64,000 bases of DNA from Patescibacteria group bacterium. Lineage in GTDB: Bacteria; Patescibacteriota; Minisyncoccia; Phycocordibacterales; PALSA-1337. Below the pieces are notes generated by a model, which had not been told where the DNA came from, ran no database searches, and was given only the letters and a program-made list of their open reading frames with translations. Position numbers and translations under genes: made by a program. This document shows, piece by piece, positions 1-64,000 of the stretch. Each line of letters opens with the position of its first letter. Within the stretch, counting starts at the first letter, position 1. Where the stretch lies: the NCBI GenBank assembly GCA_024654575.1, contig JANLHG010000014.1, positions 24,745-88,744 of the forward strand. Reading direction: 5' to 3'.

Positions 1-400
1 CTAATTCATTAAATGGTCCAACAACAAAAGAATCAAAGGTATATTTAGGATTAAGATTATCGTCTTTGTTTATATAGTAATCTTGTAAAGGTAATTCCCC
101 ATTCCAAGCTTGAGATGAGTAATTTTGTCCAAAATCTTTTTTGTGGGAGTCTTCTTTAGCTATAATATATTCTAAGGCTCGTATTCTACTATCTATATTT
201 CTTAATAATTTTAATATAGTCTGATGGTATTTATTTAAAAGCCAATCTTTAACAAAAGCGTTCGGAACACTCAAATATATTACTCCTTCATCACTTTTTA
301 GTATAAATGTATCTTTAAACCATGTGCTAAAATTAGCTTTAGAAACAGATAATTCTATTTCTACTAAAATAGAATCCCATAATTTATTTAGATCATTCAT
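1..400 (-). CDS. dnaA: Chromosomal replication initiator DnaA, N-terminal part (partial; gene continues beyond window start)
   Basis: Minus-strand ATG at 400 opens MNDLNKLWDSILVEIELSVSKANFSTWF... and the frame reaches position 1 with no stop. The last residues YTFDSFVVGPFNELA match the classical DnaA YTFDNFVVG motif. The gene is missing from the ORF track because it runs off the edge. It lies divergent from rpmH, the usual origin-proximal arrangement. Confidence 0.8.
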   Translation of the reverse strand, partial: MNDLNKLWDSILVEIELSVSKANFSTWFKDTFILKSDEGVIYLSVPNAFVKDWLLNKYHQTILKLLRNIDSRIRALEYIIAKEDSHKKDFGQNYSSQAWNGELPLQDYYINKDDNLNPKYTFDSFVVGPFNEL

Positions 401-495
401 AAGTACAATTTAGTATATACTGCTCCTTTAAAAAAGAAACTTGTGAAAAGTATATAAATTGTTTATAATGTGTGAACAAGTTGTTTATAATAAAA

Positions 496-630
496 ATGTC
501 ATTCACATACAAACCTAAAAAAAGAAAACGAGCAAGAAGTCATGGATTTTTAAAGAGACAAAGAACCATTGGTGGAAAGAGGGTAGTTTCTAGGCGTAGA
601 GCTAAAGGAAGGAGTAGGGTTACCGTATAA
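496..630 (+). CDS. rpmH: 50S ribosomal protein L34
   Basis: Found by reading the sequence, not in the ORF track. It encodes [44 protein letters not shown] (44 aa), a canonical L34, and sits directly upstream of rnpA. Confidence 0.88.
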
Positions 631-633
631 GAT

Positions 634-897
634 ATGTCTTCTTTGTTTTTTACCTTTCGAGTTGTTTCAAAAACATTCAAAAAAGGTCGTAAATACGCAG
701 TTGTTATTTCAAAAAAAATAGAAAAGTCTGCTGTAAAAAGGAATTTACTTAAAAGAAGGATTTTTTCTATTCTTAGAGATAATATACCGGAGTCTTTCAA
801 TGGTGCAATTATTGTTTTTCCCAAAAAAGATAGTAATAAATTATCTTTTTCTGACTTAAAAAAAGAACTTTTGTTAAAACATGTCCTTCCTATATAA
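634..897 (+). CDS. rnpA: Ribonuclease P protein component
   Basis: 87-aa basic protein (KRNLLKRRIF motif) in the conserved rpmH-rnpA-yidC order. Confidence 0.8.
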   Translation: MSSLFFTFRVVSKTFKKGRKYAVVISKKIEKSAVKRNLLKRRIFSILRDNIPESFNGAIIVFPKKDSNKLSFSDLKKELLLKHVLPI

Positions 898-1612
898 TAA
901 CTTTGTTTATGAACCTCTCTATAATGGATTAGTATTTCTTATTAGTATTTTGCCGTGGATAGATGTTGGGGTGGCTGTAGCACTTTTCACTGTTATAGTA
1001 AAATTAATATTGTTCCCTCTTTCTTACCGCTCTGTTAAAACACAGGTGAATATGAAAAAGATAGAACCTGAGTTAAACGCTATAAAATTAAAATTTCAAG
1101 ATAAACAAGAACAAGCTAGACAGGTTATGGCTCTCTATAAAGAAAAAAAGGTTAATCCATTTTCAGGTTTTTTTCTTATTTTAATTCAAATTCCTATAAT
1201 TTTTGCCCTTTATTCAATATTTTTACATTCTGGTCTGCCTAGTATAAATATTGATATGTTGTATTCTTTTGTGAAAGCTCCTATTTCTGTTGATATGAAT
1301 TTTTTAGGTTTAATTGATATAGCTAAAAAGAGTATTATTCTTTCTTTATTAGCTGGTATTACACAGTTTTTCCAAATAAAATTTTCTATGCCTAAACCTG
1401 CTATAACTCCTAATAATTCAACGGCTTCTTTTAAAAATGACCTTGCGCGAAGTATGAGTTTCCAGATGCGTTATGTAATGCCTATTATAGTATTTTTTAT
1501 CTCCTATAGTATTTCAGCGGCGATTGCTATCTATTGGTCTGTTAGTAATCTATTTATGATTGGTCAAGAGATATATGTGAGAAGAAAGATAAAAAAACAA
1601 CCCTCTAATTAA
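881..1612 (+). CDS. yidC: Membrane protein insertase YidC/Oxa1 (short form)
   Basis: 243 aa with multiple TM segments and conserved-looking YidC core sequence (LFPLSYRSVKTQVNMKKIEPELNAIKLKF...). It overlaps the rnpA stop. Confidence 0.85.
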   Translation: MSFLYNNFVYEPLYNGLVFLISILPWIDVGVAVALFTVIVKLILFPLSYRSVKTQVNMKKIEPELNAIKLKFQDKQEQARQVMALYKEKKVNPFSGFFLILIQIPIIFALYSIFLHSGLPSINIDMLYSFVKAPISVDMNFLGLIDIAKKSIILSLLAGITQFFQIKFSMPKPAITPNNSTASFKNDLARSMSFQMRYVMPIIVFFISYSISAAIAIYWSVSNLFMIGQEIYVRRKIKKQPSN

Positions 1613-2864
1613 CTTCTAGTCCCCACAACGTCAAATCATTCTTATTTATAAAAATAAGATAGTTATCTTTTTCATCAAGTGAAAGATTTATTGCATCTAT
1701 TTCTTGATTAGTAAGGTCTTTTAATTTTGCTAATTGTGTCAGTTCCCCATTTAGAGTATTAAGTTTCCAGATATCATCACTAAAATGCACCTTACCTTTA
1801 TACCAATCATCTGGATATTCGGCAGTTTTTGAAGATGTTGGATTAGCACAATAAATATCAGTTTTTACAAAATTTCCCCAAACACATTTTTCTGGGAAGG
1901 TTTTTAATAGAAGAGCTTCTTTTTCACCAGTTTTTACATCATAAAGCTGTAGGCTAAAATCATTTTGATTAGATTGACTATAAAGTATCTTATTTCCATC
2001 ACTATTAGCTAAAGTTGTTAGTCCTCTAATTTCTCCGATAGCTTTACTATAGTTACCGGTTTTTGTATTTAAAAAATAGGCATAACCAGAACTTTCTGCT
2101 GAGGGTTTGGTTGTGATGAGTATTTCACTGTCACTAAACCACTGTGTTAACCAGTTTTTAAAAGGAGAACTAAATATTTCTGTCTTTTGTGTTCCGTCTG
2201 CTTTAGAAATAATTCCATTTATTCCATTGCTATTTTCTTGAGTATAGAACATAAAATCTTTTTTAGGAGAAATACTGATTTGTTTTATGTCTTTTGGTAA
2301 AAAATTTCCAGTAACTGTTGTTTGCATGACGTTAATTAATGCAGTGGAGGTTGCGTTTTTTATAGGGATTATTTTTCCATAATAGCTTTCAATATAACTT
2401 TCGTCATCATTGGCGTATCTTATTACGAAGGAATTATTGTTTACCCATAAAGCTTCGTATATTTTAGGTATGGTTATGTTTGATATTCTAGTTTGATTTA
2501 AAGAATCGCTAACCGCTTGATAGATGTGTCCCGTTCCCCGCTCTGTGTAACGAATAGCTGTGGTACTTCCATTCCCTGTTGAAAAAGCTATAGCTCCCGC
2601 TGTTGGAACGATAGAAATCTGTCGGAGTTTTGGAACAGAAGTGCCGTTTGCTGTTTGGTAATTATCAGAATTATTAGCTGTTCCGTTTTCAGAAGAACTT
2701 ACTGAGTTTCCATTTCCGAATGGAAAGATATTTTTTGTGGTGCTAGCTATTTTTTCAGGTGTGGGTGTTACTCCTTTGTTTAAATAATAATAGATAAAAC
2801 TAAGGAATCCTCCCAGTATGATGATTGCCAATATGATTATTAAAAATACACTTTTTTTAGACAT
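1605..2864 (-). CDS. Hypothetical membrane-anchored extracytoplasmic protein (last gene of the T4SS-like operon)
   Basis: N-terminal TM helix (FLIIILAIIILGGFLSFIYYYL) followed by a Ser/Thr/Asn-rich region and a large domain with no recognisable motif. Its stop is convergent with yidC. Confidence 0.4.
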   Translation of the reverse strand: MSKKSVFLIIILAIIILGGFLSFIYYYLNKGVTPTPEKIASTTKNIFPFGNGNSVSSSENGTANNSDNYQTANGTSVPKLRQISIVPTAGAIAFSTGNGSTTAIRYTERGTGHIYQAVSDSLNQTRISNITIPKIYEALWVNNNSFVIRYANDDESYIESYYGKIIPIKNATSTALINVMQTTVTGNFLPKDIKQISISPKKDFMFYTQENSNGINGIISKADGTQKTEIFSSPFKNWLTQWFSDSEILITTKPSAESSGYAYFLNTKTGNYSKAIGEIRGLTTLANSDGNKILYSQSNQNDFSLQLYDVKTGEKEALLLKTFPEKCVWGNFVKTDIYCANPTSSKTAEYPDDWYKGKVHFSDDIWKLNTLNGELTQLAKLKDLTNQEIDAINLSLDEKDNYLIFINKNDLTLWGLEVN

Positions 2865-2872
2865 TATTTTAT

Positions 2873-3622
2873 TTAATGAAAACTGCTATCTAAAGAAGAT
2901 TGAGTCTTTTCTGTTTCAAGTTGTTGCCTATTTTGTATTGATTGGTCTATATCTATTCCCGCTTGTCGTGCTTCGGTTCTAATTTGGTCTGCTTCTTTTG
3001 TAAAACCTTCTAACATTAATTTATCAGCTGCAGTGCGAGATTCTATACTAATTTGTATTTTAAGTGTTGTAGCTTTTGAATAGTCTTTATTTTTTATAGC
3101 TTCTATTGCTGCTATTTTGTTATTACCGATTTTCCCTATATTTATTCCTAAATCACGAGTAGCTTGAGCTTGTTTTTCTAGAATTGCTTTAATTTCCGGA
3201 TCTTTTTCTAATAATGCTTGTCTTTCTAAATTTTCTGCATTAAGTCGTTCGATTTTTATTTGATCATTTAATGCTTTTTGTAAGTTTATTGCTTCCGAAG
3301 GAGGGTCTATTTTTATAGTAAGTTTATCAATTTCTAGATTTGAAAAATCAACCAGTTTTGGATTTATAGTATAAAGCAAAAGCCAAGCGCTGAGAGTCAA
3401 AAGAAGTCCTAATATCGCGTCCCATATCCTTTTTTTACCGTCTAATTTCATAGCTGGTATCCCAGACAGCATATATTCTAACCCCCCCCAAACAATCATA
3501 AGAATAGCAAAAGCAATAGCTATACCAATGCTAATTTTAAATATTGCACTCAGATAGGTAGATAAATCTGTAACAATGTTGTCTTTTATGAAAGGTAATG
3601 GTGCTAAAAGTTGATAATCCAT
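2873..3622 (-). CDS. Hypothetical protein with two TM segments plus a C-terminal coiled-coil (possible VirB2/pilin-like or VirB8/VirB10-like component)
   Basis: Two hydrophobic helices (ISIGIAIAFAILMIVWGG and ILGLLLTLSAWLLLY) followed by a charged heptad-rich tail. Operon context only; no motif-level identification. Confidence 0.35.
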   Translation of the reverse strand: MDYQLLAPLPFIKDNIVTDLSTYLSAIFKISIGIAIAFAILMIVWGGLEYMLSGIPAMKLDGKKRIWDAILGLLLTLSAWLLLYTINPKLVDFSNLEIDKLTIKIDPPSEAINLQKALNDQIKIERLNAENLERQALLEKDPEIKAILEKQAQATRDLGINIGKIGNNKIAAIEAIKNKDYSKATTLKIQISIESRTAADKLMLEGFTKEADQIRTEARQAGIDIDQSIQNRQQLETEKTQSSLDSSFH

Positions 3623-3626
3623 TTTA

Positions 3627-4319
3627 TTATTTTACTCCAAAATTAACTTTAAAATTAAATCTTGTTTTCTGAAAAAAATCTACGGTATTATTTACAACCA
3701 AAGAAATATCAGAACTACCAACAGTATCCCCTTCATGTCTTAAGATAATACTTCTATCAGTGTTGTCTGCAACATTCCCATTATTTATACTCCACTCATA
3801 TTCTAAATTATTTTTACCTGTTACATCTGTAGAGAAAAAATATGGTGATGCTAATAATACTATTTCGTCTTTAGAAAGAGCCAACGGTGAAGTTATGGCT
3901 TTATTATATAATATTCCGTAGAGAGGATCATCTTCATATATTATTGGTTCGGGATTTCTTGCTGATAGAGTGATGTCTTTTGTTGCTTTTAAACCATCTT
4001 CTGCGGTACTCACTTCTACTTCAATGGTAGTTGGTTTTGATAGAACCGTACCTTTGAAAGTATAACTATCTTTCCCGAGACCAGATAAACTTCCTAAAAC
4101 TTTGTAGTCCTGTTTCCAAGTGTATATCAAATTATTTGATTTAATACTCGGTACGGCTACAACTGTCACTGTTGATTGGGTGGTGTACAGAGCTTTTCCT
4201 TTATAAAAAGGTGGTGTGTAGGTATTTGTTTGCCAAAGTAAATCTACATAATTTGCTGTTTGAGCATATGTAGGTAAAGCTATTATAAGTAACAAAAAAA
4301 GAGAAATAATTCTATACAT
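3627..4319 (-). CDS. Hypothetical secreted protein (signal peptide)
   Basis: N-terminal signal-like sequence MYRIISLFLLLIIALPTYAQ, Thr/Ser-rich. No identifiable domain. Confidence 0.4.
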   Translation of the reverse strand: MYRIISLFLLLIIALPTYAQTANYVDLLWQTNTYTPPFYKGKALYTTQSTVTVVAVPSIKSNNLIYTWKQDYKVLGSLSGLGKDSYTFKGTVLSKPTTIEVEVSTAEDGLKATKDITLSARNPEPIIYEDDPLYGILYNKAITSPLALSKDEIVLLASPYFFSTDVTGKNNLEYEWSINNGNVADNTDRSIILRHEGDTVGSSDISLVVNNTVDFFQKTRFNFKVNFGVK

Positions 4320-4333
4320 TACAACCTATTTTA

Positions 4334-4639
4334 TCATAGTTTCTCCTCAGCTCTAACACTCATCCATGTGTATATCACGTCTCCAGACCAAGCGGGTAAG
4401 GCGTCGAGTAATGGAATTTCTTCTATTAGGAATGATAAACAGAGAGCCAAAATTCTATTTTTACTAAGTTTTACTCCTCGCATTAAAAAATAAAGCACCA
4501 AAGACATACCCATTACAATATCAATAAGGCGATTAGGTACAAGAAAAGGTGTAAGAAATACTTGTATTGTATCAACAGTAGCTGTGGCCCCAAGTACTAA
4601 CCCCCATTCCACATTTCCTATTTTTGATTTATTAGCCAT
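4334..4639 (-). CDS. Small integral membrane protein
   Basis: 101 aa with about 3 hydrophobic helices. Its start overlaps the VirB4-like stop by 8 nt. Confidence 0.35.
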   Translation of the reverse strand: MANKSKIGNVEWGLVLGATATVDTIQVFLTPFLVPNRLIDIVMGMSLVLYFLMRGVKLSKNRILALCLSFLIEEIPLLDALPAWSGDVIYTWMSVRAEEKL

Positions 4640-6446
4640 TTGATGCTAGTTCTTGTTTAGCTTTTTTAATTTCCAAAATTTGAGAAGGATTGGTAGTAAT
4701 GATTTGGTCCTCAGTGTAAGAAGCGATAATTTTAATAGCCACGTGTTTTAATCCCACGAAGAATATCCCCTCACCTATATCTGATTCAAGGAGTAGATAC
4801 TTTTCTTCGTCTGTCAGATTAAATGTTCTTTGGATGTTATCTATTGATGACGGTGACTGTTTTAGAAGAATTTGAATTGAAGAGTTGGTTATAATAGGTA
4901 ATCCGTAAGGTGATTTTAGAAAATCATCTACGTCCTGTGTGATGGTTGCAAGTCCTAGGTAATATTTTCTCCCTCTTTTCGCTAATCCAAGGAGGAAAGA
5001 TGCTGTATCTTCAGATTTCATCATCCACCACGCTTCATCAATCACTAAAAGGCGTTTTTTAAGATTTTTACGAATAGCATTCCAAATATAATGAGTAACA
5101 ATATACATCGCCACTGGTTTTAATTCGTCTTCCATATCTCGTAATGAAAAAACAATAAATTTTTTATTGATATCAACATTAGTTGGACGGTTAATGAAGC
5201 CAGACCAAGTTCCTTTTGTATATTTTGAAAGTCGTTGCACAAGCGATTCGGCACCTTCCATTCCAGCTAGTACCAATTCAAAATCCGACATAAGTGGCGG
5301 TTCTACATTAGCAAAATCTGATTCAGGAGAGATATCTTTAAGTGCGTATGTTTCAGTTATGGCTCTATCAATAATTGCATCTTCTTCTTGTGAAAGTCCT
5401 CCGAGCATAATTCTAAAAAGTCCCACAAGGTTGATTATGTTTGAACGAAGGACATCGGCCGATGATTCATCTTCTCTAGCTACAGGCAAATCAAACGGAT
5501 TGATATGATGTTCGGAATTAAGAGAAATATTAAAATATTTTCCTCCAGTGGCCTCTGCCATATACTCGTATTCTTTTTCTGGGTCAATAACAATAACTTC
5601 TGTATCAAACATAAGAGTTCGTAGAATTTCTAGTTTAGTAGCATATGATTTTCCAGCTCCAGCTTTGGCAAAAGTCACAGAATTGTAGTTTTCTAAAAGA
5701 AATCGGTCAAAAAGCACTAAACTTGAATTATGACGATTAATACCATATAAAATTCCCTTATCTGAAGTCAAGTCAAAAGAAACGAAAGGAAATATTGAAG
5801 ATAACGGCGATGAATTGAGTTTTGAGTGAACACTTAATTCATCTGTGGCTATAGGGAGGACACTTTTATATCCCTGTTCCTGTTGAAATAGAGCTGGTTT
5901 TAGATAGACAAGTTTTGCTTCAAGTATTGATTTAATTTCCGATTCAATTTTATCTAATTCCCCATCGCTATCTCCGTATAGAGTAATATAAACACCAACA
6001 TCAAAAATCTTTTCCTGCGCTTGCATAAGATTATCTCGCAAACTTTCAAGATCTCTGTATGCTGTGTCGAGCATTGGGTCTCTCACTAATCCCTTTTCTT
6101 CTCTCACATTAATCTGACTTTGTACTTCTGCCACCTTTTTCTGAAATTGACGAAGGACTTTTGCTGTTTCAACAGGATGAATAAAAATTGAAATATTAAA
6201 TACCTTATCTAAATTGATAATTGGAGCGAACCATGAATCGGAAAGATATCGTGGGTATGAGATAACGAAAAATGTTCTAGCTATTTTTTCTCCTAAATTT
6301 ATTTCTTTTGGTGTTATTTTAAGAGCAGATGGTGCAATAATATCTTTCAATTCCAAAACACCCGCCTCATATATTTCTTGAGGTAAAATAGAAGTTATTT
6401 GAGGTGCTTCTTCCTTTTTTCCAAAAATTTTATTTAAAAATGACAT
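4632..6446 (-). CDS. VirB4/TrbE/CagE-family type IV secretion ATPase (C-terminal ATPase portion)
   Basis: Walker A FAKAGAGKSYATK and the family-typical Walker B LLVIDEAWWMM (DEAW). Size and motif spacing fit VirB4. Confidence 0.75.
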   Translation of the reverse strand: MSFLNKIFGKKEEAPQITSILPQEIYEAGVLELKDIIAPSALKITPKEINLGEKIARTFFVISYPRYLSDSWFAPIINLDKVFNISIFIHPVETAKVLRQFQKKVAEVQSQINVREEKGLVRDPMLDTAYRDLESLRDNLMQAQEKIFDVGVYITLYGDSDGELDKIESEIKSILEAKLVYLKPALFQQEQGYKSVLPIATDELSVHSKLNSSPLSSIFPFVSFDLTSDKGILYGINRHNSSLVLFDRFLLENYNSVTFAKAGAGKSYATKLEILRTLMFDTEVIVIDPEKEYEYMAEATGGKYFNISLNSEHHINPFDLPVAREDESSADVLRSNIINLVGLFRIMLGGLSQEEDAIIDRAITETYALKDISPESDFANVEPPLMSDFELVLAGMEGAESLVQRLSKYTKGTWSGFINRPTNVDINKKFIVFSLRDMEDELKPVAMYIVTHYIWNAIRKNLKKRLLVIDEAWWMMKSEDTASFLLGLAKRGRKYYLGLATITQDVDDFLKSPYGLPIITNSSIQILLKQSPSSIDNIQRTFNLTDEEKYLLLESDIGEGIFFVGLKHVAIKIIASYTEDQIITTNPSQILEIKKAKQELASNG

Positions 6447-6447
6447 A

Positions 6448-7092
6448 TTAATTTACTTGAATTGGTTTTTCTAAATCACCAGGATTAAAGATTTTATAAA
6501 ATAGTTCAACGATTTCTTCTGTTCCTAACTGAACTACTCTTACTCCACATCGTACTAGCCCCTGTTCCACTACCGACATTCTTTGTTCAAGTTGACTTCT
6601 ATTTTCTTCAAAATCTTCCACTTTTTCTTTGGCCATGTCTTTAGAATCAGTTTTTTTACCAAATACATTCCCGATGACACTTTTTTTACCCTGTAAAACA
6701 GATGGAGAATAAGGAATTACTATAAAAAAACTTTTCGTCATAATATTTGAGCTTTCTGTAAAGGCCTTTATAAATTCAATATATTCTCGCGTTTGAATTT
6801 TCATCAGTTCCCCCACTTGTTCTTTGTAACGGTCCTCTAAAAGGGCTATATATGGTCGTATATCTAGTTTTTTTGATTGAACTACTATTTGCACAGAAAA
6901 ATCTAACGAGTTTAGAAAATTTTGAAATTGAAAAATTATAGAATTTTGTTCATCTGCTGATTTTAGAGCAAAATTCAAAGACGAAGCCATTATAATGGAA
7001 CGCATTGAGCCATCCTTAAGGACTACAATTCCGTCACGCACTTCTTTAATTGGAACGAAATCTTGTGTGGTTTTTGATGATGTGCTTGCCAT
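6448..7092 (-). CDS. Hypothetical protein, possibly the detached N-terminal domain of the VirB4-like ATPase
   Basis: Its stop codon (6448-6450) is 1 nt from the ATG of the 604-aa ATPase gene. The two products sum to about 818 aa, the usual VirB4 length. The protein has no Walker motifs. Confidence 0.35.
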   Translation of the reverse strand: MASTSSKTTQDFVPIKEVRDGIVVLKDGSMRSIIMASSLNFALKSADEQNSIIFQFQNFLNSLDFSVQIVVQSKKLDIRPYIALLEDRYKEQVGELMKIQTREYIEFIKAFTESSNIMTKSFFIVIPYSPSVLQGKKSVIGNVFGKKTDSKDMAKEKVEDFEENRSQLEQRMSVVEQGLVRCGVRVVQLGTEEIVELFYKIFNPGDLEKPIQVN

Positions 7093-7101
7093 TTGTTTTT
7101 A

Positions 7102-7545
7102 TTATACCTTATTTTTCTTAGACTCGTTGTACATTTCTTTTACTCCGGGTGTAGAAACTTCATTTATATCTAAACTCCACGTCAGATCTTTTAATTTGCT
7201 ATCTGAAAGTTTTGGTATGAAAACAGATGGTTGTGAGGCCTCGTCTTTTTTATGGACAATTTTTCTATCTTCCTTTTTCCATATGTATAATTTATTTCCC
7301 AGTGCATATTTTACTGCTGATTCAACAATTGAAATGAACGGTTTGCTATTTATTTTATAAAAAGCTAAGGCCAGTGAAAATCCAATCACTATCGCTATGA
7401 TAGGCAATGCAATGTAAATGTATAAAATAGCGTAAATTATATAAGATAGACCCGCTCCCCCAGCAAGATAAATGAACTGTTTTAGAGTCAATGGTCCGAA
7501 TATTTTATCTTCTATTTCTATAAATTGTGGTACTTGAAATTTCAT
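7102..7545 (-). CDS. Small two-TM membrane protein, VirB3/PrgI-like by position
   Basis: 147 aa with two adjacent TM helices (LAGGAGLSYIIYAILYIYIALPIIAIVIGFSLALAFY), located just upstream of the VirB4-like genes as VirB3-like proteins are in Gram-positive-type T4SS. Confidence 0.4.
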   Translation of the reverse strand: MKFQVPQFIEIEDKIFGPLTLKQFIYLAGGAGLSYIIYAILYIYIALPIIAIVIGFSLALAFYKINSKPFISIVESAVKYALGNKLYIWKKEDRKIVHKKDEASQPSVFIPKLSDSKLKDLTWSLDINEVSTPGVKEMYNESKKNKV

Positions 7546-7556
7546 AAATTAGATTA

Positions 7557-8126
7557 TTATATTTTATTAATAGGTTCACGATATGGGTCTACTTTGTACT
7601 CTTTTTTCGTTACAGGTGCAGCAAGTATGCTATCTATTTTTTTCAAATATGCAGGTCCTTCAACTTTATTAGGAGCAGGCAATTCATTTCTAGTATCAAT
7701 AATGGCTTCCACTTTCTTTTCTTCTTTTTTCACTTCAAATGATTCTTCTCTAGCCAAAACTGGATTTTCTATCTCATCAAGAATTTGTTCTTTGGAAATG
7801 GGTTCTTCAGAGTTATTATCTTGCATAAAATGACGAACTGATAATAATATTTTTTCATTTGCCTCTGATGCAATTTTTTCTGCGTCTGATCTAGATATTT
7901 CAAGCCTATTCTCAATATTTTTTATGTAATCATTTGGTTTTGTAATACCCAACATCAGTAATCTTGTTTCGCTATCTAATTCTCCAATTTGGTCTATATG
8001 TAAATTAAATTCTTTTCCAATTTCAATTAGATTTTCATACACTTTAGGTGAAGTGATCGCTTTTTGGAATTCTTCAGGCAGATTTTTTAATGTTGTTTTT
8101 GTATCCATATTTTTGTTTAATACCAT
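7557..8126 (-). CDS. Hypothetical cytoplasmic acidic protein
   Basis: 189 aa with no TM segment and no motif. Placed here by operon context only. Confidence 0.35.
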   Translation of the reverse strand: MVLNKNMDTKTTLKNLPEEFQKAITSPKVYENLIEIGKEFNLHIDQIGELDSETRLLMLGITKPNDYIKNIENRLEISRSDAEKIASEANEKILLSVRHFMQDNNSEEPISKEQILDEIENPVLAREESFEVKKEEKKVEAIIDTRNELPAPNKVEGPAYLKKIDSILAAPVTKKEYKVDPYREPINKI

Positions 8127-9940
8127 ATACCTCGTGCCCCTGGACTATTTACATAACCGTATGCACTGTGGCCGACAGGAATCAATGTCGCTAACGCTCG
8201 TCTATCTGCAAAAGCAAGGTCTTCCATATCTTTAACTTGAGATGTTTTAAGATGAGATACTACGATGGGGTTTGTAAAGTTAGGAGTTCCTAAACTAACA
8301 ATTTCTTTTCCGGTCATTTTTGAAATAATATTTTTTACTGTAGTTGAGTCACCGCTGCCGATAGCATTAATAAGTAATTGTCTTTTGGCATTTTTAATTG
8401 TAATTTTATCTGCTTCTGATCTTTCACCTTTTTCTATTTCATCTAATTCTCCTTTACCTAAATGCTGGGTGACTAATGGATTGGTAATTGTTTTGGTGTC
8501 TAGTTGTGCTTTTTCTTTAGTACTCATTTTATCTAGAGCATCTTTTACTGCAGTTGCGTTACCGGTAGCCATCGCCACTTTTAGATCTTTAACTCTGTCA
8601 ATGATGCGTTGTTTTGTGGCAACATCTTTTCCTTGCTTAACGCTATCAATTCTTGATTTTGAACTTCCAAATTTAGCACTAGCTAATGCTCCTGTGCTTA
8701 TTTGACGAAGAGATCGTCCGGCAACACTATTCCCAAATGATGTATTTTCAAGTGCTTTGTCTAATGAATGACCAACTCTACCAACCGTATTCCTTCCCAC
8801 AAATCCCTGACCCATTTTTCTTAATGATTGCCCCCACCCCTTTAGTGTACTTGCTCCCTGAACTCCTAGTTTATCAGCAATAATTAAACCAGCGATTAAG
8901 AAAATAATAACTATTAGAAAATTGAGAATAACCACCACCGAACTAGCTCCTGTTCCAGCTCCGCCTGAGAATGCTTGATTGAATGTAGGGCTGACATCAG
9001 ACCCGCCATTTAAAACCTTTTTGAAAGTCGGGTCACTTAAGATTCTTATACCTATGTAAGTGACTAAAAGATAGGCAGGTGCGAATATAGCTTGTTTATG
9101 AAGAGTACTCCACCATTGGTCAGCATAAGACTTTGTTCCCGGTAATACTCCGCTTACATAAGCTAGTGGAGAAAGAGCCATAAGAATAATGAGAACGACT
9201 ATGCGAATAGCAAAAAGAACTGCTGCGGCGAAAAATACGAAAGCAGCTACAAGCATTACGATTGAACCCATAATTGTGGTTGTAAAGATGTGTTTATTAT
9301 CAATACCAGTAGGTGCTCCTCCAGCGAGTTGAGTTGGTTGATTGTAATCTAAAGTGGTTTGGATCCATAGTTGTTGCATAAAGACATCTGAAAGACAGCC
9401 ATCAGCACATTCTTCAGCATTAGGTGTCATTGCATTGTAGAATTGTAGAGCTACTATGTTTGATGCATCAATAATTATCTTGGTGAAGAATAAACTGAAG
9501 TTTATAAGAAGTCCTGCAATGACAATATTGACCAACAGTTTTTTTGTGCCCAGTCCGTCAAGTCCTAAAATCATTGAAATAGCTTGATAGATGATAAGGA
9601 AAATGAAAAACATTGTGGCAAAATCCCGCACTGTTTTCCAAGCGAGAGTAATAGCTGGTATTTGTGCTACTAATGTGGAAATATTTAGTGTCCATTTGAG
9701 AGAATAATTTAGAAGAATACCAGCAATCCATAATACTTTACTAACAAGAGTCATAATGACATTTCCAATTATTCCAGAAGCATTTTCTATGGCACTTTTC
9801 CCGATATCACCTATAGTAAACCAATCACCAATTCCAGCGTAAGTAATTTGTGGAAAAATAATAGTATAATTGGCTACTAGAATAAAGAGAACTATGAAAA
9901 TGTATATTAGTATTTTTTTCATCGTATTAATAGCTGACAT
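8117..9940 (-). CDS. VirB6/TrbL-like polytopic membrane protein with a repeated hydrophilic C-terminal tail
   Basis: Signal peptide followed by at least 6 TM helices over about 380 aa, then a hydrophilic tail. The tail contains two copies of a roughly 45-aa repeat (...TAVKDALDKMSTKEKAQLDTKTITNPLVTQHL / ...TTVKNIISKMTGKEIVSLGTPNFTNPIVVSHL). Confidence 0.5.
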   Translation of the reverse strand: MSAINTMKKILIYIFIVLFILVANYTIIFPQITYAGIGDWFTIGDIGKSAIENASGIIGNVIMTLVSKVLWIAGILLNYSLKWTLNISTLVAQIPAITLAWKTVRDFATMFFIFLIIYQAISMILGLDGLGTKKLLVNIVIAGLLINFSLFFTKIIIDASNIVALQFYNAMTPNAEECADGCLSDVFMQQLWIQTTLDYNQPTQLAGGAPTGIDNKHIFTTTIMGSIVMLVAAFVFFAAAVLFAIRIVVLIILMALSPLAYVSGVLPGTKSYADQWWSTLHKQAIFAPAYLLVTYIGIRILSDPTFKKVLNGGSDVSPTFNQAFSGGAGTGASSVVVILNFLIVIIFLIAGLIIADKLGVQGASTLKGWGQSLRKMGQGFVGRNTVGRVGHSLDKALENTSFGNSVAGRSLRQISTGALASAKFGSSKSRIDSVKQGKDVATKQRIIDRVKDLKVAMATGNATAVKDALDKMSTKEKAQLDTKTITNPLVTQHLGKGELDEIEKGERSEADKITIKNAKRQLLINAIGSGDSTTVKNIISKMTGKEIVSLGTPNFTNPIVVSHLKTSQVKDMEDLAFADRRALATLIPVGHSAYGYVNSPGARGIWY

Positions 9941-11505
9941 TGTTGCAGTTTTATATTTGCTTGGCTTTCAAGAACGGCCATTTTTGTAATAATATCATCT
10001 CTGTCTACTTCTGAATTTACCACTGCTGTAGTATCGTGAAGAATTTGATTTTGAATAATATTTTGGTAATCAGAAGTGGGTGTCACAGTATCATTTACAG
10101 TTTTGGCATTGTTTATCAGAGTTTTAGTATTGTTTAATTTTATAAGATTATCATTTGAATCAGAAACATCTTTAAGTAAAGGCTCTGCTAAAGGAGTGAT
10201 GGATTGGGCAATCATATCCCCTATTTCAACTATTTGAGCTTGAGTGAATGCTGTAGAAGATTTTTGTTGGTAACAACTCTGAGCACTGACTAGAAGATTT
10301 TTTGCTTTTATAACCGCTGAAAGCGAAGCGTTCTTATTTTGGTTGTAAGTTGTTTCTTCTTTTATTGAAGCATCAATGCCTTTAATGGATTCTGTTTTTA
10401 TATTTTGTAAAGCTTGAATATCTTCAGGGCTTTGTTGTTGAGATATTTTATTTATATATGAGGTGCTGTCAAAACTTCCTGACCCGCTTGTACCTTTTAA
10501 TCCGCTTCCTCCAGTAATTACCGTTTTGATTAATTGAGCAAAAAGGGCGTTCACAATTTCATTAAATTCATCAGCTAGTTCAAGTTGTCTAACTCCAGAC
10601 CCTAAAACGTTTTCTAATCCGCTTTCTATGACCGTACCTGGAGTTTGAATTTCGCAATGTTCTTCTGCTACATACCCTTCACCTGTGCCCTCAAAAGATC
10701 GCTCTGGTCCAGTATATGTTCCTTCTCCTGTTCCCTGATCTGGTCGCTCTTCAGTATTTTCACGGCCGGTTTTTTTACAAGACTTCCATGAAAGAAATCC
10801 TTTACCCCAATCAATTTCTGATTTTCGTGCTGCTTGTTTATTAGCAATTCTTAACGAAAGTTCTTCTTCTGCTAAAAGAGAAGCACCGATGTAATTATTT
10901 TGTGGTTCTTGAGTTAATGAAAGCCAATTTCCCCAACCGCCATTGCTAAAGTTGCCTTTTATAAAACTATTATTAAACCCATTTCCTGCATTTGTGGCAT
11001 TATTTACAATATCAGTAAACGTACAAGTAATTTTTTGTTTAAAAGGACGATATCTAAAAGCTAAAGCGATACGAATATCTATACTAAAAGGTTTACAAAG
11101 AAAATTAAGGTCAGACGAACCCTCTATAAACTTCCCTATCTCTTGGTCAGCTATGTCTACAAACATTCCTGCTGGGTCGGTAACGAAAGATGGGTTGCCG
11201 TCAAAGCCAGAGTTTATCCAGTTGACTATACTCGTGGTCATCTGACGAATAATAGCTTTAGCAATGTACCACGCGATGCCGTCCAAAACGGTTTCTTTGT
11301 ATTGCAAAGCATATTGATAAATATTTGAAGTGACACTTTTAGTTGCCGTTATGGTATTTTGGATAAGATTAGTGGGGTCAAATGTAATGTCTCCTATACC
11401 AAACAAAGCTTCACTTTTTTTAGGATATGATAAAAAAGTAGTAGGAATAACGAGAGAAATTACAAGTATGAAGCTTATTATTTTTTTATTTAATAAATTA
11501 AACAT
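9919..11505 (-). CDS. Hypothetical secreted protein (signal peptide; Gly/Thr-rich central region; N/Q/S/T-rich C-terminus)
   Basis: N-terminal hydrophobic segment KKIISFILVISLVIPTTFLSY. No catalytic motif recognised. Confidence 0.4.
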   Translation of the reverse strand: MFNLLNKKIISFILVISLVIPTTFLSYPKKSEALFGIGDITFDPTNLIQNTITATKSVTSNIYQYALQYKETVLDGIAWYIAKAIIRQMTTSIVNWINSGFDGNPSFVTDPAGMFVDIADQEIGKFIEGSSDLNFLCKPFSIDIRIALAFRYRPFKQKITCTFTDIVNNATNAGNGFNNSFIKGNFSNGGWGNWLSLTQEPQNNYIGASLLAEEELSLRIANKQAARKSEIDWGKGFLSWKSCKKTGRENTEERPDQGTGEGTYTGPERSFEGTGEGYVAEEHCEIQTPGTVIESGLENVLGSGVRQLELADEFNEIVNALFAQLIKTVITGGSGLKGTSGSGSFDSTSYINKISQQQSPEDIQALQNIKTESIKGIDASIKEETTYNQNKNASLSAVIKAKNLLVSAQSCYQQKSSTAFTQAQIVEIGDMIAQSITPLAEPLLKDVSDSNDNLIKLNNTKTLINNAKTVNDTVTPTSDYQNIIQNQILHDTTAVVNSEVDRDDIITKMAVLESQANIKLQQCQLLIR

Positions 11506-11514
11506 GATTTTTTA

Positions 11515-12495
11515 TCATTGACTCGATACTCGTCCGAAAACATATCCCTCATCACTTGGTAAAAACGGTATTTTTTGTTGTACGACAAAATTTTTCAAAT
11601 CTTCCAGTGTTTGAGCGAAAAGAGGTAGAATATCGCCGTAGTGACCAAAACCTTTTAGAGAAAAAAGAGGGTCTGAGTACATCGTTCTCATTGACTTAAT
11701 GGTCGATATCATATCGCTTAAACTATTTAGTAAAGCAATTTGAACATTAACAGCACTTGGAGGCACTTTTATTTTTAAAGAATATGAAAGGATATCGCTG
11801 TAACTTTTAATCAATGGGTCAAGTTCTTTTATTTCATCTGGATTATTATGTAACATACTGTCTTGTGCAATAATCGCCGGATCTTTGCTTGAGATTGAAT
11901 AAGTCATAAGTATATGTGCCATTTCATTGGCGTATTGTTTAATAGATGATTCATTATCGGTACTTAATTGCAAATCTTTTTTACTATAAATACCTGTATT
12001 AACGTCAAGGTTTTGATTTTGTAAAATGTTTTGTACTAAACCAGTTTGATTATTGATATCCATTGGAACCCCACCCTGTTTCATAGTCATATATTTACTG
12101 AAGATACTTCTAGCAAATTTATCTGTTTCGGATAAATTAGATTGAGAGACTCCTGTATTTTTTGGTTCTAAAGGATGATCAGCCAAACTATCGTTTGGTC
12201 CAGGAATGGTTGGGTTTCTTCCCTCTTTTACTTCTTGACCATCGGGTATCTTATCTCCGTCAGAGTCCTGATTATGTAAGTCAGTTTTCCAGAGTGTCTC
12301 TTCCCAATCTTTCAATCCATCATTGTCAGAATCTTTATTAGCTAGTTCATTAAAAGTTTTTTCATTTGCAGTTATTGTTGCTAGTGAGTCAATTTTTTGA
12401 GGAATATTATTATAATGAACCAACACAAAAATCCCTCCGAGAACAAATGTAGAGGTAATAAAAACAATACCAATTTTTTTGTGGCTTATAATCAA
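11515..12495 (-). CDS. Membrane-anchored protein with thrombospondin-type-3-like Ca-binding DxDxDG repeats
   Basis: N-terminal TM helix followed by DSDNDGLKDWEE and DSDGDKIPDGQE motifs. First gene of the operon. Confidence 0.4.
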   Translation of the reverse strand: MIISHKKIGIVFITSTFVLGGIFVLVHYNNIPQKIDSLATITANEKTFNELANKDSDNDGLKDWEETLWKTDLHNQDSDGDKIPDGQEVKEGRNPTIPGPNDSLADHPLEPKNTGVSQSNLSETDKFARSIFSKYMTMKQGGVPMDINNQTGLVQNILQNQNLDVNTGIYSKKDLQLSTDNESSIKQYANEMAHILMTYSISSKDPAIIAQDSMLHNNPDEIKELDPLIKSYSDILSYSLKIKVPPSAVNVQIALLNSLSDMISTIKSMRTMYSDPLFSLKGFGHYGDILPLFAQTLEDLKNFVVQQKIPFLPSDEGYVFGRVSSQ

Positions 12496-12542
12496 AATAT
12501 TTTTTGGTTCTACTCTCTATTATAGCAAGTAAACTGTGGATT

Positions 12543-13340
12543 TTATGTGGATAAGATGTTGAAAGTAATATCTTTCCACTGAGCTAATGTTATAGTTTCT
12601 GCTCGAGCTGTTAAAGGAATTAAAAGTTTATCAAAAATATTGACAATTTTTTGTTTTTCTGTGATTTTTTCCAAATTATTTACTAAAAATTTTCTTTTGT
12701 GAGCAAATCCAGCTTTGACAACATCAAAAAACCCTTTTTCATCAAAATTATCAAAAAACTTTTTGGAAATATCATCAATAAGTAAAATTGCGGAATCAAC
12801 TCTCGGGATAGGAGAAAAAAATTTAGCTTTTATGGTATTGATGTATTTGGGATTTCCGTATGCTTTGACACTTATTGATAAAATACTTTCCTTTCCATCC
12901 TTTGAACATATTCTTTGAGCTACTTCTTTTTGCACCATAAGCACCATAAGTTTTGGTTGAATATTATTTGTAAGAAATTGGCGAATTACCTCACCTGTTA
13001 TGTAATATGGGATGTTTGCTACAAGCTTGTAACATGAAGTATGAAGCATGAAGCGTGAAGGATTAAATTCAAGAATATCGGCGTTTACAAATTCAAATTT
13101 ACCTTGAGTAATGAAATCAGCAAATTTTTCTTTAAGAAAATTGGTCAATCTATCATCTTTTTCAACAGCAACTACCTTCGCACCAGTTTGAAGTAATTGT
13201 TCGGTTAAAATGCCTTTACCAGGCCCTATTTCTAGGATTGTATCATTGGAGATTACACCTCCAGCTGATATTATTTCACGAACTGCCCCTTTAGATTTAA
13301 GGAAGTTTTGTCCTAAAGATTTTTTTGAATGAAATTGCAT
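12543..13340 (-). CDS. ksgA: 16S rRNA (adenine1518/1519-N6)-dimethyltransferase
   Basis: SLGQNFL signature and the LEIGPGKGILT SAM-binding motif. Confidence 0.85.
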   Translation of the reverse strand: MQFHSKKSLGQNFLKSKGAVREIISAGGVISNDTILEIGPGKGILTEQLLQTGAKVVAVEKDDRLTNFLKEKFADFITQGKFEFVNADILEFNPSRFMLHTSCYKLVANIPYYITGEVIRQFLTNNIQPKLMVLMVQKEVAQRICSKDGKESILSISVKAYGNPKYINTIKAKFFSPIPRVDSAILLIDDISKKFFDNFDEKGFFDVVKAGFAHKRKFLVNNLEKITEKQKIVNIFDKLLIPLTARAETITLAQWKDITFNILST

Positions 13341-13341
13341 A

Positions 13342-15267
13342 TTAGAAATCTATAAAAATTGCTTTGACACCTGTTTGTACGGAAGAATTTGTTTGGTCAG
13401 TATCTAATAATTCTTCATCAATATCGCTTATGAATTGTGACATAGTATTTGCTTTTTTTGAACCAAAAATAGTACGCATATGTGCATAAGTAAGATATAT
13501 TTTTTTTCTTGCTCTAGTAAGAGCAACATAAAATAATCTTCGCTCTTCTTCTGCCTCTTCATCATTTACTTCGCTTTCATTAAATTTTTTATGAGGGAAA
13601 AGGTCTTCTTCAAGTCCAACAATAAATACATGGTCAAATTCTAGTCCTTTTGCACTATGCACAGTCATTAATTTTACAGCTTCTTGATTTTTTTCCAACT
13701 CGTCTTGGTCTGACGCCAGTGCTGCGTCTTCTAGAAGTTTTTCCATTCCATCACCAAGGGGTAATAAGTCATATTTTGTAGCGAGTGTTACCAATTCTCT
13801 TATGTTTTCGAGTCTTTCCTGATCTTCTTCGGTTCCATTTTTTAAAATTTTTTCTAAACCACTTTCTTGAAGAATAAATTTAATAATTTCTGATGGTTTA
13901 TTTTTTAAAACCATTTCTTTTATTTTTAGTAATAACATTCTAAAGTCGGTAATTCTTTGTCTCATTGCACCGGTTAATTCAGTTTCTTTTCCTGATAAGA
14001 TTTTGAGCAAACTTACTTTTCCAATTCCTCGAGGAGGTACATTTATAATTCTTCTTATATCCACTAAACTCTCTGGATTAAGTCCTGCTCGAACGAAAGA
14101 GAGTATATCTTTTATTTCTTTTCTTTCAAAAAATCTTGTTCCCAAAATTTGATAAGGCACGTTTTTAGAGAGGAACAATTCTTCAAGTGCTCGTGACTGA
14201 AAATTGGCTCTGTAGAGCACTGCAATCTCTTTTGGTGATATATTACTTGCTATCAAATCTCTACTAGTATCTGCAACAAAGCGTGCTTCCTCTATTTCAT
14301 CATATCCAGCATAGACAGTCACTTTTTCTCCCTCTTCATTTTCAGTGAATAATCTTTTTTCTCTTCGCATAGTATTTTTTTCAATGATGCGGTTTGCTAC
14401 TGTTAAAATAGTTTGTGTTGAGCGGTAATTTTGTTCAAGTAAAATAACTTTTGCATTCGGGTAATCTTTTTCAAAGTTTAGTATATTTTCTATAGTAGCT
14501 CCTCTCCAGCTATAAATCATTTGATCAATATCTCCAACACAACAAATATTTTTATGTTTTTCAGATAAAAGTGTAGCTATTTCATATTGTGTTTTGTTAG
14601 TATCTTGATATTCATCTATGTGAATGTATTGCCAAATATTTTGGTAGTATTCTCTAACTTCTTTATTATTTTTTAATAAAAAAGCAGTTTTAACTAATAA
14701 ATCGTCAAAATCTAAAGCATTTTCTTTTTTTAAAATCATTTCATATCGTTTCCATATATCTGAAACAACTTTTGTGAAATATCCTTTATTTTTATCTTGA
14801 TATTGTTCCAGACTTATCATATCTCCTTTATTGCGAGATATGATGCTTATAATTTTAGCTGGTTCGTATTGTTTAGGGTCTAATCCTGCTTCTTCTAAAG
14901 CGTCTTTAATAGCTCGTTTGGAGTCATTTTTATCATAAATAGTAAAATTTCTAATTATTCCTAATATTCGTGAATTTTCTTTTAATATATGAACACCTAG
15001 AGAGTGAAAGGTGCTCATAAAGGGTTTTTCTTGATTATTGATCTCTAAAAGTTTGTCAACTCTTTCCCTCATTTCTTTAGCTGCCTTGTTTGTAAAAGTA
15101 ATGGCCAAAATTGACCTCGGGTCTATTCCACTATTGATTAAATTCAAAATTCTATGTGTAATAGTTTTTGTCTTTCCAGCTCCCGCTCCTGCAATGATTA
15201 AAAGAGGTCCATTTTTATGCATTACCGCCTCTTTCTGCTCTTTGTTAAGCCCTTTTGTGTGATCCAT
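13342..15267 (-). CDS. pcrA: UvrD/PcrA-family ATP-dependent DNA helicase
   Basis: Walker A AGAGAGKTKTITHR and UvrD-like motifs throughout 641 aa. Confidence 0.85.
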   Translation of the reverse strand: MDHTKGLNKEQKEAVMHKNGPLLIIAGAGAGKTKTITHRILNLINSGIDPRSILAITFTNKAAKEMRERVDKLLEINNQEKPFMSTFHSLGVHILKENSRILGIIRNFTIYDKNDSKRAIKDALEEAGLDPKQYEPAKIISIISRNKGDMISLEQYQDKNKGYFTKVVSDIWKRYEMILKKENALDFDDLLVKTAFLLKNNKEVREYYQNIWQYIHIDEYQDTNKTQYEIATLLSEKHKNICCVGDIDQMIYSWRGATIENILNFEKDYPNAKVILLEQNYRSTQTILTVANRIIEKNTMRREKRLFTENEEGEKVTVYAGYDEIEEARFVADTSRDLIASNISPKEIAVLYRANFQSRALEELFLSKNVPYQILGTRFFERKEIKDILSFVRAGLNPESLVDIRRIINVPPRGIGKVSLLKILSGKETELTGAMRQRITDFRMLLLKIKEMVLKNKPSEIIKFILQESGLEKILKNGTEEDQERLENIRELVTLATKYDLLPLGDGMEKLLEDAALASDQDELEKNQEAVKLMTVHSAKGLEFDHVFIVGLEEDLFPHKKFNESEVNDEEAEEERRLFYVALTRARKKIYLTYAHMRTIFGSKKANTMSQFISDIDEELLDTDQTNSSVQTGVKAIFIDF

Positions 15268-15498
15268 AGTATTACTATATCATGGATAAATTTTTTCTTT
15301 ATTTTTGTCCACTTTAGCTAGGTTGACTTTTAAATACCTATAGGTATTATAGAAGTTATCACAGTTAATTCCGATTAAAATGGCTTTGTTAAGCCATTTG
15401 TTTCTGAAAAGGTAGTTAATAACCGATTTAGGCTTATTTTAAAAAAAATAAAAGATTTTATCGCTAAATACGGACATAAGCAGGCACAAAAAGTTGTT

Positions 15499-16476
15499 TT
15501 GCTTTTGTTGATTATGATAGTTCCTTTTCAAGTTCAGGCAGGTTTTTTGTCTTTTGTTTCTGGTTTTTTTGGTAATACTAAAGTAGAAGCGGATACTACA
15601 AATGAGCCAAACTCTCAGAATATGGCTTTGCTTCACGCTGCTATAAATACAGATCCAAATCTTTCTAAAGGTACAAGTGAGATTGTTATTGTTGGAGGTA
15701 GTGCTCTTTTATCTGAAAATGGACCTCTAGGAACAACTGCTGACATACAGGAAGAACATATCAATACTCAAATTAGTGTTTACGTGGTCAGAGAAGGTGA
15801 TTCTTTAAGTAGAATCGCCCAACTTTTTAATGTGTCTGTTAATACTATTTTGTGGGCGAATGATTTACCTACAGGATCAAATATCCAACCAGGACAGACA
15901 TTGGTTATTCTTCCGGTCTCAGGTATTAAATATGCGGTTAAAAAAGGTGACACAATTGAGTCTATAGCTAAAAAATATAAAGCAGATGTTGACGACGTGT
16001 TAAGTTATAACGGTTTTGCTAAAAATACTCAGTTAGAAATAGGTAATGAATTGATTATTCCTGATGGCGAGATAGCTTCAGTTACCAAGAATGTAGTATC
16101 AAAAAAATCTAAAAGCAGTCTGCCTGGTTATTCAGGATATTATATGCGTCCGATTACTGGTGGGTATAGAACACAAGGAATTCATGGTTATAATGGCGTA
16201 GATCTTGCTGATTCAATTGGTACACCTGTTTTTGCAGCTGCAGATGGTATAGTCATTATAAGTAAATCAGGTGGTTGGAATGGTAGTTATGGAAGTTATA
16301 TAGTAATCTCACATCCGAATGTTACTCAAACACTGTATGCACACTTAAGCGGTAATATTGTGTCAGTTGGCGATTCTGTAAAGAAGGGTCAACTTATAGG
16401 ACTGGTAGGTTCAACAGGTCGTTCTACAGGTCCTCATGTTCACTTTGAAATTCGTGGAGCAGTTAATCCTTTTTAA
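15499..16476 (+). CDS. LysM-domain peptidoglycan M23 metalloendopeptidase
   Basis: Signal peptide, two LysM-like segments (EGDSLSRIAQLF..., KGDTIESIAKKY...), and an M23 core (GVDLADSIGTPVFAAADG ... HVHFEIR). Confidence 0.8.
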   Translation: MLLLIMIVPFQVQAGFLSFVSGFFGNTKVEADTTNEPNSQNMALLHAAINTDPNLSKGTSEIVIVGGSALLSENGPLGTTADIQEEHINTQISVYVVREGDSLSRIAQLFNVSVNTILWANDLPTGSNIQPGQTLVILPVSGIKYAVKKGDTIESIAKKYKADVDDVLSYNGFAKNTQLEIGNELIIPDGEIASVTKNVVSKKSKSSLPGYSGYYMRPITGGYRTQGIHGYNGVDLADSIGTPVFAAADGIVIISKSGGWNGSYGSYIVISHPNVTQTLYAHLSGNIVSVGDSVKKGQLIGLVGSTGRSTGPHVHFEIRGAVNPF

Positions 16477-17173
16477 TTTTTTTTCCTGACAATTCAATAG
16501 ATTTGATAACAAGAGTATCCATAGCATCTACAAAATATTCTGGAAGATTACAATTTTTTTTGAAGTAAGACAGCTCTGTACATCCAATTATGATTATATT
16601 ACATCCTTTTTCTTTTAATTCATCAGCTACTTTCATAAAATCTTTTATATCACCCTTCCCTTCTTTTTTTATTCCGTTGTAAATTATGTCCATTAAAACT
16701 TCTTGATTTTTTTCTGATGGGGTAATTGTTTCTATATTATATTTTTTACATTCATTTTCGTATATTTTTGAATTTATAGTTCCATCTGTGGCCATTATTC
16801 CTATCTTTTTTATTTCTGTGTAATTTTGTGTGGCATATTTTAGGCTTTCTTCTATCATATTTATTATTCGTATTTTTGTTTGGGATTGTATTTCATGATA
16901 AAAAAAATGAGCAGTATTGCATGGTATAGCTACTATTTCTACACCTATTTTTTCTAATATCTCCAAATCTTTTTTAATTTGTGAAATAAATGGTTCATAT
17001 TCTTTTGATTCTATAGCTGTAGTTCTATCAGAAATACTACTATGATTTAGTATGACTAAGTCTAAATGTTCTTGATCCGATGAAGTATCTGTTTTTTCTA
17101 CTATTCTAGTAAAAAAATCAGCAGTTGCTTCTGGTCCCATCCCCCCAATTATTCCTAATTTATAGTTAGACAT
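16463..17173 (-). CDS. Asp/Glu-racemase-family protein (aspartate racemase-like)
   Basis: The N-terminus LGIIGGMGPEATADFF and a second Cys-region (IIGCTELS) are typical of aspartate racemase. Confidence 0.7.
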   Translation of the reverse strand: MSNYKLGIIGGMGPEATADFFTRIVEKTDTSSDQEHLDLVILNHSSISDRTTAIESKEYEPFISQIKKDLEILEKIGVEIVAIPCNTAHFFYHEIQSQTKIRIINMIEESLKYATQNYTEIKKIGIMATDGTINSKIYENECKKYNIETITPSEKNQEVLMDIIYNGIKKEGKGDIKDFMKVADELKEKGCNIIIIGCTELSYFKKNCNLPEYFVDAMDTLVIKSIELSGKKIKKD

Positions 17174-18377
17174 AGTATTTTTTATATTTAATAAAGTGAC
17201 TCAAATGTGATTTTAATAAGTATAACAATCTTTTTACTTTATAATCATTTTTATAAAATAATGGATTTATAAAATCTTTTTTTTGTATAAGTAATTTCAT
17301 TTCGTTTTTTAATTCTTGAGGTTTTACATACTTGAATGCTACTTTTATCGGAACAACAAGCCATAATTTTTTGTTTTTAACTACGGTAAACTCAAGCTCT
17401 TTGTTGTAAATGTAGTCATCTACTAGATATTTTGCTAAATTATACCCTGCTCCAGTAACATAAAAATTACTTCTACCCTGTCTTAAATTTATTTCAAATA
17501 TTTTATATTTACCATCTCTGGTGTCGTATTTAATATCAAAGTTTGAAAAGCCATAGAAATCTATGTCTTCTAAAAACTTTTTTATTTTGTTTATAAGTTC
17601 ATCATTAATTTCATTTATGATGACGGCGTGATTTCCTAATCCGTGAGGTGTGTGTTCTTCAAGGAGAACATGTCCTAACGCCATAAGTTTAACTTTTTTA
17701 TTTTTATCAGAATAACAAGTCATAACATGCATATATGTATCATCTCCGGGTATGTAATCTTGTATTATTAATGTATCTTTATATCCAGCGTTATAAATTT
17801 CTTTCAAAACTTTATTTAGTAGTTCATGATTGTTTAATTTGTAAACTTTCTTTTGGCTAGTAAAAGAATTGTTCCAGTATTCAACGCTGTTAGATGGTTT
17901 TACAATGACAGGAAAGTTAAATGGTAAAGTGAAATTTTCTCCCATTTCTTTTTTATGTATAAAAGTTTTTGGGTAATCAATATTGTGTTTTTGACATATT
18001 TCATAAAATTTCTCTTTTTTTATGAGTTTTTCCATTATTTCATAGTCAATATATGGAATAATAAAATTATTAGGAAGTTTATATTTATTTTTACTTATTA
18101 AACTAACATAATTATCTCCACAACCAATTAGTATAAGTTTTTTATTTTTATTTTTTAATGATATTTCGTTCATTATTCTCATAAAACAATCATCTTCGTC
18201 TATCGTCTCTATTGCTGTGAAGTCTATGATTTTGCTGTTATAGCTAGGTCCGTTGCTATATTTTCCTATTACCATTGATTTTATTGAGTATTCTTCATGA
18301 AACGCTCTAGCCATACTGTAAGTATTGATATCACTACCAAGTAATACTGGTATAAAATTTAATTTTTTTATTATCAT
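17166..18377 (-). CDS. ATP-grasp-fold carboxylate-amine ligase (D-aspartate-ligase-like by context)
   Basis: 403 aa with an ATP-grasp-like C-terminal ExN motif (FEINLRQGRS). It overlaps both neighbours by 4-8 nt, indicating translational coupling. Confidence 0.5.
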   Translation of the reverse strand: MIIKKLNFIPVLLGSDINTYSMARAFHEEYSIKSMVIGKYSNGPSYNSKIIDFTAIETIDEDDCFMRIMNEISLKNKNKKLILIGCGDNYVSLISKNKYKLPNNFIIPYIDYEIMEKLIKKEKFYEICQKHNIDYPKTFIHKKEMGENFTLPFNFPVIVKPSNSVEYWNNSFTSQKKVYKLNNHELLNKVLKEIYNAGYKDTLIIQDYIPGDDTYMHVMTCYSDKNKKVKLMALGHVLLEEHTPHGLGNHAVIINEINDELINKIKKFLEDIDFYGFSNFDIKYDTRDGKYKIFEINLRQGRSNFYVTGAGYNLAKYLVDDYIYNKELEFTVVKNKKLWLVVPIKVAFKYVKPQELKNEMKLLIQKKDFINPLFYKNDYKVKRLLYLLKSHLSHFIKYKKYYV

Positions 18378-20218
18378 CGTTTTATGAAAAATTCCTCATA
18401 CCACACCAAAAATGTGAATATTGCCCATATTTTTCTTGAGTTATTTTTTCCCTTTCGGTGTTCATCTAACAATCTCAGTATTTTTGTTTTATTAAAGTAT
18501 TTTTCAGCAATTTCAGATAGAAAGTGTTTTTTTATAATATTATAGTATTTATCTTCCCGCAACCATTCAACTAATGGTAAAGGGAAAGCCATTTTTTTTC
18601 TATCAGCACTAATTTTGTTAATTTCTTTACCAGCTGCTTCTCGTAAAGCTAATTTGGTATTTTTTTTGTTTACTTTATATTCAACAGGTATCGTGCTTGC
18701 AAGTTTAAATATTTCAATATCTAAAAATGGCACTCTTAGTTCTAATGAATTTGCCATACTCATTTTATCGGCCTTTAACAATATTTCTTGAACCATCCAA
18801 AAATGAATATCTATATATTGCATTTTGGTTATGTCGTCATTATTTTTTACTTTATCGTAAAAAGGTTTAACATAATCTTGAGGAGATTTTGATTTATACT
18901 TATTTTTTAGTACGTTTCCTCTTTCTTTTTCATTGAATAGATTACTATTTCCAATATACCTTTCTTCAATTGTTTTACTTCCCCTTATTATAAAATTTTT
19001 TCCTTTGAAATAAGGTAATGGTTTAACTAGTAAAGCTAGAAATTTTCTTATTGATAAAGGCAATTTTTGGTAATTTTTTAAAGACAATGGTTCTTGGTAG
19101 ACATTGTAACCACCAAACATTTCGTCAGCTCCCTCTCCAGATAAAACAACTTTTACATCTTTTGAAGCTAATTGAGAAACGAAATATAATAAATTTGCAC
19201 TTGGGTTCGCCAAGGGCTCATCAAGATGGTATTGCACGTTTCCAACATTAGAAAAATATTCTTCAGAAGATACTATTTTTGAATAATTTTGGACACTTAT
19301 TTCTTGAGCAAATTTTTTTGCATCATTTGATTCATCGTATAATTTATCATCAAAACCTATTGAATATGTCCGTATTTTTTCTGATTTTGATAGTTCGTAT
19401 GTTACATAACTAGAATCTACTCCACTTGATAAAAAAGTTCCAACCTCCACATCACTTATTTTGTGAGCAGTTACTGATTCGGTAACGGAATTTGAAATAT
19501 GGTCTACAAAATAATCCATATTTTTATCATTTTCTATATTAAATTCTGGTGTAAAATATCGAATTATTTTTAATTCCCCACCTGATGGTGTGTTTCTGTA
19601 TTCAAAATAATGGGCGGGTGGTAATTTATAAACATTTTTGAAAAAAGTCTCATTTCCAGGAACGCAACTAAATGTCAAATAATCTGGTAGTTTTTCTTCA
19701 AATAATTCTTTTTTGAAATCAGGATGAGATAAAAAACCCTTTATTTCTGAGCCAAACATAAAAGTTGAGCCCATTTTTGTGTAATAAAAAGGTTTAATTC
19801 CGAAGAAATCTCTAGCTCCAAATATTTTTTTTTCTTTGTTATCCCAAATTACAAAAGAAAACATTCCCCTTAACTTGCAGAGTAAATTTACACCATACTC
19901 TTCATATCCATGAATTAACACTTCAGAGTCACTTTCTGTGCTAAAAACATGACCTTTTTTGATTAATTCTTGTTTTAAAAATCTATAATTGTATATTTCT
20001 CCGTTAAAAACCAAAACCTTTGTTTTGTCTTCATTAAACATTGGCTGAGAGCCGTTTTTTAAATCAATTATACTTAATCTTCTAAACCCTAGAGATATTT
20101 TATCGTCAATATAAGTATCTTCTGAATCTGGTCCCCTATGAGAAATAGCCTTCAACATGTTTGATAGCACGTTTTTATTATCTTTAGTAGTTCCTGTGTA
20201 TCCTACAAAGCCACACAT
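18374..20218 (-). CDS. asnB: Asparagine synthetase (glutamine-hydrolysing), class II amidotransferase
   Basis: MCGFVGY N-terminal nucleophile start. The ORF-track start MHM is a TTG read as Met two codons upstream, and the true start is the ATG giving Met-Cys. It also has the SGGVDSS PP-loop. Confidence 0.8.
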   Translation of the reverse strand: MCGFVGYTGTTKDNKNVLSNMLKAISHRGPDSEDTYIDDKISLGFRRLSIIDLKNGSQPMFNEDKTKVLVFNGEIYNYRFLKQELIKKGHVFSTESDSEVLIHGYEEYGVNLLCKLRGMFSFVIWDNKEKKIFGARDFFGIKPFYYTKMGSTFMFGSEIKGFLSHPDFKKELFEEKLPDYLTFSCVPGNETFFKNVYKLPPAHYFEYRNTPSGGELKIIRYFTPEFNIENDKNMDYFVDHISNSVTESVTAHKISDVEVGTFLSSGVDSSYVTYELSKSEKIRTYSIGFDDKLYDESNDAKKFAQEISVQNYSKIVSSEEYFSNVGNVQYHLDEPLANPSANLLYFVSQLASKDVKVVLSGEGADEMFGGYNVYQEPLSLKNYQKLPLSIRKFLALLVKPLPYFKGKNFIIRGSKTIEERYIGNSNLFNEKERGNVLKNKYKSKSPQDYVKPFYDKVKNNDDITKMQYIDIHFWMVQEILLKADKMSMANSLELRVPFLDIEIFKLASTIPVEYKVNKKNTKLALREAAGKEINKISADRKKMAFPLPLVEWLREDKYYNIIKKHFLSEIAEKYFNKTKILRLLDEHRKGKNNSRKIWAIFTFLVWYEEFFIKR

Positions 20219-20239
20219 ATGCAATGGAGTATAGCATAT

Positions 20240-20752
20240 TTACACATTAAACCCGATTGACTTTGAAGACTTTGATGGTGTTGCAAGTAATTGTTTAATT
20301 GCATCAAAGACGATACGGAATTGTTGGTCATATTTTTTCTCTAATTTTTCAATCTGTTCTCGAAGTTCTTTGTTTGAAGCGATAAGTTCTCGTATTTTGG
20401 TAAAAGTTCTAATAATTTGAATGTTTACTTGAATTGCGCGTTCGCTGTTTAAAACACTAGAAAGCATAGCGATTCCTTGCTCTGTAAAAGCATAAGGTAA
20501 TTTTCTTAATCCCATTTTATCTGAATTGGAAGTCACAAAATGTGACTTCCAATTCTTAAATTCTTTTAACGACAATTGAAACATAAAGTCAGTTGGAAAT
20601 CTCGCAATGTTTCTTTTTACCGCTTGATTAAGTTTTTTGGTTTCAACTCCGTAAAGTTTAGATAAATCTCTATCAAGCATTACTTTTTTGCCTTTTATAA
20701 AAAAGATTTTATTTTCTATTCTATCTTGAGGTAGTAATACTAGAGATTTCAT
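20240..20752 (-). CDS. ORF6N/KilA-N-like DNA-binding domain protein
   Basis: KGKKVMLDRDLSKLYGVETKKLNQAVKRNIARFPTDFMFQL matches the ORF6N signature. Confidence 0.6.
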   Translation of the reverse strand: MKSLVLLPQDRIENKIFFIKGKKVMLDRDLSKLYGVETKKLNQAVKRNIARFPTDFMFQLSLKEFKNWKSHFVTSNSDKMGLRKLPYAFTEQGIAMLSSVLNSERAIQVNIQIIRTFTKIRELIASNKELREQIEKLEKKYDQQFRIVFDAIKQLLATPSKSSKSIGFNV

Positions 20753-20754
20753 AA

Positions 20755-22317
20755 CTAATTATTAATCTGCTTTGGTCGATATTGTAATGCCTCAGCAATG
20801 TGAGATATTTCAACGTGTTCTTTTTTTGCTAAATCAGCTATGGTGCGAGCTAATTTTATAACACGATGATACGCACGGGCGGAAAGTCCTAATTTTGTCG
20901 CTGAAGCATTCAGTATATCTTTTACATTTTCTGATAAAGGTACCAGTTTTTCCAATTCTCGAGCATTCATCTGACTATTATTAGTAATTTTTCTTTTTAT
21001 ATTTTTGAAACGATTTTCTTGAATTTGCCTAGCTTTTAGAACACGTTCTTTTATTAAATTAGTTTTTTCTCCAACATTTTTAATATCTGATAGTTTTTTG
21101 TGGTCAATTGATCCAACTTCAATCCATAAATCAATACGGTCAATAATTGGGCCAGATATTTTTCGTTGATATCGTGTAAGATTAGATGGTGTACAGGTGC
21201 ATTCCTTATCTTTTACTCCATGATTACCGCAAGGGCAAGGATTCATAGTTGCGATTAAAATAAAATCAGCGGGAAAATGAGCTGAACCTTTAACTCGCGA
21301 AATACTTATGGTTTTATCTTCTAAAGGTTGTCTTAGAGCTTCAATAACTCTTCTGTCAAACTCTGGGAATTCGTCTAAAAAAAGTACTCCTCTGTGGGCT
21401 AAGGTTATTTCTCCTGGTCTTGGTACTGTTCCACCTCCAACTAAAGCGGTATATGAAGCTGTATGATGCGGGGACCGTAGAGGAGGTTCAATAACTAAAT
21501 CATCTACCAATACTCCCGCCACTGAATGTATAGCGGTAGTTTCTAGTATTTCATCAAAACTAAGTGGAGGAAGAATATGACAAAACGCTTTAGCAAGCAT
21601 AGTTTTTCCTGTACCTGGTGGACCATACATCGCTATATTGTGTCCTCCAGCAGCAGCAATTTCTAATCCCCTTTTAGCTGTTTCTTGTCCTTTAATATCG
21701 GAAAAATCAATATTTAATTCTCTATCTTTGTAGTGTATTTGTGTTCGAGGTTGTATTTGTAAAGATATTTTTTGACGAATACTATTATCCTCCATCCTTT
21801 TTTCATTTAAATGATGAATAACATCTATTAAAGTACTAGCTCCGTAGATGGTGATATTTTCAATTAAGGCTGCTTCGCTGGTATTTTCTTTTGGTAAAAA
21901 TATTTCGGTAAATCCACGTTTTTTAGCTTCTTCTACTAACGGAAGAACTCCATCTATGCGACGCAATTCCCCATTAAGTGATAATTCACCTAAAAATATT
22001 TTCTTTTCAGGATTAAATCTTATTTCATTAGAAGCTAATAAGTAGGCTATGGCAATTCCTAGATCAAAACTTGCTCCTTCTTTTTTGATATCAGCTGGAG
22101 CTAGTGATACTACAACTTTTTGATTTTTACTTTTAGGTGAAGCATATCCAGAGTTTTTCACTGCAGCTGATATTCTATCTCTAGCTTCTTCAACACCTTT
22201 ATCGGGAAGTCCTACTATGGAAAAAGCATGAAGTCCTTTAGATAAATCTACTTCAATGGAAACGATATATGCCTTGAGGAGTGTTGTTTGTGCAGTGTAT
22301 ACTTTTGCGAAGCTCAT
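20755..22317 (-). CDS. comM: YifB/ComM-family Mg-chelatase-like AAA+ ATPase
   Basis: Walker A GPPGTGKTMLA, arginine finger and a Cys-rich segment (CPCGNHG...CTC), all typical of ComM. Confidence 0.8.
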   Translation of the reverse strand: MSFAKVYTAQTTLLKAYIVSIEVDLSKGLHAFSIVGLPDKGVEEARDRISAAVKNSGYASPKSKNQKVVVSLAPADIKKEGASFDLGIAIAYLLASNEIRFNPEKKIFLGELSLNGELRRIDGVLPLVEEAKKRGFTEIFLPKENTSEAALIENITIYGASTLIDVIHHLNEKRMEDNSIRQKISLQIQPRTQIHYKDRELNIDFSDIKGQETAKRGLEIAAAGGHNIAMYGPPGTGKTMLAKAFCHILPPLSFDEILETTAIHSVAGVLVDDLVIEPPLRSPHHTASYTALVGGGTVPRPGEITLAHRGVLFLDEFPEFDRRVIEALRQPLEDKTISISRVKGSAHFPADFILIATMNPCPCGNHGVKDKECTCTPSNLTRYQRKISGPIIDRIDLWIEVGSIDHKKLSDIKNVGEKTNLIKERVLKARQIQENRFKNIKRKITNNSQMNARELEKLVPLSENVKDILNASATKLGLSARAYHRVIKLARTIADLAKKEHVEISHIAEALQYRPKQINN

Positions 22318-22320
22318 TTT

Positions 22321-22698
22321 TTAGTGTTTCATATCAGCTATACAAGTAACTGCTGCTGGGTTGGCATCTAAACGCTCAATTTCTATCTGTTTTCCGCACT
22401 TTTCGCATATTCCATACTTATTGTCAGTAATTTTTTGTAAAGCTACCTTTATTTCGTTGAAACGTATCTCAAGTTCTTTCAAAATAGCACTATTGTCTTC
22501 GTAGGCCTCAATATTGTCAGCTGTTATATTTTCATCAGCATCATCTTCTTTATCTTTTGGTGGATTCGCTTCCCAATCGGCAGGATTAGAAGGATTTATA
22601 TGTCCAACACTCTTTAATTCGTCTGTAACGATTTTTAATTCATTTTCGAGTAACTTTTTGTATTTATTAGTGTCTATTTCTATCATAAGAACAATCAT
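22321..22698 (-). CDS. DksA/TraR-family C4 zinc-finger protein
   Basis: C-terminal CEKCGKQIEIERLDANPAAVTCIADMKH. Confidence 0.55.
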   Translation of the reverse strand: MIVLMIEIDTNKYKKLLENELKIVTDELKSVGHINPSNPADWEANPPKDKEDDADENITADNIEAYEDNSAILKELEIRFNEIKVALQKITDNKYGICEKCGKQIEIERLDANPAAVTCIADMKH

Positions 22699-22728
22699 AA
22701 CAGATGATAATCCAAATGCAAATGTGGT

Positions 22729-23598
22729 TTATTGTACAAATTTTTTATTTGTAATTCTATTCAATATTTCTTTGAGAGTGAACTCATTAGTGGTTATCAA
22801 GAGAGTTTCTTTATCAAGAAAGGTATAAAGAAGGGTGATACGGTCATATTGGTTGGTAAGGGCACGTACATCTTTATTCTTAATAACTAAGTCTATAAAA
22901 GGTTTACTTGTTGCTAGGATGTCTGGGGTTGGTTGAGCTGTGGTGGAAAATATTACGCTCAGATCGTTTGCTAATGTAGCTTCCCACTTCAACATTCCAG
23001 CAAAAGCACTTTGATATAGATTAGTTTTAAAAATAATAAAAGGATTATTTCCATTAAAACTATGTATACCAAACATAAAATCTGGCTCAAGAGTTCGTAC
23101 ATACTGGTCTGGAGCGTCTGTTTGTAAGAGTGATAAGAATTCTTGTGCTGATATTAATTTTTTTGCATCTCCTTCTCCTTTAGTTATATAAAGATTGGCG
23201 ATTGAATTCTCAGGAATTGAGAGATTGTTCGTTTCAGAGTTTATTGTTTCAATAGTCACTTCTTTGTCAATATCTGAAACTATTATATTTGGTACTACAG
23301 TTTTATTTATTACGATAACTTTTGATTTTGGAACGTAATAAAATTCATAAATTGCGTATAGTCCACTCACTACAAGTATTAAACTTATGAAAAACAAAGA
23401 TATATTTTTTAATAAAGGAGAGGGTGGAATTGGTGATGTTAAATCATTTTTTTCTTTTTTAATTTTTTCTGCTATAGCTATTTTTGTCACGGATACATTT
23501 TTACTTTTAATAGTATCAGCAACATCGCTTTCATATGTGCGAAGAGGTCTCTGGAAAGGATAACTTACATTTTTTTCTTCTATTTTTTGTTCATCCAT
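22729..23598 (-). CDS. Hypothetical single-pass membrane protein
   Basis: Central TM helix ISLFFISLILVVSGLYAIY. No motif. Confidence 0.35.
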   Translation of the reverse strand: MDEQKIEEKNVSYPFQRPLRTYESDVADTIKSKNVSVTKIAIAEKIKKEKNDLTSPIPPSPLLKNISLFFISLILVVSGLYAIYEFYYVPKSKVIVINKTVVPNIIVSDIDKEVTIETINSETNNLSIPENSIANLYITKGEGDAKKLISAQEFLSLLQTDAPDQYVRTLEPDFMFGIHSFNGNNPFIIFKTNLYQSAFAGMLKWEATLANDLSVIFSTTAQPTPDILATSKPFIDLVIKNKDVRALTNQYDRITLLYTFLDKETLLITTNEFTLKEILNRITNKKFVQ

Positions 23599-25438
23599 AT
23601 GATTTATATTTTTGAAGCAATTTTGCGATCTCTTCTAATGCTCGTTTAGCATTACCGTTTTTACCAGTAATAAGCATTGTACCGTCTTTTTCAATATCTA
23701 TTGATTCTGCTCCACTTTTTTCTTTAATTCCGTTTATAACTTTTCCTCCAGGACCTATAATAAAACCTATCTGCTCAACTTTTATCTTTACATTTATAAT
23801 TTCTGGAGCTTTTGGAGAAATTGTTTTTCGTACCTCAGGAATTTCCTTCAAAATAACATCAATAATTTTTTGTCTGGCAATTTTAGCTTTTTCGAGTGCT
23901 TCTGGAAAAATATGTAAAGGAATTCCATCTACTTTTACATCCATTTGGATAGCGGTAATACCATCTTTTGTTCCAGCAACTTTAAAATCCATATCTCCAT
24001 AATGATCTTCTGGTCCTTGAATATCTGTAAGTATTTTATATTCTTTCTCATTTCTCATCATAAGTCCAGAAGCAATACCTGCTACTGCTTTTTTAATCGG
24101 TACTCCCCCGTCCATTAGGGCTAAAGTTGAAGCACAGACGGAACCCATTGATGTTGAACCATTTGATGAAAGTGCCTCTGATACTATGCGTATAGTATAA
24201 GGGAATTTATCTTTGTCGGGTAATATTGGCTCAAGAGCTTTTTCTGCAAGAGCTCCGTGACCAATCATTCGTCTGTTTGTCCCGCCCGTTTTTCCAGTTT
24301 CTCCTGTAGAAAATGGTGGAAAATTATAATGATGCATAAATCTTTTTTTATGTTGTCCTTCTATTCCTTCAATAATTTGTGAATCTTCTGGACCTCCAAG
24401 TGTTAATGCTGAAAGGATATGAGTCTGACCACGATAAAATATCCCTGAACCATGAAGTATTGGTGAAATACCACCTGCTTGAGCGTAAAGAGGTCTTATT
24501 TCGTCTATTCCTCTTCCATCTACACGTTTGTTTTCGTTAATTGCTAGATTGTGAACGATTTTATCCACATTTTCATCAAAGTAATTTTCAGTTAAATATT
24601 TATTTTCATCTGGTAATTTATCTTTCACTAATTTAAGCCATTGATCTTTAAGTAAATCGATATTTTCAAGATTTATCTGAATGTTTTCTTTGAAAAGATT
24701 GATAATTTCTTGAGATATCTCTGGTTTTGTTATTTTAATTTTTTCTTTTCCAATTTCTAAAATAATCTTTTTTTGAAAATCTTGTATTTTTTCAAGTTCT
24801 TCCGAAGCGAATATTAAAGCTTCATTTATTATATTTTCTTGAGTTTCATTTCCACCAAGTTCTATCATGTTTATTTTTTTATCTTTTCCGCATGCTATCA
24901 ATTCAAATTCGGAGTTTAAATTTTCTCTGTACGAAAATGTTGGATTAATTATTAAATCATTAATTTCTTTTAATTTACCTATACGAATAGCACTGACAGG
25001 TCCATTCCAAGGAATATCTGAAGTACCAAGAGCTAATGAAACTCCTATTACAGACAAGATGTCTGGGTCGTCTTCATCAAGTGATAAAACTGTGATTATA
25101 GCTTGTACCTCATTTCTTATCCACTGATCAAAAAGTGGTCTTATTGTACGATCAACAATTCGGCCAGATAATATAGCGAGGTCGGAAGGTTTCCCTTCTC
25201 TTCGAACAAACCTACTGCCTAAAATTTGCCCTGATGCATAAAATTTTTCCTCATAATCAACAGTTAAGGGAAAGAAATCTCCTCCTTCTCTAGTTTCTTT
25301 TGATATAACAACCGTGGCGAGTATGACGGTATTCCCATATGTTACTAAGACAGAGCCATTTGCTTGTTCCGCTAAATCATTAAATTCTGCTGTTAATACT
25401 TTTCCCCCAATTTCAATAGAAAAGACTTTCTTTTTCAT
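23591..25438 (-). CDS. pnp: Polyribonucleotide nucleotidyltransferase (PNPase), apparently without a C-terminal S1 domain
   Basis: Two RNase PH-like cores and a C-terminal KH (IGFIIGPGGKVINGI). At 615 aa it is shorter than typical PNPase. Confidence 0.8.
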   Translation of the reverse strand: MKKKVFSIEIGGKVLTAEFNDLAEQANGSVLVTYGNTVILATVVISKETREGGDFFPLTVDYEEKFYASGQILGSRFVRREGKPSDLAILSGRIVDRTIRPLFDQWIRNEVQAIITVLSLDEDDPDILSVIGVSLALGTSDIPWNGPVSAIRIGKLKEINDLIINPTFSYRENLNSEFELIACGKDKKINMIELGGNETQENIINEALIFASEELEKIQDFQKKIILEIGKEKIKITKPEISQEIINLFKENIQINLENIDLLKDQWLKLVKDKLPDENKYLTENYFDENVDKIVHNLAINENKRVDGRGIDEIRPLYAQAGGISPILHGSGIFYRGQTHILSALTLGGPEDSQIIEGIEGQHKKRFMHHYNFPPFSTGETGKTGGTNRRMIGHGALAEKALEPILPDKDKFPYTIRIVSEALSSNGSTSMGSVCASTLALMDGGVPIKKAVAGIASGLMMRNEKEYKILTDIQGPEDHYGDMDFKVAGTKDGITAIQMDVKVDGIPLHIFPEALEKAKIARQKIIDVILKEIPEVRKTISPKAPEIINVKIKVEQIGFIIGPGGKVINGIKEKSGAESIDIEKDGTMLITGKNGNAKRALEEIAKLLQKYKSYG

Positions 25439-25471
25439 AATGCTATAAGTGTAGCATAAAAAAATAAGAAA

Positions 25472-26017
25472 TTATTCCACTATTTTTACTTTTCGTTCTC
25501 TTTGTTGAGTACCACCCAGTAGATATTTTCTAGGATTATTATCAAGGTCAATGAAATCGTCGGCTGCTTCTATGAGTTTTGATGAAGTTGATTTACCAAA
25601 AGAAATAACTTCCACCTGACAACCTTCGTTTATTTTTAAATATTCTACAAGAGGTATAAAATCGCCGTCACCCGTAATTAAAATCACCGTATCAAGCTTT
25701 GGAGCTAATTTTATGGCATCAACTGCTAGTCCTACATCCCAATCAGCTTTTTTTGAGCCACTAGAGAAAATTTGTAAGTTTTTTGTTTTTGTTTCAATAC
25801 CCATCTTAAGAAGAGCTTCAAAAAATGCTTTTTCATCCCCTGCTTCAGTGGTAATTACATAAGCTACTGCACGAATTAACGCTCTTCCAGCTACAGCATC
25901 TTTAACTATTTGACCAAAATTTACTCGAGCGTTATATAAATTTCTTGCACAATGATAAAGGTTTTGAGTGTCTATAAAAATTCCTACTCTCTGCTCCTTA
26001 TGTTTAATGACTGACAT
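25472..26017 (-). CDS. NYN/LabA-like domain protein
   Basis: VGIFIDTQNLY ... ITGDGDF is the NYN/LabA signature. Inserted between rpsO and pnp. Confidence 0.65.
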   Translation of the reverse strand: MSVIKHKEQRVGIFIDTQNLYHCARNLYNARVNFGQIVKDAVAGRALIRAVAYVITTEAGDEKAFFEALLKMGIETKTKNLQIFSSGSKKADWDVGLAVDAIKLAPKLDTVILITGDGDFIPLVEYLKINEGCQVEVISFGKSTSSKLIEAADDFIDLDNNPRKYLLGGTQQRERKVKIVE

Positions 26018-26020
26018 TTA

Positions 26021-26290
26021 TTATTTTTGTTTAAGTTCAAGTTTTTTAGTAATAGCCATGTATCTTTTTGGATTTTTCTTTTTTAAATATTTTAAATGAG
26101 TTTGTCGGTTAGCAACCATAGACAATAATCCACGTCTAGAATGATTATCTTTTGCGTGTTTTTTAAGATGTTTTGAAAGTTCGTCGATTTGTTTTGTAAG
26201 TATAGAAATCTGCACTTCTGGAGAGCCAGTATCTTTGGGATGAATGGCTACTTCCTTCATAACTCTCTGTTTTTTTAATTTTGTTAACAT
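26021..26290 (-). CDS. rpsO: 30S ribosomal protein S15
   Basis: 89-aa canonical S15 (GSPEVQISILTKQIDELSKHLKKHAKDNHSRRGLL). Confidence 0.88.
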   Translation of the reverse strand: MLTKLKKQRVMKEVAIHPKDTGSPEVQISILTKQIDELSKHLKKHAKDNHSRRGLLSMVANRQTHLKYLKKKNPKRYMAITKKLELKQK

Positions 26291-26351
26291 TGCCTAATTA
26301 CATTAGCACGAAAGGTTAATAAATGCAAATTGCTTGTGATATAATAATCTT

Positions 26352-27242
26352 ATGTCGCACAATATCTTAGACTTAAAAATGCAGTTTTTGGAATACGTAG
26401 AAATTGAAAAAGGTCGTAGTTTGAACACTATACGCAATTATGATCATTATTTAACTCGTTTTATAGAATATTCTAAAATATCTCAACCAAAACAAATCAA
26501 TGAAAATCTCATTAGAGACTACAGATTATGGTTAAATAGGCAGAAAGGAGAAGAAAGTTTTTTGAAGAAAAAAACTCAAAATTATTATCTAATCGCTCTT
26601 CGTTCTTTTTTAAAGTATTTAACTAGACGCGGTATAGTATCTCTTTCTTCTGAGTATATTGAGTTAGCAAAAGTCCCGGAACGATCGCTTGACCTTATAT
26701 CTATGGATGAATTATCTAGACTGATGAAAGCAACAGATGGCGATGACTTAAAAAGCTTGCGAGATAAGGCCATATTGGAATTATTATTTTCTACAGGATT
26801 ACGAGTATCGGAATTATGTTCTTTACCTAGAGAATTAAACTTAAAATCAGATGAAATATCTATTCGTGGTAAGGGGGAAAAAGTTAGGGTAGTTTTTTTA
26901 TCAGATGATGCTAAGCAATCTGTTAAAAAATATCTTGATAAAAGAAAAGATATGGATGACGCTCTTTTTGTTCAAATGAGAACAGCTTCTAGGCTTACTT
27001 CTCGTTCAATTGAGAGAATTATAAAATATTACGCAATTAAGGCTGGAATTTCAAAAAAAGTTACACCCCACATTATTCGTCACAGTTTTGCTACTGACTT
27101 ACTTAGAAATGGTGCTGATTTACGTTCAGTTCAAATGCTTTTAGGTCATGCTAATATAGGGACAACTCAAATTTACACCCATATTACCGATAAAGAATTA
27201 CGAAATGTGCATAAGAAATTTCACAATAAGTCTTCTACTTGA
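26352..27242 (+). CDS. Tyrosine site-specific recombinase XerC/XerD-like
   Basis: C-terminal catalytic box HIIRHSFATDLLRNGADLRSVQMLLGHANIGTTQIYTH. Confidence 0.8.
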   Translation: MSHNILDLKMQFLEYVEIEKGRSLNTIRNYDHYLTRFIEYSKISQPKQINENLIRDYRLWLNRQKGEESFLKKKTQNYYLIALRSFLKYLTRRGIVSLSSEYIELAKVPERSLDLISMDELSRLMKATDGDDLKSLRDKAILELLFSTGLRVSELCSLPRELNLKSDEISIRGKGEKVRVVFLSDDAKQSVKKYLDKRKDMDDALFVQMRTASRLTSRSIERIIKYYAIKAGISKKVTPHIIRHSFATDLLRNGADLRSVQMLLGHANIGTTQIYTHITDKELRNVHKKFHNKSST

Positions 27243-27787
27243 CCCACGAGACCTGTTGCCTCTCCTTGAAAACCAGTAACATTACCAATTAAACCACTGA
27301 CATCTCCTTCTATATTGGTTACAGTTCCATTGATATTACTTATATCTCCCTTTAAGTCGGTCACATTTCCTTCAATATTCTCAACATTTCCCTTTATATT
27401 ACTTATATTTCCCATAAGATCACTAACATCTCCACTAATATTAGAAACATCTCCCCTTATATCGGTTACACTTCCAGTTATATTACTAACATTCCCTACT
27501 ATTCCAGATAAGTCACCTGTAATTTTAGTTATATCGCCTTTTATATTAGTTAAATCTCCACGAATATGAGTTACATCTCCACTAGTATTAGAAACATCTC
27601 CTAATATCCCAGATATATCACCTTTAATTTTACTCGTATCTCCAGTAATTTTGTGCATACTGACATCTCCATAAATATTAGTCACATTTCCTCTTAAATA
27701 TTTAAAATCACCCCAAATGTTGTTATGAAGCCCAGTTACATACTCAGTATTCTTTTTTGTGTGTTCACGAATGTATGAAATAGTCAT
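27221..27787 (-). CDS. Heptapeptide-repeat protein (about 23 tandem 7-aa units, consensus I-x-G-D/N-V/I-S/T-x)
   Basis: 21-bp periodicity is visible in the DNA from about 27260 to 27700. The 188-aa ORF has no signal peptide. Its 3' end is convergent with xerC and overlaps it by 22 nt. Confidence 0.45.
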   Translation of the reverse strand: MTISYIREHTKKNTEYVTGLHNNIWGDFKYLRGNVTNIYGDVSMHKITGDTSKIKGDISGILGDVSNTSGDVTHIRGDLTNIKGDITKITGDLSGIVGNVSNITGSVTDIRGDVSNISGDVSDLMGNISNIKGNVENIEGNVTDLKGDISNINGTVTNIEGDVSGLIGNVTGFQGEATGLVGQVEDLL

Positions 27788-27802
27788 GATATGATTATAT
27801 CA

Positions 27803-28601
<799 letters not shown>

Positions 28602-28874
28602 GTTATCCACAGAATGTCCTTTACATGTCTTTTATGACGAGTATAATAAAGGACAGATTAGTGAGATTTTGTAACCGAGGCAAAAATCACACAGTGTTCT
28701 TTGAGATCTTGTAGTTCTCTCTTAGGAAAACCATTGTATTTTTTGAGTTTGGGAAACATTTTTCTTCACTATTTTATTTTTTTGAGATATATTGTTTTCT
28801 CTTCCTCTAATCATCAAAAGGTTATTCCTCTATAAAACCGCTTATTTGCACACTTAACCTCGCAAATCGGCGGT

Positions 28875-30374
28875 TTATTTTACCCAATACTTTTTTCTTA
28901 TTTCTTCAACTTTTTCAGTTTCAGCTTCATCTTTCTTATCTTTTCCTTTTTTCCCTAATTTTTTTAGTTCTATATCTGGTAGTTTCATAAGTTCCTTAGC
29001 CCTTTTTTCTAAATATTCTATTGTATTAAGAGATGAATTTTCTAATATTTCTTCAAGTAAAGCGTTTAGAATGTAACCCACTTTAGGTCCAGGAGTTACA
29101 TGTGTAACGTCCATGGTAGTCTTTCCGTCTATTTTTAACATTCCCACAGATATAGGGTCTGTTAAAGCTTCCTCAATCATAGATTTGTATTTTCTGAGAC
29201 GATAAGGGTCTTCTTTAGGTCTTCCTGTACCAATTCTGTCGCAGATCCGTAAGTTCATAAGGTCCCAGATGTTTTCACGCGAAACATTAACTATCATTCT
29301 TCTTACAGCAGATAAGGTAATTTGTTCAGTATCACTAAAAAACATATGCCAACGTACTAATTTCGTTACTTTTTCAATAGTTTTTTTAGGAAATGATAGT
29401 CTAGATAGTATTATTTTTGTTACACGTGAACTAACTACATCATGACCGTAAAATGTCCACTCCTTCTTATCTTCTGCCCATCTTCTTGTTTCTGGTTTTG
29501 AAATATCGTGTAACAAAGCTGCTAAACGTATTTCAAGAGGCCATTTTTTATCTGCAGAATGTTGAAGAGAACGAAGTAAATGTTCCCAAACATCATAAGA
29601 ATGAGCTTGATTTTGTTCAACCCCTATAGTTTTTTCTAATTCTGGAATAATATATCTTAAAATACCTAATTTTTGGGCTGTCTGCACTGTTTCCATTGGT
29701 CTATCGGACATAATGATGCGAATGAATTCATCTCGTATTCTTTCCTTTGCGATATTTTCTAAAAGACAAATATTGTCCTTTATAGCTTTTTGAGTATCTA
29801 GTTCTATTGAGAATTCTAACTCAGCATGTAGTCTTAATGCTCTTAGCATACGAAGAGCATCTTCATTAAAACGATCATTTGGCTTCCCTACTGTTTTAAT
29901 AATTTTATTTTTTATATCAGACTGCCCATCAAATAGATCAATGATTTCATATTCATCATTTTTTATTTGCCTTAATGCTATAGCATTAATTGTAAAATCT
30001 CTTCGTTTTAAGTCATTTTCAAGATTATCACTGAAGCTAACTGAGTCTGGACGTCTAAAATCAGAATAAACACCCTCAAGTCTGTATGGTGTAACTTCAA
30101 TAATTTTTAAAGTTTCATTTTCAGTACTTTCATTAACAACACCAACTGTTCCATAGGTATTTTCATAGAATGTTTTTGGGAACAATTTAATTATTTCCTC
30201 TGGTTTTGCGTTTGTTGTAATATCCCAATCTTTAGGATTTCTATTTAAAAGTAAATCTCTAGTACAACCACCAATTATATAAGCTTCAAAACCAGCTTTT
30301 TCAAGTGTTGAGGTCACATTACTCACTTCTTCAGGAATTTTAAAGCCAAATGTCTTTTTTGAGCCTTTAATCAT
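28875..30374 (-). CDS. cca: CCA-adding tRNA nucleotidyltransferase with an HD domain
   Basis: GGCTRDLLL nucleotidyltransferase motif and a downstream HD region. Confidence 0.75.
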   Translation of the reverse strand: MIKGSKKTFGFKIPEEVSNVTSTLEKAGFEAYIIGGCTRDLLLNRNPKDWDITTNAKPEEIIKLFPKTFYENTYGTVGVVNESTENETLKIIEVTPYRLEGVYSDFRRPDSVSFSDNLENDLKRRDFTINAIALRQIKNDEYEIIDLFDGQSDIKNKIIKTVGKPNDRFNEDALRMLRALRLHAELEFSIELDTQKAIKDNICLLENIAKERIRDEFIRIIMSDRPMETVQTAQKLGILRYIIPELEKTIGVEQNQAHSYDVWEHLLRSLQHSADKKWPLEIRLAALLHDISKPETRRWAEDKKEWTFYGHDVVSSRVTKIILSRLSFPKKTIEKVTKLVRWHMFFSDTEQITLSAVRRMIVNVSRENIWDLMNLRICDRIGTGRPKEDPYRLRKYKSMIEEALTDPISVGMLKIDGKTTMDVTHVTPGPKVGYILNALLEEILENSSLNTIEYLEKRAKELMKLPDIELKKLGKKGKDKKDEAETEKVEEIRKKYWVK

Positions 30375-30437
30375 ATAATAATTGTATTACACCTTTTGAT
30401 TTTTGACTAATATAAGTTATGATATTAAGGACGCAAT

Positions 30438-30509
30438 GCACCCATAGTGAAATGGATATCATACCGGTCTTCGGAACCGTTGTTCCAGGTTCGAATCCTG
30501 GTGGGTGCA
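30438..30509 (+). tRNA. tRNA-Arg (anticodon TCG)
   Basis: Cloverleaf folded by hand: acceptor GCACCCA/TGGGTGC, anticodon loop CTTCGGA, T-arm CCAGG-TTCGAAT-CCTGG. There is one C:U mismatch at 27:43. Confidence 0.75.
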
Positions 30510-30511
30510 CT

Positions 30512-30582
30512 GCGGGTATGGTTTAGTGGTAGAACACGTCCTTGCCAAGGATGAGACGGGAGTTCGATTCTCCCTACCCGCA
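30512..30582 (+). tRNA. tRNA-Gly (anticodon GCC)
   Basis: Acceptor GCGGGTA/TACCCGC, anticodon loop TTGCCAA, T-loop TTCGATT. Confidence 0.88.
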
Positions 30583-30680
30583 CAGACAAAAATGTCCACA
30601 AAAGTGGATAACTATGTGGACAGTGTGTATAAAGGACATAAAAATAGAGTTTTTGTCTTATAAAATGTCTTATTGATAAT

Positions 30681-31073
30681 ATGTTTCACGTGAAAAATAT
30701 AGTAGGAAAGACTGGTGAGGATATAGCTTGTACGTTTCTTATGAAACAAGGATTTAGTATAATTGAAAGAAATTACTTAAAGAAGTGGGGAGAGATTGAT
30801 ATTATTGGATTAAAAGAGGGAACACTACATTTTTTTGAAGTGAAGACAGTCTCTAGAGATTTGAATGTTACATATGAAACAAACGATTCATATAGAGCAG
30901 AGGATAATATTCATTTATGGAAAGTAAAACGATTAAAAAGGGTAATTCAAACTTATTTATCTAGTGATGGTGTTAAATATGGAGATAATTGGCAATTTAA
31001 TATTATTACAGTTTTATTGGACACAGTTCATAATCTTAATAAAGTAGATCTTTGGGAAGATGTAATTTTGTAA
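30681..31073 (+). CDS. YraN-family (UPF0102) endonuclease-like protein
   Basis: N-terminal GEDIACTFLMKQGFSIIERNY...EIDII pattern. 130 aa. Confidence 0.6.
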   Translation: MFHVKNIVGKTGEDIACTFLMKQGFSIIERNYLKKWGEIDIIGLKEGTLHFFEVKTVSRDLNVTYETNDSYRAEDNIHLWKVKRLKRVIQTYLSSDGVKYGDNWQFNIITVLLDTVHNLNKVDLWEDVIL

Positions 31074-31109
31074 AAGACATTACAGTGTGTTAATATTTGG
31101 AAGTTATAT

Positions 31110-31182
31110 CGGAGTGTGGTGTAACGGTTAACATTCCTGTTTTGGGAACAGGCGACTCAGGGTTCGAATCCCTGCACTCCGA
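31110..31182 (+). tRNA. tRNA-Pro (anticodon TGG)
   Basis: Acceptor CGGAGTG/CACTCCG, anticodon stem CCTGT/ACAGG with loop TTTGGGA, T-arm CAGGG-TTCGAAT-CCCTG. Confidence 0.88.
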
Positions 31183-31198
31183 CAGATAAAAATATCTT

Positions 31199-31501
31199 AT
31201 GGCAAAGAGTTTTATACGTACAATAGAAGATTTTACTTGTAAACATTGTAAAATAATAGTAAAAGGGGATGGGTATACGAATCATTGTCCTGATTGCCTT
31301 TGGAGTATGCATGTAGATGTAAATCCTGGAGATAGACTTCATGATTGTGGGGGATTGATGAAACCAATATTGCTAGATAAAAAGGGTGATATCTATGTTA
31401 TAAGCCACAAATGTGAGATTTGTGGTTTTATTCGAAACAACAAAATAGGGAACAATGATAATTTTGAATTGGCTATTGCAATTTCTAATGGAAGTGTATA
31501 A
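31199..31501 (+). CDS. RNHCP-domain zinc-ribbon protein
   Basis: CKHC ... TNHCPDC ... CEIC cysteine pattern. Confidence 0.6.
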   Translation: MAKSFIRTIEDFTCKHCKIIVKGDGYTNHCPDCLWSMHVDVNPGDRLHDCGGLMKPILLDKKGDIYVISHKCEICGFIRNNKIGNNDNFELAIAISNGSV

Positions 31502-31632
31502 TTATGTTGTTAGTTTTAATACCTCGGTCAATTGAAACTAGCACTTTATCATTTAATTTAAAATTGTATGGAAACATGCGAAAAATGTGGAAAGCCCGCA
31601 GATAAATGTGAGTGTGAATAGTTTCTAATAAT

Positions 31633-31664
31633 AAAACTCCCCATTGTGGGGAGTTTTATTATTT
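31633..31664 (+). terminator. Rho-independent terminator
   Basis: Perfect hairpin AAAACTCCCCA-TTG-TGGGGAGTTTT followed by ATTATTT. Confidence 0.7.
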
Positions 31665-31681
31665 GCTATAGTTTTGTTATC

Positions 31682-31752
31682 GCGGGATTAGTTTAGTGGT
31701 AAAACAACAGTTTTCCAAACTGTGGTCGGGAGTTCGATTCCCCCATCCCGCA
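31682..31752 (+). tRNA. tRNA-Gly (anticodon TCC)
   Basis: Acceptor GCGGGAT/ATCCCGC, anticodon stem ACAGT/ACTGT with loop TTTCCAA. There is one A:C mismatch in the T-stem. Confidence 0.85.
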
Positions 31753-31761
31753 CATAATATT

Positions 31762-32034
31762 TTATTTTACTGCGTCTTTTAGTGCTTTTGCGGCTCGAAA
31801 CTTAGGTACTTTCATAGCTGGAACGCTTATAGCTTCACCAGTTCGAGGATTTCTTGCTTCTCGAGCGGCTCGCATTTTTACTGAAAATATACCAATTCCA
31901 GCTATCGATACTTCTTCTCCTCTCTTCAAAGTATCAATTATTGAACTAACTACTTTTTCAACTGCTTGCTCGGCTTGAACTTTTGTTCCGCCGATAACTG
32001 TGTGCACTGCTTCTATTATTCCTTGTTTATTCAT
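31762..32034 (-). CDS. hup: HU/IHF-family DNA-binding protein
   Basis: 90 aa with RNPRTGE and the beta-arm signature. Confidence 0.88.
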   Translation of the reverse strand: MNKQGIIEAVHTVIGGTKVQAEQAVEKVVSSIIDTLKRGEEVSIAGIGIFSVKMRAAREARNPRTGEAISVPAMKVPKFRAAKALKDAVK

Positions 32035-32103
32035 AAATATATTTACTTTACGCTAATAAAAAATTATGGTCTTAACCTCTAGACCATTATATCTCAAGCC
32101 ATT

Positions 32104-32937
32104 TTATGACGCAAGCGGTTGTTTTGGTATATCTTTATCTAACCTTTTTGCCTCCGCCCAAGCTAGCTCATAAATCTTTTTCATCGCATCTGCTATCTCG
32201 GCACTTTCAATAATCACACCAAGCTTTTCTTTCCATGAAGCGATCATAACTTTGTTGTCGTAAATGTTTATCTCAGGTGAAAAATAATATTTATCTGGTG
32301 GTACGAATGCGATTTCTCTTTTTTCTTCTATATTATGTGTTCCACGTTCTTCTCCTGTAGGTGTTTTAGGTACGATTGCACGAATCGCAATACCTTTTTC
32401 TGCACGCCTCTTGTAGTAGGCGGGGAAGTAGTTTGGAAGTCCTTTGTGCATATCATCTACATTTGCGTATGCTCGAATCGCTTCGCTTGATGTGAGCGTA
32501 TCTTCATACACGTGCTTCAATCCATCGCTTCCTTCATAAAATTTTATCTTTGGTCTATTTTGACCAGCTTCTACAGATCGAAGTTGAGGAATTAATAATT
32601 CGGCTTTTTTGATTTGTTCATTTGTATCATCAATCTTATTTTTTAAATATTTAACAATAGCCTCTGGGGGTTCAACAGAATATTCAGATTTAGGCTCTTT
32701 ACCTGATATGTTAACTAAACCTTTATTAAATAGAGTATCCAGAATATCGTAGCCAGTAGTACGATTAATACCAGCTTTTCTAGAGATTTGAGATACTGTC
32801 CCGTGACCAAGTTCTAAAAGTCCAATATAAACATCGGCTTCTTTGTTACTTAATTCAAAAGATTGAAGAGTTAGTTTAAGTTCTTTATTACTTTCATTCA
32901 TATTTGTAAGTATATACATAAACAATTTATGTGTCAA
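32104..32937 (-). CDS. TrmB-family transcriptional regulator
   Basis: N-terminal wHTH (LSNKEADVYIGLLELGHGTVSQISRKAGINRTTGYDILDTL). Confidence 0.6.
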   Translation of the reverse strand: MTHKLFMYILTNMNESNKELKLTLQSFELSNKEADVYIGLLELGHGTVSQISRKAGINRTTGYDILDTLFNKGLVNISGKEPKSEYSVEPPEAIVKYLKNKIDDTNEQIKKAELLIPQLRSVEAGQNRPKIKFYEGSDGLKHVYEDTLTSSEAIRAYANVDDMHKGLPNYFPAYYKRRAEKGIAIRAIVPKTPTGEERGTHNIEEKREIAFVPPDKYYFSPEINIYDNKVMIASWKEKLGVIIESAEIADAMKKIYELAWAEAKRLDKDIPKQPLAS

Positions 32938-33018
32938 TTATTTTCCACAAAAATATGTTGACAAGATAACATATATTGTTATATATGATTATACTAGCTA
33001 TTTACTTGACGAAATATA

Positions 33019-33047
33019 TTGACAATATCTATCCACTATGCTATACT
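33019..33047 (+). promoter_or_regulatory. Consensus sigma70-type promoter (TTGACA, 17 bp spacer, TATACT)
   Basis: Exact -35 and near-exact -10 spaced 17 bp. A second TTGACA/TATATA pair lies at 32958..32985. Palindromic AACATATATTGTT-like elements sit in the divergent trmB-like regulator's control region. Confidence 0.5.
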
Positions 33048-33151
33048 TATCTTCAGATCATCAGGAAGTAGGGCATAAAGCCAGTTCTGCTAACACTAGG
33101 ATATAGAAGATCAAAACGATCTTCTAATACTTACCAGATGAATACTGTTCT

Positions 33152-33613
33152 ATGAAAATTCTAATCGTCGAAGACAATATTGCGGAACTCGCTCGTGCCG
33201 TCAAAATCGCTACGGAAATGGGGTTCGAAGTAGTTACTGCTACGGATGCATCTGTTGGATCAAAAATGGTCTGCAAAGATGTGTGGAATCAGACCACCAA
33301 TGAGACCACTTATACTCCACTCGTAGATGGAGTCGTGACAGACATATTCATGCCGTACTTCGAAAAAGAAGATTGGAGGCACAATTCGGACAGTCCTTGT
33401 GGAGTCATGGTGGCGATGGCTGCAAAAGCGGCGGGTTTACCGTGTTGCTTTTGCACGGGAGGGTACCATCACGGGGCGAAATTCCAGTGGATTCAGACAA
33501 TGGGAAGATATATCAATATCGGCATGGTCGATTCCGGTTCTGGCGAAGAGATGGATGCCCCCAAGAAATGGAAAGAAGCTCTGGAGAATGTGAAAAGCAG
33601 TATAATCTGCTAA
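33152..33613 (+). CDS. Atypical CheY-like receiver-domain protein with a Cys-rich segment, on a GC-rich islet
   Basis: MKILIVEDN start and a VVTDIFMPY phospho-acceptor-like motif, but a non-canonical T/K region and a PCCFCTGGYHHG cluster. Local GC is about 47% against about 30% for its flanks. Confidence 0.45.
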   Translation: MKILIVEDNIAELARAVKIATEMGFEVVTATDASVGSKMVCKDVWNQTTNETTYTPLVDGVVTDIFMPYFEKEDWRHNSDSPCGVMVAMAAKAAGLPCCFCTGGYHHGAKFQWIQTMGRYINIGMVDSGSGEEMDAPKKWKEALENVKSSIIC

Positions 33614-33759
33614 AGACAATGGAGATATGCCTATCACAAACTCTAACCTCATGCAGAAATGCATGGGGTTTTTATATGTTACATATTTTAATATGAAGAA
33701 GGATTTTGATGGGTGGAATAAAAAAAGAAAAAATTGAACAAGCTTTTGTTATAAAATCG

Positions 33760-33783
33760 AAACCCCGCTGTAAAGCGGGGTTT
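33760..33783. terminator. Bidirectional rho-independent terminator
   Basis: Hairpin AAACCCCGC-TGTAAA-GCGGGGTTT between the convergent rny and receiver-like genes. Confidence 0.7.
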
Positions 33784-33830
33784 CTCGGAGGCCGAAGCCA
33801 CTGTGTACTTATACACTAGCATATTGTTAA

Positions 33831-35360
33831 TTATCGTGCAACTTCAACTGCACGCATTTCGCGGATGACATTGACTTTGATTTCGCCTGGATATTTTAGA
33901 TCATTTTCTATTTTTACAGCAATTTCGTGTGCCATTGTCTTGGCTTCAAGGTCGGTTACTTGTTCTGGAGTGACAAAAATTCTTATTTCTCGTCCTGCTT
34001 GTAGGGCATATGATTTTTCAACACCTTTAAAAGAATTAGCTATTGCTTCCAAATCCTCAAGTCGTTTTAGATAATTTTCAATAGAATCTCGTCTCGCTCC
34101 CGGTCTTGCTCCTGATATAGAGTCAGCAGTTTGTACAATGATTGATTCAATCGTCTCATAAGGATATTCCTCATGATGTGCTTGCATGGCTTTGATGATT
34201 TCTTCATTTGTACCGAATTTTTGTAATATTCTGCGACCTATTTCTACGTGAGTACCTGCAACTTCGTGGTCTACAGACTTACCTATGTCATGGAGTAGGG
34301 CACCAGCTTTTGCTGTAGAAACGTTTGCTCCAAGCTCTTCAGCAATCATTCCGGCAATATGAGCCATTTCTATTGAATGTTGAAGAACATTTTGTCCATA
34401 ACTTGTTCTAAAGTGAAGTCGGCCCAAAATAGCCATAACTCTTGGATCAAGGTTGAATATACCGCATTCATAAGCAGCTTGTTCACCTTTTTCTTTAATT
34501 ATCTTATTAATATCTAATTGAGCTTTTTCGACAATTTTTTCAATTTTAACTGGTTGAATTCTTCCGTCTTTAATGAGTTCTTCAAGTGCCATTTTGGCTA
34601 CCTGTCTTCTAACAGGGTCAAAAGAGGAGATAGTGATTGCTCCTGGAGTATCATCTACGATTACTTCAACCCCAGTTACTCGCTCAAAAGCCTTTATGTT
34701 TCGGCCCTCTTTTCCTATGATTTTTCCTTTTATTTCATCATTTGGAATAGTAACGCTTGTTGACATAATGTCTGAAGCGACAGAACTGGCGAGACGTTGA
34801 ATAGAGGTACTTAATATATTTTTAGCTTTATTCTCTAATCTTTCAGTTCCGGATGTTTCTATTTTTCTAATTCTAGAAAGAATGTCGTCTTCAAATTTTT
34901 GCTCTATTAAGGTAAATAACTCTTGTTTTGCTTCTTCTTCTGTAAGTTGGGTAATTTTTTCGAGGGATTCTTTTCTTTCTAATTCAAGTTTATCAGCTCT
35001 TTCTCTAATTTCCTTTATTTCAATGATTTTTGTCTTGATATTTTCTACTTCTGAGTCAATATCTACTTGTCTTTTATCTAGAAGGTCTTCTTTTTTTATT
35101 AGTCTATTCTCTGTTTGTTTCGTTTTTTCTTCTTTTTCCTTTATTTCTTTTCGTATTTCCTGCATTGTTTCTGTGGCCTTTTTTTCTGCTTCAGCTGTTA
35201 TTTTCTTTGCATCTTCTTTAGCTTCTAGCATCATTTGCTTTATTTCTAGCTCCATTGAGCCTTTTTTACCTAAAGAAATGATAAGACGCAAGAAATAACC
35301 AATCGCAACACCAGCTAGGCCCGCAGCACTTGCGAGAAGCAATATTACTTTTAGTGACAT
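33831..35360 (-). CDS. rny: Ribonuclease Y
   Basis: N-terminal TM helix, coiled-coil, KH (GKEGRNIKAFERVTGVEVIVDD) and HD (LHDIGK...H) domains. Confidence 0.88.
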   Translation of the reverse strand: MSLKVILLLASAAGLAGVAIGYFLRLIISLGKKGSMELEIKQMMLEAKEDAKKITAEAEKKATETMQEIRKEIKEKEEKTKQTENRLIKKEDLLDKRQVDIDSEVENIKTKIIEIKEIRERADKLELERKESLEKITQLTEEEAKQELFTLIEQKFEDDILSRIRKIETSGTERLENKAKNILSTSIQRLASSVASDIMSTSVTIPNDEIKGKIIGKEGRNIKAFERVTGVEVIVDDTPGAITISSFDPVRRQVAKMALEELIKDGRIQPVKIEKIVEKAQLDINKIIKEKGEQAAYECGIFNLDPRVMAILGRLHFRTSYGQNVLQHSIEMAHIAGMIAEELGANVSTAKAGALLHDIGKSVDHEVAGTHVEIGRRILQKFGTNEEIIKAMQAHHEEYPYETIESIIVQTADSISGARPGARRDSIENYLKRLEDLEAIANSFKGVEKSYALQAGREIRIFVTPEQVTDLEAKTMAHEIAVKIENDLKYPGEIKVNVIREMRAVEVAR

Positions 35361-35378
35361 AAGTTTAAGTGTTAATTT

Positions 35379-35951
35379 TTAAAGTACTTTATCGATAATA
35401 CCATATTTCTTTGCTTCTTCTGTATCCATAAAGAAATCCCGATCAACGTCTTTCTCTATTTTTGATACAGGTTGCCCCGTATTTTTTGCTAGTATTTTAT
35501 TCAAAACTTCGCGATTTTTTAGTATTCTTTTAGCACTTATCTCTATATCGGAAGCTTGTCCTTCAGCACCGCCTAAAGGTTGATGAATCATAACTTCAGC
35601 ATTAGGAAGAGCAAATCTCTTACCTTTTTTTCCAGCAGATAGAATTACCGCCCCCATAGAAGCAGCGAGTCCTACGCAGACAGTAGAGACATCATTTTTA
35701 ATATGATTCATAGTGTCAACTATGGCAAGTCCAGAAGTCACCATTCCACCAGGCGAATTAACGTAAAGCCAAATATCCTTTTTGGGATCTTCGGATTGTA
35801 AAAATAATAATTGGGCTATAACTATATTTGCAGAATCGTCATCTATAGGTCCTCCTAGAAAAATAATATTTTCTCTAAGTAGTCGCGAATATATATCATA
35901 TGCTCGCTCGCCGAATTGTGATTTTTCAATAACGGTAGGAATTAAGTTCAT
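35379..35951 (-). CDS. clpP: ATP-dependent Clp protease proteolytic subunit
   Basis: [17 protein letters not shown], and the catalytic Ser and His context is conserved. Confidence 0.9.
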
Positions 35952-36036
35952 AATATTATTGCAATTTAAATTTTAATAAGCTACATTATTAAAATACCAT
36001 ATTTATTTAATAGTAGCAATATGGTACATTGTTTGT

Positions 36037-36744
36037 ATGAAAATTCATAGATTTTTTGTTGAAGAAAAATTAAATAATAAAAAAGAATTTGAAACGAGTA
36101 ATGTTGAATTTATTCATCAATGGAAAAATGTCTTTAGATTGAAAGTAGGGGATAAAGTAATTTTGTTAGACAATAGCGGTTTTGAATTTTATGGAACAAT
36201 ATCTTTACTCTCAAAAAACAAAGCAATTATTTTTATTGATGAAATTAAAGAAAATATTAAACCAAAAAAATTAAAAGAATATGAAGTCCATCTTTATATT
36301 TCGTTAATTAAAAAAAATAACTTTGAATTAGTGTTAGAAAAAGGAACTGAACTTGGAGTTACATGTTTCATCCCAATTATTTCTGATAGAAGTGAAAATA
36401 AAAATTTTAATATGGAACGCGCTCAAAAAATTATTAAAGAAGCTAGTGAACAAAGTGAGCGAGGTTTTCTTCCCACTCTTGAAAATGTCACTAACCTTAA
36501 TAATCAGTTATTGAGTGACAAAGATATTTCTTTTTTTGCCTTTCATCTTTTTGGAGAAAAATATAATTCAAATAATTTTATGAATAAAAAAAAGATTGGA
36601 ATTATTGTAGGTCCTGAAGGTGGATGGACAGATAGGGAACTTGATTTTTTTAAGACAAAAAAAATTCCAATTATCTCTCTTGGTTCACAAACGCTTCGTT
36701 CGGAAACAGCTTCTATTGCCGTTTCATCGTTACTTCTACTTTAA
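36037..36744 (+). CDS. rsmE: 16S rRNA (uracil1498-N3)-methyltransferase RsmE-like
   Basis: MKIHRFFVEE start and a C-terminal SPOUT-like segment (GPEGGWTDRELDFF). Confidence 0.7.
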   Translation: MKIHRFFVEEKLNNKKEFETSNVEFIHQWKNVFRLKVGDKVILLDNSGFEFYGTISLLSKNKAIIFIDEIKENIKPKKLKEYEVHLYISLIKKNNFELVLEKGTELGVTCFIPIISDRSENKNFNMERAQKIIKEASEQSERGFLPTLENVTNLNNQLLSDKDISFFAFHLFGEKYNSNNFMNKKKIGIIVGPEGGWTDRELDFFKTKKIPIISLGSQTLRSETASIAVSSLLLL

Positions 36745-36746
36745 AA

Positions 36747-37547
36747 TTATTTTTCGGTGTTTTGTGAAACAGGTGAAGCACCCAGTAATTTCAACACTTT
36801 TTCATTAATGATAGCCATTTCAACATAATCTTTAACTCGCTCAGGATTAGCTTCTTTATATTGAGACATGATATTTTCAATCTCTTTTTCCATCTCTTCT
36901 TTTGGTGCCTCTATCTTTTCTTCGACTGCTATTTTATTTAAAATAAGCTGAGTTTTTACTTTTTTCTCAGCATTCACCATCCAATCGTTTTTAATTTCTT
37001 CTTCACTTTTTTTAACGTGTTCTAAATATTTTTCAAGTGTTCCGCCGTTGCGAATAATTTCTATTTTAAATAATTCTAACATTCTACTAAGTTCATTTTC
37101 TACTAAAACTTTAGGTATTTCCATTTCCGTTTCTTTCACAATTGTTTCTAGTAAAGAAGAGTCAACTGTCATAGCTTTATAGTCTGGTAATTTTATTTCA
37201 GGCATTACTGCAACATTGATAACAAAACCTAGAGGATTGTTTGGTGCAAGTTTAGTAAAAGAAACGTTTGGCCTAGAGATGGGAATAATTTTATTATCAT
37301 AAACAATTTTTGGATAAGCATTAGCAATCGCTAATTCAGCCATTTCTCCAAGAATAGTTATTTCACTAACATGTTTTTCTAAAACTTTTTCAGGAATATA
37401 ACCTTCACGAAAACCATCTATTTTTACATGTTCACCTAAATGTTTTAAAACTTTTTTCTTATGGATTATTAATTCTTCAAATGGAATGTCACCTTTAATT
37501 TCCACTTCTGAATGAGGTAGTTTTTTAATTGTTAGATTTGTATACAT
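36747..37547 (-). CDS. tig: Trigger-factor-like chaperone lacking the PPIase domain
   Basis: Ribosome-binding signature IDGFREGYIP (GFRxGxxP). At 266 aa there is no room for the FKBP domain. Confidence 0.5.
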   Translation of the reverse strand: MYTNLTIKKLPHSEVEIKGDIPFEELIIHKKKVLKHLGEHVKIDGFREGYIPEKVLEKHVSEITILGEMAELAIANAYPKIVYDNKIIPISRPNVSFTKLAPNNPLGFVINVAVMPEIKLPDYKAMTVDSSLLETIVKETEMEIPKVLVENELSRMLELFKIEIIRNGGTLEKYLEHVKKSEEEIKNDWMVNAEKKVKTQLILNKIAVEEKIEAPKEEMEKEIENIMSQYKEANPERVKDYVEMAIINEKVLKLLGASPVSQNTEK

Positions 37548-37549
37548 TT

Positions 37550-37759
37550 TTATATTTCCATTTTTAAATCTTCTTCAATGGATTTAAGGTCATCCGCTGG
37601 AGTAGTATTTTCAATATTATTTTGTTTTTGTGTTTTTTTATTTAATAGATTTGCCCAAAAATAAAGACCACCGAGAGATATCACAGTGATAATAATAATT
37701 GACCCTATAAGCGGACCAACTGCGTTTTCTTTTTGAGATTCATTATTGATATCGTTCAT
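37550..37759 (-). CDS. Small single-TM protein
   Basis: 69 aa with TM helix LIGSIIIITVISLGGLYFWANLL. Confidence 0.3.
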   Translation of the reverse strand: MNDINNESQKENAVGPLIGSIIIITVISLGGLYFWANLLNKKTQKQNNIENTTPADDLKSIEEDLKMEI

Positions 37760-37761
37760 AT

Positions 37762-38169
37762 TTAATGAATAGTTTCATTTATTAATTGAAGTGTTTTGCC
37801 GAGGGAATCGTGAATAAATATTAAACTTTCTGTTGATATTGGAGTTGTTGTTGAAATATTTTCTTTTGCTAAAGATAATTCCTTTTTAGCTTCTGACAAA
37901 TCTATTCCAATAATTTCTATTTTTTTTATTCTAGAATCAATGCGTTCGGCGATATCTTCCATTCTTAATTTTGTTTGTTTTTCTATTATTTCATTTCTAA
38001 TATTTTTATTAATTTCCTTATTTTCTTTTTTCTCATCAATTTTCTTGATTATAATTTTAAAAGGGTTTAAGAAAAAACTAACAAAAGAAACCTCTTCGGC
38101 GTACACATAGTGTCCGCTAGAAAAAAACATTAACATTCCCAATATAATGGCTAGGGCTTTGTTTTTCAT
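37762..38169 (-). CDS. Hypothetical secreted protein
   Basis: Signal peptide MKNKALAIILGMLMFFSSGHYVYA followed by a Lys/Glu-rich helical region. Confidence 0.3.
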   Translation of the reverse strand: MKNKALAIILGMLMFFSSGHYVYAEEVSFVSFFLNPFKIIIKKIDEKKENKEINKNIRNEIIEKQTKLRMEDIAERIDSRIKKIEIIGIDLSEAKKELSLAKENISTTTPISTESLIFIHDSLGKTLQLINETIH

Positions 38170-38190
38170 TGCATTATAATATCACAAAAA

Positions 38191-38757
38191 TTATTTTTTA
38201 CTAGGTTTATCTTTATACATCTTAACTCCTCTTTGAAACACTTCTTGAGCTGATTTTTTATCTCGAAAATCATTTATTTTGACTTCCTTATTTTGGATTT
38301 TTTTGTATGTTGAATAAAAGTGTTCAATTTCCTTGATAGTGTGAGGATTGATATCTTTTAAATCCTGCACGTTGTCCCATCGTGGGTCATCAATAGGTAC
38401 GGCAATAATTTTTTCGTCATTTTCTATACCGTCTACCATATCCATTACCGCTAAAGGACGAACGCGTACTAAAACTCCAGGATGAAGTGGATGAGTAGTT
38501 AAAACTATAACGTCAAGAGCATCTCCATCATCCCATAGTGTTTGGGGGATAAAACCATAATCAAAAGGAAACTCTTGTGTGGTATGAGTCACTCTATCGA
38601 GAGCAATAATACCCGTTTCTTTATCTATCTCATATTTATTTTTGGAACCTTTGTTTATTTCAATAATAGTATTAATCCTGTCCGCAGTTCCCGGACTTAT
38701 GTTGTGTAGTAAGTTCATGTAAGTATTTTTTATTTTGATTGAATATCGATTTTCCAA
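38191..38757 (-). CDS. ppa: Inorganic pyrophosphatase (family I)
   Basis: DGDALDVIVL and the EIDK...YE acidic signature. Confidence 0.85.
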   Translation of the reverse strand: MENRYSIKIKNTYMNLLHNISPGTADRINTIIEINKGSKNKYEIDKETGIIALDRVTHTTQEFPFDYGFIPQTLWDDGDALDVIVLTTHPLHPGVLVRVRPLAVMDMVDGIENDEKIIAVPIDDPRWDNVQDLKDINPHTIKEIEHFYSTYKKIQNKEVKINDFRDKKSAQEVFQRGVKMYKDKPSKK

Positions 38758-39836
38758 CCGGTTAATTTTGCAGCAAGTCTAACATTTTGTCCTCCTTTAC
38801 CTATAGCAAGAGATTGTTGATCTTCTGATACAATCACATTTGCTTTATTTTCTTCTTTATTTAATTCAACACTTATTATTTTTGCAGGGGATAGAGAGTC
38901 CTCTATGAATTTTACTGGATCTTCGGACCATTCTATGATGTCAATTTTTTCTCCACCTAGTTCACTCATTACTGTAGAAACTCGTACACCTCGTTGGCCA
39001 ACCATTGAACCGATTGGGTCAATATGACTATCATTTGATTTAACAGCTATTTTAGAACGAGAGCCAGCTTCTCTTGCTGTAGCTTTTATTTCTACAGTAC
39101 CAGATGCTATTTCTGGTGTTTCTATTTCAAACAATTTAGCAAGAAATTTAGGGTGAGAGCGTGAAAGACGAAGCATTATTCCTTTAGGGCTATCTTCTAC
39201 GGCATAAAGATATGCGCGTATTCGTTCTCCTTGTTTATATCGTTCTCCTGGAATTTGTTCTTCATAAGGAAGAATTCCAGTAGTACGACCTAAATCAATA
39301 AATATGTTTCCTCTTTCTATCCGTTGAACAGTTCCTGTTATAATTTCACCTTCACGTTTATCATATTCTGCTAGTACAGATACTTTTTCTGCTTCTCTAA
39401 TCTTTTGAATAATAACTTGTTTTGCTGTTTGAGCAGCGATTCTGCCGTAACTTTCTTTTTGTTCAAGAGGAAAAACTATCTCATCATCAATTTTGACATC
39501 TTTCTTTATCTTTTTAGCATCTTCAATAAGGATGTGGTGTTCGGGATTAAAACGGACTTTGATATTTTCTTCATCAGTATTGGCAATATCTTCTTCGAAA
39601 TCTTCATCTTCCATGATGACATTTTTCTTATCAACGACGATTTTTACTTGATAAAACTCTGTTTTACCAGAATTAATATCAAATTCGGCTCTAATAATTT
39701 GTCCTCTTTTGCCGTATTCTTTCTTGTAGGCAGTAGCCAGAGCCATTTTAATGGCTTCAAGTATTTTTTCTTTTGGAATACCTCGTTCTTCCTCCATTTG
39801 TTGAAGAACAGAATTGATGACTTTTAAATCAAACAT
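38730..39836 (-). CDS. nusA: Transcription termination/antitermination factor NusA
   Basis: N-terminal domain, S1 and tandem KH. Start moved to the ATG at 39836 (MFDLKVINSVLQQMEEERGIPKEKI), downstream of the track's upstream alternative start. Confidence 0.85.
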   Translation of the reverse strand: MFDLKVINSVLQQMEEERGIPKEKILEAIKMALATAYKKEYGKRGQIIRAEFDINSGKTEFYQVKIVVDKKNVIMEDEDFEEDIANTDEENIKVRFNPEHHILIEDAKKIKKDVKIDDEIVFPLEQKESYGRIAAQTAKQVIIQKIREAEKVSVLAEYDKREGEIITGTVQRIERGNIFIDLGRTTGILPYEEQIPGERYKQGERIRAYLYAVEDSPKGIMLRLSRSHPKFLAKLFEIETPEIASGTVEIKATAREAGSRSKIAVKSNDSHIDPIGSMVGQRGVRVSTVMSELGGEKIDIIEWSEDPVKFIEDSLSPAKIISVELNKEENKANVIVSEDQQSLAIGKGGQNVRLAAKLTGWKIDIQSK

Positions 39837-39939
39837 ATTGTTATAATTATATACTATTTTTATAATATTTTCTAAAAAAATAGCTCGCCACAAGGCGAAC
39901 TACAGAATGGGTATAGTATATGGGATAGGGTGCAAAAAG

Positions 39940-41214
39940 TCAAGTTTTTTTGAGTTCTTCGCGGACGACTACACGGTCGTCCCATTGGATAATTTTAGAG
40001 CCTATAATCATAGATTGCTCGCTACCTTTACCTGTAATCAAGACAATATCGCCTGTGGTAGCTAGTGAAAGAGCTTTTTTAATACCTTCTCGTCTATCTT
40101 CTATAGTAAAAAGATTTTGATTTCTTATTTTTCCATGATTTTCAGCAACTTTGGCAATATCTTCTATAATTTCTATTGGGTCATCATCATATGGGTCAAC
40201 ATTTGAAACAATGACATAATCTGCAAATTTTCCAGCTAATTCACCCATTGCAGGTCGTTTAGCTTTATCTCTTCCACCTCCTTCGGCACCAAGGAGAAGA
40301 ATAATGCGACCGCCCATAGCTTTTGCTGTTTGTAAAAGCAAGCTCATGGATTGTTTTTCGTGTGCGTAATCAACAAATACTGTAAATGTCTGACCGCAAT
40401 CAATTTTTTCCATTCTGCCTGGGATAATAGTTAAGGAAGAAAGGCCTTTTTGGATAGCGGAAGTTGGGAGGTTGAGGGCACGAGCGACAGCGAGCGCGCC
40501 TAAAGCGTTGTATACATTAAAAATACCCGGAATTGAAAGTGAAAAACTATCATTATTTACTTTAAAAGTGGTTTTTTGTTGAATTATTTCAACATTTTCG
40601 GCTTTAAAATCTGATGGAGAGTTTAAACTAAAAGTTAGCTTATTTTTAGCTGGATTATTTAAATAGTATGAGGAATGTTCACTGTCCGCATTAACTATGA
40701 TAGTTTTAGCTTTTTTAAATATAATTCCTTTGGTTTCTTTATATTTCTCAAAACTTCCACCGTGAGAGGGGAGATGCTCAGGGTAAAGGTTTGTAAAAAT
40801 AGCGATATCTATTGAAAGGCCTTTCTGACGGTTTAATTTAATTCCCTCTGAAGTTATCTCAACTACAACATGAGTACATCCCGCCTTTTTCATTTCTAAA
40901 AGTGTTTTTTGAAATAAAAATGGTCCGGGCATCGTCATATGATAAGTGTTCATCTTTTCTTGGTTATCAATACGAATATTAGCTGTACCAATCAATCCTG
41001 TTTTTATACCACTAGCATTAAGTACAGACCAGATATAATTTGCAGTTGATGTTTTACCTTTTGTACCAGTAATACCTATCACAACCATATTTTTAGAAGG
41101 GTATCCGTATACGAAAGAGGCGACGTATATCCAAATCAAATGCCAGAAAGGTTGGAGAGCCTTAAATAATTTTGTCGGAATAATTTTTCTACCAATTGCA
41201 AATAGTTTTTTCAT
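39940..41214 (-). CDS. Mur-ligase-family protein (MurE-like UDP-MurNAc-peptide ligase with a shortened N-terminus)
   Basis: GITGTKGKTST P-loop, FVDYAHEK, GAEGGGRDKAKRPAMG and GKGSE...QWDDR motifs, in the same order as MurE/MurF. Confidence 0.6.
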   Translation of the reverse strand: MKKLFAIGRKIIPTKLFKALQPFWHLIWIYVASFVYGYPSKNMVVIGITGTKGKTSTANYIWSVLNASGIKTGLIGTANIRIDNQEKMNTYHMTMPGPFLFQKTLLEMKKAGCTHVVVEITSEGIKLNRQKGLSIDIAIFTNLYPEHLPSHGGSFEKYKETKGIIFKKAKTIIVNADSEHSSYYLNNPAKNKLTFSLNSPSDFKAENVEIIQQKTTFKVNNDSFSLSIPGIFNVYNALGALAVARALNLPTSAIQKGLSSLTIIPGRMEKIDCGQTFTVFVDYAHEKQSMSLLLQTAKAMGGRIILLLGAEGGGRDKAKRPAMGELAGKFADYVIVSNVDPYDDDPIEIIEDIAKVAENHGKIRNQNLFTIEDRREGIKKALSLATTGDIVLITGKGSEQSMIIGSKIIQWDDRVVVREELKKT

Positions 41215-41215
41215 A

Positions 41216-41776
41216 TTATTTTCCTAAAATTTTCAATCCCGCTTTTATTTTTTTACCCACATCTGTAATTTCTTTGGGGATATTTTTTAAAACTTCTCTG
41301 ACCGTAGATTGTGAGTAGCCGAGAGATATAAGGGCTTCCATTGCATCAGTTTCTTGTTGAATTGGAATATTATCACTTTCAAATGAACCGATTTTATTTT
41401 TAAGTTCTAATACTATTTTATCAGCATTCTTTTTACCAATTCCTGAAACCTTTGTTAAGTGAGAAGTATCTCCGGACGCAATAGCGTTGCGAATGGTATT
41501 AATTGATGCGACATTTAAAATACCTAAAGCTGTCTTAGGTCCAATTCCCGAAATGGTAATTAAAAGTTCAAAGAAACTGAGTTCATCAATGGAAATAAAA
41601 CCATATAAATCAAGAGCATTTTCACGAACTGACAAGTGAGTCCAGATAGAAACTTTATTTTTTAGTTTATTAATAGTATCGATAGTAGCGAAAATCTTGT
41701 AACCGACACCGTTAGTATCTATAACTACGAATCGCAAATCTTTATGGATTACCTTTCCTTTGACATGAGAAATCAT
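41216..41776 (-). CDS. ruvA: Holliday junction ATP-dependent DNA helicase RuvA
   Basis: MISHVKGKV start, GVGYKIF and a HhH pair (ISGIGPKTA / VSGIGKKNA). Confidence 0.85.
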   Translation of the reverse strand: MISHVKGKVIHKDLRFVVIDTNGVGYKIFATIDTINKLKNKVSIWTHLSVRENALDLYGFISIDELSFFELLITISGIGPKTALGILNVASINTIRNAIASGDTSHLTKVSGIGKKNADKIVLELKNKIGSFESDNIPIQQETDAMEALISLGYSQSTVREVLKNIPKEITDVGKKIKAGLKILGK

Positions 41777-41830
41777 ATACTAATCATATATCATGAAGCT
41801 TGAAACATGAAGCGTTTGCTTTTTTAATAA

Positions 41831-42124
41831 ATGTCTGTTACGATAACCAAACATAAAAAAATGCCAATAACATCATCAGCAAAAAAAGCCTTAAGAGCTT
41901 CAAAAACAAAAAGAGTATACAATCTTCGTATTAAAGCGAATGTTGATAGTTCAATTAAAGAATTAAAAAAATTGGTTGTTAAAAAAGATAAAGTTGGCGC
42001 TATGAAACTGATGCCTGCGGTATACAAAGCTCTAGATAAAGCAGCTAAAAAGAATTATATAAAAGATAATAATGCTTCTCGTCTAAAATCTCGTATTTCA
42101 GCGATGGTTAAAAAAATCGCCTAA
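41831..42124 (+). CDS. rpsT: 30S ribosomal protein S20
   Basis: 97 aa with Lys/Ala-rich helices and the SAKKALRASKTKR motif. Confidence 0.85.
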   Translation: MSVTITKHKKMPITSSAKKALRASKTKRVYNLRIKANVDSSIKELKKLVVKKDKVGAMKLMPAVYKALDKAAKKNYIKDNNASRLKSRISAMVKKIA

Positions 42125-42196
42125 GCTCTCATCGTTCAATGGATAGGACATAACTTTGCGGAAGTTAAAATGTAGGTTCGATTCCTACTGGGAGCA
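42125..42196 (+). tRNA. tRNA-Arg (anticodon GCG)
   Basis: Acceptor GCTCTCA/TGGGAGC, anticodon stem TAACT/AGTTA with loop TTGCGGA. D-loop and T-arm are identical to tRNA-Arg(TCT) at 46378. Confidence 0.8.
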
Positions 42197-42206
42197 CAAC
42201 TAGCGT

Positions 42207-42665
42207 TTAAAACCCTAATTTTTCCATAATCTTTTGACTTAAAGGCTCAATATGTTCTTCTTCAGAAAGATATGCAAGTAATACATCACGGACAATATCA
42301 CTATCAGTTATTTCGTCTATAGGAATTATGATAAAAGGTGCTAAAAGTTTTTTTGATTTAAAAATTATTTTGTGTTCATGTTCATCAATCCAAAATGACT
42401 CTAAAGTATTGAATGGGTAAATAAAATTATTAGCAGAAACTCCTCTATCACTTATTTCGCAGGAAAGAGTTTGGGGTTTTTTTGCTGAGACTAAACAAAG
42501 AGCAAAAGCAGAAATGACTGTAAAAATAGCAAAAAGGATATTGTTAAAAATGACAGAAGTAGTAGCAATAGAAATTGTAATAATTCCCACTGCCCAATAC
42601 CAATCAGAGTTTTTTCTAATATGTTGATGCTCAAGTACGCTCCATTCTAGTTGAGTCTGTGCCAT
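42207..42665 (-). CDS. Hypothetical two-TM membrane protein
   Basis: 152 aa with two adjacent TM helices near the N-terminus. Confidence 0.35.
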   Translation of the reverse strand: MAQTQLEWSVLEHQHIRKNSDWYWAVGIITISIATTSVIFNNILFAIFTVISAFALCLVSAKKPQTLSCEISDRGVSANNFIYPFNTLESFWIDEHEHKIIFKSKKLLAPFIIIPIDEITDSDIVRDVLLAYLSEEEHIEPLSQKIMEKLGF

Positions 42666-42753
42666 GTATATATTTTAACATATAACATTAAAAAGATACT
42701 ATATTAAATAAGTTGAAATATATTTAAAAATATGACATTATTTCAAAGTATAG

Positions 42754-42840
42754 GGATGGGTGCCAGAGTGGTCTAATGGAACAGTCTTGAAAACTGTCGC
42801 CTTCGCAAGGGGGCCGTGAGTTCGAATCTCACCCCATCCG
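42754..42840 (+). tRNA. tRNA-Ser (anticodon TGA), long variable arm
   Basis: Acceptor GGATGGG/CCCATCC with discriminator G, anticodon stem ACAGT/ACTGT with loop CTTGAAA, 87 nt. Confidence 0.8.
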
Positions 42841-42841
42841 C

Positions 42842-43225
42842 ATGAAACTTCTTGGAATTGATTATGGTTCAAAAAGAGTGGGAATAGCGCTTTCTGATGA
42901 TGGTGGAAAGTTTGCTATTCCCTTTATTGTTTTAGATAATTCTAAAAAATTAACAGAAGACATTGTAGGTATTGCTAAAAAAAATGGAGTACAAGAAATA
43001 GTACTTGGAGAATCAAAAAATTATAAAGGAGAAGCCAATGTTATTCTTGAAGATAGTTTAAAATTAAAGGAAGAAATTGAGAAGAGTGGTTTTTTGGTCT
43101 ATCTTGAACCAGAGTTTATGACTTCAGTTGCGGCAGAGAGATTTCAGGGAAAGAATGATATGCTTGATGCTTCAGCAGCAGCGCTTATATTACAAAGTTT
43201 TTTAGATAAAAAGAAAAACAAATGA
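42842..43225 (+). CDS. ruvX: Holliday junction resolvase-like RuvX/YqgF
   Basis: MKLLGIDYGSKRVGIALSD. Confidence 0.8.
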   Translation: MKLLGIDYGSKRVGIALSDDGGKFAIPFIVLDNSKKLTEDIVGIAKKNGVQEIVLGESKNYKGEANVILEDSLKLKEEIEKSGFLVYLEPEFMTSVAAERFQGKNDMLDASAAALILQSFLDKKKNK

Positions 43226-43551
43226 TTACATATGATGATTTTCAAAAAGTAGAAATATGTGTTGGAAAAATTTTATCAGCTGAAAAGATTCCAGATACGG
43301 ATAAGCTTTTAAAACTTTCAGTAGATTTTTCTGAAGAAAAACCACGCCAGATTGTCTCTGGTATTTCTATGTATTTTCCAGACCTCCAAAATTTAATAGG
43401 AAAAAAATGTTTGTTTGTTATAAATCTTGAACCGCGTATAATTAAAGGTGTTGAATCTAATGGTATGCTTTTTGCGTTATCAACCTTGGATGGAAATTTT
43501 TCTTTACTCGAACCAAATGATTCCATTCCAGTTGGAACTAAAGCAAAATAA
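43222..43551 (+). CDS. tRNA-binding (CsaA/EMAP-type OB-fold) protein
   Basis: FQKVEICVGKILSAEKIPDTDKLLKLSVDFSEEKPRQIVSGI is typical of the Trbp111/CsaA domain. Confidence 0.65.
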   Translation: MITYDDFQKVEICVGKILSAEKIPDTDKLLKLSVDFSEEKPRQIVSGISMYFPDLQNLIGKKCLFVINLEPRIIKGVESNGMLFALSTLDGNFSLLEPNDSIPVGTKAK

Positions 43552-43552
43552 T

Positions 43553-44146
43553 ATGGAAAATCTTTTAGATCCTATTTTTATAATCAAAACTCTCGGTATT
43601 TTAGGTGTTTTTGCGATTATTTTCGCAGAAACTGGACTGTTTTTTGGTTTTTTTCTCCCAGGAGACTCTCTTTTGTTTACAGCTGGTTTTTTGGCATCAC
43701 AGGGATATTTAAGTATCGCTTTGTTGGTAGGAGGAAGTGCTTTATTCGCTATTGTCGGCGATAGTGTCGGGTATGCTTTTGGTAAAAAAACTGGTCCTGC
43801 TATTTTTAATAAAGAAAATTCAAGATTTTTTAATAAACATCATATTGAAAGAGCTAAAGTTTTTTATGAAAAACATGGTAGAAAGACTATTATTTTGGCT
43901 CGCTTCGTGCCTATTGTTAGAACTTTCGCTCCAATTATAGCTGGAGTAGGGGAAATGGAATATCGGACATTTTTATTTTTCAACATTATTGGTGGAGTTC
44001 TTTGGACGTTTGGTTTAAGTTTTCTAGGTTATTGGTTGGGTAATACTATACCAAATGTGGACCAGTATTTACTTCCCATAATTCTTGTTATCATTTTTTT
44101 GTCACTTATTCCCATCATTATCGAATTTTTAAAAAAGAAAGTGTAG
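43553..44146 (+). CDS. DedA/TVP38-family membrane protein
   Basis: LPGDSLLFTAGFLAS and RFVPIVRTFAPIIAGVGEM motifs. Start set to the ATG at 43553, directly after the upstream stop. Confidence 0.7.
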   Translation: MENLLDPIFIIKTLGILGVFAIIFAETGLFFGFFLPGDSLLFTAGFLASQGYLSIALLVGGSALFAIVGDSVGYAFGKKTGPAIFNKENSRFFNKHHIERAKVFYEKHGRKTIILARFVPIVRTFAPIIAGVGEMEYRTFLFFNIIGGVLWTFGLSFLGYWLGNTIPNVDQYLLPIILVIIFLSLIPIIIEFLKKKV

Positions 44147-44167
44147 TATAATAAAGTCACTTTCATT

Positions 44168-45010
44168 ATGTTTTTAAAGAGTTTTTTTAATTTTTTTCCA
44201 CCACCCAAATTTCTACGTATGCCTTACGTCGGTCTTTATGTATCTGATGAGGCTATTCGATTTGTGGAACTTATAAGAAATAGAAAAGATTTTAAGCTTG
44301 GTCGCTATGGAGAAAAAATTTTATATCCCGGAATAGTTCAATCTGGATATATAAACGACGTTAATGCCCTTACAAAAAGTTTAAAAGAATTAAAAAAAGA
44401 ATTTAATTTGTATTTTGTGAGCGTTGCATTACCTGAAGAAAAAGCCTATTTGTTTAAAATGGATGTTCCTAATATTGATGAAAAAGAAATTCGCACAAAT
44501 ATTGAATTTCATTTAGCAGAAAATGTTCCAATTTCACCAGACCAAACAATCTTTGATTATGAAGCAACTGGAGATAATAAAATAATTGTTTCTGCTTTGC
44601 CTAGTAAGGTCGTTAACACTTATTTAGATGTTTTTGTAGAAGCAGGACTTTGCCCTGTTGGATTTAAAACTGAAGGACAAGCGTTAGTAAAGGCCTTTAT
44701 AAAAAAAGAAGATTTAGGTACTTATATCATTATTAATGCTGAGGAGAAAAAAACTGGTATATTTATAGTTAGTGAAGGGGTTGTGCGTTTTTCATCAACA
44801 ATTATAGGTGATGAGAGTGTAGTAAAAAATGAAGTTGATAAAGTTAGAAATTATTGGGATACACATGACGAAAAAAATAAGAAAATAGAAAAAGTTATTA
44901 TTCCTAGTAGTCCTTGGGTCAATGCCTTTAACTTAGACAAATATATTCCACCCATTGAATCTAGTAGGGCATTAAAATATGCTGTACCCATAGGACTAAC
45001 TTTAGATTAA
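44168..45010 (+). CDS. pilM: Type IV pilus assembly protein PilM-like (actin-fold ATPase-like)
   Basis: Size and sequence pattern fit PilM, and PilN/PilO-like genes follow. Confidence 0.55.
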   Translation: MFLKSFFNFFPPPKFLRMPYVGLYVSDEAIRFVELIRNRKDFKLGRYGEKILYPGIVQSGYINDVNALTKSLKELKKEFNLYFVSVALPEEKAYLFKMDVPNIDEKEIRTNIEFHLAENVPISPDQTIFDYEATGDNKIIVSALPSKVVNTYLDVFVEAGLCPVGFKTEGQALVKAFIKKEDLGTYIIINAEEKKTGIFIVSEGVVRFSSTIIGDESVVKNEVDKVRNYWDTHDEKNKKIEKVIIPSSPWVNAFNLDKYIPPIESSRALKYAVPIGLTLD

Positions 45011-45018
45011 AAATACAA

Positions 45019-45567
45019 ATGTTTAATTTACTTCCAGAAAAATATAAAAAAAGATTAGAAAATGAGTATAATATTCGTTTGGCTATTGTAGTTTTTGTTC
45101 TTATTTTTTTAATTACTCTCATTTCTGTCGCTTTTCTTACACCCTCATATCTATTATCTAAAACCAAAGAAACTGAGGTTGAAAATCGTTTAGCTACTAT
45201 TAAAAATCAAGCTCCAGACCAGACAAGTGTTGAACTTAATGCTGTTTTGTTACAAACAAAAAAAGAACTTTCTGTTTTAGCGCCAACTAGCAATATTTCT
45301 TTTTTGGAATCTATTAAAAAAATTTTAGCCAGAAAAATACCAAATATAACCATAATTGGTCTAACTATAATTGAAAACGGCTCCATTTGGAAAACATCAA
45401 TATCAGGTGTTGCTTCCAATAGAGATACTTTAATTTCCTTTAAAAAGTCACTAGAAAGTGAACAATCGTTTAGTGGAGTTGATTTGCCGATTTCTGATCT
45501 TGCTAGAAATAAAGACATTCCTTTTACCATTACAGTTAGTGGAGCGTTAAAAAACAATGAAAAATAA
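45019..45567 (+). CDS. PilN-like single-TM pilus assembly protein
   Basis: N-terminal conserved-looking LLPEKYKKR followed by a TM helix. Confidence 0.45.
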   Translation: MFNLLPEKYKKRLENEYNIRLAIVVFVLIFLITLISVAFLTPSYLLSKTKETEVENRLATIKNQAPDQTSVELNAVLLQTKKELSVLAPTSNISFLESIKKILARKIPNITIIGLTIIENGSIWKTSISGVASNRDTLISFKKSLESEQSFSGVDLPISDLARNKDIPFTITVSGALKNNEK

Positions 45568-46093
45568 TAATAAAAATTTAGTAATTCTTGTTTCATTGAT
45601 TTTACTCAGTGTCATCGCGATTATTTCGTATGTTATTTTATATTTAGATATAAATAAAAAAAATGAAAATATAGCTAATATTTCTCAAAGTATTAACAAT
45701 TTATATGAAATAAGTAGTACCCGAGTTTCTTTGGAAAATATTGTAACCAATACTGCCGAAAATAGACAAAAAATATTAGGTTATTTTGTAGAAAAAGACG
45801 GAACAGCAAAGTTTTTAGAGTCAATAGAAGATCTGGCGAAAGAACATTCTCTTGTTTTTAATGTTAAGTCAGTTGGTATAGCTGATATAGCAAAAAATAA
45901 TGCTTCAACTTCTATCGCTCTTATTGACCTTCAGATTGAAACTAAAGGTTCTTGGAATGATATAATGAATTTTTATTCACTATTGGAAACTCTTCCATAC
46001 AAGACAAAGTTTTCAATGATTCAATTAGAAAAAGATGATGTCGCCCCAAGATGGAATGGAGTCGTATCCTTTAATGTGGCAATTTTAAAATAA
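45557..46093 (+). CDS. PilO-like single-TM pilus assembly protein
   Basis: TM helix followed by a periplasmic domain, overlapping pilN by 11 nt. Confidence 0.4.
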   Translation: MKNNNKNLVILVSLILLSVIAIISYVILYLDINKKNENIANISQSINNLYEISSTRVSLENIVTNTAENRQKILGYFVEKDGTAKFLESIEDLAKEHSLVFNVKSVGIADIAKNNASTSIALIDLQIETKGSWNDIMNFYSLLETLPYKTKFSMIQLEKDDVAPRWNGVVSFNVAILK

Positions 46094-46097
46094 AAAT

Positions 46098-46361
46098 ATG
46101 AACAATAATTCATGCAGAGATTGGTTAATTATTATAATTTCTTCCGCGATTGTTTTGATAATATTTATTTTATTAAGTTGGAATGTATTCAATCATGTAA
46201 ATGATAGCGGATACTCAGATATTACTAATCAAAATGAATTGAGTGCTAAATTACTTGACCAAAAAACCCTTCAAGGTGTTGTAGATAATTTTTCTATGAA
46301 AAAATTAAACTTTGACGAACTACGCAAAAATCCTTTACGCTTTGAAGATCCATCAATATAA
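46098..46361 (+). CDS. Small single-TM protein (PilP-position)
   Basis: 87 aa with TM helix LIIIISSAIVLIIFILLSW. Confidence 0.3.
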   Translation: MNNNSCRDWLIIIISSAIVLIIFILLSWNVFNHVNDSGYSDITNQNELSAKLLDQKTLQGVVDNFSMKKLNFDELRKNPLRFEDPSI

Positions 46362-46377
46362 TATATATTATAGTTAC

Positions 46378-46449
46378 GCTCCCGTAGTTCAATGGATAGA
46401 ACAGAGCTCTTCTAAGGCTTTGATGTAGGTTCGATTCCTACCGGGAGCA
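46378..46449 (+). tRNA. tRNA-Arg (anticodon TCT)
   Basis: Acceptor GCTCCCG/CGGGAGC, anticodon loop CTTCTAA, T-arm GTAGG-TTCGATT-CCTAC. Confidence 0.82.
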
Positions 46450-46542
46450 CCGAAATAGATATCCACCTTTACTTGTTTTTTGTTATGATATAATAAAACG
46501 AAGGTTAAGATAAGTTAATTATTAGAATTAATAAATATTAAT

Positions 46543-46761
46543 ATGAAAATGCATGCAATTACATTCATACTGCTTATAATCGGTGGTTTGAATTGGTTAT
46601 TAGTAGGACTTTTTAAATGGGATATTGGGGTTTGGTTCGGTGGACAAGATAATGGAATTTCAAGATTGATTTACATACTTGTCGGTCTTTCAGCTCTTTA
46701 TGAGCTTTTCACTCACAAGAGATGTTGCAAAAACTGCAATTCTGCTCCGCAAACAATGTAA
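46543..46761 (+). CDS. DUF378-family small membrane protein
   Basis: GGLNWLLVGLF...LIYILVGLSALYEL signature. Confidence 0.55.
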   Translation: MKMHAITFILLIIGGLNWLLVGLFKWDIGVWFGGQDNGISRLIYILVGLSALYELFTHKRCCKNCNSAPQTM

Positions 46762-46777
46762 TTTAAAACTTTAGAGA

Positions 46778-46816
46778 AAAAACACCTTTCACAAATTTGT
46801 GAAAGGTGTTTTTTTG
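46778..46816 (+). terminator. Rho-independent terminator
   Basis: Palindrome CACCTTTCACAAA/TTTGTGAAAGGTG followed by TTTTTTT. Confidence 0.7.
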
Positions 46817-46925
46817 TTGGTGCCTCTATTGTACCAAGTTAGAACCTATTTTCAAAATCGGTTCCGCGCGGGCTTCTGGATTTTGTTTTTGGCGAGGCGG
46901 GCTATAATTTAAACAGTTAAAACTA

Positions 46926-47669
46926 CTATTTGAATTTAAAGGTTGAAAGAATTTTACTGTAAAATTCTATGTCAGATGTTGTTAGTGTTGGAGCTTGAAA
47001 TATTTCTGGGTCCGAATTGATATCAATTTTGCTTTTTATTGTTAAGGCCACTAGATGACGGTTAACCAAGAGATAGGTTGTAACCGTCTGAGCGCTAGAC
47101 TCCGGATTATATATTACATTTTGCTTCCGCTGAATCGCCGGTAGACCATCAACTATAATATTCTGTTTTGATAAAACCCTTGGACCTCCTTCACCGACTG
47201 TATTACCTACAGCGTCCATGTCAGCAAGAGTTTTTTCTAAAGAAAATTCTGATCTTTCTGGATGAATGAATATTTCGAATTGATATTTATTATTTGAAAA
47301 AAATCTCCAAATTTCAGGGTTAGCACTTCGAGGCTCGAAATCTGAAAGCAGCTTAAATTCATACGTCACTTCATTGAATGAATCTTTAATCGTTTTCCAA
47401 TTTGCGGTTTCACTTTTTGGTGCAGCAACTTGCGGTGTTTGAGTATTTATCTGTTGTTGAACTTGATTTGCTTGTGGTTGATAATTATTTTCTTCTGTAT
47501 TTGAAGAAGGAGCTGGTGTTTTTGTTGCGTAGTAGACAACACCGCCGCCGACAGCCAAAGCGGCAATTATCGCTACTATTACACCTATCCCTATAAAACC
47601 TTTATTATATTTCATAAAATTAGTAATGACTAAGTTAGAATGACCTTTAATAATAAAATTCAATATCAC
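46926..47669 (-). CDS. Hypothetical membrane-anchored protein with a Gln-rich linker
   Basis: TM helix GFIGIGVIVAIIAALAVGGGVVYYA followed by a Q/N-rich low-complexity region. Confidence 0.35.
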   Translation of the reverse strand: MILNFIIKGHSNLVITNFMKYNKGFIGIGVIVAIIAALAVGGGVVYYATKTPAPSSNTEENNYQPQANQVQQQINTQTPQVAAPKSETANWKTIKDSFNEVTYEFKLLSDFEPRSANPEIWRFFSNNKYQFEIFIHPERSEFSLEKTLADMDAVGNTVGEGGPRVLSKQNIIVDGLPAIQRKQNVIYNPESSAQTVTTYLLVNRHLVALTIKSKIDINSDPEIFQAPTLTTSDIEFYSKILSTFKFK

Positions 47670-47780
47670 TGGTTACTATATCACAATTTACCTTAAAAAC
47701 GAACAGCCAAGCCATTTCTGGCAGAAAGGGCATTTTTCCTTGACTTCTTTTGTTGTTCATATATACTTACAGAGTCCTTA

Positions 47781-47810
47781 GAAAACGCCGGCCTGTACGG
47801 CGTTTTCCTT
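47781..47810. terminator. Rho-independent terminator hairpin
   Basis: GAAAACGCCG-GCCTGTA-CGGCGTTTTC. Confidence 0.65.
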
Positions 47811-47821
47811 TGCCTAAATAG

Positions 47822-48268
47822 CTACTTATTGTCTAGTTTAATTCGCTTTTTCCAATCATCAAGTTCAAGATATAAAACTTTTCCTGGATACTTTGCTAGT
47901 AAATTTCTGAGTTTTGTGGAAAATCGTGACGTTGCATATCGTGGACCAACTTTGTTTTTCTTCGCGCTTGATACAAGATATACCTTTGTCCCGTTTTGCA
48001 CCACTCGTTCAATAAGTAATTCAAAATCTCCTTCGCAATTACACTTCCAAGAATTTCCCATATTTACTTTTGGGTAATTTCCGTGTTGCATTTTGGACAA
48101 TTGGTGCTTAAAATCCTGTCTTCGTTTTTGTATGTGAAAAATTATTTTATCATTTTTGATCTTTTTAATCCATCTGCCCGCCTCCACTAAAACAGAAATC
48201 CAAAAGTCCGCGCGGATTCCTCCCCAGACCCCTGCCTCCGCAACGCCCACTCCTTGGTTGGTTCTCAA
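47822..48268 (-). CDS. Hypothetical protein (GC-rich 5' portion; true start uncertain)
   Basis: 148-aa ORF. The N-terminal 35 codons lie in a locally GC-rich stretch (48160..48268) beside tRNA-Val, and the C-terminal two thirds are AT-rich and lysine-rich. Confidence 0.3.
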   Translation of the reverse strand: MRTNQGVGVAEAGVWGGIRADFWISVLVEAGRWIKKIKNDKIIFHIQKRRQDFKHQLSKMQHGNYPKVNMGNSWKCNCEGDFELLIERVVQNGTKVYLVSSAKKNKVGPRYATSRFSTKLRNLLAKYPGKVLYLELDDWKKRIKLDNK

Positions 48269-48284
48269 CCGCTAAGTTCCATTT

Positions 48285-48360
48285 TGGTGCGGGATGCAGG
48301 ACTCGAACCTGCGACCTTCTCAGTGTAAATGAGTTGCTCTACCAACTGAGCTAATCCCGC
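48285..48360 (-). tRNA. tRNA-Val (anticodon TAC), CCA encoded
   Basis: The reverse complement gives GCGGGAT...anticodon loop TTTACAC...T-arm GCAGG-TTCGAGT-CCTGC...ATCCCGC-A-CCA. Confidence 0.85.
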
Positions 48361-48438
48361 ATTATTTTTGTTTTTAAAAACATACTCACAATAAACTATT
48401 TTTACTTATTTTTCAACTCTGATACAATATAATCTTAT

Positions 48439-49122
48439 ATGGAACAAAAAATCCCTCAATGCATAGGTATCATTATGGACGGTAATAGGAGATGGGCAAA
48501 AGAGAAAGGACTGCCCACATTTGCAGGACATAAAGCTGGTTATGATAAACTCAAAGAAACTGTAAGATGGGCTAAAGGTGTTGGTATAAAACATATTATC
48601 GCCTATGCTTTTTCTACTGAAAACTGGAAACGTCCTAAAGAAGAAGTGGGTTATCTTATGGACTTACTTCGTTTTTTTGTCAAAAATGAGATTGAAGAAT
48701 TAAAAAAAGAGAATGTTCATGTGAGATTCATAGGAGAATTAGAAAGATTACCAGAAGATATAAGAAAAGGAATTATAGAAATTGAGGAAAAAACAAAAAA
48801 TGGCACTTTGACCCTAGCTGTGGCTGTATCTTATGGAGCAAGAAACGAAATCGTGAATGCTTTAAAAAGAATAGTGCGAGAAAATAAGGTTGATGAAATT
48901 ACGGAAGAAAATTTTGATGATTTTCTTTGGACTAGTAGTATACCAAATCCTGATTTAGTAATAAGAACAAGTGGGGAACAGCGTTTATCAAACTTTTTGT
49001 TGTGGCAAGTAGCATATAGTGAACTATTTTTTACAAAAACTTATTGGCCAAATTTTAGTCAGGAAGAATTTTTAAAAATAATTGAACAATTTTCAAATAG
49101 AGAGCGAAGAAACGGAAAATAG
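48439..49122 (+). CDS. uppS: Undecaprenyl-diphosphate synthase (cis-prenyltransferase)
   Basis: IMDGNRRWA and FSTENWKRP signatures. Confidence 0.9.
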   Translation: MEQKIPQCIGIIMDGNRRWAKEKGLPTFAGHKAGYDKLKETVRWAKGVGIKHIIAYAFSTENWKRPKEEVGYLMDLLRFFVKNEIEELKKENVHVRFIGELERLPEDIRKGIIEIEEKTKNGTLTLAVAVSYGARNEIVNALKRIVRENKVDEITEENFDDFLWTSSIPNPDLVIRTSGEQRLSNFLLWQVAYSELFFTKTYWPNFSQEEFLKIIEQFSNRERRNGK

Positions 49123-49123
49123 T

Positions 49124-49843
49124 ATGCAAATTCCTATTTTATATGAAGATAATGATTACGTGGCAATAAATAAGCCATCGGGACTTGTCGTGCATGCTGA
49201 CGGGCGATCAGATAATTACACACTTACTGATTGGATTTTGGAAAAATATCCAGAGATAAAAGATGTTGGCGAACCCATCGTCACTACCGACGGGAAAATT
49301 ATTAATCGCCCAGGTATTGTACACAGAATTGATAGAGAAACATCGGGTGTCCTTATAATCGCAAAAAATAAGAAAGCTCATCAATATTTAAAGGAACAAT
49401 TTCAAAATAGAGAAGTGCAAAAAAAATATAATGCTTTTGTTTATGGAGAGCTTAAAGATGAGGATGGAATAATAAGTCGTCCGATTGGTCGTAGTAAAAA
49501 TGATTTTAGACTTTGGTCTGCACAACGAGGTGCTAGGGGATTAATGAGGGAAGCAGAGACCTATTATACGGTACTTAATAAAGGTGATGGATTTTCTTAT
49601 ATAGAAGTGCTACCTAAAACAGGCAGAACACACCAAATCAGAGTTCACTTCAAAGCAATTCACTATCCGGTTGTTTGTGACCGCCTGTATGCTCCAAAAA
49701 GGCCTTGTGGGCTAGGTTTTAGTCGTTTAGCGTTACATGCTTCAAAAATATCTTTTACCAACATAGAGGGTAAAAAAATCGTAATAGAAGCTCCTCTCCC
49801 TGAAGATTTCTCTAACGCTATTGCGAATATGAAATCATTATGA
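49124..49843 (+). CDS. RluA-family pseudouridine synthase
   Basis: [16 protein letters not shown] catalytic motif. Start set to the ATG at 49124, directly after the uppS stop. Confidence 0.8.
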
Positions 49844-49859
49844 TAGATTAGTTTTACTT

Positions 49860-50288
49860 ATGGAAACACGAAAAGTCATTTCACCTGTTAACATAGAAGA
49901 GCGAAAAAAAATAGAACTCAGCTCTGGAGATACAGTTCGGGTGTGGCAAAAAATCAAAGAAGGTGAAAAAACTAGACTTCAAGCTTTTGAAGGGTTAGTT
50001 CTTGCAAGAAAACATGGTTCTGAGTCAGGTGCTACTTTTATTGTTCGAAGAGTGATAGATGGTGTTGGGGTGGAAAGAATTTTTCCATTATATTCTCCTA
50101 TGATAGATAAGATTGAGATATTGAGACGGTCAAAAGTGCGTCGTTCAAAACTATATTATATTAGAGAAAAAGCTACAAAAGAGATTCGTCACAATATGCG
50201 AAAATTACTTAAACGTAGCTCAGATGAAAAAACAGATACGAAACATGCAGTTGTGGAAACTGAAAAAGTTGAAGAAACAGTGATATAA
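49860..50288 (+). CDS. rplS: 50S ribosomal protein L19 (with a C-terminal extension)
   Basis: [25 protein letters not shown] matches the L19 core. Confidence 0.88.
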
Positions 50289-50315
50289 TAACTATTATTA
50301 GTAATAATAGTTATT

Positions 50316-51110
50316 ATGATAAATATCTCTCTACAGCAAATTATTAATCTCAAAGGTAAAACAGCGATCGTTACTGGTGGAGCTATGGGTATCGGGTTTG
50401 GTATCGCTACTCGTTTAGCAGAAGCTGGAGCAAATGTTGTTATAGCTGATTTAAATGAGGAAGCAGGCAATAAAGCGATAAAAGAATTAAATGACAAAGG
50501 TTTTATATCAGCTTTTGTCAAAACAGATGTTTCTGATGAACAAAGCGTAAAAACAGCCACTGATTTTGCGATAAAAACATATGAAGGTGTTGATATTCTT
50601 GTTAACAATGCTGGTATTTATCCTGTCATTCCTGTCATGCAAATGAAACTCTCTGATTTTGAAAGAATTATTGCTATTAATTTGAAAAGTGTTTTTTTGT
50701 TTACAAAAGCAATTTCTGAAGTAATGATAAAACAAAAAAGAGGAGGTAAAATTATCAATATCACTTCAATTGATGCTCTTCATCCTTCGGGTGTGGGACT
50801 TGCAGTGTATGATGCTTCCAAACATGGTTTATGGGGATTTACCAAAAACACAGCATTAGAACTTGCTCCACATAACATTCAAGTGAATGCACTTGCTCCC
50901 GGGAGTATAAATACCCCAGGTTCTGGTAGTGGTATGCCAGTGACACCAGAAATTGAAGCAATCAAAAAGAGGTTTATTGAAAGAATTCCGATGAAACGTA
51001 ACGGTGAGCCAGATGATATCGGAAAAGTGGCTTTATTTCTAGCTTCAGACCTTTCTAGTTATATGACTGGTTCACAGGTTGTTGTGGATGGAGGAGTTTT
51101 GCTTTCGTAA
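50316..51110 (+). CDS. SDR-family oxidoreductase (FabG-like)
   Basis: TGGAMGIG Rossmann motif, NNAG and YxxxK. Confidence 0.8.
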   Translation: MINISLQQIINLKGKTAIVTGGAMGIGFGIATRLAEAGANVVIADLNEEAGNKAIKELNDKGFISAFVKTDVSDEQSVKTATDFAIKTYEGVDILVNNAGIYPVIPVMQMKLSDFERIIAINLKSVFLFTKAISEVMIKQKRGGKIINITSIDALHPSGVGLAVYDASKHGLWGFTKNTALELAPHNIQVNALAPGSINTPGSGSGMPVTPEIEAIKKRFIERIPMKRNGEPDDIGKVALFLASDLSSYMTGSQVVVDGGVLLS

Positions 51111-51186
51111 TCGTGAAAATGATGTTTTTTAAGTAGTTTTTCACGATTATGTTGACAAAATCGTGAAAATAACTATACTTACTTAT
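51111..51186 (+). promoter_or_regulatory. Fic promoter with operator-like TCGTGAAAA repeats
   Basis: A 9-bp inverted repeat TCGTGAAAA (51111-51119) / TTTTCACGA (51138-51146) plus a third direct copy at 51161-51169. That copy lies between the TTGACA -35 (51152-51157) and the TATACT -10 (51174-51179). The -10 ends 7 nt before the ATG at 51187. Confidence 0.5.
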
Positions 51187-52071
51187 ATGGCAAAGATATC
51201 AGCGGTATTTAATAAAATAAGTTTACTTAGGGAAAGATATTATAAAGCATTAATAGGAAAAGATGCACTTATTAAACTTATCTCCGAAACCGAAGCCGTT
51301 GATCAAGTATATAACTCAAATGCTATAGAAAACAGTACACTTACTCTCGAGGAGACAGAAAAAATACTTCTTCAGATTGATTTGGATAGATTTATCACTG
51401 AGCGAGAAATTTTTGAAGCAAAAAATCTTGCACGAGTAGTATCGTATATAGATAAAAGAGCTAAAGAACAAGAATTAACTCTTGATGTAATTTTGTCACT
51501 TCATAAAATGTTGATTTCAAACATTCGAGATGATGTTGCTGGAAGATTTAGAAAAGATAACGAATATGTTCGTGTTGGAAATCATATTGCTTCTAATCCG
51601 AAGGAGATAATAAGTCGTCTCGAAAAAATGTTGACGGAATACAATTTTACAATTAATGAAAATATCATCAAGCGTATATCAAAATTACATCTTGTTTTTG
51701 AGTATATCCACCCGTTTATTGATGGAAATGGTCGAATTGGGCGAGTCATTAACAATTATTTATTGATACGAGAAGGGTTCGTTCCAATAAATATAAAATT
51801 TATTGATAGAAAAATGTATTACGAAGCTTTTAAAGAGTTTGATGAAAAAGATAGCACTACTATTATGGAAGGAATCGTTGGGAAAGCACTTACGAATAGT
51901 TATCATAAGAGATTGGCGTATTTAGAAGATAAAACAATAATTACACTAATTGATTATGCAAAGAATAATAATTTTTCTCATTCTAACCTTATCAATAAAG
52001 CTAATAGACAAACCATAGAAGCCTTTTTAGAGAAAGGTGTTTGGAAAATAGGTGTTATGGATAAAAAATAA
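51187..52071 (+). CDS. Fic-family protein (AMPylase-type; class-II-like inhibitory motif present)
   Basis: Canonical HPFIDGNGRIGR Fic motif and an upstream SNAIEN ((S/T)xxxE(G/N)) motif. Start moved from the GTG at 51163 to the ATG at 51187, because the predicted -10 sits inside the GTG-extended ORF. Confidence 0.75.
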   Translation: MAKISAVFNKISLLRERYYKALIGKDALIKLISETEAVDQVYNSNAIENSTLTLEETEKILLQIDLDRFITEREIFEAKNLARVVSYIDKRAKEQELTLDVILSLHKMLISNIRDDVAGRFRKDNEYVRVGNHIASNPKEIISRLEKMLTEYNFTINENIIKRISKLHLVFEYIHPFIDGNGRIGRVINNYLLIREGFVPINIKFIDRKMYYEAFKEFDEKDSTTIMEGIVGKALTNSYHKRLAYLEDKTIITLIDYAKNNNFSHSNLINKANRQTIEAFLEKGVWKIGVMDKK

Positions 52072-52082
52072 TCATTTTATTT

Positions 52083-52598
52083 ATGCTTTATACAAGAAAA
52101 GGGGATACAGGTACAACCCGCCTCGTCGGCGGGCAGGCAAGGATTTCTAAATCATCAGCGACTACTGAGGCACTTGGTTCTCTTGATGAAATTAATTCAT
52201 TTCTAGGTATTTTAAAAGTGAAATCAGATATACCTGTTAGTAAAATAATTCACAATGTTCAACAAAAACTTTTTATAATACAGGCCGAAGTTGCTGGTGC
52301 TAAAAAAACTATAGAAAAAAAACATCTAAAAGAGATTGAAAAAATCATAGATTCAGCAGAAAAAGAATTACCACCAATTAAAACTTTCTTTATTTCTGGT
52401 GGGACGGAATTGGCAGCGACTTTTGATGTGGCAAGGACGATTGCTCGTAGGGCGGAACGAAGAGTGATCGGCTCGGAAGCGAAAGTTGGTATTCATACAT
52501 TAGCTTATCTTAATCGTCTTTCAAGTTTACTCTATGCGTTGGCTAGATTAACTAACCATAAATATGGTATAACTGAAGAGTCCCCCGCGTATAAATAA
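52083..52598 (+). CDS. PduO-type ATP:cob(I)alamin adenosyltransferase-family protein
   Basis: YTRKGDTGTTRL...LGSLDEINS N-terminal signature. Confidence 0.7.
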   Translation: MLYTRKGDTGTTRLVGGQARISKSSATTEALGSLDEINSFLGILKVKSDIPVSKIIHNVQQKLFIIQAEVAGAKKTIEKKHLKEIEKIIDSAEKELPPIKTFFISGGTELAATFDVARTIARRAERRVIGSEAKVGIHTLAYLNRLSSLLYALARLTNHKYGITEESPAYK

Positions 52599-52599
52599 T

Positions 52600-52675
52600 G
52601 GTGGCTATAGTGTAATGGTTAGCACTAGAGTTTGTGGAACTCTCAGTTCGGGTTCAAATCCCGATAGTCACCCCA
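52600..52675 (+). tRNA. tRNA-His (anticodon GTG) with encoded G-1 and CCA
   Basis: Extra 5' G pairing with discriminator C, anticodon stem AGAGT/ACTCT with loop TTGTGGA, T-arm TCGGG-TTCAAAT-CCCGA, 3' CCA in the genome. Confidence 0.85.
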
Positions 52676-54262
52676 TTCAAGAATAAGTTGAGCGAAAGCC
52701 ATATTTCGTGCCTCAACAGTAAGGTTTTTGTCCAGTTCCAGCCGTTTATACTTTTTTTCTAACTCAGGATACGCTTTTTCTATTGGAACAAACCATTCGT
52801 TTGGTGTTATATGGATTTTTTTGTCTTTCACTAAAAAGTTCTGACCAAGTGCTGAAAATATTTCTCTTTTTTTATTAAGATCTCCAAGAAGAAACTCTTT
52901 GCGTGCATAACAAGAGAAATTAAATGTTTTTTCAGTAAGTTCCAGCCATTTTTCTGCCCTACTCTCTGTTTCTCTTAAGTTTGTTTTGAGTTTCACTATT
53001 TTTGTTGTGAGCTCATCTCTCTCTTTTATGAATGTTTCATCATCAATAAGTTCTCGATATCTCATTTTGGTGAGTGTATCTAGCTCTTTTTGAGTATTTA
53101 CAAGTGTTCTATGTTGGTTTTCATATATCTTAGTCCGTTCCTCAATTTCTTTATCGTTGTTTCGGTTGAGTATTTCAAGAGCCCACTCTTGAAACTTTGG
53201 CATGATAGTATATCGTTCAAGTTCAATATCAATCTGATCTTCAAGTTCTTTTAGTGTCATTGGATTTTTCTGATCGCATTTCACCTCTTTTTTCTTTCTG
53301 GTGCAGTTGTAATATACATAAGTTTTTAGTTTTCCAGTACTTTTTATTATTTTTGTTTTTTCGCTCGCTGTATACATTGAATTACATATTTTGCATCGCA
53401 TAAGTCCTGTATAAGCAAAATTATGTGTCTGTGCTCGTGGTTTACCGTTTCTACCGAGAATGATTTGCACTCGATCATATTCTTCAAGAGTGATCATTGA
53501 TTTATGGTTGCCTTTATAAACTCTTCCAGCCCACATAAACATTCCTGTATAGAAGATATTAGTGAATAATTTATAAATAACACTACTTGCAATTTCAACA
53601 CCTCCATCTCGTTTTGTTTTTGGTGTGCGAAAGCCCCACTCTTTATTTGCGATTTCTCGTATTTGTGGAGGTGTGTAATTTCCAGTAAGCATTATGTTCC
53701 ACATTTTTCGGACCAGATGAAATCGTTCTTTGTCTTCAATGATTGTATGTTCGAGTTTATCATTCAAATATCCTAAAGGAGCACGAGAGGGAAGCCATCC
53801 TCGATCTGCTTTTCCTTCCATACCTCGTTTACTGTTTTTTCGTAGGTCTATAATGAACTGATTTGCCATTCCGCTTTCGACATTAAATAAAAGAACATTG
53901 TCATCAGGTAGATACTGACGATCTATGCTTTGTATACATTTCAAAGCACCCTGTTGAAGCATCCAGCTTAATGTTCCACTATCAATAGGGTTTCGTGATA
54001 GACGATTGATTTGCCAGCATAGAATACCTTGAGCCTCTCCTTTTTCAATTCGTTCAAGCATATTGGTGAAGACGGGGCGACAATATGGTTTCTTTGCAGT
54101 TTTTGCTTCAGTAAGTATTTCTTTAATTGAAATGTTTAGATTGTTTGCTAGATCTTTGAGGCGACTTATTTGGTCCTCAATTGATTGGACCTGTCTATCC
54201 TCACTCTCTGATGATTTGCGAGCGTAGAGAAAATATGTAATTTTGTTAGTTTCGTTTTTCAT
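52643..54262 (-). CDS. Large serine recombinase (integrase)
   Basis: N-terminal resolvase catalytic domain (YARKSSESEDRQVQSIEDQ with the Ser nucleophile, and RLSR), a recombinase domain, and a Cys-rich zinc ribbon (CKICNS...CTRKKK..C). Start set to the ATG at 54262. Its last 11 codons overlap the 3' half of tRNA-His. Confidence 0.8.
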   Translation of the reverse strand: MKNETNKITYFLYARKSSESEDRQVQSIEDQISRLKDLANNLNISIKEILTEAKTAKKPYCRPVFTNMLERIEKGEAQGILCWQINRLSRNPIDSGTLSWMLQQGALKCIQSIDRQYLPDDNVLLFNVESGMANQFIIDLRKNSKRGMEGKADRGWLPSRAPLGYLNDKLEHTIIEDKERFHLVRKMWNIMLTGNYTPPQIREIANKEWGFRTPKTKRDGGVEIASSVIYKLFTNIFYTGMFMWAGRVYKGNHKSMITLEEYDRVQIILGRNGKPRAQTHNFAYTGLMRCKICNSMYTASEKTKIIKSTGKLKTYVYYNCTRKKKEVKCDQKNPMTLKELEDQIDIELERYTIMPKFQEWALEILNRNNDKEIEERTKIYENQHRTLVNTQKELDTLTKMRYRELIDDETFIKERDELTTKIVKLKTNLRETESRAEKWLELTEKTFNFSCYARKEFLLGDLNKKREIFSALGQNFLVKDKKIHITPNEWFVPIEKAYPELEKKYKRLELDKNLTVEARNMAFAQLILEWGDYRDLNPN

Positions 54263-54406
54263 ATAAAAACCCCAAAGGGACGGTCTGGTACCCCAACTCA
54301 CTTGCTCCGAAGAGTAGCCTCATTGGCAAACCGCCCCTTTAGGGCAACGAGGCAATAAAAAGCTCCTCGGATTAATGCTGTGAAATTAGGGTACTTATAT
54401 ATCATA

Positions 54407-55030
54407 TCATTTTTTCTTAATATTATCTAATCGGTTTTCCCAATTTATCAACATCATTCCATAATTCTGTTCAAATTTTTCATTCAACCTCATTAGTCGC
54501 TTGTATTTTCTTGTGGGCTTACCTTTGTAGTAATATCGCTTGATTTCCTTTTCTGCTTTTTCTAAGTCTAGAATTGATATTCCATTCCATCTATATTTTC
54601 CTCCCACCATTTGCTTAGAATAAGCTATGTTTCCACAGTGTCGGCAACCGAACCATTTACCGATGCTGAAAATCACACCCACTCGTCGTCCACAATATAT
54701 TTCATTTTTATAAAGAGGACAGATAAACCAGTATCTTTTCCCCCCATATCGGCATGGAGTAGTAGTAAGTTCAATTTTATAATCTATATCATCTTTTCCC
54801 CCAGAATATTTGTTTGTGTTTGTATATCTCAAATTTATATAAGCTCTTTCTTCGGAGGTGTCACAGCCATCTTTAATTACAGAGAAACTTATACTGTTTT
54901 TATTTTTGCTGTATCCATAGGTCCAAGTGATACCACCACACTTATAACTGCAATCTTTATCCAGATAACCATATTTTTTGAGCCAGAAGATACTTAAGCT
55001 GTTAGATTGTTCTGCGATTGGTTTAGACAT
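54407..55030 (-). CDS. Hypothetical Cys-rich (zinc-ribbon-like) protein
   Basis: CSYKCGG ... CRYGGKRYWFICP ... CGRRVG...CRHCGN cysteine pairs. No family recognised. Confidence 0.35.
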   Translation of the reverse strand: MSKPIAEQSNSLSIFWLKKYGYLDKDCSYKCGGITWTYGYSKNKNSISFSVIKDGCDTSEERAYINLRYTNTNKYSGGKDDIDYKIELTTTPCRYGGKRYWFICPLYKNEIYCGRRVGVIFSIGKWFGCRHCGNIAYSKQMVGGKYRWNGISILDLEKAEKEIKRYYYKGKPTRKYKRLMRLNEKFEQNYGMMLINWENRLDNIKKK

Positions 55031-55318
55031 TTTATTTTTGCAAACTAGCCGAAATCATTAGAGATTAATAGCTATTTTTTGGTATTTTATCATCATTTTA
55101 TGTTGAAAATAAAGGGTTTTTTTACTTATTCAATTATTTCATGTTTTTTCTGTTATTTTACGAAACAAATCCGTTTTTATTCTTTTGAAATATCTACATC
55201 TACGACTGCCAAGTTTGGCGTTCTCACGATTTGTCTCAATTTGTTTTTGTGATGTCTCAGTCATAGCATTTATACTGTTATTCATACTGTTTAGCAGTAT
55301 GAGATAGTTTTTATAATG

Positions 55319-57502
55319 TTAAAAATCTATTTCCTCCATAGTAATTTCATTGCTTTCTTGATCAGTGTTTTTTACCTCACCCTCTATTTCACTATTCTTT
55401 GCTTCACCAGAAAGTTGATACAGGGAGGAGGGGAAAATCATCATCTTGCGTTTATCGTTCGGGTCTTGTTCCTGTACGATAAGCCCAGCCGTTTCAAGCA
55501 TCGGGAGTATCTGCTGGCGAAGTTGATGACCATCCAACATCCTTCCATAAACTGCAAAGTGTTTTTCAAGAACCTCTTGGCGTGAAAGACCGAGCTTGCC
55601 TGTAAGTTCTTCAAATGTTTCATTTCTGCTGTTATTTTTTGCTTCCCACGCTGGCAAAATAACTTCTTTGTAGAGATTATAGATGTAGGGTGGTAGGTTT
55701 AATTCTTGGCTCACAGATATTTTATCCCAGAGCTTGAAGGCATCGTTTACATCATTTTTGTTCGCCGTAATCGTGGATCCGTCTCGTTCACGCCACCAGA
55801 CATTGAGCATAGCGAACGACTTGATAAGTGATAACAAGCGTTTGATATCTCGCTGATGTCGTGGTTTGAGTGTTTTATTTTTGTTTAAAAACCTCTCGCT
55901 AATTTTTTCTGGCGATACGATGTTTATTTCCTTAATGTTCTCTAGTTTGATAGCACGAATACGCTCTTTGAGTAATGCTCGGTCTGGGTTTTCTTCAAGC
56001 CAACTTACAAAACTCTCGCTGTCCGCCTCTTTGCGTATTATTGCACTAATACCTTGTTGTATTTTATCTTGACTAACCTCTGGAGAAAGAAGCAGAAATC
56101 TTGTTGCTTCCTGTTCATCTATACGAAGCCCAGCTGTGCAGAAAATAACTGACGGATATCCACGCAGAAGAATGTTTTTTGTTTTAGTTCCATTTTTCTG
56201 TGTTTTGTCTGTAATTTTAATTGCAATCTCTTTTTTGTCGTGAGAGAGAAGGGGTCGTAGTCGTGCCAGAAGTTCATTATGTGGCTGGTCCAGAAAAATA
56301 AGTATCTTGTGTGAAAGGTCAACTAAGTAGCTGTTTTTATCTTTGTCATATTGTCCAACATCGTGGAAGAACGCCGTAGGGGAGCAGTAAGCAATCTCCA
56401 TCACATCGTCTTGTGGAAACAAGCGTGCAATTTCTGTGGGGATATAACTTTTACCAGTAGATGATGGTGCATTGTAGCTGATATTGAATTGTGAGCTTTC
56501 GGTATAGGCAGAAAGCTCGCACAGGAATGTCGCCAGCTTATTCTCGGCATCGTATTTGATGGTAAGTCCGAGCGTATCAAGGAGCTGTGTTGAACTCATG
56601 GGAGCGAATTGTGTGATATCAATTTTCTCTGGATACGGCTTTGCGTATTTGCCGAACAAATCGTCTACAGATCCGTTGAGTTTTATAAAATAATCCGTGA
56701 TGTCTCCAGCTTCACCAACCTCTTCTGGCAGAGTAATGATGTGTATCTCACACCCAATACTTTCCAATATTTTTGCTACTCGTTCAGACCCTTTTCTTCC
56801 AGCATCATCTTTATCAAAACAGATATATATTTTATTATCTTTTCTTATCTTTTCTACCCACTCGTCTTTGAATGTCATAGCTCCGTGAGTAGAGGTTATT
56901 GTAGGTACATTTTTGGAAAGAAGAAGTAATCTGTCTAGTTCACCTTCGCAGATTACAAGTGAAATGCTAGGTTTTGTTAGGTTATCCCAGTCATAGAGCT
57001 GTGCCTCGGCTCCTTTAGGATATGTTATTTTATCGTTACCAAAAACAGGATCCATTCTTAATTTGAAAAACGAATAATTGCCGTATATATCCTTGATTGG
57101 GATAGTAATCCACGACTTGCGATAAAATTGTCCATAGCCAAGCTTATAGGCGTCTATGACGGCATCAGTGAGCCCTCGCTTGCGTAGATACTCTCGTATA
57201 TGTGGTGGTAATTCTTGATGACATTTTTCCACTAATTCTGTATTAAAAGTGTTTATCTTGCGTGATTTTGGTTCTGTATCGCCGAAGTATTTTGCTAATG
57301 TGATGAGATTACCTTTTTCACCACATTTTTTACAATCATATTGTCCCGTATCGATACTAAAATATAAATGTGCTTCGTTGCCTTTGCTGTCCCTATCGCA
57401 ATCATTGAAAAAGCATTTGACGATAAGTTCTTTGCCACTCTCACGAAAGGGGATACCTTTCCCGATTAGATATTCTTTAATTGTAATATTTGTTAGGTTC
57501 AT
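55319..57502 (-). CDS. Phage/plasmid P4-like primase-helicase (CHC2 zinc-binding + TOPRIM primase + P-loop NTPase)
   Basis: CHC2-like CFFNDCDRDSKGNEAHLYFSIDTGQYDCKKCGE, TOPRIM (LVICEGELD ... DKDDAGRKG), and Walker A APSSTGKS in the C-terminal half. Confidence 0.65.
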   Translation of the reverse strand: MNLTNITIKEYLIGKGIPFRESGKELIVKCFFNDCDRDSKGNEAHLYFSIDTGQYDCKKCGEKGNLITLAKYFGDTEPKSRKINTFNTELVEKCHQELPPHIREYLRKRGLTDAVIDAYKLGYGQFYRKSWITIPIKDIYGNYSFFKLRMDPVFGNDKITYPKGAEAQLYDWDNLTKPSISLVICEGELDRLLLLSKNVPTITSTHGAMTFKDEWVEKIRKDNKIYICFDKDDAGRKGSERVAKILESIGCEIHIITLPEEVGEAGDITDYFIKLNGSVDDLFGKYAKPYPEKIDITQFAPMSSTQLLDTLGLTIKYDAENKLATFLCELSAYTESSQFNISYNAPSSTGKSYIPTEIARLFPQDDVMEIAYCSPTAFFHDVGQYDKDKNSYLVDLSHKILIFLDQPHNELLARLRPLLSHDKKEIAIKITDKTQKNGTKTKNILLRGYPSVIFCTAGLRIDEQEATRFLLLSPEVSQDKIQQGISAIIRKEADSESFVSWLEENPDRALLKERIRAIKLENIKEINIVSPEKISERFLNKNKTLKPRHQRDIKRLLSLIKSFAMLNVWWRERDGSTITANKNDVNDAFKLWDKISVSQELNLPPYIYNLYKEVILPAWEAKNNSRNETFEELTGKLGLSRQEVLEKHFAVYGRMLDGHQLRQQILPMLETAGLIVQEQDPNDKRKMMIFPSSLYQLSGEAKNSEIEGEVKNTDQESNEITMEEIDF

Positions 57503-57729
57503 ATATTTGTAATTCTTTTTTGTAATAATGATAATGTTTCTTGTCTATGTTTTTGAATTAACTCATACTCTTTCTCAGTCATGGGCTTATAGACGACAGA
57601 CATCAACTGCAAGAGTTTAACGCCTTTCTCATAGGCATCCTCTCGGCTGATTTTCATTCCGAACTCGCTTTTATAGAGAGCTTGAAACTTCAAAATGTCT
57701 TCGTCTAAAATGATCATGGCTATTTTCAA
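57499..57729 (-). CDS. Hypothetical small protein
   Basis: 76-aa helical protein whose start overlaps the primase stop by 4 nt. Confidence 0.3.
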   Translation of the reverse strand: MKIAMIILDEDILKFQALYKSEFGMKISREDAYEKGVKLLQLMSVVYKPMTEKEYELIQKHRQETLSLLQKRITNI

Positions 57730-58022
57730 GAGCTGAAAATTTGATTTTTCAGTCGCTTAATCTGGTTGAAGTAAGTTTGGGCATCAACCGATGTTTTAAA
57801 ATCCCAAAAGTCTTTTATGGTTTCATCTATCCCACTACTCTTTTTTACAATGAATAAAACTTTGTTTCTTACTGCTTTATCTAAACCTGACAATTCAAAA
57901 TTTTGACAAAGCAAAAATGCCACGAGCGAAATATCGTAGCTATAAAAATAGTTTGTTGTGTCGTCGAAAGGCAGATAAGTATATTCCTCTGGGTGAACAC
58001 TTTTTTGTGTTTTTTTAGTCAT
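57726..58022 (-). CDS. Hypothetical small protein (DUF5659-like pattern)
   Basis: A YDISLVAFLLCQNFEL central segment resembles phage-associated DUF5659. Weak. Confidence 0.3.
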   Translation of the reverse strand: MTKKTQKSVHPEEYTYLPFDDTTNYFYSYDISLVAFLLCQNFELSGLDKAVRNKVLFIVKKSSGIDETIKDFWDFKTSVDAQTYFNQIKRLKNQIFSS

Positions 58023-58142
58023 ATAATTTTGTTAATTTAATTTGTTAAAACGACCTAATAGATTTTTTGAAAAACAAAAAACCATACTAGTTGCAGTATG
58101 GACTTTAAGAGAATTCGTATGAGAATTTTGGACTAAACTGGA

Positions 58143-58715
58143 CTACTCTGGACTATTTTTTGTATGAGCTAATTCTAATTCCTTAAAAAATAAAAGAATT
58201 TTTACACCAGCTTTTTCTAAATCATTTTTAATGATCTCGTCTCCTCTATAAATTAAAGTATCCTTACCTCTTTTGTAGAAAAATGCTTTGAGGATTTCTC
58301 CCTTAAAACCAAGTCCATTCAAAATTTTAATAAAACTTTTATTTTTAACCCGATTTTGAGTAGATAAATTACCAAACTTTGATGGTAATTCATTTCTATT
58401 TATTTTTGTGTGTGGAGCTTGAGAACAAACATACTCAAAAAATTCGAGATTACTTCCAACGGCATGTGGTTTTCCTATAAGATATTCATTAACCCATATC
58501 TCTCGGTCTTTTATTAAAAGTTTAAACTTATTTGTAATTGAATTTACTGTTGGTTTTTTATTAATTAATTCTCTAAAACTTGCCTCATGTTCTTTACTCG
58601 TTGATAGGTCCAAAACTCTTGCCCTGTACGCTAGATATTTTGTCTCAAAATCGTCTGGTAATTCTATATATAAATCAGTAGCCATAAAATTACATATAAT
58701 CTGGAAGAAAATCAA
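58143..58715 (-). CDS. Hypothetical protein
   Basis: 190 aa with no motif. Overlaps the upstream gene by 26 nt. Confidence 0.3.
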   Translation of the reverse strand: MIFFQIICNFMATDLYIELPDDFETKYLAYRARVLDLSTSKEHEASFRELINKKPTVNSITNKFKLLIKDREIWVNEYLIGKPHAVGSNLEFFEYVCSQAPHTKINRNELPSKFGNLSTQNRVKNKSFIKILNGLGFKGEILKAFFYKRGKDTLIYRGDEIIKNDLEKAGVKILLFFKELELAHTKNSPE

Positions 58716-59217
58716 ATCTATCTATCAAACCTTCTTTTTTAAGACTAAGGAGAAAATTTTCAAATTGAGGAAAGTCATCAATACCAAATTCTCTTATCCA
58801 GCTCCAATATTTTGATTGAGAAATTGTATACCTGTTTTTATTAGGATATATATCCCATTCATCTTTTAATTTTTTAAGAATGTAGAGTTTTTTTGAGTCA
58901 ACCTTACTTAGTCCTTCTAATCTATTTTCAAATTCAGTTATTTCATTTATTTGTTTTTGTCTTTGTTTGTGGGCTTTTATATCCGAATTTTTTACCTTTT
59001 CTTCTTCTGTTATTCTTATAGTCAACGGTGTTTCGTCAAATTTAGCGAAACATATAGGTCTTCCTGTTCGTTTTTCTGCTTCTTGAATTTGTTCATCTAT
59101 CTCTTTCAGTTCTTTTGGGTAGGGAGATCCAATACCCATTTGAAATCTACGAGTGGCTACACTTTCAATTTCTTTTTTTTGTTCGATTAAATTTAATAAG
59201 ATTTCTTCTGGGGTCAT
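58690..59217 (-). CDS. Hypothetical protein
   Basis: 175-aa charged, helical protein with no motif. Confidence 0.3.
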   Translation of the reverse strand: MTPEEILLNLIEQKKEIESVATRRFQMGIGSPYPKELKEIDEQIQEAEKRTGRPICFAKFDETPLTIRITEEEKVKNSDIKAHKQRQKQINEITEFENRLEGLSKVDSKKLYILKKLKDEWDIYPNKNRYTISQSKYWSWIREFGIDDFPQFENFLLSLKKEGLIDRFDFLPDYM

Positions 59218-59277
59218 TGTAATTGTAATTTATTCTAACTTTACTCTTTTTTACATTTTTTTCAAGCACGAAAAAAC

Positions 59278-59302
59278 AAAGCATGAGTATGCTTTTTTTT
59301 AA
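59278..59302 (-). terminator. Rho-independent terminator downstream of the XRE gene
   Basis: AAGCAT-GAGT-ATGCTT hairpin flanked by A-run and T-run. Confidence 0.5.
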
Positions 59303-59311
59303 GATAAAATC

Positions 59312-59533
59312 CTAGAAATTAAACAATTCGTTTAATTCAACACCGAGAGCTTTTGCAAGTTTCTCTATATTTTCAAGAGAGACATTTCTCTCTCCACGCT
59401 CTACGCCACCTATGTAACTTCGGTCCAAACCAGTCTTGAAAGATAGACTCATCTGGGAAGTTATACCTTTCTCAAGACGGAGATTTCTAATTCTATTACC
59501 AAACCTTTTGAGTATGTTACTTCCTTTAGTCAT
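59312..59533 (-). CDS. XRE-family helix-turn-helix transcriptional regulator
   Basis: IRNLRLEKGITSQMSLSFKTGLDRSYIGGVERGERNVSLENIEKLAKALGVELNELF. Confidence 0.7.
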   Translation of the reverse strand: MTKGSNILKRFGNRIRNLRLEKGITSQMSLSFKTGLDRSYIGGVERGERNVSLENIEKLAKALGVELNELFNF

Positions 59534-59641
59534 TTATAAAGCATAGTGCTGATGAGGACTATAATGCGACGGACTATGAGTACCACTGTTTTTGTGGTAG
59601 ATTATTGCTTATAGGTACTTATAGTCATCATTGTTCTGTTT

Positions 59642-61441
59642 ATGTCTCAAAAATTACAATTACAATCAAAACAATTTCAAAAAGTTGAGCAAGCGAAAGG
59701 TCGCCCACTTCTACAGTGGGTAGGCAAGAAGCCACTTGAAAGTGTGCAATTTTATCCTGCACAGGAGACCGAGGTGTACGGCGACAAAGGTACAAAGGAT
59801 TTCAATAAGATGTTTTGGGGTGATAACTTGCAGGTTCTCTCGCACCTCTTGAAAGAGTATCGTGGCAAGATTGATTTGATATACATTGACCCTCCGTTTG
59901 ATAGTAAGGCGGACTATGTTCGCAAAGTAAAAATACGAGGTGAAAAAATTGAAGGAACTGGACAGGGGATATTTGAAGAAAAGCAATACACTGACATCTG
60001 GGAGAGAGATGAGTTTTTGCAATTTATATACGAAAGATTGCTTTTAATGAAAGAGTTACTTTCTGATAAGGGAGTTATCTATCTTCATTGTGATTGGCAC
60101 AAAAGTGGCTATTTGAGATTGATTATGGATGAAGTATTCGGTGAAGATAATTTTAGAAATGAAATAATTTGGCACTACTTCGTATCGGGTAAGTATCCAA
60201 GTGAGTTTGCAAAAGACCACGACAATATATATGTATACTCAAAAAATAAAGATGTAACATTTAATTACGAAAAACAAGTAGATAAATCTTTGTATTATGA
60301 AAAGTATTTCAATAAGCAAATTGTTACAGGAAAAGACGGCAAAGAGTATTATGAATATAACGGAGAATTAAGAACATTTGAAAAACAAGTTTCTGAAACT
60401 TGGAATATGAATAAGATTAAAAGAGATGGTAAAGAGATAGTTGGTTATCCAACGCAGAAACCAGAGGAACTGTTAGAGAGAATAATAAGGACATCTTCAA
60501 ATGAAGGTGATGTAATAGCAGATTTCTTTATGGGCTCGGGGACTACCCAAGTGGTAGCACAGAAGCTCGGGCGTAGATGGATAGGGTGCGACATCAATCT
60601 CGGAGCTGTTCAGACAGCCACCAAGCGTCTCAATCAAATCATCATTGACCAGCAAGAAGAAAAGGCGAAAGGCTTCAATGGCTCACTCGGCTTCAAGGTG
60701 CTCAATGTGAATGACTACGATGTATTCAAAAATGAGCTTGAGGCGAAAGAAATCGTTATGGAGATGTATGGGGTTGAGCCAGTTAAGCGTATCTATTTTG
60801 ATGGTGTTATGGATAAGAACTTCGTGAAGGTTATGCCACTCAATCGTGTTCTCAACAAGATGGACATCCGCACCATGCTCAAGAGCGTTGGCGATAAACT
60901 AGATAGCTTCACAGTGAAAGCCAAGTCAAAGGCAGGAGAGGCGGTCTATGAAGAAGGTGTGCTGGTCATCTGCTCGGGCATGGAGCTAGATGTGGTGGAC
61001 TTCATCAAGAAAGAGAATAAGACGGGTGTGAAAATAGAGGTCCGAGACATTCTGACTGACAAGAAAAATCTTATCTTCAAGAAAAAACCAGAGGCAAAGA
61101 TTATCGTGAAAGCAGAAGACAAAAAACTCACTGTTGAGCTCAAGGATTTCTATTCGCCGATACTGATGCGAAAGTTGGAGATTGAGAATGAAAAAGTGCT
61201 CAAGAAAGAGAACAAGGCGAAGGTGGGCGACTTCAAGCAAATCATTGATAGTGTAGCGATAGATGTGGACTATAACGGCAAGCTGTTCAATGCCGAAGTG
61301 ATGGACCTGCCAGATAAGAAAGAGGTCATCAAAGCCAAGTATTCGTGGGAGTATCCGAAGAAAGGCAAGAATACTGTGGCAATAAAGATAGTGGATGTGC
61401 TCGGCGAAGAATACTTTGAAACCTTTGAAGTAAACGCATAA
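59642..61441 (+). CDS. mod: Type III restriction-modification system methyltransferase (Mod), beta-class N6-adenine/N4-cytosine MTase
   Basis: Motif IV DLIYIDPPFDS precedes motif I IADFFMGSGTT (the beta-class order), and a target-recognition region lies between them. A Res-like helicase-nuclease gene follows 5 nt downstream. Confidence 0.72.
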   Translation: MSQKLQLQSKQFQKVEQAKGRPLLQWVGKKPLESVQFYPAQETEVYGDKGTKDFNKMFWGDNLQVLSHLLKEYRGKIDLIYIDPPFDSKADYVRKVKIRGEKIEGTGQGIFEEKQYTDIWERDEFLQFIYERLLLMKELLSDKGVIYLHCDWHKSGYLRLIMDEVFGEDNFRNEIIWHYFVSGKYPSEFAKDHDNIYVYSKNKDVTFNYEKQVDKSLYYEKYFNKQIVTGKDGKEYYEYNGELRTFEKQVSETWNMNKIKRDGKEIVGYPTQKPEELLERIIRTSSNEGDVIADFFMGSGTTQVVAQKLGRRWIGCDINLGAVQTATKRLNQIIIDQQEEKAKGFNGSLGFKVLNVNDYDVFKNELEAKEIVMEMYGVEPVKRIYFDGVMDKNFVKVMPLNRVLNKMDIRTMLKSVGDKLDSFTVKAKSKAGEAVYEEGVLVICSGMELDVVDFIKKENKTGVKIEVRDILTDKKNLIFKKKPEAKIIVKAEDKKLTVELKDFYSPILMRKLEIENEKVLKKENKAKVGDFKQIIDSVAIDVDYNGKLFNAEVMDLPDKKEVIKAKYSWEYPKKGKNTVAIKIVDVLGEEYFETFEVNA

Positions 61442-61446
61442 TGCTA

Positions 61447-64000
61447 TGGATACTCTATTTCTACAAAACATCCAGAAGCAGGTTGAAAAGTGGCGTGCTG
61501 ATGGCTATAAGGGCGTGCATAAAGAGACCGAGAACATACTGTCGCATATAAGGCGTGTAGCTTTCCTACATGAGCCACAAGTAGAAGCACTGGAGACCTA
61601 TATCTATCTCAAGGAAGTAGTGGGTAATAAGCCATCCGTGGAGCTATTCCGACAAGCATTTGAAAGCGAGCTTGAGCTTATTCGTGCCCTCGGTATCTCT
61701 GAAAAGGAGGCGACTGAACTCGCCTATGACAAAAAGAAAAAAGAAAAGATACAAGCAATCCTTGATGAGAAGTTCGGGACCTCGGACTATGTAAATCAAG
61801 TCTATGCTCTCACTATGGGCTCGGGCAAGACCATCTTGATGGCAGTGATGATGCTCTACGACTTCGTGCTTTCGTTCTATCACAAAGATGATGGACGCTT
61901 CGCAAAGAACGCTCTAGTCTTCGCTCCCGACACCACAATTATTGAGAGCTTGAAAGAAATCAAGACCTTTGACTACTCACGAGTACTCCCGAAAGAATAC
62001 GAGAATATCATCTTGAACATCAAATATCACTACCTTGAAAGCACTGACACCTCCCTTGCTCCGAACGGGAACTACAATGTCATCGTCTCTAATTCACAGA
62101 AGATAATCTTGAAGACGAGGAATGAAAGTGGCGATGCTACCAAGCGTTTGTTTGGCGATAAGAATGAGCTCGGCAGACGAGAGGTTGAAAACATGCGATT
62201 GCAAGCAATACGACAGCTCGGCTCACTCCAGATTTTCGTGGATGAAGCCCATCACTCATACGGCAAGACGCTTGAAGGCACCTTGAAGAAAACACGCCAG
62301 ACGATTGATTATTTGCACAAGCATACTCCGCTTATTTCTGTGGTAAACCTCACGGGAACTCCGTATGTGAACAACAATATGATTTCCGATGTTGTGTATC
62401 ACTTCGGTCTCAAGCAGGGCATAGAGAAAGGTATTTTGAAGCAGGTCCGCATACTGGATTACGGCGTGGTTCGGTCCCAGAAGTTTCTTGAGGAAGTGAT
62501 TGATACTTTCGTTTCTGAATACGGCACGAAGCGACTGGAAGGGCGATTGCCGAAGATAGCTTTTTACGCATCAAACATTGATGATTTGCGAAACGACTTG
62601 AAGCCAAAGCTGGAGCGTGTGCTCATTGAGCGTAATATACTGCCGAGCACCATTCTTGAATACCATACACGGGCGGAAGAAAATGCCGATGACTTCAAAC
62701 AGCTTGATACCGCAGAAAGCAAAAAGCAGTTCGTGTTGCTCGTGGGTAAGGGCACCGAAGGGTGGAATTGCCGTTCACTTGTCTCTGTAGCTTTATATAG
62801 GAAGCCAAAGAGCACTATCCTCGTGCTTCAATCAACGACACGATGTCTCCGAGCCATTGGCGACAATTCTACTCGTGCACATATATTCCTTTCAAAAGAG
62901 AACTACAAGATACTTGATAAAGAGCTCAAGAATAACTTTGCTTCAAGCATCAGTGAGTTGAATGCACAGGACCAAAAAATGGTGGAGCATACGCTAGAGG
63001 TGCAGAAACGGAAAACCATCAAGGTTAAAAAGGTGCTCAAAGAGATTTTGTCGGTGCAGGAGGCGAACGCCGATAGCATCAAGATTGATTTCAAGGAGTT
63101 CAGTCCAGAGAAGTATCAGTCATTCGTGAGCGAGGGAGGCATCTTTCTTGGAGACGAAGGCACGGCTGGATATAGTGAAGCTCGGGCGGTCCGAAAGATA
63201 GAAGACAAGAACACTTTTACTTTCTACGAGATAGCGGAGGTCATCAATCGCTATACGCATTTGCCATGTGTTGTCATTGATAGCATCATTTCTGGCAGTG
63301 GTAAGAAGCGTGATGAGTTCGTAAAGATGGCAAACGATAATATCGCACTCGTGCCGTTCGTGGTGCAAGAAATCCTCAAGAGTGCCTATAAGTATGAAGA
63401 AAAGACCGAGACAGTTGAAGAAGAACTTGAGCTCACAAAACTCTTTCCGTTCAAAATCTCTGTCCAGCAAAGCAGAGATACTCTTGTAGTGTATAAGGAT
63501 ATAGAGGAGAGTATGAGTGGTAAAAGTCGTATTGGCTTCAATATAAATCCCTATGCTTTTGACAGTAGCGATGAAAAAGACCTTTTCAGATATTTGCGAG
63601 GCGTGCTTGATAAGGAGGAGACTATAAAGGATGTTTACTTCACAGGTGCTCGTGTTTGTGCTGACCCGAACAGAAATGATTTTTATTTTGAATATAGGGA
63701 CCCACAGAACGAACATAAAACAGCTCGTTATTTTCCAGATTTTCTTATTGAGACTTCAAATGAACGTTTTTTTGTTATTGAGACGAAAGGTGGGGAAGAA
63801 GAAGCCAACTACGAAGCAAATAAGAAATCCTACAATGGCAAGTTGGAAAACCTCACAAACGATATACTCGCAAAAGAAATCGGTTTCAATGATTTTCAGA
63901 GCATAAACAAGAACTTTGAATATCGCATCATTTTTAATGCCTCGCTCCAACGTGAACGGGTGCGATTGTTTGAGAAGTTAAAAGATATTAAGAGTAAGGG
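61447..64000 (+). CDS. res: Type III restriction enzyme Res subunit (SF2 DEAH helicase + PD-(D/E)xK nuclease), 3'-partial
   Basis: Not in the ORF track. ATG at 61447, and the frame stays open to the window end (more than 851 codons). Walker A LTMGSGKTIL, DEAH box IFVDEAHHSYGKT, and a C-terminal PD...ExK (YFPDFLIETSNERFFVIETKG). The many short minus-strand ORFs listed for 61644..63950 are its shadows. Confidence 0.72.

Follow-up and report, generated by a model that had tools for sequence, protein, structure and literature searches.

How did a single GC-rich gene for a CheY-like protein come to lie beside a TrmB-family regulator gene in a Patescibacterium, and what might its product do there? 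The initial annotation of the 64-kb stretch of DNA analysed here (the window) had pointed to a recent horizontal acquisition of an orphan receiver module. The explanation that we consider probable, while leaving real room for others, is that the islet constitutes a unit of leader, receiver gene and terminator which was swapped into a variable slot divergent from trmB, and that residue D64 of the encoded protein accepts a phosphoryl group. The features concerned are the following.

32104-32901, minus strand: trmB-family regulator gene, 265 aa from the ATG at 32901 (Pfam)
32909-32937, minus strand: trmB promoter, TTGACA-N17-TATACT (promoter scan, 11/12 matches)
32930-32949, no strand assigned: near-invariant box TGTGTCAATnnTTTTCCACA, overlapping the trmB -35 (locus alignment)
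32953-32983, no strand assigned: direct repeats resembling operators, ATATGTTGAcAA and ATATATTGtTAT, 19 bp apart (locus alignment)
33006-33047, plus strand: cargo-gene promoter (promoter scan, 11/12 matches with TG)
33052-33151, plus strand: structured 5' leader RNA, 100 nt (MFE, RNAalifold, covariance model)
33152-33613, plus strand: coding sequence of a divergent single-domain, CheY-like receiver, 153 aa, MCR4334421.1 (ORF, AF2, Foldseek, hhalign)
33621-33644, plus strand: conserved 3' UTR element GGAGATAnGCnTATCACAAACTCnAACC (locus comparison)
33645-33676, plus strand: intrinsic terminator of the receiver gene, an 11-bp stem followed by a T tract (terminator scan for 33645-33670, fold)
33759-33784, minus strand: terminator of the convergent rny gene, outside the cassette (terminator scan, 11-bp stem, 7 GC)

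Composition and descent of the receiver gene

The reading frame was correctly described at the outset as single, clean and beginning MKILIVEDN, and its GC content of 47.0% was reproduced, the host figure of 30% being corrected to about 33.5%, the mean of the window. The recomputed GC profile is far from uniform: just 0.36% of equal-length segments reach the value of the receiver ORF, all of them within a mobile element at 60-63.5 kb. The raised block comprises the leader (33050-33151, 37%), the ORF and the 3' element with its terminator (33614-33678, 38.5%), and the DNA on both sides has a GC content of 20-29%. GC3 of the ORF is 0.51 against 0.211±0.030 for 51 host genes (z=+10), and its codon-usage fit to the same genes gives z=-8.2. 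Because GC1 and GC2 stay close to host values and the shift falls mostly on third codon positions, amino-acid composition can be dismissed as its cause.

Could the gene nevertheless have been inherited vertically, its high GC3 being upheld by selection on mRNA structure, on expression level or through an overlapping element? The receiver gene is syntenic with homologs beside trmB, and GC3 is elevated in both of the low-GC hosts (the window and L007), as this reading would have it; we nonetheless judge it very unlikely. In comparisons between all homologs, synonymous sites proved saturated in the receiver gene (pS 0.72-0.95; its pN of 0.13-0.37 denotes purifying selection), as they are in trmB. 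There is accordingly no conserved overlapping element, and neither an RNA hidden in the gene nor a constraint on synonymous sites can account for the shift. Moreover, receiver GC3 matches that of the host in medium-GC genomes, equals or falls under it across medium- and high-GC genomes, and is an outlier in the two low-GC hosts only. Other cargo genes of low-GC hosts are GC-rich too. The DNA of similar GC content elsewhere in the window is demonstrably mobile.

Vertical descent is further contradicted by the gene trees. The receiver tree unites L001 and L004 with 100% bootstrap, whereas the TrmB tree places L004 with L009 and L011 (99%) and L001 with L005 (86%). This conflict (100% versus 99%) supports cassette exchange. 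For the window itself the conflict is moderate only, its receiver grouping with those of L005 and L009 (65%) and its TrmB with that of L012 (72%). Taken with the extreme GC3 and codon usage, the discordance across related loci supports a foreign origin of the receiver gene. Its codon usage indicates that it came, fairly recently, from a relative of higher GC content, most likely by recombination within conserved flanks, and the exchange of cargo does look, from the sequences, like homologous replacement between them. The donor was most likely another Saccharibacteria-type Patescibacterium: the nearest homologs (81-82% amino-acid identity) occupy the same slot, and the databases hold no close donor sequence. 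As the best match is 82% identical with dS saturated, it is missing amelioration alone that dates the acquisition as recent. A phage or viral origin was rejected, since neither tblastn against 50,697 phage records nor IMG/VR returned a match.

A conserved regulator with interchangeable cargo

What, then, is the site into which the gene was placed? The left-hand neighbour, transcribed divergently from the receiver gene, is a conserved TrmB-family regulator gene (PF01978 at residues 23-91, E=7.4e-15, with 55 bits where 25.6 is the cut-off), and it is found in this position in all close-family loci with an upstream flank present, the flank of L010 amounting to just a 28-aa stub at the contig end. 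The trmB promoter is conserved in 35 distinct loci, and its ATG sits 7 nt past the -10, a spacing from which the trmB mRNA is probably leaderless. Box TGTGTCAATnnTTTTCCACA is identical in seven of the first eight loci (L011 has one substitution) and immediately precedes trmB in 49 metagenome loci, which were themselves collected by searching with that box; it is a candidate TrmB operator. The direct repeats ATATGTTGAcAA and ATATATTGtTAT, with a consensus ATATGTTGATA...ATATATTGATAAATATG in many main-clade loci, may likewise serve as binding sites. The placement of box and repeats between divergent promoters would suggest autoregulation combined with control of the target gene, as in the TrmB family. 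Archaeal TrmB, TrmBL1 and TrmBL2 share the TrmB wHTH domain with the neighbour, and TrmBL2, at 264 aa against 265, is its best though weak PDB match. Unlike the archaeal TrmB, the neighbour is bacterial, faces variable cargo instead of a fixed sugar-metabolism operon, and has no recognisable sugar-binding TrmB_C domain.

The two near-consensus promoters that had been assigned to the receiver gene do exist; they are divergent, however, only that at 33019-33047 (plus strand) reading into the receiver gene, whereas that at 32937-32909 (minus strand) serves trmB. The cargo promoter combines a TTGACG (33006-33011), a -35 TTGACA (33019-33024), a 17-nt spacer and an extended -10 TGcTATACT (33039-33047), and the pattern TTGACGa...TTGACAat...TGnTAtanT is kept in 35 loci, whichever gene comes next. 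Similarly, no bidirectional terminator exists: the receiver gene has its own terminator on the plus strand (33645-33670), and the strong hairpin that had been taken for a bidirectional one is the minus-strand terminator of rny, whose ORF (33831-35360, minus strand) encodes RNase Y, with orthologs carrying RNase_Y_N/KH/HD domains. Between stop codon and terminator, GGAGATAnGCnTATCACAAACTCnAACC is common to the receiver loci L004, L005 and L007 and to the non-receiver (c5) loci L089 and L104. Being single-copy in the window and confined to a few related loci, it is neither a dispersed repeat nor a site of the attC kind, and Rfam recognises no family in the 3' UTR.

The foreign islet is not isolated in host DNA, as first proposed, but one of many alternative cargo genes of a conserved variable slot. 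The 49 additional box-bearing TrmB loci hold about 20 unrelated cargo types, and a receiver in just one case. Acylphosphatase (PF00708, E=6.5e-12; L069 and L085), Janus/Ocnus proteins (PF05005, E=1.2e-8; L034, L078 and L099), radical-SAM enzymes, a solute-binding protein, zinc ribbons and unknowns all occur. Depending on the locus, 0.9 to 4.3 kb separate the box from the HU/RNase Y core genes; in the window the receiver gene occupies the slot alone, with 904 bp from box to rny. Since most TrmB loci have no receiver, TrmB works without one.

Chromosomal hotspots and integron-like slots offer a parallel, for they too have a fixed promoter, interchangeable downstream genes, cargo of foreign composition and conserved flanks. 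Unlike those, the slot in the window has no adjacent integrase, no attC-like repeats were detected, and its cargo brings its own leader and terminator. An integron gene cassette was ruled out on these grounds and because the neighbour is TrmB. A tyrosine recombinase lies just downstream of the slot in L005, L006 and L010; the closest one in the window (26352-27242) is 6 kb off. As a separate observation, an inter-gene element in L001, L009 and L048 has a CUGAUGA...GAAA core that by eye makes a plausible type III hammerhead layout, but Rfam finds no hammerhead ribozyme in it even at E<=1.

Variable cargo beside a conserved regulator is also a trait of regulator-linked defence islands. Might the slot be an anti-phage hotspot and the receiver part of a defence system? 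In L007 and L008 the next gene after the receiver encodes a PycTM-type effector, in keeping with such a role. However, PADLOC was negative apart from the PycTM neighbour in L007, matching neither the receiver nor seven other cargo proteins; the phage and viral searches described above found no homologs; and the receiver stands alone in the window slot. We therefore regard a defence function as extremely improbable.

The leader is the other notable part of the unit. Three hairpins lie within an enclosing P1/P1b; P1 has its 3' strand ending ~8 nt before the start codon, and the MFE is -28.7 kcal/mol (z=-3.7). RNAalifold on five sequences counted 9/33 pairs as compensatory; with nine sequences, 89.5% of cells pair, versus 31-41% in slid controls, and 24 of the 33 pairs change on both sides, a number matched by none of 500 shuffles. 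Rfam 15 gave no match over 33050-33151, either at gathering thresholds or at E<=5. The covariance model matches solely receiver loci and L122, and because the leader of L122 precedes a radical-SAM gene it is not receiver-specific. These properties make it a candidate new cis-regulatory RNA, with a putative regulatory function. A conserved leader mini-ORF was discarded, for the ATG-N12-TGA of the window, which overlaps the start codon, is not kept in L001 or L004, and so was the missing Shine-Dalgarno as a special trait, an SD-like motif being present in just 7/59 window genes.

A receiver with its aspartate pocket and a remodelled output face

Is the protein a genuine receiver? The AF2 model (pLDDT 87.8, pTM 0.85) adopts (beta-alpha)5 topology plus a beta-hairpin, in the order b1-a1-b2-a2-(hairpin)-b3-a3-b4-a4-b5-a5, and of the top 50 Foldseek matches in the PDB nearly every one is a receiver domain or a construct made from one (best E 3.6e-5, target TM 0.66-0.77). 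An hhalign comparison with CheY/Spo0F/PhoB (probability 97.5%, E=8.7e-12) aligns E7/D8, D64, P68 and T102 with CheY D12/D13, D57, P61 and T87, and ends past beta4, the alpha4-beta5-alpha5 half being unalignable to canonical receivers. PF00072 covers the N-terminal half only and at 12.9 bits (E=0.13) stays under its cut-off of 30.2, NCBIfam returns nothing above cut-off, and 24 of 70 wider-family members match PF00072 at E<0.01. The homology is thus one of profile-profile and fold evidence, the protein's own HMM score being sub-threshold. Together these comparisons support a divergent single-domain CheY-like receiver with Asp pocket and Thr intact.

Several details of the initial annotation bear on this assignment. 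The CheY-like character and the phospho-acceptor-like DIFMP motif were borne out, and the long insertion ahead of beta3 corresponds to a confident beta-hairpin (residues 41-56) between alpha2 and beta3. The supposed lack of a Thr/Lys pair was half right: T102 is the Thr, and beta5 ends at D127, followed by S128, where the canonical Lys (CheY K109, which a Pro follows) would be. Ten residues past the end of beta5 and just ahead of alpha5, K138 is invariant in 70/70 members and thereby a candidate stand-in for the displaced Lys, with the conserved W140 beside it in a K-x-W.

The family comprises about 440 clusters (50% identity), uncharacterised, whose named members come from Patescibacteria plus one Nanoarchaeota MAG, and its signature is TxGYHHG...KxW. 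Our literature search found nothing on it or on TrmB-receiver pairs in Saccharibacteria. Among 70 members, position 7 is Glu in 68, position 8 Asp in 66, position 64 Asp in 68, position 68 Pro in 66 and position 102 Thr or Ser in 67. With the single-domain response regulators (CheY, Spo0F, DivK/MrrA-type; PF00072) the receiver shares the fold, the absence of an output domain, the acidic pair, the phospho-acceptor Asp, the Pro at D+4, the Gly at the start of alpha3 and the beta4 Thr. Unlike CheY-type proteins, it has a hairpin of 13-15 residues after alpha2, a beta3-alpha3 loop longer by 13 residues and a beta5-alpha5 loop longer by roughly 10, Asp/Ser at the canonical Lys site, the invariant K-x-W before alpha5 and His-His at T+4/T+5. 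It also differs in its Pfam score and in its orphan setting: a Pfam scan of 30 ORFs in the window found no kinase (HisKA, HATPase_c), consistent with the earlier remark that no cognate kinase or output domain is adjacent.

In aspartate-less receivers and in phosphorylation-independent ones, either the phospho-acceptor Asp or the acidic residues that bind the metal are missing. The receiver resembles such atypical or pseudo-receivers in its divergent sequence, absent canonical Lys and orphan genomic status. It was nonetheless set apart from them, since, unlike them, it keeps E7, D8, D64 and T102, each conserved at 91-97% over 70 members. Could it still do without phosphorylation and use C83, C101, H106 and H107 to bind metal or sense redox, as the early emphasis on a Cys/His cluster would imply? 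The PCCFCTGGYHHG stretch is indeed present, the four residues are invariant in the close subfamily, and by CheY homology (D64, V86, T+4/T+5) they lie on loops or strand ends of the active-site face; the missing Lys would fit as well. Family-wide, however, C98 and C99 are not conserved, C83 reaches 46% and C101 77% (Asn in 19%), against 96% for H106 and 100% for H107. The idea is weakened because the two His residues and not the Cys residues are conserved, and retention of the acidic residues, D64 and T102 would be hard to explain without phospho-chemistry. A metal or redox sensor thus appears quite unlikely.

Possible functions and their meaning

Because the E7/D8 pocket, D64, the Pro at D+4 and T102 are kept, D64 would most likely take a phosphoryl group, and since no output domain is present the receiver would either bind a partner or serve as a sink for phosphoryl groups. 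Known single-domain response regulators likewise work through protein-protein contacts or as phosphate sinks (e.g. PMC5964349). Which of the two applies? The sink version holds that the protein is an enzyme and no switch, D64 autophosphorylating from small-molecule donors (acetyl phosphate, carbamoyl phosphate, phosphoramidates) and being rapidly dephosphorylated, possibly with help from the invariant His-His by the active site, so as to remove labile phosphoryl compounds. In that case its function would parallel that of the acylphosphatase and of the Janus/Ocnus proteins (phosphohistidine-phosphatase family), whose genes fill the same slot under the same promoter in sister genomes. The intact pocket without a kinase in the scanned ORFs, the conserved H106/H107 and the stand-alone nature of the family, which has no conserved partner over distant contexts, all speak for it. 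On the other hand, autophosphatase turnover of receivers is generally slow, and the radical-SAM, solute-binding, zinc-ribbon and unknown cargo fits no common phosphoryl theme. On balance, we think this version unlikely, if still worth serious consideration.

For a receiver swapped into this slot of Saccharibacteria-type Patescibacteria, which lies downstream of the conserved promoter and faces away from the core trmB gene, the best candidate partner would be TrmB itself, because TrmB accompanies the receiver family in three lineages that diverged deeply; the distant TrmB-receiver pairs, at 25-31% identity, are found in L015 (two pairs) and L026. The adjacency may, of course, reflect regulation only. 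A more elaborate proposal, which we find improbable and put forward as speculation, would combine, in Patescibacteria that are ultra-small and poor in kinases, a split response regulator, in which the receiver is charged by metabolic donors such as acetyl phosphate and modulates a TrmB encoded by a separate gene, with a riboswitch-like leader not described before and a slot of interchangeable handlers of labile phosphoryl groups; these may include the receiver, the acylphosphatase and the Janus-type phosphohistidine phosphatase.

What is the significance of such an arrangement? The genomes of Patescibacteria (CPR) are tiny, and little is understood of the ways in which these bacteria sense their surroundings. 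The family described here is a substantial part of the receiver superfamily that has so far gone uncharacterised, in which the phospho-Asp machinery is kept, the output face is remodelled and a His-His pair is invariant. The leader, supported by covariation and absent from Rfam, is a candidate cis-regulatory RNA from a phylum for which few such RNAs have been described. Finally, the TrmB regulator and its divergent promoter form a plug-in site, and thereby a concrete case of reduced genomes swapping small functions.

The receiver protein and its family

The islet holds a single clean reading frame, as the initial annotation had claimed: a 153-aa ORF at 33152-33613 (+) starting MKILIVEDN, deposited as GenBank MCR4334421.1, labelled 'response regulator', on a 183-kb contig of a Patescibacteria MAG. 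Is its product a genuine receiver domain? Direct HMM support is weak, since Pfam Response_reg (PF00072) scores only 12.9 bits against a cut-off of 30.2 (E=0.13, N-terminal half only) and an NCBIfam search returned nothing over cut-off. Nevertheless, three independent lines (fold, profile-profile alignment and family members) show that it is, and the CheY-like assignment thus stands. The AlphaFold2 model, built with 11 homologs as input (pLDDT 87.8, pTM 0.85), predicts the order b1-a1-b2-a2-b3-a3-b4-a4-b5-a5, to which an inserted beta-hairpin following a2 (residues 41-56) and an extended b3-a3 loop (64-84) are added. Almost every one of the solved structures closest to it is a receiver domain or a construct derived from one (among them 3crn, DesR, YycF, PhoB and CheY3; E down to 3.6e-5, target TM-scores 0.66-0.77). 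Profile-profile alignment of the 70-member family with CheY/Spo0F/PhoB (probability 97.5%, E=8.7e-12) equates E7/D8 with D12/D13 of CheY, D64 with D57, P68 with P61 and T102 with T87, a mapping with which a PDB profile search agrees over b1-b3. Finally, 24 of the 70 wider-family members match PF00072 individually (best E=1.7e-9).

Because these residues align onto their CheY counterparts, the protein retains an intact Asp pocket and Thr. The earlier impression that a clear Thr/Lys pair is lacking therefore holds at most for the Lys: the canonical b5 position is occupied by D127/S128, with an invariant K138-x-W140 ten residues on, just before a5, whose K138 is a candidate for the displaced Lys. 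A classical pseudo-receiver was rejected, the phospho-acceptor pocket (acidic pair, Asp, Thr) being retained. The possibility of a metal- or redox-binding pseudo-receiver, raised by the cluster PCCFCTGGYHHG, loses weight because its cysteines are poorly conserved across the family: in the 70-member alignment H107 (100%), H106 (96%), P97 (96%), T102 (91%) and G104 (83%) are well kept, whereas C101 reaches 77% (Asn instead in 19%), C98 and C99 are unconserved, and C83, beyond this stretch, is 46% conserved. Purifying selection acts on the gene (pN 0.13-0.37 vs pS 0.72-0.95). Measured against what defines receiver domains, the protein has the fold, the acidic pair, the Asp and the Thr but falls below the curated HMM threshold; judged by sequence and model, it is homologous to single-domain response regulators and probably works as they do.

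Close homologs number 11 (61-100% identity), and an exhaustive profile search retrieved 440 cluster representatives at E<=1e-3 and 138 at E<=1e-10, nearly all of them stand-alone proteins of 140-200 aa and most without Pfam annotation. Those with a named source belong to Patescibacteria (Parcubacteria, Zambryskibacteria, Saccharibacteria, Minisyncoccia) and, in one case, to a Nanoarchaeota MAG. The family, with its signature (C/N)-T-x-G-Y-H-H-G ... K-x-W, forms a divergent, uncharacterised branch within the receiver superfamily.

The slot divergent from trmB

A TrmB-family regulator gene (PF01978) is divergently paired with the receiver gene in every close-family locus whose upstream flank is present (locus L010 retains just a 28-aa gene stub at the contig end), and the genes downstream vary. 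The shared intergenic region contains:

32937-32909 (-): trmB promoter, 11/12 matches
32930-32949: box TGTGTCAATnnTTTTCCACA, overlapping the trmB promoter -35, identical in 7/8 first loci
32953-32983: operator-like direct repeats, conserved
33019-33047 (+): near-consensus receiver-gene promoter with extended -10, 11/12 matches, TTGACG motif upstream

Two near-consensus promoters thus exist, as first proposed, but they are divergent and serve one gene each. The trmB mRNA is probably leaderless, since its ATG lies only 7 nt past the -10 hexamer; an alternative upstream TTG start at 32937, offered by the ORF finder, would overlap the -35.

Searching metagenome contigs for the box yielded 120 loci, 49 of which have a TrmB ortholog directly beside it, and the divergent promoter is also conserved in the main clade (35 distinct loci aligned, earlier receiver-bearing loci included). 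The receiver, the only slot occupant in the window, is present in just one of these 49 (L116, identical to L001), and about 24 unrelated gene classes occupy the first position behind the promoter. Annotatable cargo comprises an acylphosphatase, a protein of the Janus/Ocnus (phosphohistidine-phosphatase) family, four radical-SAM enzymes, a periplasmic solute-binding protein and a zinc-ribbon protein; several of these first genes are likewise GC-rich relative to their own hosts. The Janus/Ocnus gene (L034/L099/L078) and the acylphosphatase gene (L069/L085) lie behind the same promoter in sister genomes; counting the receiver, three kinds of cargo concern labile phosphoryl groups.

Where the right-hand core genes (HU, RNase Y, ClpP) are retained, they lie between 0.9 kb (window) and 4.3 kb from the box. 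A conserved 3' element with terminator (33621-33676) is common to receiver loci and to loci with other cargo (L005 and L089, sisters in the TrmB tree, are one such pair), which suggests gene replacement between conserved flanks. The strong bidirectional terminator originally placed behind the receiver gene (hairpin 33759-33784) belongs instead to the convergent rny. In layout the slot is akin to a chromosomal hotspot or integron-like plug-in site, but it has no integrase and no attC sites.

Three loci carry, shortly after the receiver gene and on the other strand, a tyrosine recombinase of the Phage_integrase family (L005 3281-4204, L006 1269-2192, L010 1403-2386), which could be a housekeeping XerC/D or linked to cargo mobility. 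A PycTM-type gene (Pycsar effector-like, two-TM) directly follows the receiver gene in L007 (2266-2796) and L008 (1847-2377); a defence role for the receiver is not supported.

Composition and horizontal exchange

Recomputed GC agrees with the sharply bordered GC-rich islet described initially, its extent reaching slightly beyond the ORF:

trmB-proximal intergenic DNA: GC 20.5-29%
33050-33151: transcribed leader, GC 37%
33152-33613: receiver ORF, GC 47%; 44-51% by thirds
33614-33678: 3' element and terminator, GC 38.5%
spacer after the terminator: GC 21.5%

The ORF has 47.0% GC vs 33.5% for the whole window, a value that in a sliding-window check was attained by 0.36% of equal-length stretches, every one at 60.4-63.5 kb. 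With GC1 (0.49) and GC2 (0.41) near host-gene values, the excess resides almost wholly in the third codon position (GC3 0.51 vs 0.211±0.030 in 51 host genes; z=+10), and the synonymous-codon fit to the host lies 8.2 SD under the mean of these genes. The only other window DNA of like composition is a mobile element beside tRNA-His, and islet-like GC therefore marks foreign DNA in this genome.

This integrated element (52601-64000) adjoins tRNA-His (52601-52675), immediately preceded by a Fic/DOC gene (51187-52071). Two of its genes (58.1-59.2 kb) are host-like (GC3 0.18), the foreign-looking ones having 0.28-0.51 vs 0.21 in the host. Type IV secretion-like genes occupy 2873-6446, adjoined by several large ORFs without Pfam match (1605-2864, 8117-11505). 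The genes of both regions are:

2873-3622 (-): T4SS pilin
4632-6446 (-): TraG-type P-loop ATPase
52643-54262 (-): serine recombinase, mobile element, GC3 0.28
55319-57502 (-): Toprim-domain protein, mobile element, GC3 0.36
59642-61441 (+): N6/N4 DNA methylase, mobile element, GC3 0.45
63120-63716 (-): unannotated ORF, mobile element, GC3 0.51

In hosts of medium or high GC, receiver GC3 stays within what is usual for the host; it is a strong outlier only in the two low-GC ones (window, 0.51 vs 0.21; L007, 0.40 vs 0.23, z=4.4). Transfer from medium-GC relatives fits better than selection on GC3, because selection would raise it everywhere. A hidden overlapping element as the cause of the high GC is excluded by synonymous sites being saturated, in receiver and TrmB genes alike; with such saturation, homologue comparison made no near-identical donor available, and phage and viral sequence searches found no carrier. 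The trees conflict: L001 and L004 are sisters by receiver (100% bootstrap) and are separated by TrmB ((L004, L009, L011) 99%; (L001, L005) 86%). In the receiver tree the window's copy clusters with L005/L009 (bootstrap 65%, identity 79-80%), its TrmB, which stands farthest from the rest (65-71%), groups with L012 (72% bootstrap), and the nearer TrmB proteins (L048, L031, L085, L073; 73-77%) sit beside non-receiver cargo. Movement of the receiver cassette between Saccharibacteria-type genomes at the TrmB slot is thus well supported. That the window copy arrived too recently for amelioration, in keeping with the recent acquisition first proposed, is strongly supported by GC3 and codon usage, but only moderately by the window's own position in the two trees.

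The leader RNA and a proposed mode of action

The ~100 nt between promoter and start codon form a stable structure (-28.7 kcal/mol, z=-3.7), an enclosing helix P1/P1b around three hairpins, without an Rfam match. Five homologous leaders contain 9 compensatory pairs, and a covariance model built from them matches receiver loci (window, L001/L003/L116, L004, L009, L011; more weakly L005/L006, L007, L010) and L122, but no other TrmB locus with different cargo. Across nine distinct leaders, in an alignment fitted to that model and so biased towards the structure, 89.5% of cells pair vs 31-41% with slid partners, 24/33 pairs are changed on both sides, and any observed measure was reached in 0/500 shuffles.

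In L122 (1043-3448) a gene for a 413-aa radical-SAM/SPASM protein takes the place of the receiver behind the same TrmB box, promoter and leader, and the leader is therefore a putative regulatory module rather than a receiver-specific autoregulatory site. It may plausibly act by occluding the initiation region, since the P1 3' strand ends ~8 nt upstream of the AUG and an SD-like 4-mer precedes only 7/59 window genes, the latter suggesting mostly SD-independent initiation in the host organism. Three leaders have an extra long upstream hairpin (L005 about 2440-2505, L007 about 1480-1550, L122 2065-2110), whose 3' arm overlaps the P1 5' strand and whose 5' arm (CAGAUGA) mimics the P1 3' strand; as the two pairings are mutually exclusive, the architecture is switch-like. 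L001 (6530-6595), L009 (about 1625-1690) and L048 (there downstream of its first cargo gene) carry an inter-gene element, CCCUGUUA / UCGAGAUGCGUAUCUCGA-CUGAUGA-UUCCGAAAGGAU-GAAA-ACAG, by eye a candidate type III hammerhead core, which had no Rfam ribozyme match even at E<=1; several slot leaders have at their 5' end a sequence similar to the motif that follows it, CAGnnGUUCUUUGA.

The receiver gene thus has a promoter conserved with TrmB, a structured leader and its own terminator, and its product has a conserved phospho-acceptor pocket and no output domain; the claimed lack of an adjacent kinase was borne out, none being found among the 30 ORFs scanned in the 64-kb window. Most probably, TrmB binds the box and repeats, co-regulating both promoters, the leader supplies added post-transcriptional control, and the receiver takes up a phosphoryl group on D64, from a kinase encoded elsewhere or from a small molecule, and then works by contacting other proteins or by serving as a phosphoryl sink. 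A rival to be taken seriously is that it is a turnover 'sink' for acyl phosphates, which would make it a functional analogue of the acylphosphatase and Janus-type genes in the same slot. TrmB is the best partner candidate, because genes of the two types are linked even at deep divergence: L015 (4050-8223), from another Saccharibacteria MAG, has two tandem divergent TrmB-like/receiver-like pairs, and in L026 the two lie 2.3 kb apart, the partners at both loci being only 25-31% identical to the window's proteins (25-34% for the L015 pairs by another count). An obligatory partnership is counted against by most TrmB loci having no receiver. The receiver's genomic context is unexpectedly organised, with the leader as a candidate new RNA by-product, and the findings on receiver, slot and leader are readily testable.

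Follow-up and report, generated by a model that had tools for sequence, protein, structure and literature searches.

A type III-like restriction–modification pair with a predicted C protein on an integrative element of Patescibacteria

Introduction

The type III systems EcoP1I and EcoP15I, encoded by phage P1 and plasmid p15B and represented by structure 4ZCF, are the obvious reference for a methyltransferase gene followed by the gene of an ATP-dependent nuclease. Type III cleavage needs ATP, Mod, and a pair of unmethylated asymmetric sites in inverse orientation, and the site is hemimethylated. For EcoP15I, the regulation described is a translational delay of Res, and the same 2025 review lists controller (C) proteins in type II systems and in a single type I system, but in none of type III (PMC12707154). 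Proteins of the C.PvuII class activate or repress restriction–modification transcription depending on their concentration. They fall into subgroups by their recognition helix, DR(T/S)Y or HRTY, and the published C-box consensus reads GACT-N3-AGTC-N4-GACT-N3-AGTC with a conserved central GT (PMC2175313). Further relatives are found in uncharacterised three-gene operons on plasmids (Vibrio pVAS19, Enterococcus pEC369, and Nitrosomonas plasmids), in which a UvrD-helicase/PDDEXK_1 protein of 956–965 aa heads the operon and is linked to a methyltransferase and a helicase annotated with a "TnsA endonuclease N-terminal domain".

Here, we analyse a 64,000-nt stretch of DNA from a Patescibacteria group bacterium (GCA_024654575.1 JANLHG010000014.1:24745-88744), referred to as the window, with positions counted from its first letter. 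On the sequence evidence, we consider it probable that the window carries a functional, horizontally mobile, two-subunit restriction–modification system of type III architecture that is regulated by a dedicated C protein.

Results

Mod and Res are encoded as a conserved pair

Mod (59642–61441, plus strand) is a 599-aa β-class N6-adenine methyltransferase, in which motif IV (DPPF, aa 83–86, nt 59888–59899) precedes motif I (FMGSGT, aa 296–301, nt 60527–60544), the order of the β class. The original prediction of such an enzyme with DPPF is thereby confirmed. The methylated product, to judge from DPPF, is presumably m6A rather than m4C. Mod matches Pfam N6_N4_Mtase (5e-50) and the PADLOC MTase_III model PDLC03633 (2e-69), the latter over residues 53–589 of 599. 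EcoP15I Mod (4zcf_A) is its best PDB sequence match (1e-23) and also the top Foldseek hit (E 7e-19), followed by the type III Mods of H. pylori and Mbo45V.

Among related loci, Mod is hypervariable over a segment of ~80 aa (aa 181–260, nt ~60182–60421, plus strand), with 22–36% identity vs 60–88% elsewhere, exactly where β-class enzymes hold their target-recognition domain (TRD). The segment coincides with a dip in GC: the gene as a whole has 39.7%, its N-terminal part 37.5%, the TRD 27.1%, and the C-terminal part 43.8%. Since the TRD stands at 27% between flanks of 37.5% and 43.8%, these values suggest that recombination of a TRD cassette has changed the specificity of Mod. Downstream lies a conserved C-terminal domain of 260 aa (~60659–61438, plus strand).

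The stop codon of Mod ends at 61441 and the ATG of Res begins at 61446, leaving 4 nt (TGCT) rather than the 5 nt originally given. The two genes are tightly coupled and co-oriented, in the order mod then res, and the operon is conserved as a pair: 33 of 36 related loci have them side by side, with a gap of mostly 2–7 nt, usually 4 nt. In locus L001, Mod has decayed to fragments and Res is intact; this hints indirectly that Res cannot act without Mod, the dependence known from type III systems, since a cell could not otherwise tolerate it. The locus thus combines the mod–res order, a β-class Mod with a variable TRD, and a Res with SF2 motifs and a C-terminal PD-(D/E)xK signature. The proposal of a mod-then-res type III pair holds by the conserved adjacency, the proximity of Mod to type III Mods, and the fitting layout of Res. 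The label "type III", as far as sequence allows, is architectural and not a proven homology.

Res is an SF2 ATPase with a C-terminal nuclease signature

Res (61446–64000, plus strand, ≥851 aa) combines an SF2 ATPase with a C-terminal PD-ExK nuclease, and its stop codon lies just past the window. From the ATG at 61446–61448, the frame is free of stops over 851 codons to 63998, which is not a chance event, because the probability of such a run is (61/64)^851, ~2e-18. Thus, the uninterrupted frame to the window end stands as predicted, except that its start was placed one nucleotide off, at 61447, from where the frame is full of stops. That Res exceeds 851 codons and runs off the window is literally true and yet misleading: homologues are 843–848 aa long and end in "...LFEELKKR*", ~3 residues short of the window edge. 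Res is therefore not meaningfully truncated and appears essentially complete including the nuclease domain, with no more than its stop codon, and possibly a few residues, beyond the edge. The observation that only short antisense ORFs had been listed over this gene is accurate and reflects that the ORF lister leaves out ORFs that leave the source end.

All motifs announced for Res (GSGKT, DEAH, and YFPDF...VIETKG) were located in the translation. The ATPase part holds motif I (GSGKT, aa 125–129, nt 61818–61832), DEAH (aa 266–269, nt 62241–62252), TGTP (nt 62352–62363), motif V (GKGTEGWN, nt 62745–62768), and motif VI (QSTTRCLR, nt 62829–62852), all on the plus strand; an insertion of ~80 aa separates a Q-like "PQxEALE" motif from Walker A. 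The nuclease signature consists of YFPDF (aa 762–766, nt 63729–63743, with PD at 63735–63740) and VIETKG (aa 777–782, nt 63774–63791, with ETK at 63780–63788), likewise on the plus strand. These five ATPase motifs and the nuclease triad D765...E779-x-K781 are invariant across 46 Res homologues and relatives at 33–47% identity, and the copy in the window keeps every family-invariant residue. Compared with the closely related locus L046, Res is 98% identical in protein and only 91% in DNA; synonymous differences far exceed non-synonymous ones, which argues for purifying selection. Purifying selection on both Mod and Res is directly demonstrated here. The last 5–6 codons of Res differ from L046.

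Homology searches place Res less firmly. Pfam ResIII matches (8e-9, 36 bits vs a gathering cutoff of 22.5), while no PADLOC model does, including REase_III even at E ≤ 10, and neither single-sequence nor profile search yields a PDB match. Profile alignment by hhalign to EcoP1I Res (E 0.06) covers only motifs V–VI, and alignment to a profile of five canonical Res proteins (E 0.003, probability 9.6%) is likewise restricted to 50 columns in motifs V–VI. The AF2 model reaches a pLDDT of only 65, with moderate confidence in the nuclease region, and a Foldseek search with it returns generic SF2 helicases only, not the Res of 4zcf. Judged by these searches, Res does not demonstrably belong to the canonical EcoP1I/EcoP15I Res family. 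The region of the Vibrio relative that is equivalent to the Res nuclease matches Tn7_TnsA-like_N and DUF1064, both of PD-(D/E)xK fold.

Automatic annotations of the family vary. In JGI and NCBI records, homologues of Res bear the name "type III restriction enzyme" or else "restriction endonuclease subunit R". PGAP does not name the plasmid relatives as type III endonucleases; it labels them "DEAD/DEAH helicase" or else "TnsA endonuclease N-terminal domain protein". The best NCBIfam match of Res, NF046055 ("BPTD_3080 family restriction endonuclease"; 1.6e-24), was rejected as a family assignment, being a partial match to the first RecA-like half (aa 96–336) with 86 bits vs a cutoff of 800.

A candidate C protein is encoded divergently from mod

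Upstream of Mod and on the minus strand lies a gene (59312–59533) for a 73-aa XRE-type HTH protein whose recognition helix contains DRSY. Its strongest matches by a wide margin are to PADLOC Control_protein models (3e-25, full length), Pfam HTH_3 also matches (1e-13), and its helix "GLDRSYIGG" fits the DR(T/S)Y subgroup (PMC2175313). A C-box pair of 26 nt, TACTCATAGTCCGTCGCATTATAGTC, is located at 59557–59582 (minus strand), 23 nt upstream of the C-gene ATG. In C-gene orientation, its half-boxes TACT, AGTC, GCAT, and AGTC are separated by CAT, CGTC, and TAT, so that it agrees with the consensus at 13 of the 16 half-box positions and in the central GT. The pattern occurs once in the 64 kb, with 0 matches expected from 100 shuffles. 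Moreover, a single C-box (TACT-TAT-AGTC, 59616–59626), which pairs as an inverted repeat with a box at 59572–59584, is placed 15 nt upstream of the Mod ATG and is a candidate mod–res operator. The earlier idea that the divergent XRE gene could act as a controller is strengthened by the Control_protein match and the canonical C-boxes, which support its assignment as a putative C.PvuII-class controller.

Apart from the window, L003 and L036 alone have an orthologue of the C gene at this position, so that the controller is found in 3 of ~35 related loci. The C-box pair is nearly invariant in these two despite an identity of only 62% between the C proteins, and the single box at the Mod start is invariant in all three XRE-bearing loci. 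Both elements and Mod itself are retained in the three loci, while the genes downstream on the C-gene strand are unrelated (p175/p190, c8, and c15). The C gene is divergent from mod–res; it neither precedes the endonuclease gene on the same strand nor is co-transcribed with it. A weak hairpin (z = −0.9) follows the stop codon of the XRE gene, which leaves room for read-through into p175.

The pair is the terminal cargo of an integrative element

The gene content to the left points to an integrative element that begins at a tRNA-His (GTG) gene (52601–52675, plus strand; Rfam tRNA 61 bits, ARAGORN tRNA-His). The 3′ part of this gene overlaps the 3′ end of the ORF of a large serine recombinase (integrase) of 552 aa (52643–54301, minus strand), which matches Resolvase (1e-16), Recombinase, and Zn_ribbon_recom in Pfam as well as PHROG 95 integrase (8e-56); homologous recombinases (cluster c3) occupy the same end in related loci. 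A Toprim/DnaG-like primase of 727 aa (55319–57502, minus strand; Pfam Toprim_2 1e-11, PHROG DNA primase) belongs to the replication module and is 60–87% identical and syntenic in at least 16 related loci. Two core genes follow on the minus strand, p76 (57499–57729, conserved in 16 related loci) and a DUF5659 protein (57726–58022, Pfam DUF5659 3e-9, conserved in 26). Next to them, p190 and p175 (58143–59217, minus strand), neither with a Pfam or PHROG match, make up a variable module, in whose place other loci hold the unrelated c14+c8, c13, or c15. Most related elements lack the XRE gene and use an HTH_17 gene and/or LOOT RNA.

By this arrangement, Mod–Res forms the terminal cargo of a serine-recombinase/primase element of ~12 kb that has tRNA-His as its insertion site. 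The left end is placed at the tRNA gene, and the right end lies past the window. The element is conserved in many MAGs of Patescibacteria (candidate phyla radiation, CPR), with unrelated flanks across hosts. The pair is compositionally foreign, with 43.6% GC in Res and 39.7% in Mod against 32.6% in the host. Across 24 other loci, the GC content of Res follows that of the flanks (r = 0.82), unlike in the window (43.6% vs 32.6%). The claim that the genes were acquired is thus upheld by composition and by their position on the element, while the 45–47% GC quoted for them applies to some 300-nt windows only and not to either gene.

Discussion

The intact Mod–Res pair is a genuine defence module of a rather common kind, and its nuclease subunit comes from an uncharacterised family. 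By analogy with EcoP1I and EcoP15I, a Mod dimer would read a short asymmetric site via its variable segment and methylate one adenine to m6A. Res would dock on Mod, possibly via the conserved 260-aa C-terminal domain of the latter; by itself it should do no harm, since it lacks a module for DNA recognition. Where foreign DNA is unmethylated, Res may license long-range communication between sites by hydrolysing ATP, upon which the PD-ExK domain would cut. On the model of PvuII and Esp1396I, the C protein is expected to autoregulate through the double C-box and could tune or delay mod–res transcription via the single box once the element enters a new cell. As the C gene is divergent from the mod–res operon, any such control would act on both subunits together.

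How far this picture applies depends on the ancestry of Res. Both subunits might belong to the canonical EcoP1I/EcoP15I family by common descent and be merely diverged, a possibility that we regard as doubtful. In its favour, EcoP15I and other solved type III Mods are the best sequence and fold matches of Mod, Res scores above the ResIII gathering cutoff and aligns with EcoP1I Res in the motif V–VI block, and automatic annotation by JGI and NCBI uses type III names; yet REase_III fails to match, the profile–profile alignment spans no more than 50 columns at 9.6%, and PGAP gives the plasmid relatives no such name. Further, the nuclease of these relatives is TnsA-like, while the type III-like BPTD_3080 protein has RE_endonuc, and the C-terminal domain of Mod is missing from canonical Mod. 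The nearest non-CPR relatives of both Mod (39%) and Res (33–35%) sit instead in the UvrD-headed operons of overlapping genes. Because relatives at 33–39% identity carry this linked third UvrD-helicase/PD-(D/E)xK gene, the ancestral mechanism may not be that of classical type III systems. The pair could even be a reduced derivative of a three-component helicase–nuclease/methyltransferase/helicase–nuclease system that does not work by type III sliding and collision, and whose CPR version lost or outsources the third partner; Res might, for example, mark or nick DNA that a UvrD–PD-(D/E)xK partner degrades. This we judge quite improbable: a UvrD-like gene lies beside Mod–Res in 0 of 36 CPR loci, the invariant nuclease triad kept by Res makes a two-gene system self-sufficient in principle, and the three-gene system is itself uncharacterised. 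We retain a two-subunit system of type III architecture as the preferred reading.

The role of the XRE protein invites a different question, as its gene is the first on the leftward strand, at the point where two divergent modules meet. Most related elements lack it and carry the HTH_17 gene and/or LOOT RNA instead, and read-through past its weak hairpin into p175 is conceivable; a lysogeny-type or replication-module repressor of the leftward p175–p190–DUF5659–p76–primase operon would fit these features. Such a role is nevertheless unlikely in view of the Control_protein match, the DRSY helix, and the canonical 26-nt C-box, and the genes downstream on its own strand differ between the three loci while C-boxes, single box, and Mod are kept. 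A restriction–modification controller is thus the better description. Finally, the unseen stop codon and the divergent last 5–6 codons could be taken to mean that Res is a pseudogene or truncated, with Mod acting as an orphan or phase-variable epigenetic methyltransferase. This is very improbable and largely refuted by the 851 uninterrupted codons, full length relative to the 843–848-aa family, by the presence of all invariant residues, and by the excess of synonymous differences to L046; moreover, reading the translations of Mod and Res by eye revealed no tract of tandem repeats. A functional Mod–Res pair under C-protein control remains our preferred interpretation.

With EcoP1I and EcoP15I, the locus shares the mod-then-res order with tight coupling, a β-class DPPY/F m6A Mod with a variable central TRD, and the layout of Res, an N-terminal SF2 ATPase (GxGKT, DEAH, TGTP, and motif VI Q..R..R) followed by a C-terminal PD-(D/E)xK domain. 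In contrast, Res has no detectable homology to theirs outside motifs V–VI, carries the ~80-aa insertion before Walker A, and has relatives with a TnsA-like nuclease. In Mod, the gap between the catalytic halves is ~57 aa vs ~165 aa in the canonical enzyme, which also lacks the conserved 260-aa C-terminal domain, and the predicted control by a C protein differs from the translational delay of Res in EcoP15I.

The regulator resembles the C.PvuII class in its 73-aa XRE HTH fold, its DRSY helix, and a 26-nt operator of 4-3-4-4-4-3-4 spacing with a central GT directly upstream of the C gene. Unlike in that class, the C gene is neither followed by nor co-transcribed with an endonuclease gene, and the associated system is type III-like. 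The extra single operator at the methyltransferase start is reminiscent of O_M in Esp1396I (PMC3488213), a system in which C also regulates M. The BPTD_3080 family of NF046055 likewise links an SF2 and nuclease protein to a methyltransferase, but its proteins have ~970–1033 aa and an RE_endonuc domain, in the order res, small ORF, methyltransferase. The plasmid operons differ by the extra upstream UvrD-type helicase–nuclease gene, which all CPR loci lack, by a longer TRD, and by having no C protein. They nevertheless share the Mod–Res order, with overlapping genes. Their Mod shows 39% identity along the entire protein, C-terminal domain included, and their Res shows 33–35% identity across 87% of the sequence and has all motifs in common with the Res described here.

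Mod and Res form an intact gene pair

The gene pair described in the original prediction is real. Res is missing from the ORF track, as had been stated: only short antisense ORFs are listed over 61.4-64.0 kb, because the ORF lister omits ORFs that run off the source. The Res ATG occupies 61446-61448; translation from 61447, the start first proposed, is full of stops. From 61446 the frame does run uninterrupted to the window edge, with 851 open codons up to 63998, and at (61/64)^851, or ~2e-18, such a frame is not due to chance. It contains the motifs expected of a helicase-nuclease, GSGKT (aa 125-129), DEAH (aa 266-269), YFPDF (aa 762-766), and VIETKG (aa 777-782). The adjacent Mod gene (59642-61441, plus strand) encodes the anticipated 599-aa methyltransferase, in which DPPF (aa 83-86) precedes FMGSGT (aa 296-301), the beta-class order. 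Mod lies ahead of Res as proposed, but the spacing between the Mod stop and the Res ATG is 4 nt (TGCT) and not 5 nt.

Thousands of Res homologues were found among 5.8 billion proteins searched; the best 120 are 65-98% identical to Res and nearly all 843-848 aa long. Their C-terminus '...LFEELKKR*' aligns ~3 residues short of the window edge, and the DNA of L046, a related locus whose Res is 98% identical, aligns with the window to 63983 and then diverges exactly at the L046 stop codon. Thus, the window appears to lack only the Res stop codon and perhaps a few residues; by these alignments, the nuclease domain is fully contained and Res is essentially complete. Similarity to L046 (L046:3595-3604 versus window 63983-64000) is lost 5-6 codons before the family stop codon, so that an element or recombination boundary may lie at the extreme 3' end of Res. 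Between the two genes, 91% DNA identity stands against 98% protein identity, and every family-invariant residue is kept in the window copy. Res is therefore under purifying selection and not a pseudogene. In another related locus, five short ORFs are all that is left of Mod (L001:6179-7996), yet the adjacent Res of 848 aa is intact, consistent with Res being harmless without Mod.

Mod carries a putative swappable specificity cassette

Mod matches Pfam N6_N4_Mtase (5e-50), and its best PADLOC model is the type III methyltransferase PDLC03633 (2e-69, residues 53-589). Among PDB sequences, the best match is EcoP15I Mod (4zcf_A, 1e-23), with M.MboIIA and two type III Mods, Mbo45V and 6k0w, next in rank. 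The AF2 model (pLDDT 72) gives 4zcf_A/B and 6k0w as top Foldseek matches (E ~1e-18), and type II beta-class enzymes, whose closer kinship to Mod would have spoken against the original prediction, rank behind them. An exact-sequence look-up of Mod in the records gave no match.

Compared with 34 orthologues from related loci, the window Mod is 60-88% identical outside aa 181-260 but 22-36% within. This segment sits between motifs VIII and X, the place of the target-recognition domain (TRD) in beta-class enzymes. The DNA of the segment (60182-60421) has a GC content of 27%, whereas the sequences on either side have 37.5% and 43.8%; Mod is thus a compositional mosaic, which is consistent with a recent exchange of the TRD cassette. 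Variability and GC dip together are the classic picture of what would be a swappable specificity cassette.

Res is a divergent helicase-nuclease

The SF2 motifs of Res (Q-like PQxEALE, GSGKT, DEAH, TGTP, GKGTEGWN, and QSTTRCLR) are all invariant in 46 close homologues and also in relatives at 45-47% and 33-35% identity. The C-terminal triad D765...E779-x-K781 is as invariant as these motifs in the same close homologues and in the distant relatives. Pfam ResIII matches above its gathering score (36 bits, 8e-9). PADLOC models do not match Res even at E<=10, PDB sequences yielded nothing relevant with phmmer or thereafter with the family profile, and NCBIfam gave only a partial match to the BPTD_3080 family, far below threshold (86 bits versus a cutoff of 800). 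In hhalign comparisons of the Res family profile, only the motif V-VI block aligns, both with EcoP1I Res from phage P1 (E 0.06) and with a five-member canonical Res profile (E 0.003, probability 9.6%). The AF2 model of Res is mediocre (pLDDT 65), and its Foldseek matches are generic SF2 helicases only.

ResIII aside, nothing ties Res to canonical type III Res, and on these comparisons we would not assign it to the EcoP15I Res family. The type III reading of the pair was nonetheless essentially right: the system is type III-like by its architecture and its Mod.

Mod-Res is the terminal cargo of an integrative element

Close Res homologues among the matches listed all come from Patescibacteria/CPR MAGs, their sources including Nomurabacteria, Saccharibacteria-labelled bins, Parcubacteria, Gracilibacteria, and Uhrbacteria. 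The synteny recurs in 36 loci, with unrelated host genes after Res. The minus strand carries, in this order, the gene for a large serine recombinase, small ORFs, the gene for a Toprim primase (or, in its place, for a 400-aa protein), p76, a DUF5659 gene, and a variable module; the plus strand runs from a regulatory module through Mod to Res. The recombinase gene (52643-54301, minus strand) adjoins tRNA-His (52601-52675), which overlaps the 3' end of the recombinase ORF by ~30 nt. Consequently, the element probably provides or restores the 3' end of this tRNA. Host genes to the left encode a cobalamin adenosyltransferase and a Fic/DOC-family protein (51163-52071), the latter near the insertion site. 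The contig of P0121, the closest Mod relative (96% identical), has the same insertion site, with an HTH_17 gene replacing the XRE gene. No phage structural genes were found. A circular plasmid was considered, since homologue contigs cluster at 12-14 kb, and rejected because the contigs examined contain host flanks. Clustered tRNA genes elsewhere in the window (30438-31752, 42125-42840, and 46378-48360) are ordinary host context for a small-genome organism of 32% GC.

The GC content of 45-47% originally proposed is reached in some 300-nt windows only; overall, Res has 43.6% and Mod 39.7%, versus 32.6% in 52 kb of host sequence. The conclusion drawn from it, that the genes were acquired, is nonetheless supported. 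In 24 other loci, Res GC tracks that of the local flanks (r = 0.82), whereas the window Res lies 11 points above its host, so that this copy, or at least the 3' part of Mod together with Res, is a recent arrival.

In relatives, the Mod-Res junction is an insertion hotspot for AIG2/GGACT-like, T5orf172, and unknown ORFs, compared with the gap of 4 nt only in the window. Small, diverse ORFs lie exactly between Mod and Res at L005:7598-7999, L013:7375-7998, L017:7555-8001, L036:7699-7998, and L046:687-1055, those of L036 and L046 sharing a family.

The divergent XRE gene encodes a C protein with conserved operators

The divergent XRE gene (59312-59533, minus strand) encodes a 73-aa C protein that matches PADLOC Control_protein over its full length (3e-25). 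Its recognition helix is of the DRSY type that defines one C.PvuII subgroup (PMC2175313). A predicted C-box pair, TACT-CAT-AGTC-CGTC-GCAT-TAT-AGTC in C-gene orientation (59557-59582), lies 23 nt upstream of the C-gene ATG and matches the published layout GACT-N3-AGTC-N4-GACT-N3-AGTC with its conserved central GT (PMC2175313). The pattern occurs once in the 64 kb, where none is expected. The proximal box is repeated in inverted orientation by a predicted single C-box, TACTTATAGTC (59616-59626), 15 nt upstream of the Mod ATG.

An orthologous C gene is present in only two related loci (L003 and L036), 100-113 nt from Mod as in the window. Both operator blocks are almost invariant in these loci, even though identity between the C proteins is 62% and the spacer has drifted elsewhere. 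The same-strand genes downstream of C are unrelated among the three loci, and therefore C travels with the Mod side. By analogy with known controllers, we infer that the C protein autoregulates via the double C-box and modulates the whole mod-res operon via the single box. According to a 2025 review, C proteins are common among type II systems and described for a single type I system, and type III control is translational or antisense (PMC12707154).

Two further ideas about the C gene were abandoned. The hairpin following it is weak (-7.9 kcal/mol, z = -0.9) and was not called as an intrinsic terminator by the scan, so the argument for a monocistronic XRE transcript was dropped. Further, p175/p190 as a type II endonuclease co-transcribed with C was discarded: they have no family matches and are not retained with C in L003 or L036. 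In a canonical, PGAP-annotated type III system on Bacillus badius plasmid pPM400 (L047), a co-oriented 75-aa HTH regulator (182-409), unrelated to the window C protein, lies directly upstream of mod; small regulators beside type III operons may be commoner than the literature suggests.

Alternative modules precede Mod in related loci

The region upstream of Mod takes three forms: the C protein (window, L003, L036), an HTH_17 gene, or LOOT RNA, often together with HTH_17. In 13 loci, a co-oriented 64-73-aa HTH_17/MerR-like (excisionase-like) gene precedes Mod at the place of the window C protein (L007, L009, L011, L014, L019, L021, L026, L027, L029, L031, L034, L040, and the P0121 contig; e.g. 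L009:5947-6147). The gene may encode a recombination directionality factor or an alternative regulator of the R-M system.

The Rfam orphan LOOT RNA (RF03000) scores 71-87 bits in 7/7 loci tested. A model built here places LOOT in 13 related loci (L008, L010, L014, L015, L017, L021, L022, L029, L030, L031, L033, L037, and L040); the window has no LOOT. The RNA lies upstream of Mod and shares its strand in every case, with 49-71 nt between its end and the ATG (e.g. L014:5952-6067, Mod ATG 6134). In all 13, 9-17 nt at the Mod ribosome-binding site and start, terminating 1-7 nt before the end of the ATG, exactly repeat the 5' strand from a helix inside LOOT. The three strands are LOOT positions ~31-50 and ~68-79 and the copy before the ATG. 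This three-way relation is preserved by at least seven different covarying sequences, which suggests an alternative pairing that would occlude or free the Mod start, a candidate cis-acting translational switch for mod. The sole LOOT-like match not upstream of Mod is a weak one (L002:11431-11550, 38 bits), located after Res and before a 328-aa ORF.

Plasmid relatives and the nature of the system

tblastn against plasmids revealed Res relatives of 33-35% identity, named 'DEAD/DEAH box helicase' or 'TnsA endonuclease N-terminal domain-containing protein' by PGAP. The gene upstream of them on Vibrio pVAS19, Enterococcus pEC369, and a Nitrosomonas plasmid encodes a Mod with 39% full-length identity to the window Mod, C-terminal domain included. 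In 3/3 plasmids examined, these genes overlap within one operon, whose first gene, ahead of Mod-Res, encodes a 956-965-aa UvrD-helicase/PDDEXK_1 protein (L042, pVAS19, 110-7544; L043, pEC369, 223-7466; L044, Nitrosomonas, 69-7529). This operon is neither annotated as R-M by PGAP nor recognised as a system by PADLOC, and it may be an undescribed defence system. Its identity with Hma, the PADLOC helicase-methylase-ATPase family, was rejected, as no Hma models are among the matches.

The plasmid operons, set beside the 36 CPR loci, none of which has the UvrD-helicase/PDDEXK_1 gene, raise the main rival mechanism, namely that Mod-Res is the reduced form of a three-component system. We regard this as unlikely because Res keeps its own invariant nuclease. 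The most likely reading, held with good confidence, is that Mod-Res would be an active type III-like R-M system. A Mod dimer would read a short asymmetric site via the aa 181-260 cassette and place m6A on one strand; Res would dock on Mod, communicate between sites with ATP, and cut with its PD-ExK domain; and the C protein would set expression when the system enters a new host. Gene content, motif integrity, linkage, selection, operator conservation, and mobility are direct observations. Site type, hemimethylation, the two-site requirement, stoichiometry, and regulatory logic would follow the EcoP15I and PvuII/Esp1396I precedents.

A broader joint reading is offered tentatively, at well short of an even chance. 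Mod-Res would represent an unrecognised, widespread type III-like lineage, combining a TnsA-like nuclease in a Res unrelated in sequence to the EcoP15I type with a Mod that has a short swappable TRD and a novel 260-aa C-terminal domain. A Patescibacteria-wide integrative element of ~12 kb would have this lineage as its signature cargo. Three 5' modules would replace one another in governing its expression: a C-protein/C-box switch as in the window, which would be the first in a type III-like system; a small HTH_17 protein; and LOOT RNA acting as a cis-acting translational switch through the covarying strand copy over the Mod start region.

Significance and comparison with known systems

To our knowledge, Patescibacteria (CPR) are largely without CRISPR and are thought to rely on R-M. 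Here, one type III-like system travels among many CPR lineages on a compact serine-recombinase/primase element while its TRD cassette is probably exchanged. As PADLOC type III endonuclease models miss Res, such systems would be scored as orphan methyltransferases and CPR R-M content would be underestimated. With a C.PvuII-type controller before a mod-res operon, the reach of C-protein regulation would no longer end at type II and type I systems, and the question arises of how establishment is timed when both subunits share one operon. Additionally, the relatives give the orphan LOOT RNA its first genomic context, and the compact, divergent Mod/Res pair can be used for mechanistic comparison with EcoP15I.

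What sets the system apart from routine R-M is its divergent Res missed by defence-finder models, the C-box-controlled mod-res operon, the CPR-wide element, and the LOOT lead. In contrast to canonical C-protein systems, the window C gene is not co-transcribed with the endonuclease. The catalytic halves of Mod are ~57 aa apart, compared with ~165 aa in a canonical Bacillus Mod, and its conserved 260-aa C-terminal domain (aa 340-599) has no counterpart in canonical Mod. The system is not categorically new; it is a known kind of R-M in a divergent form.
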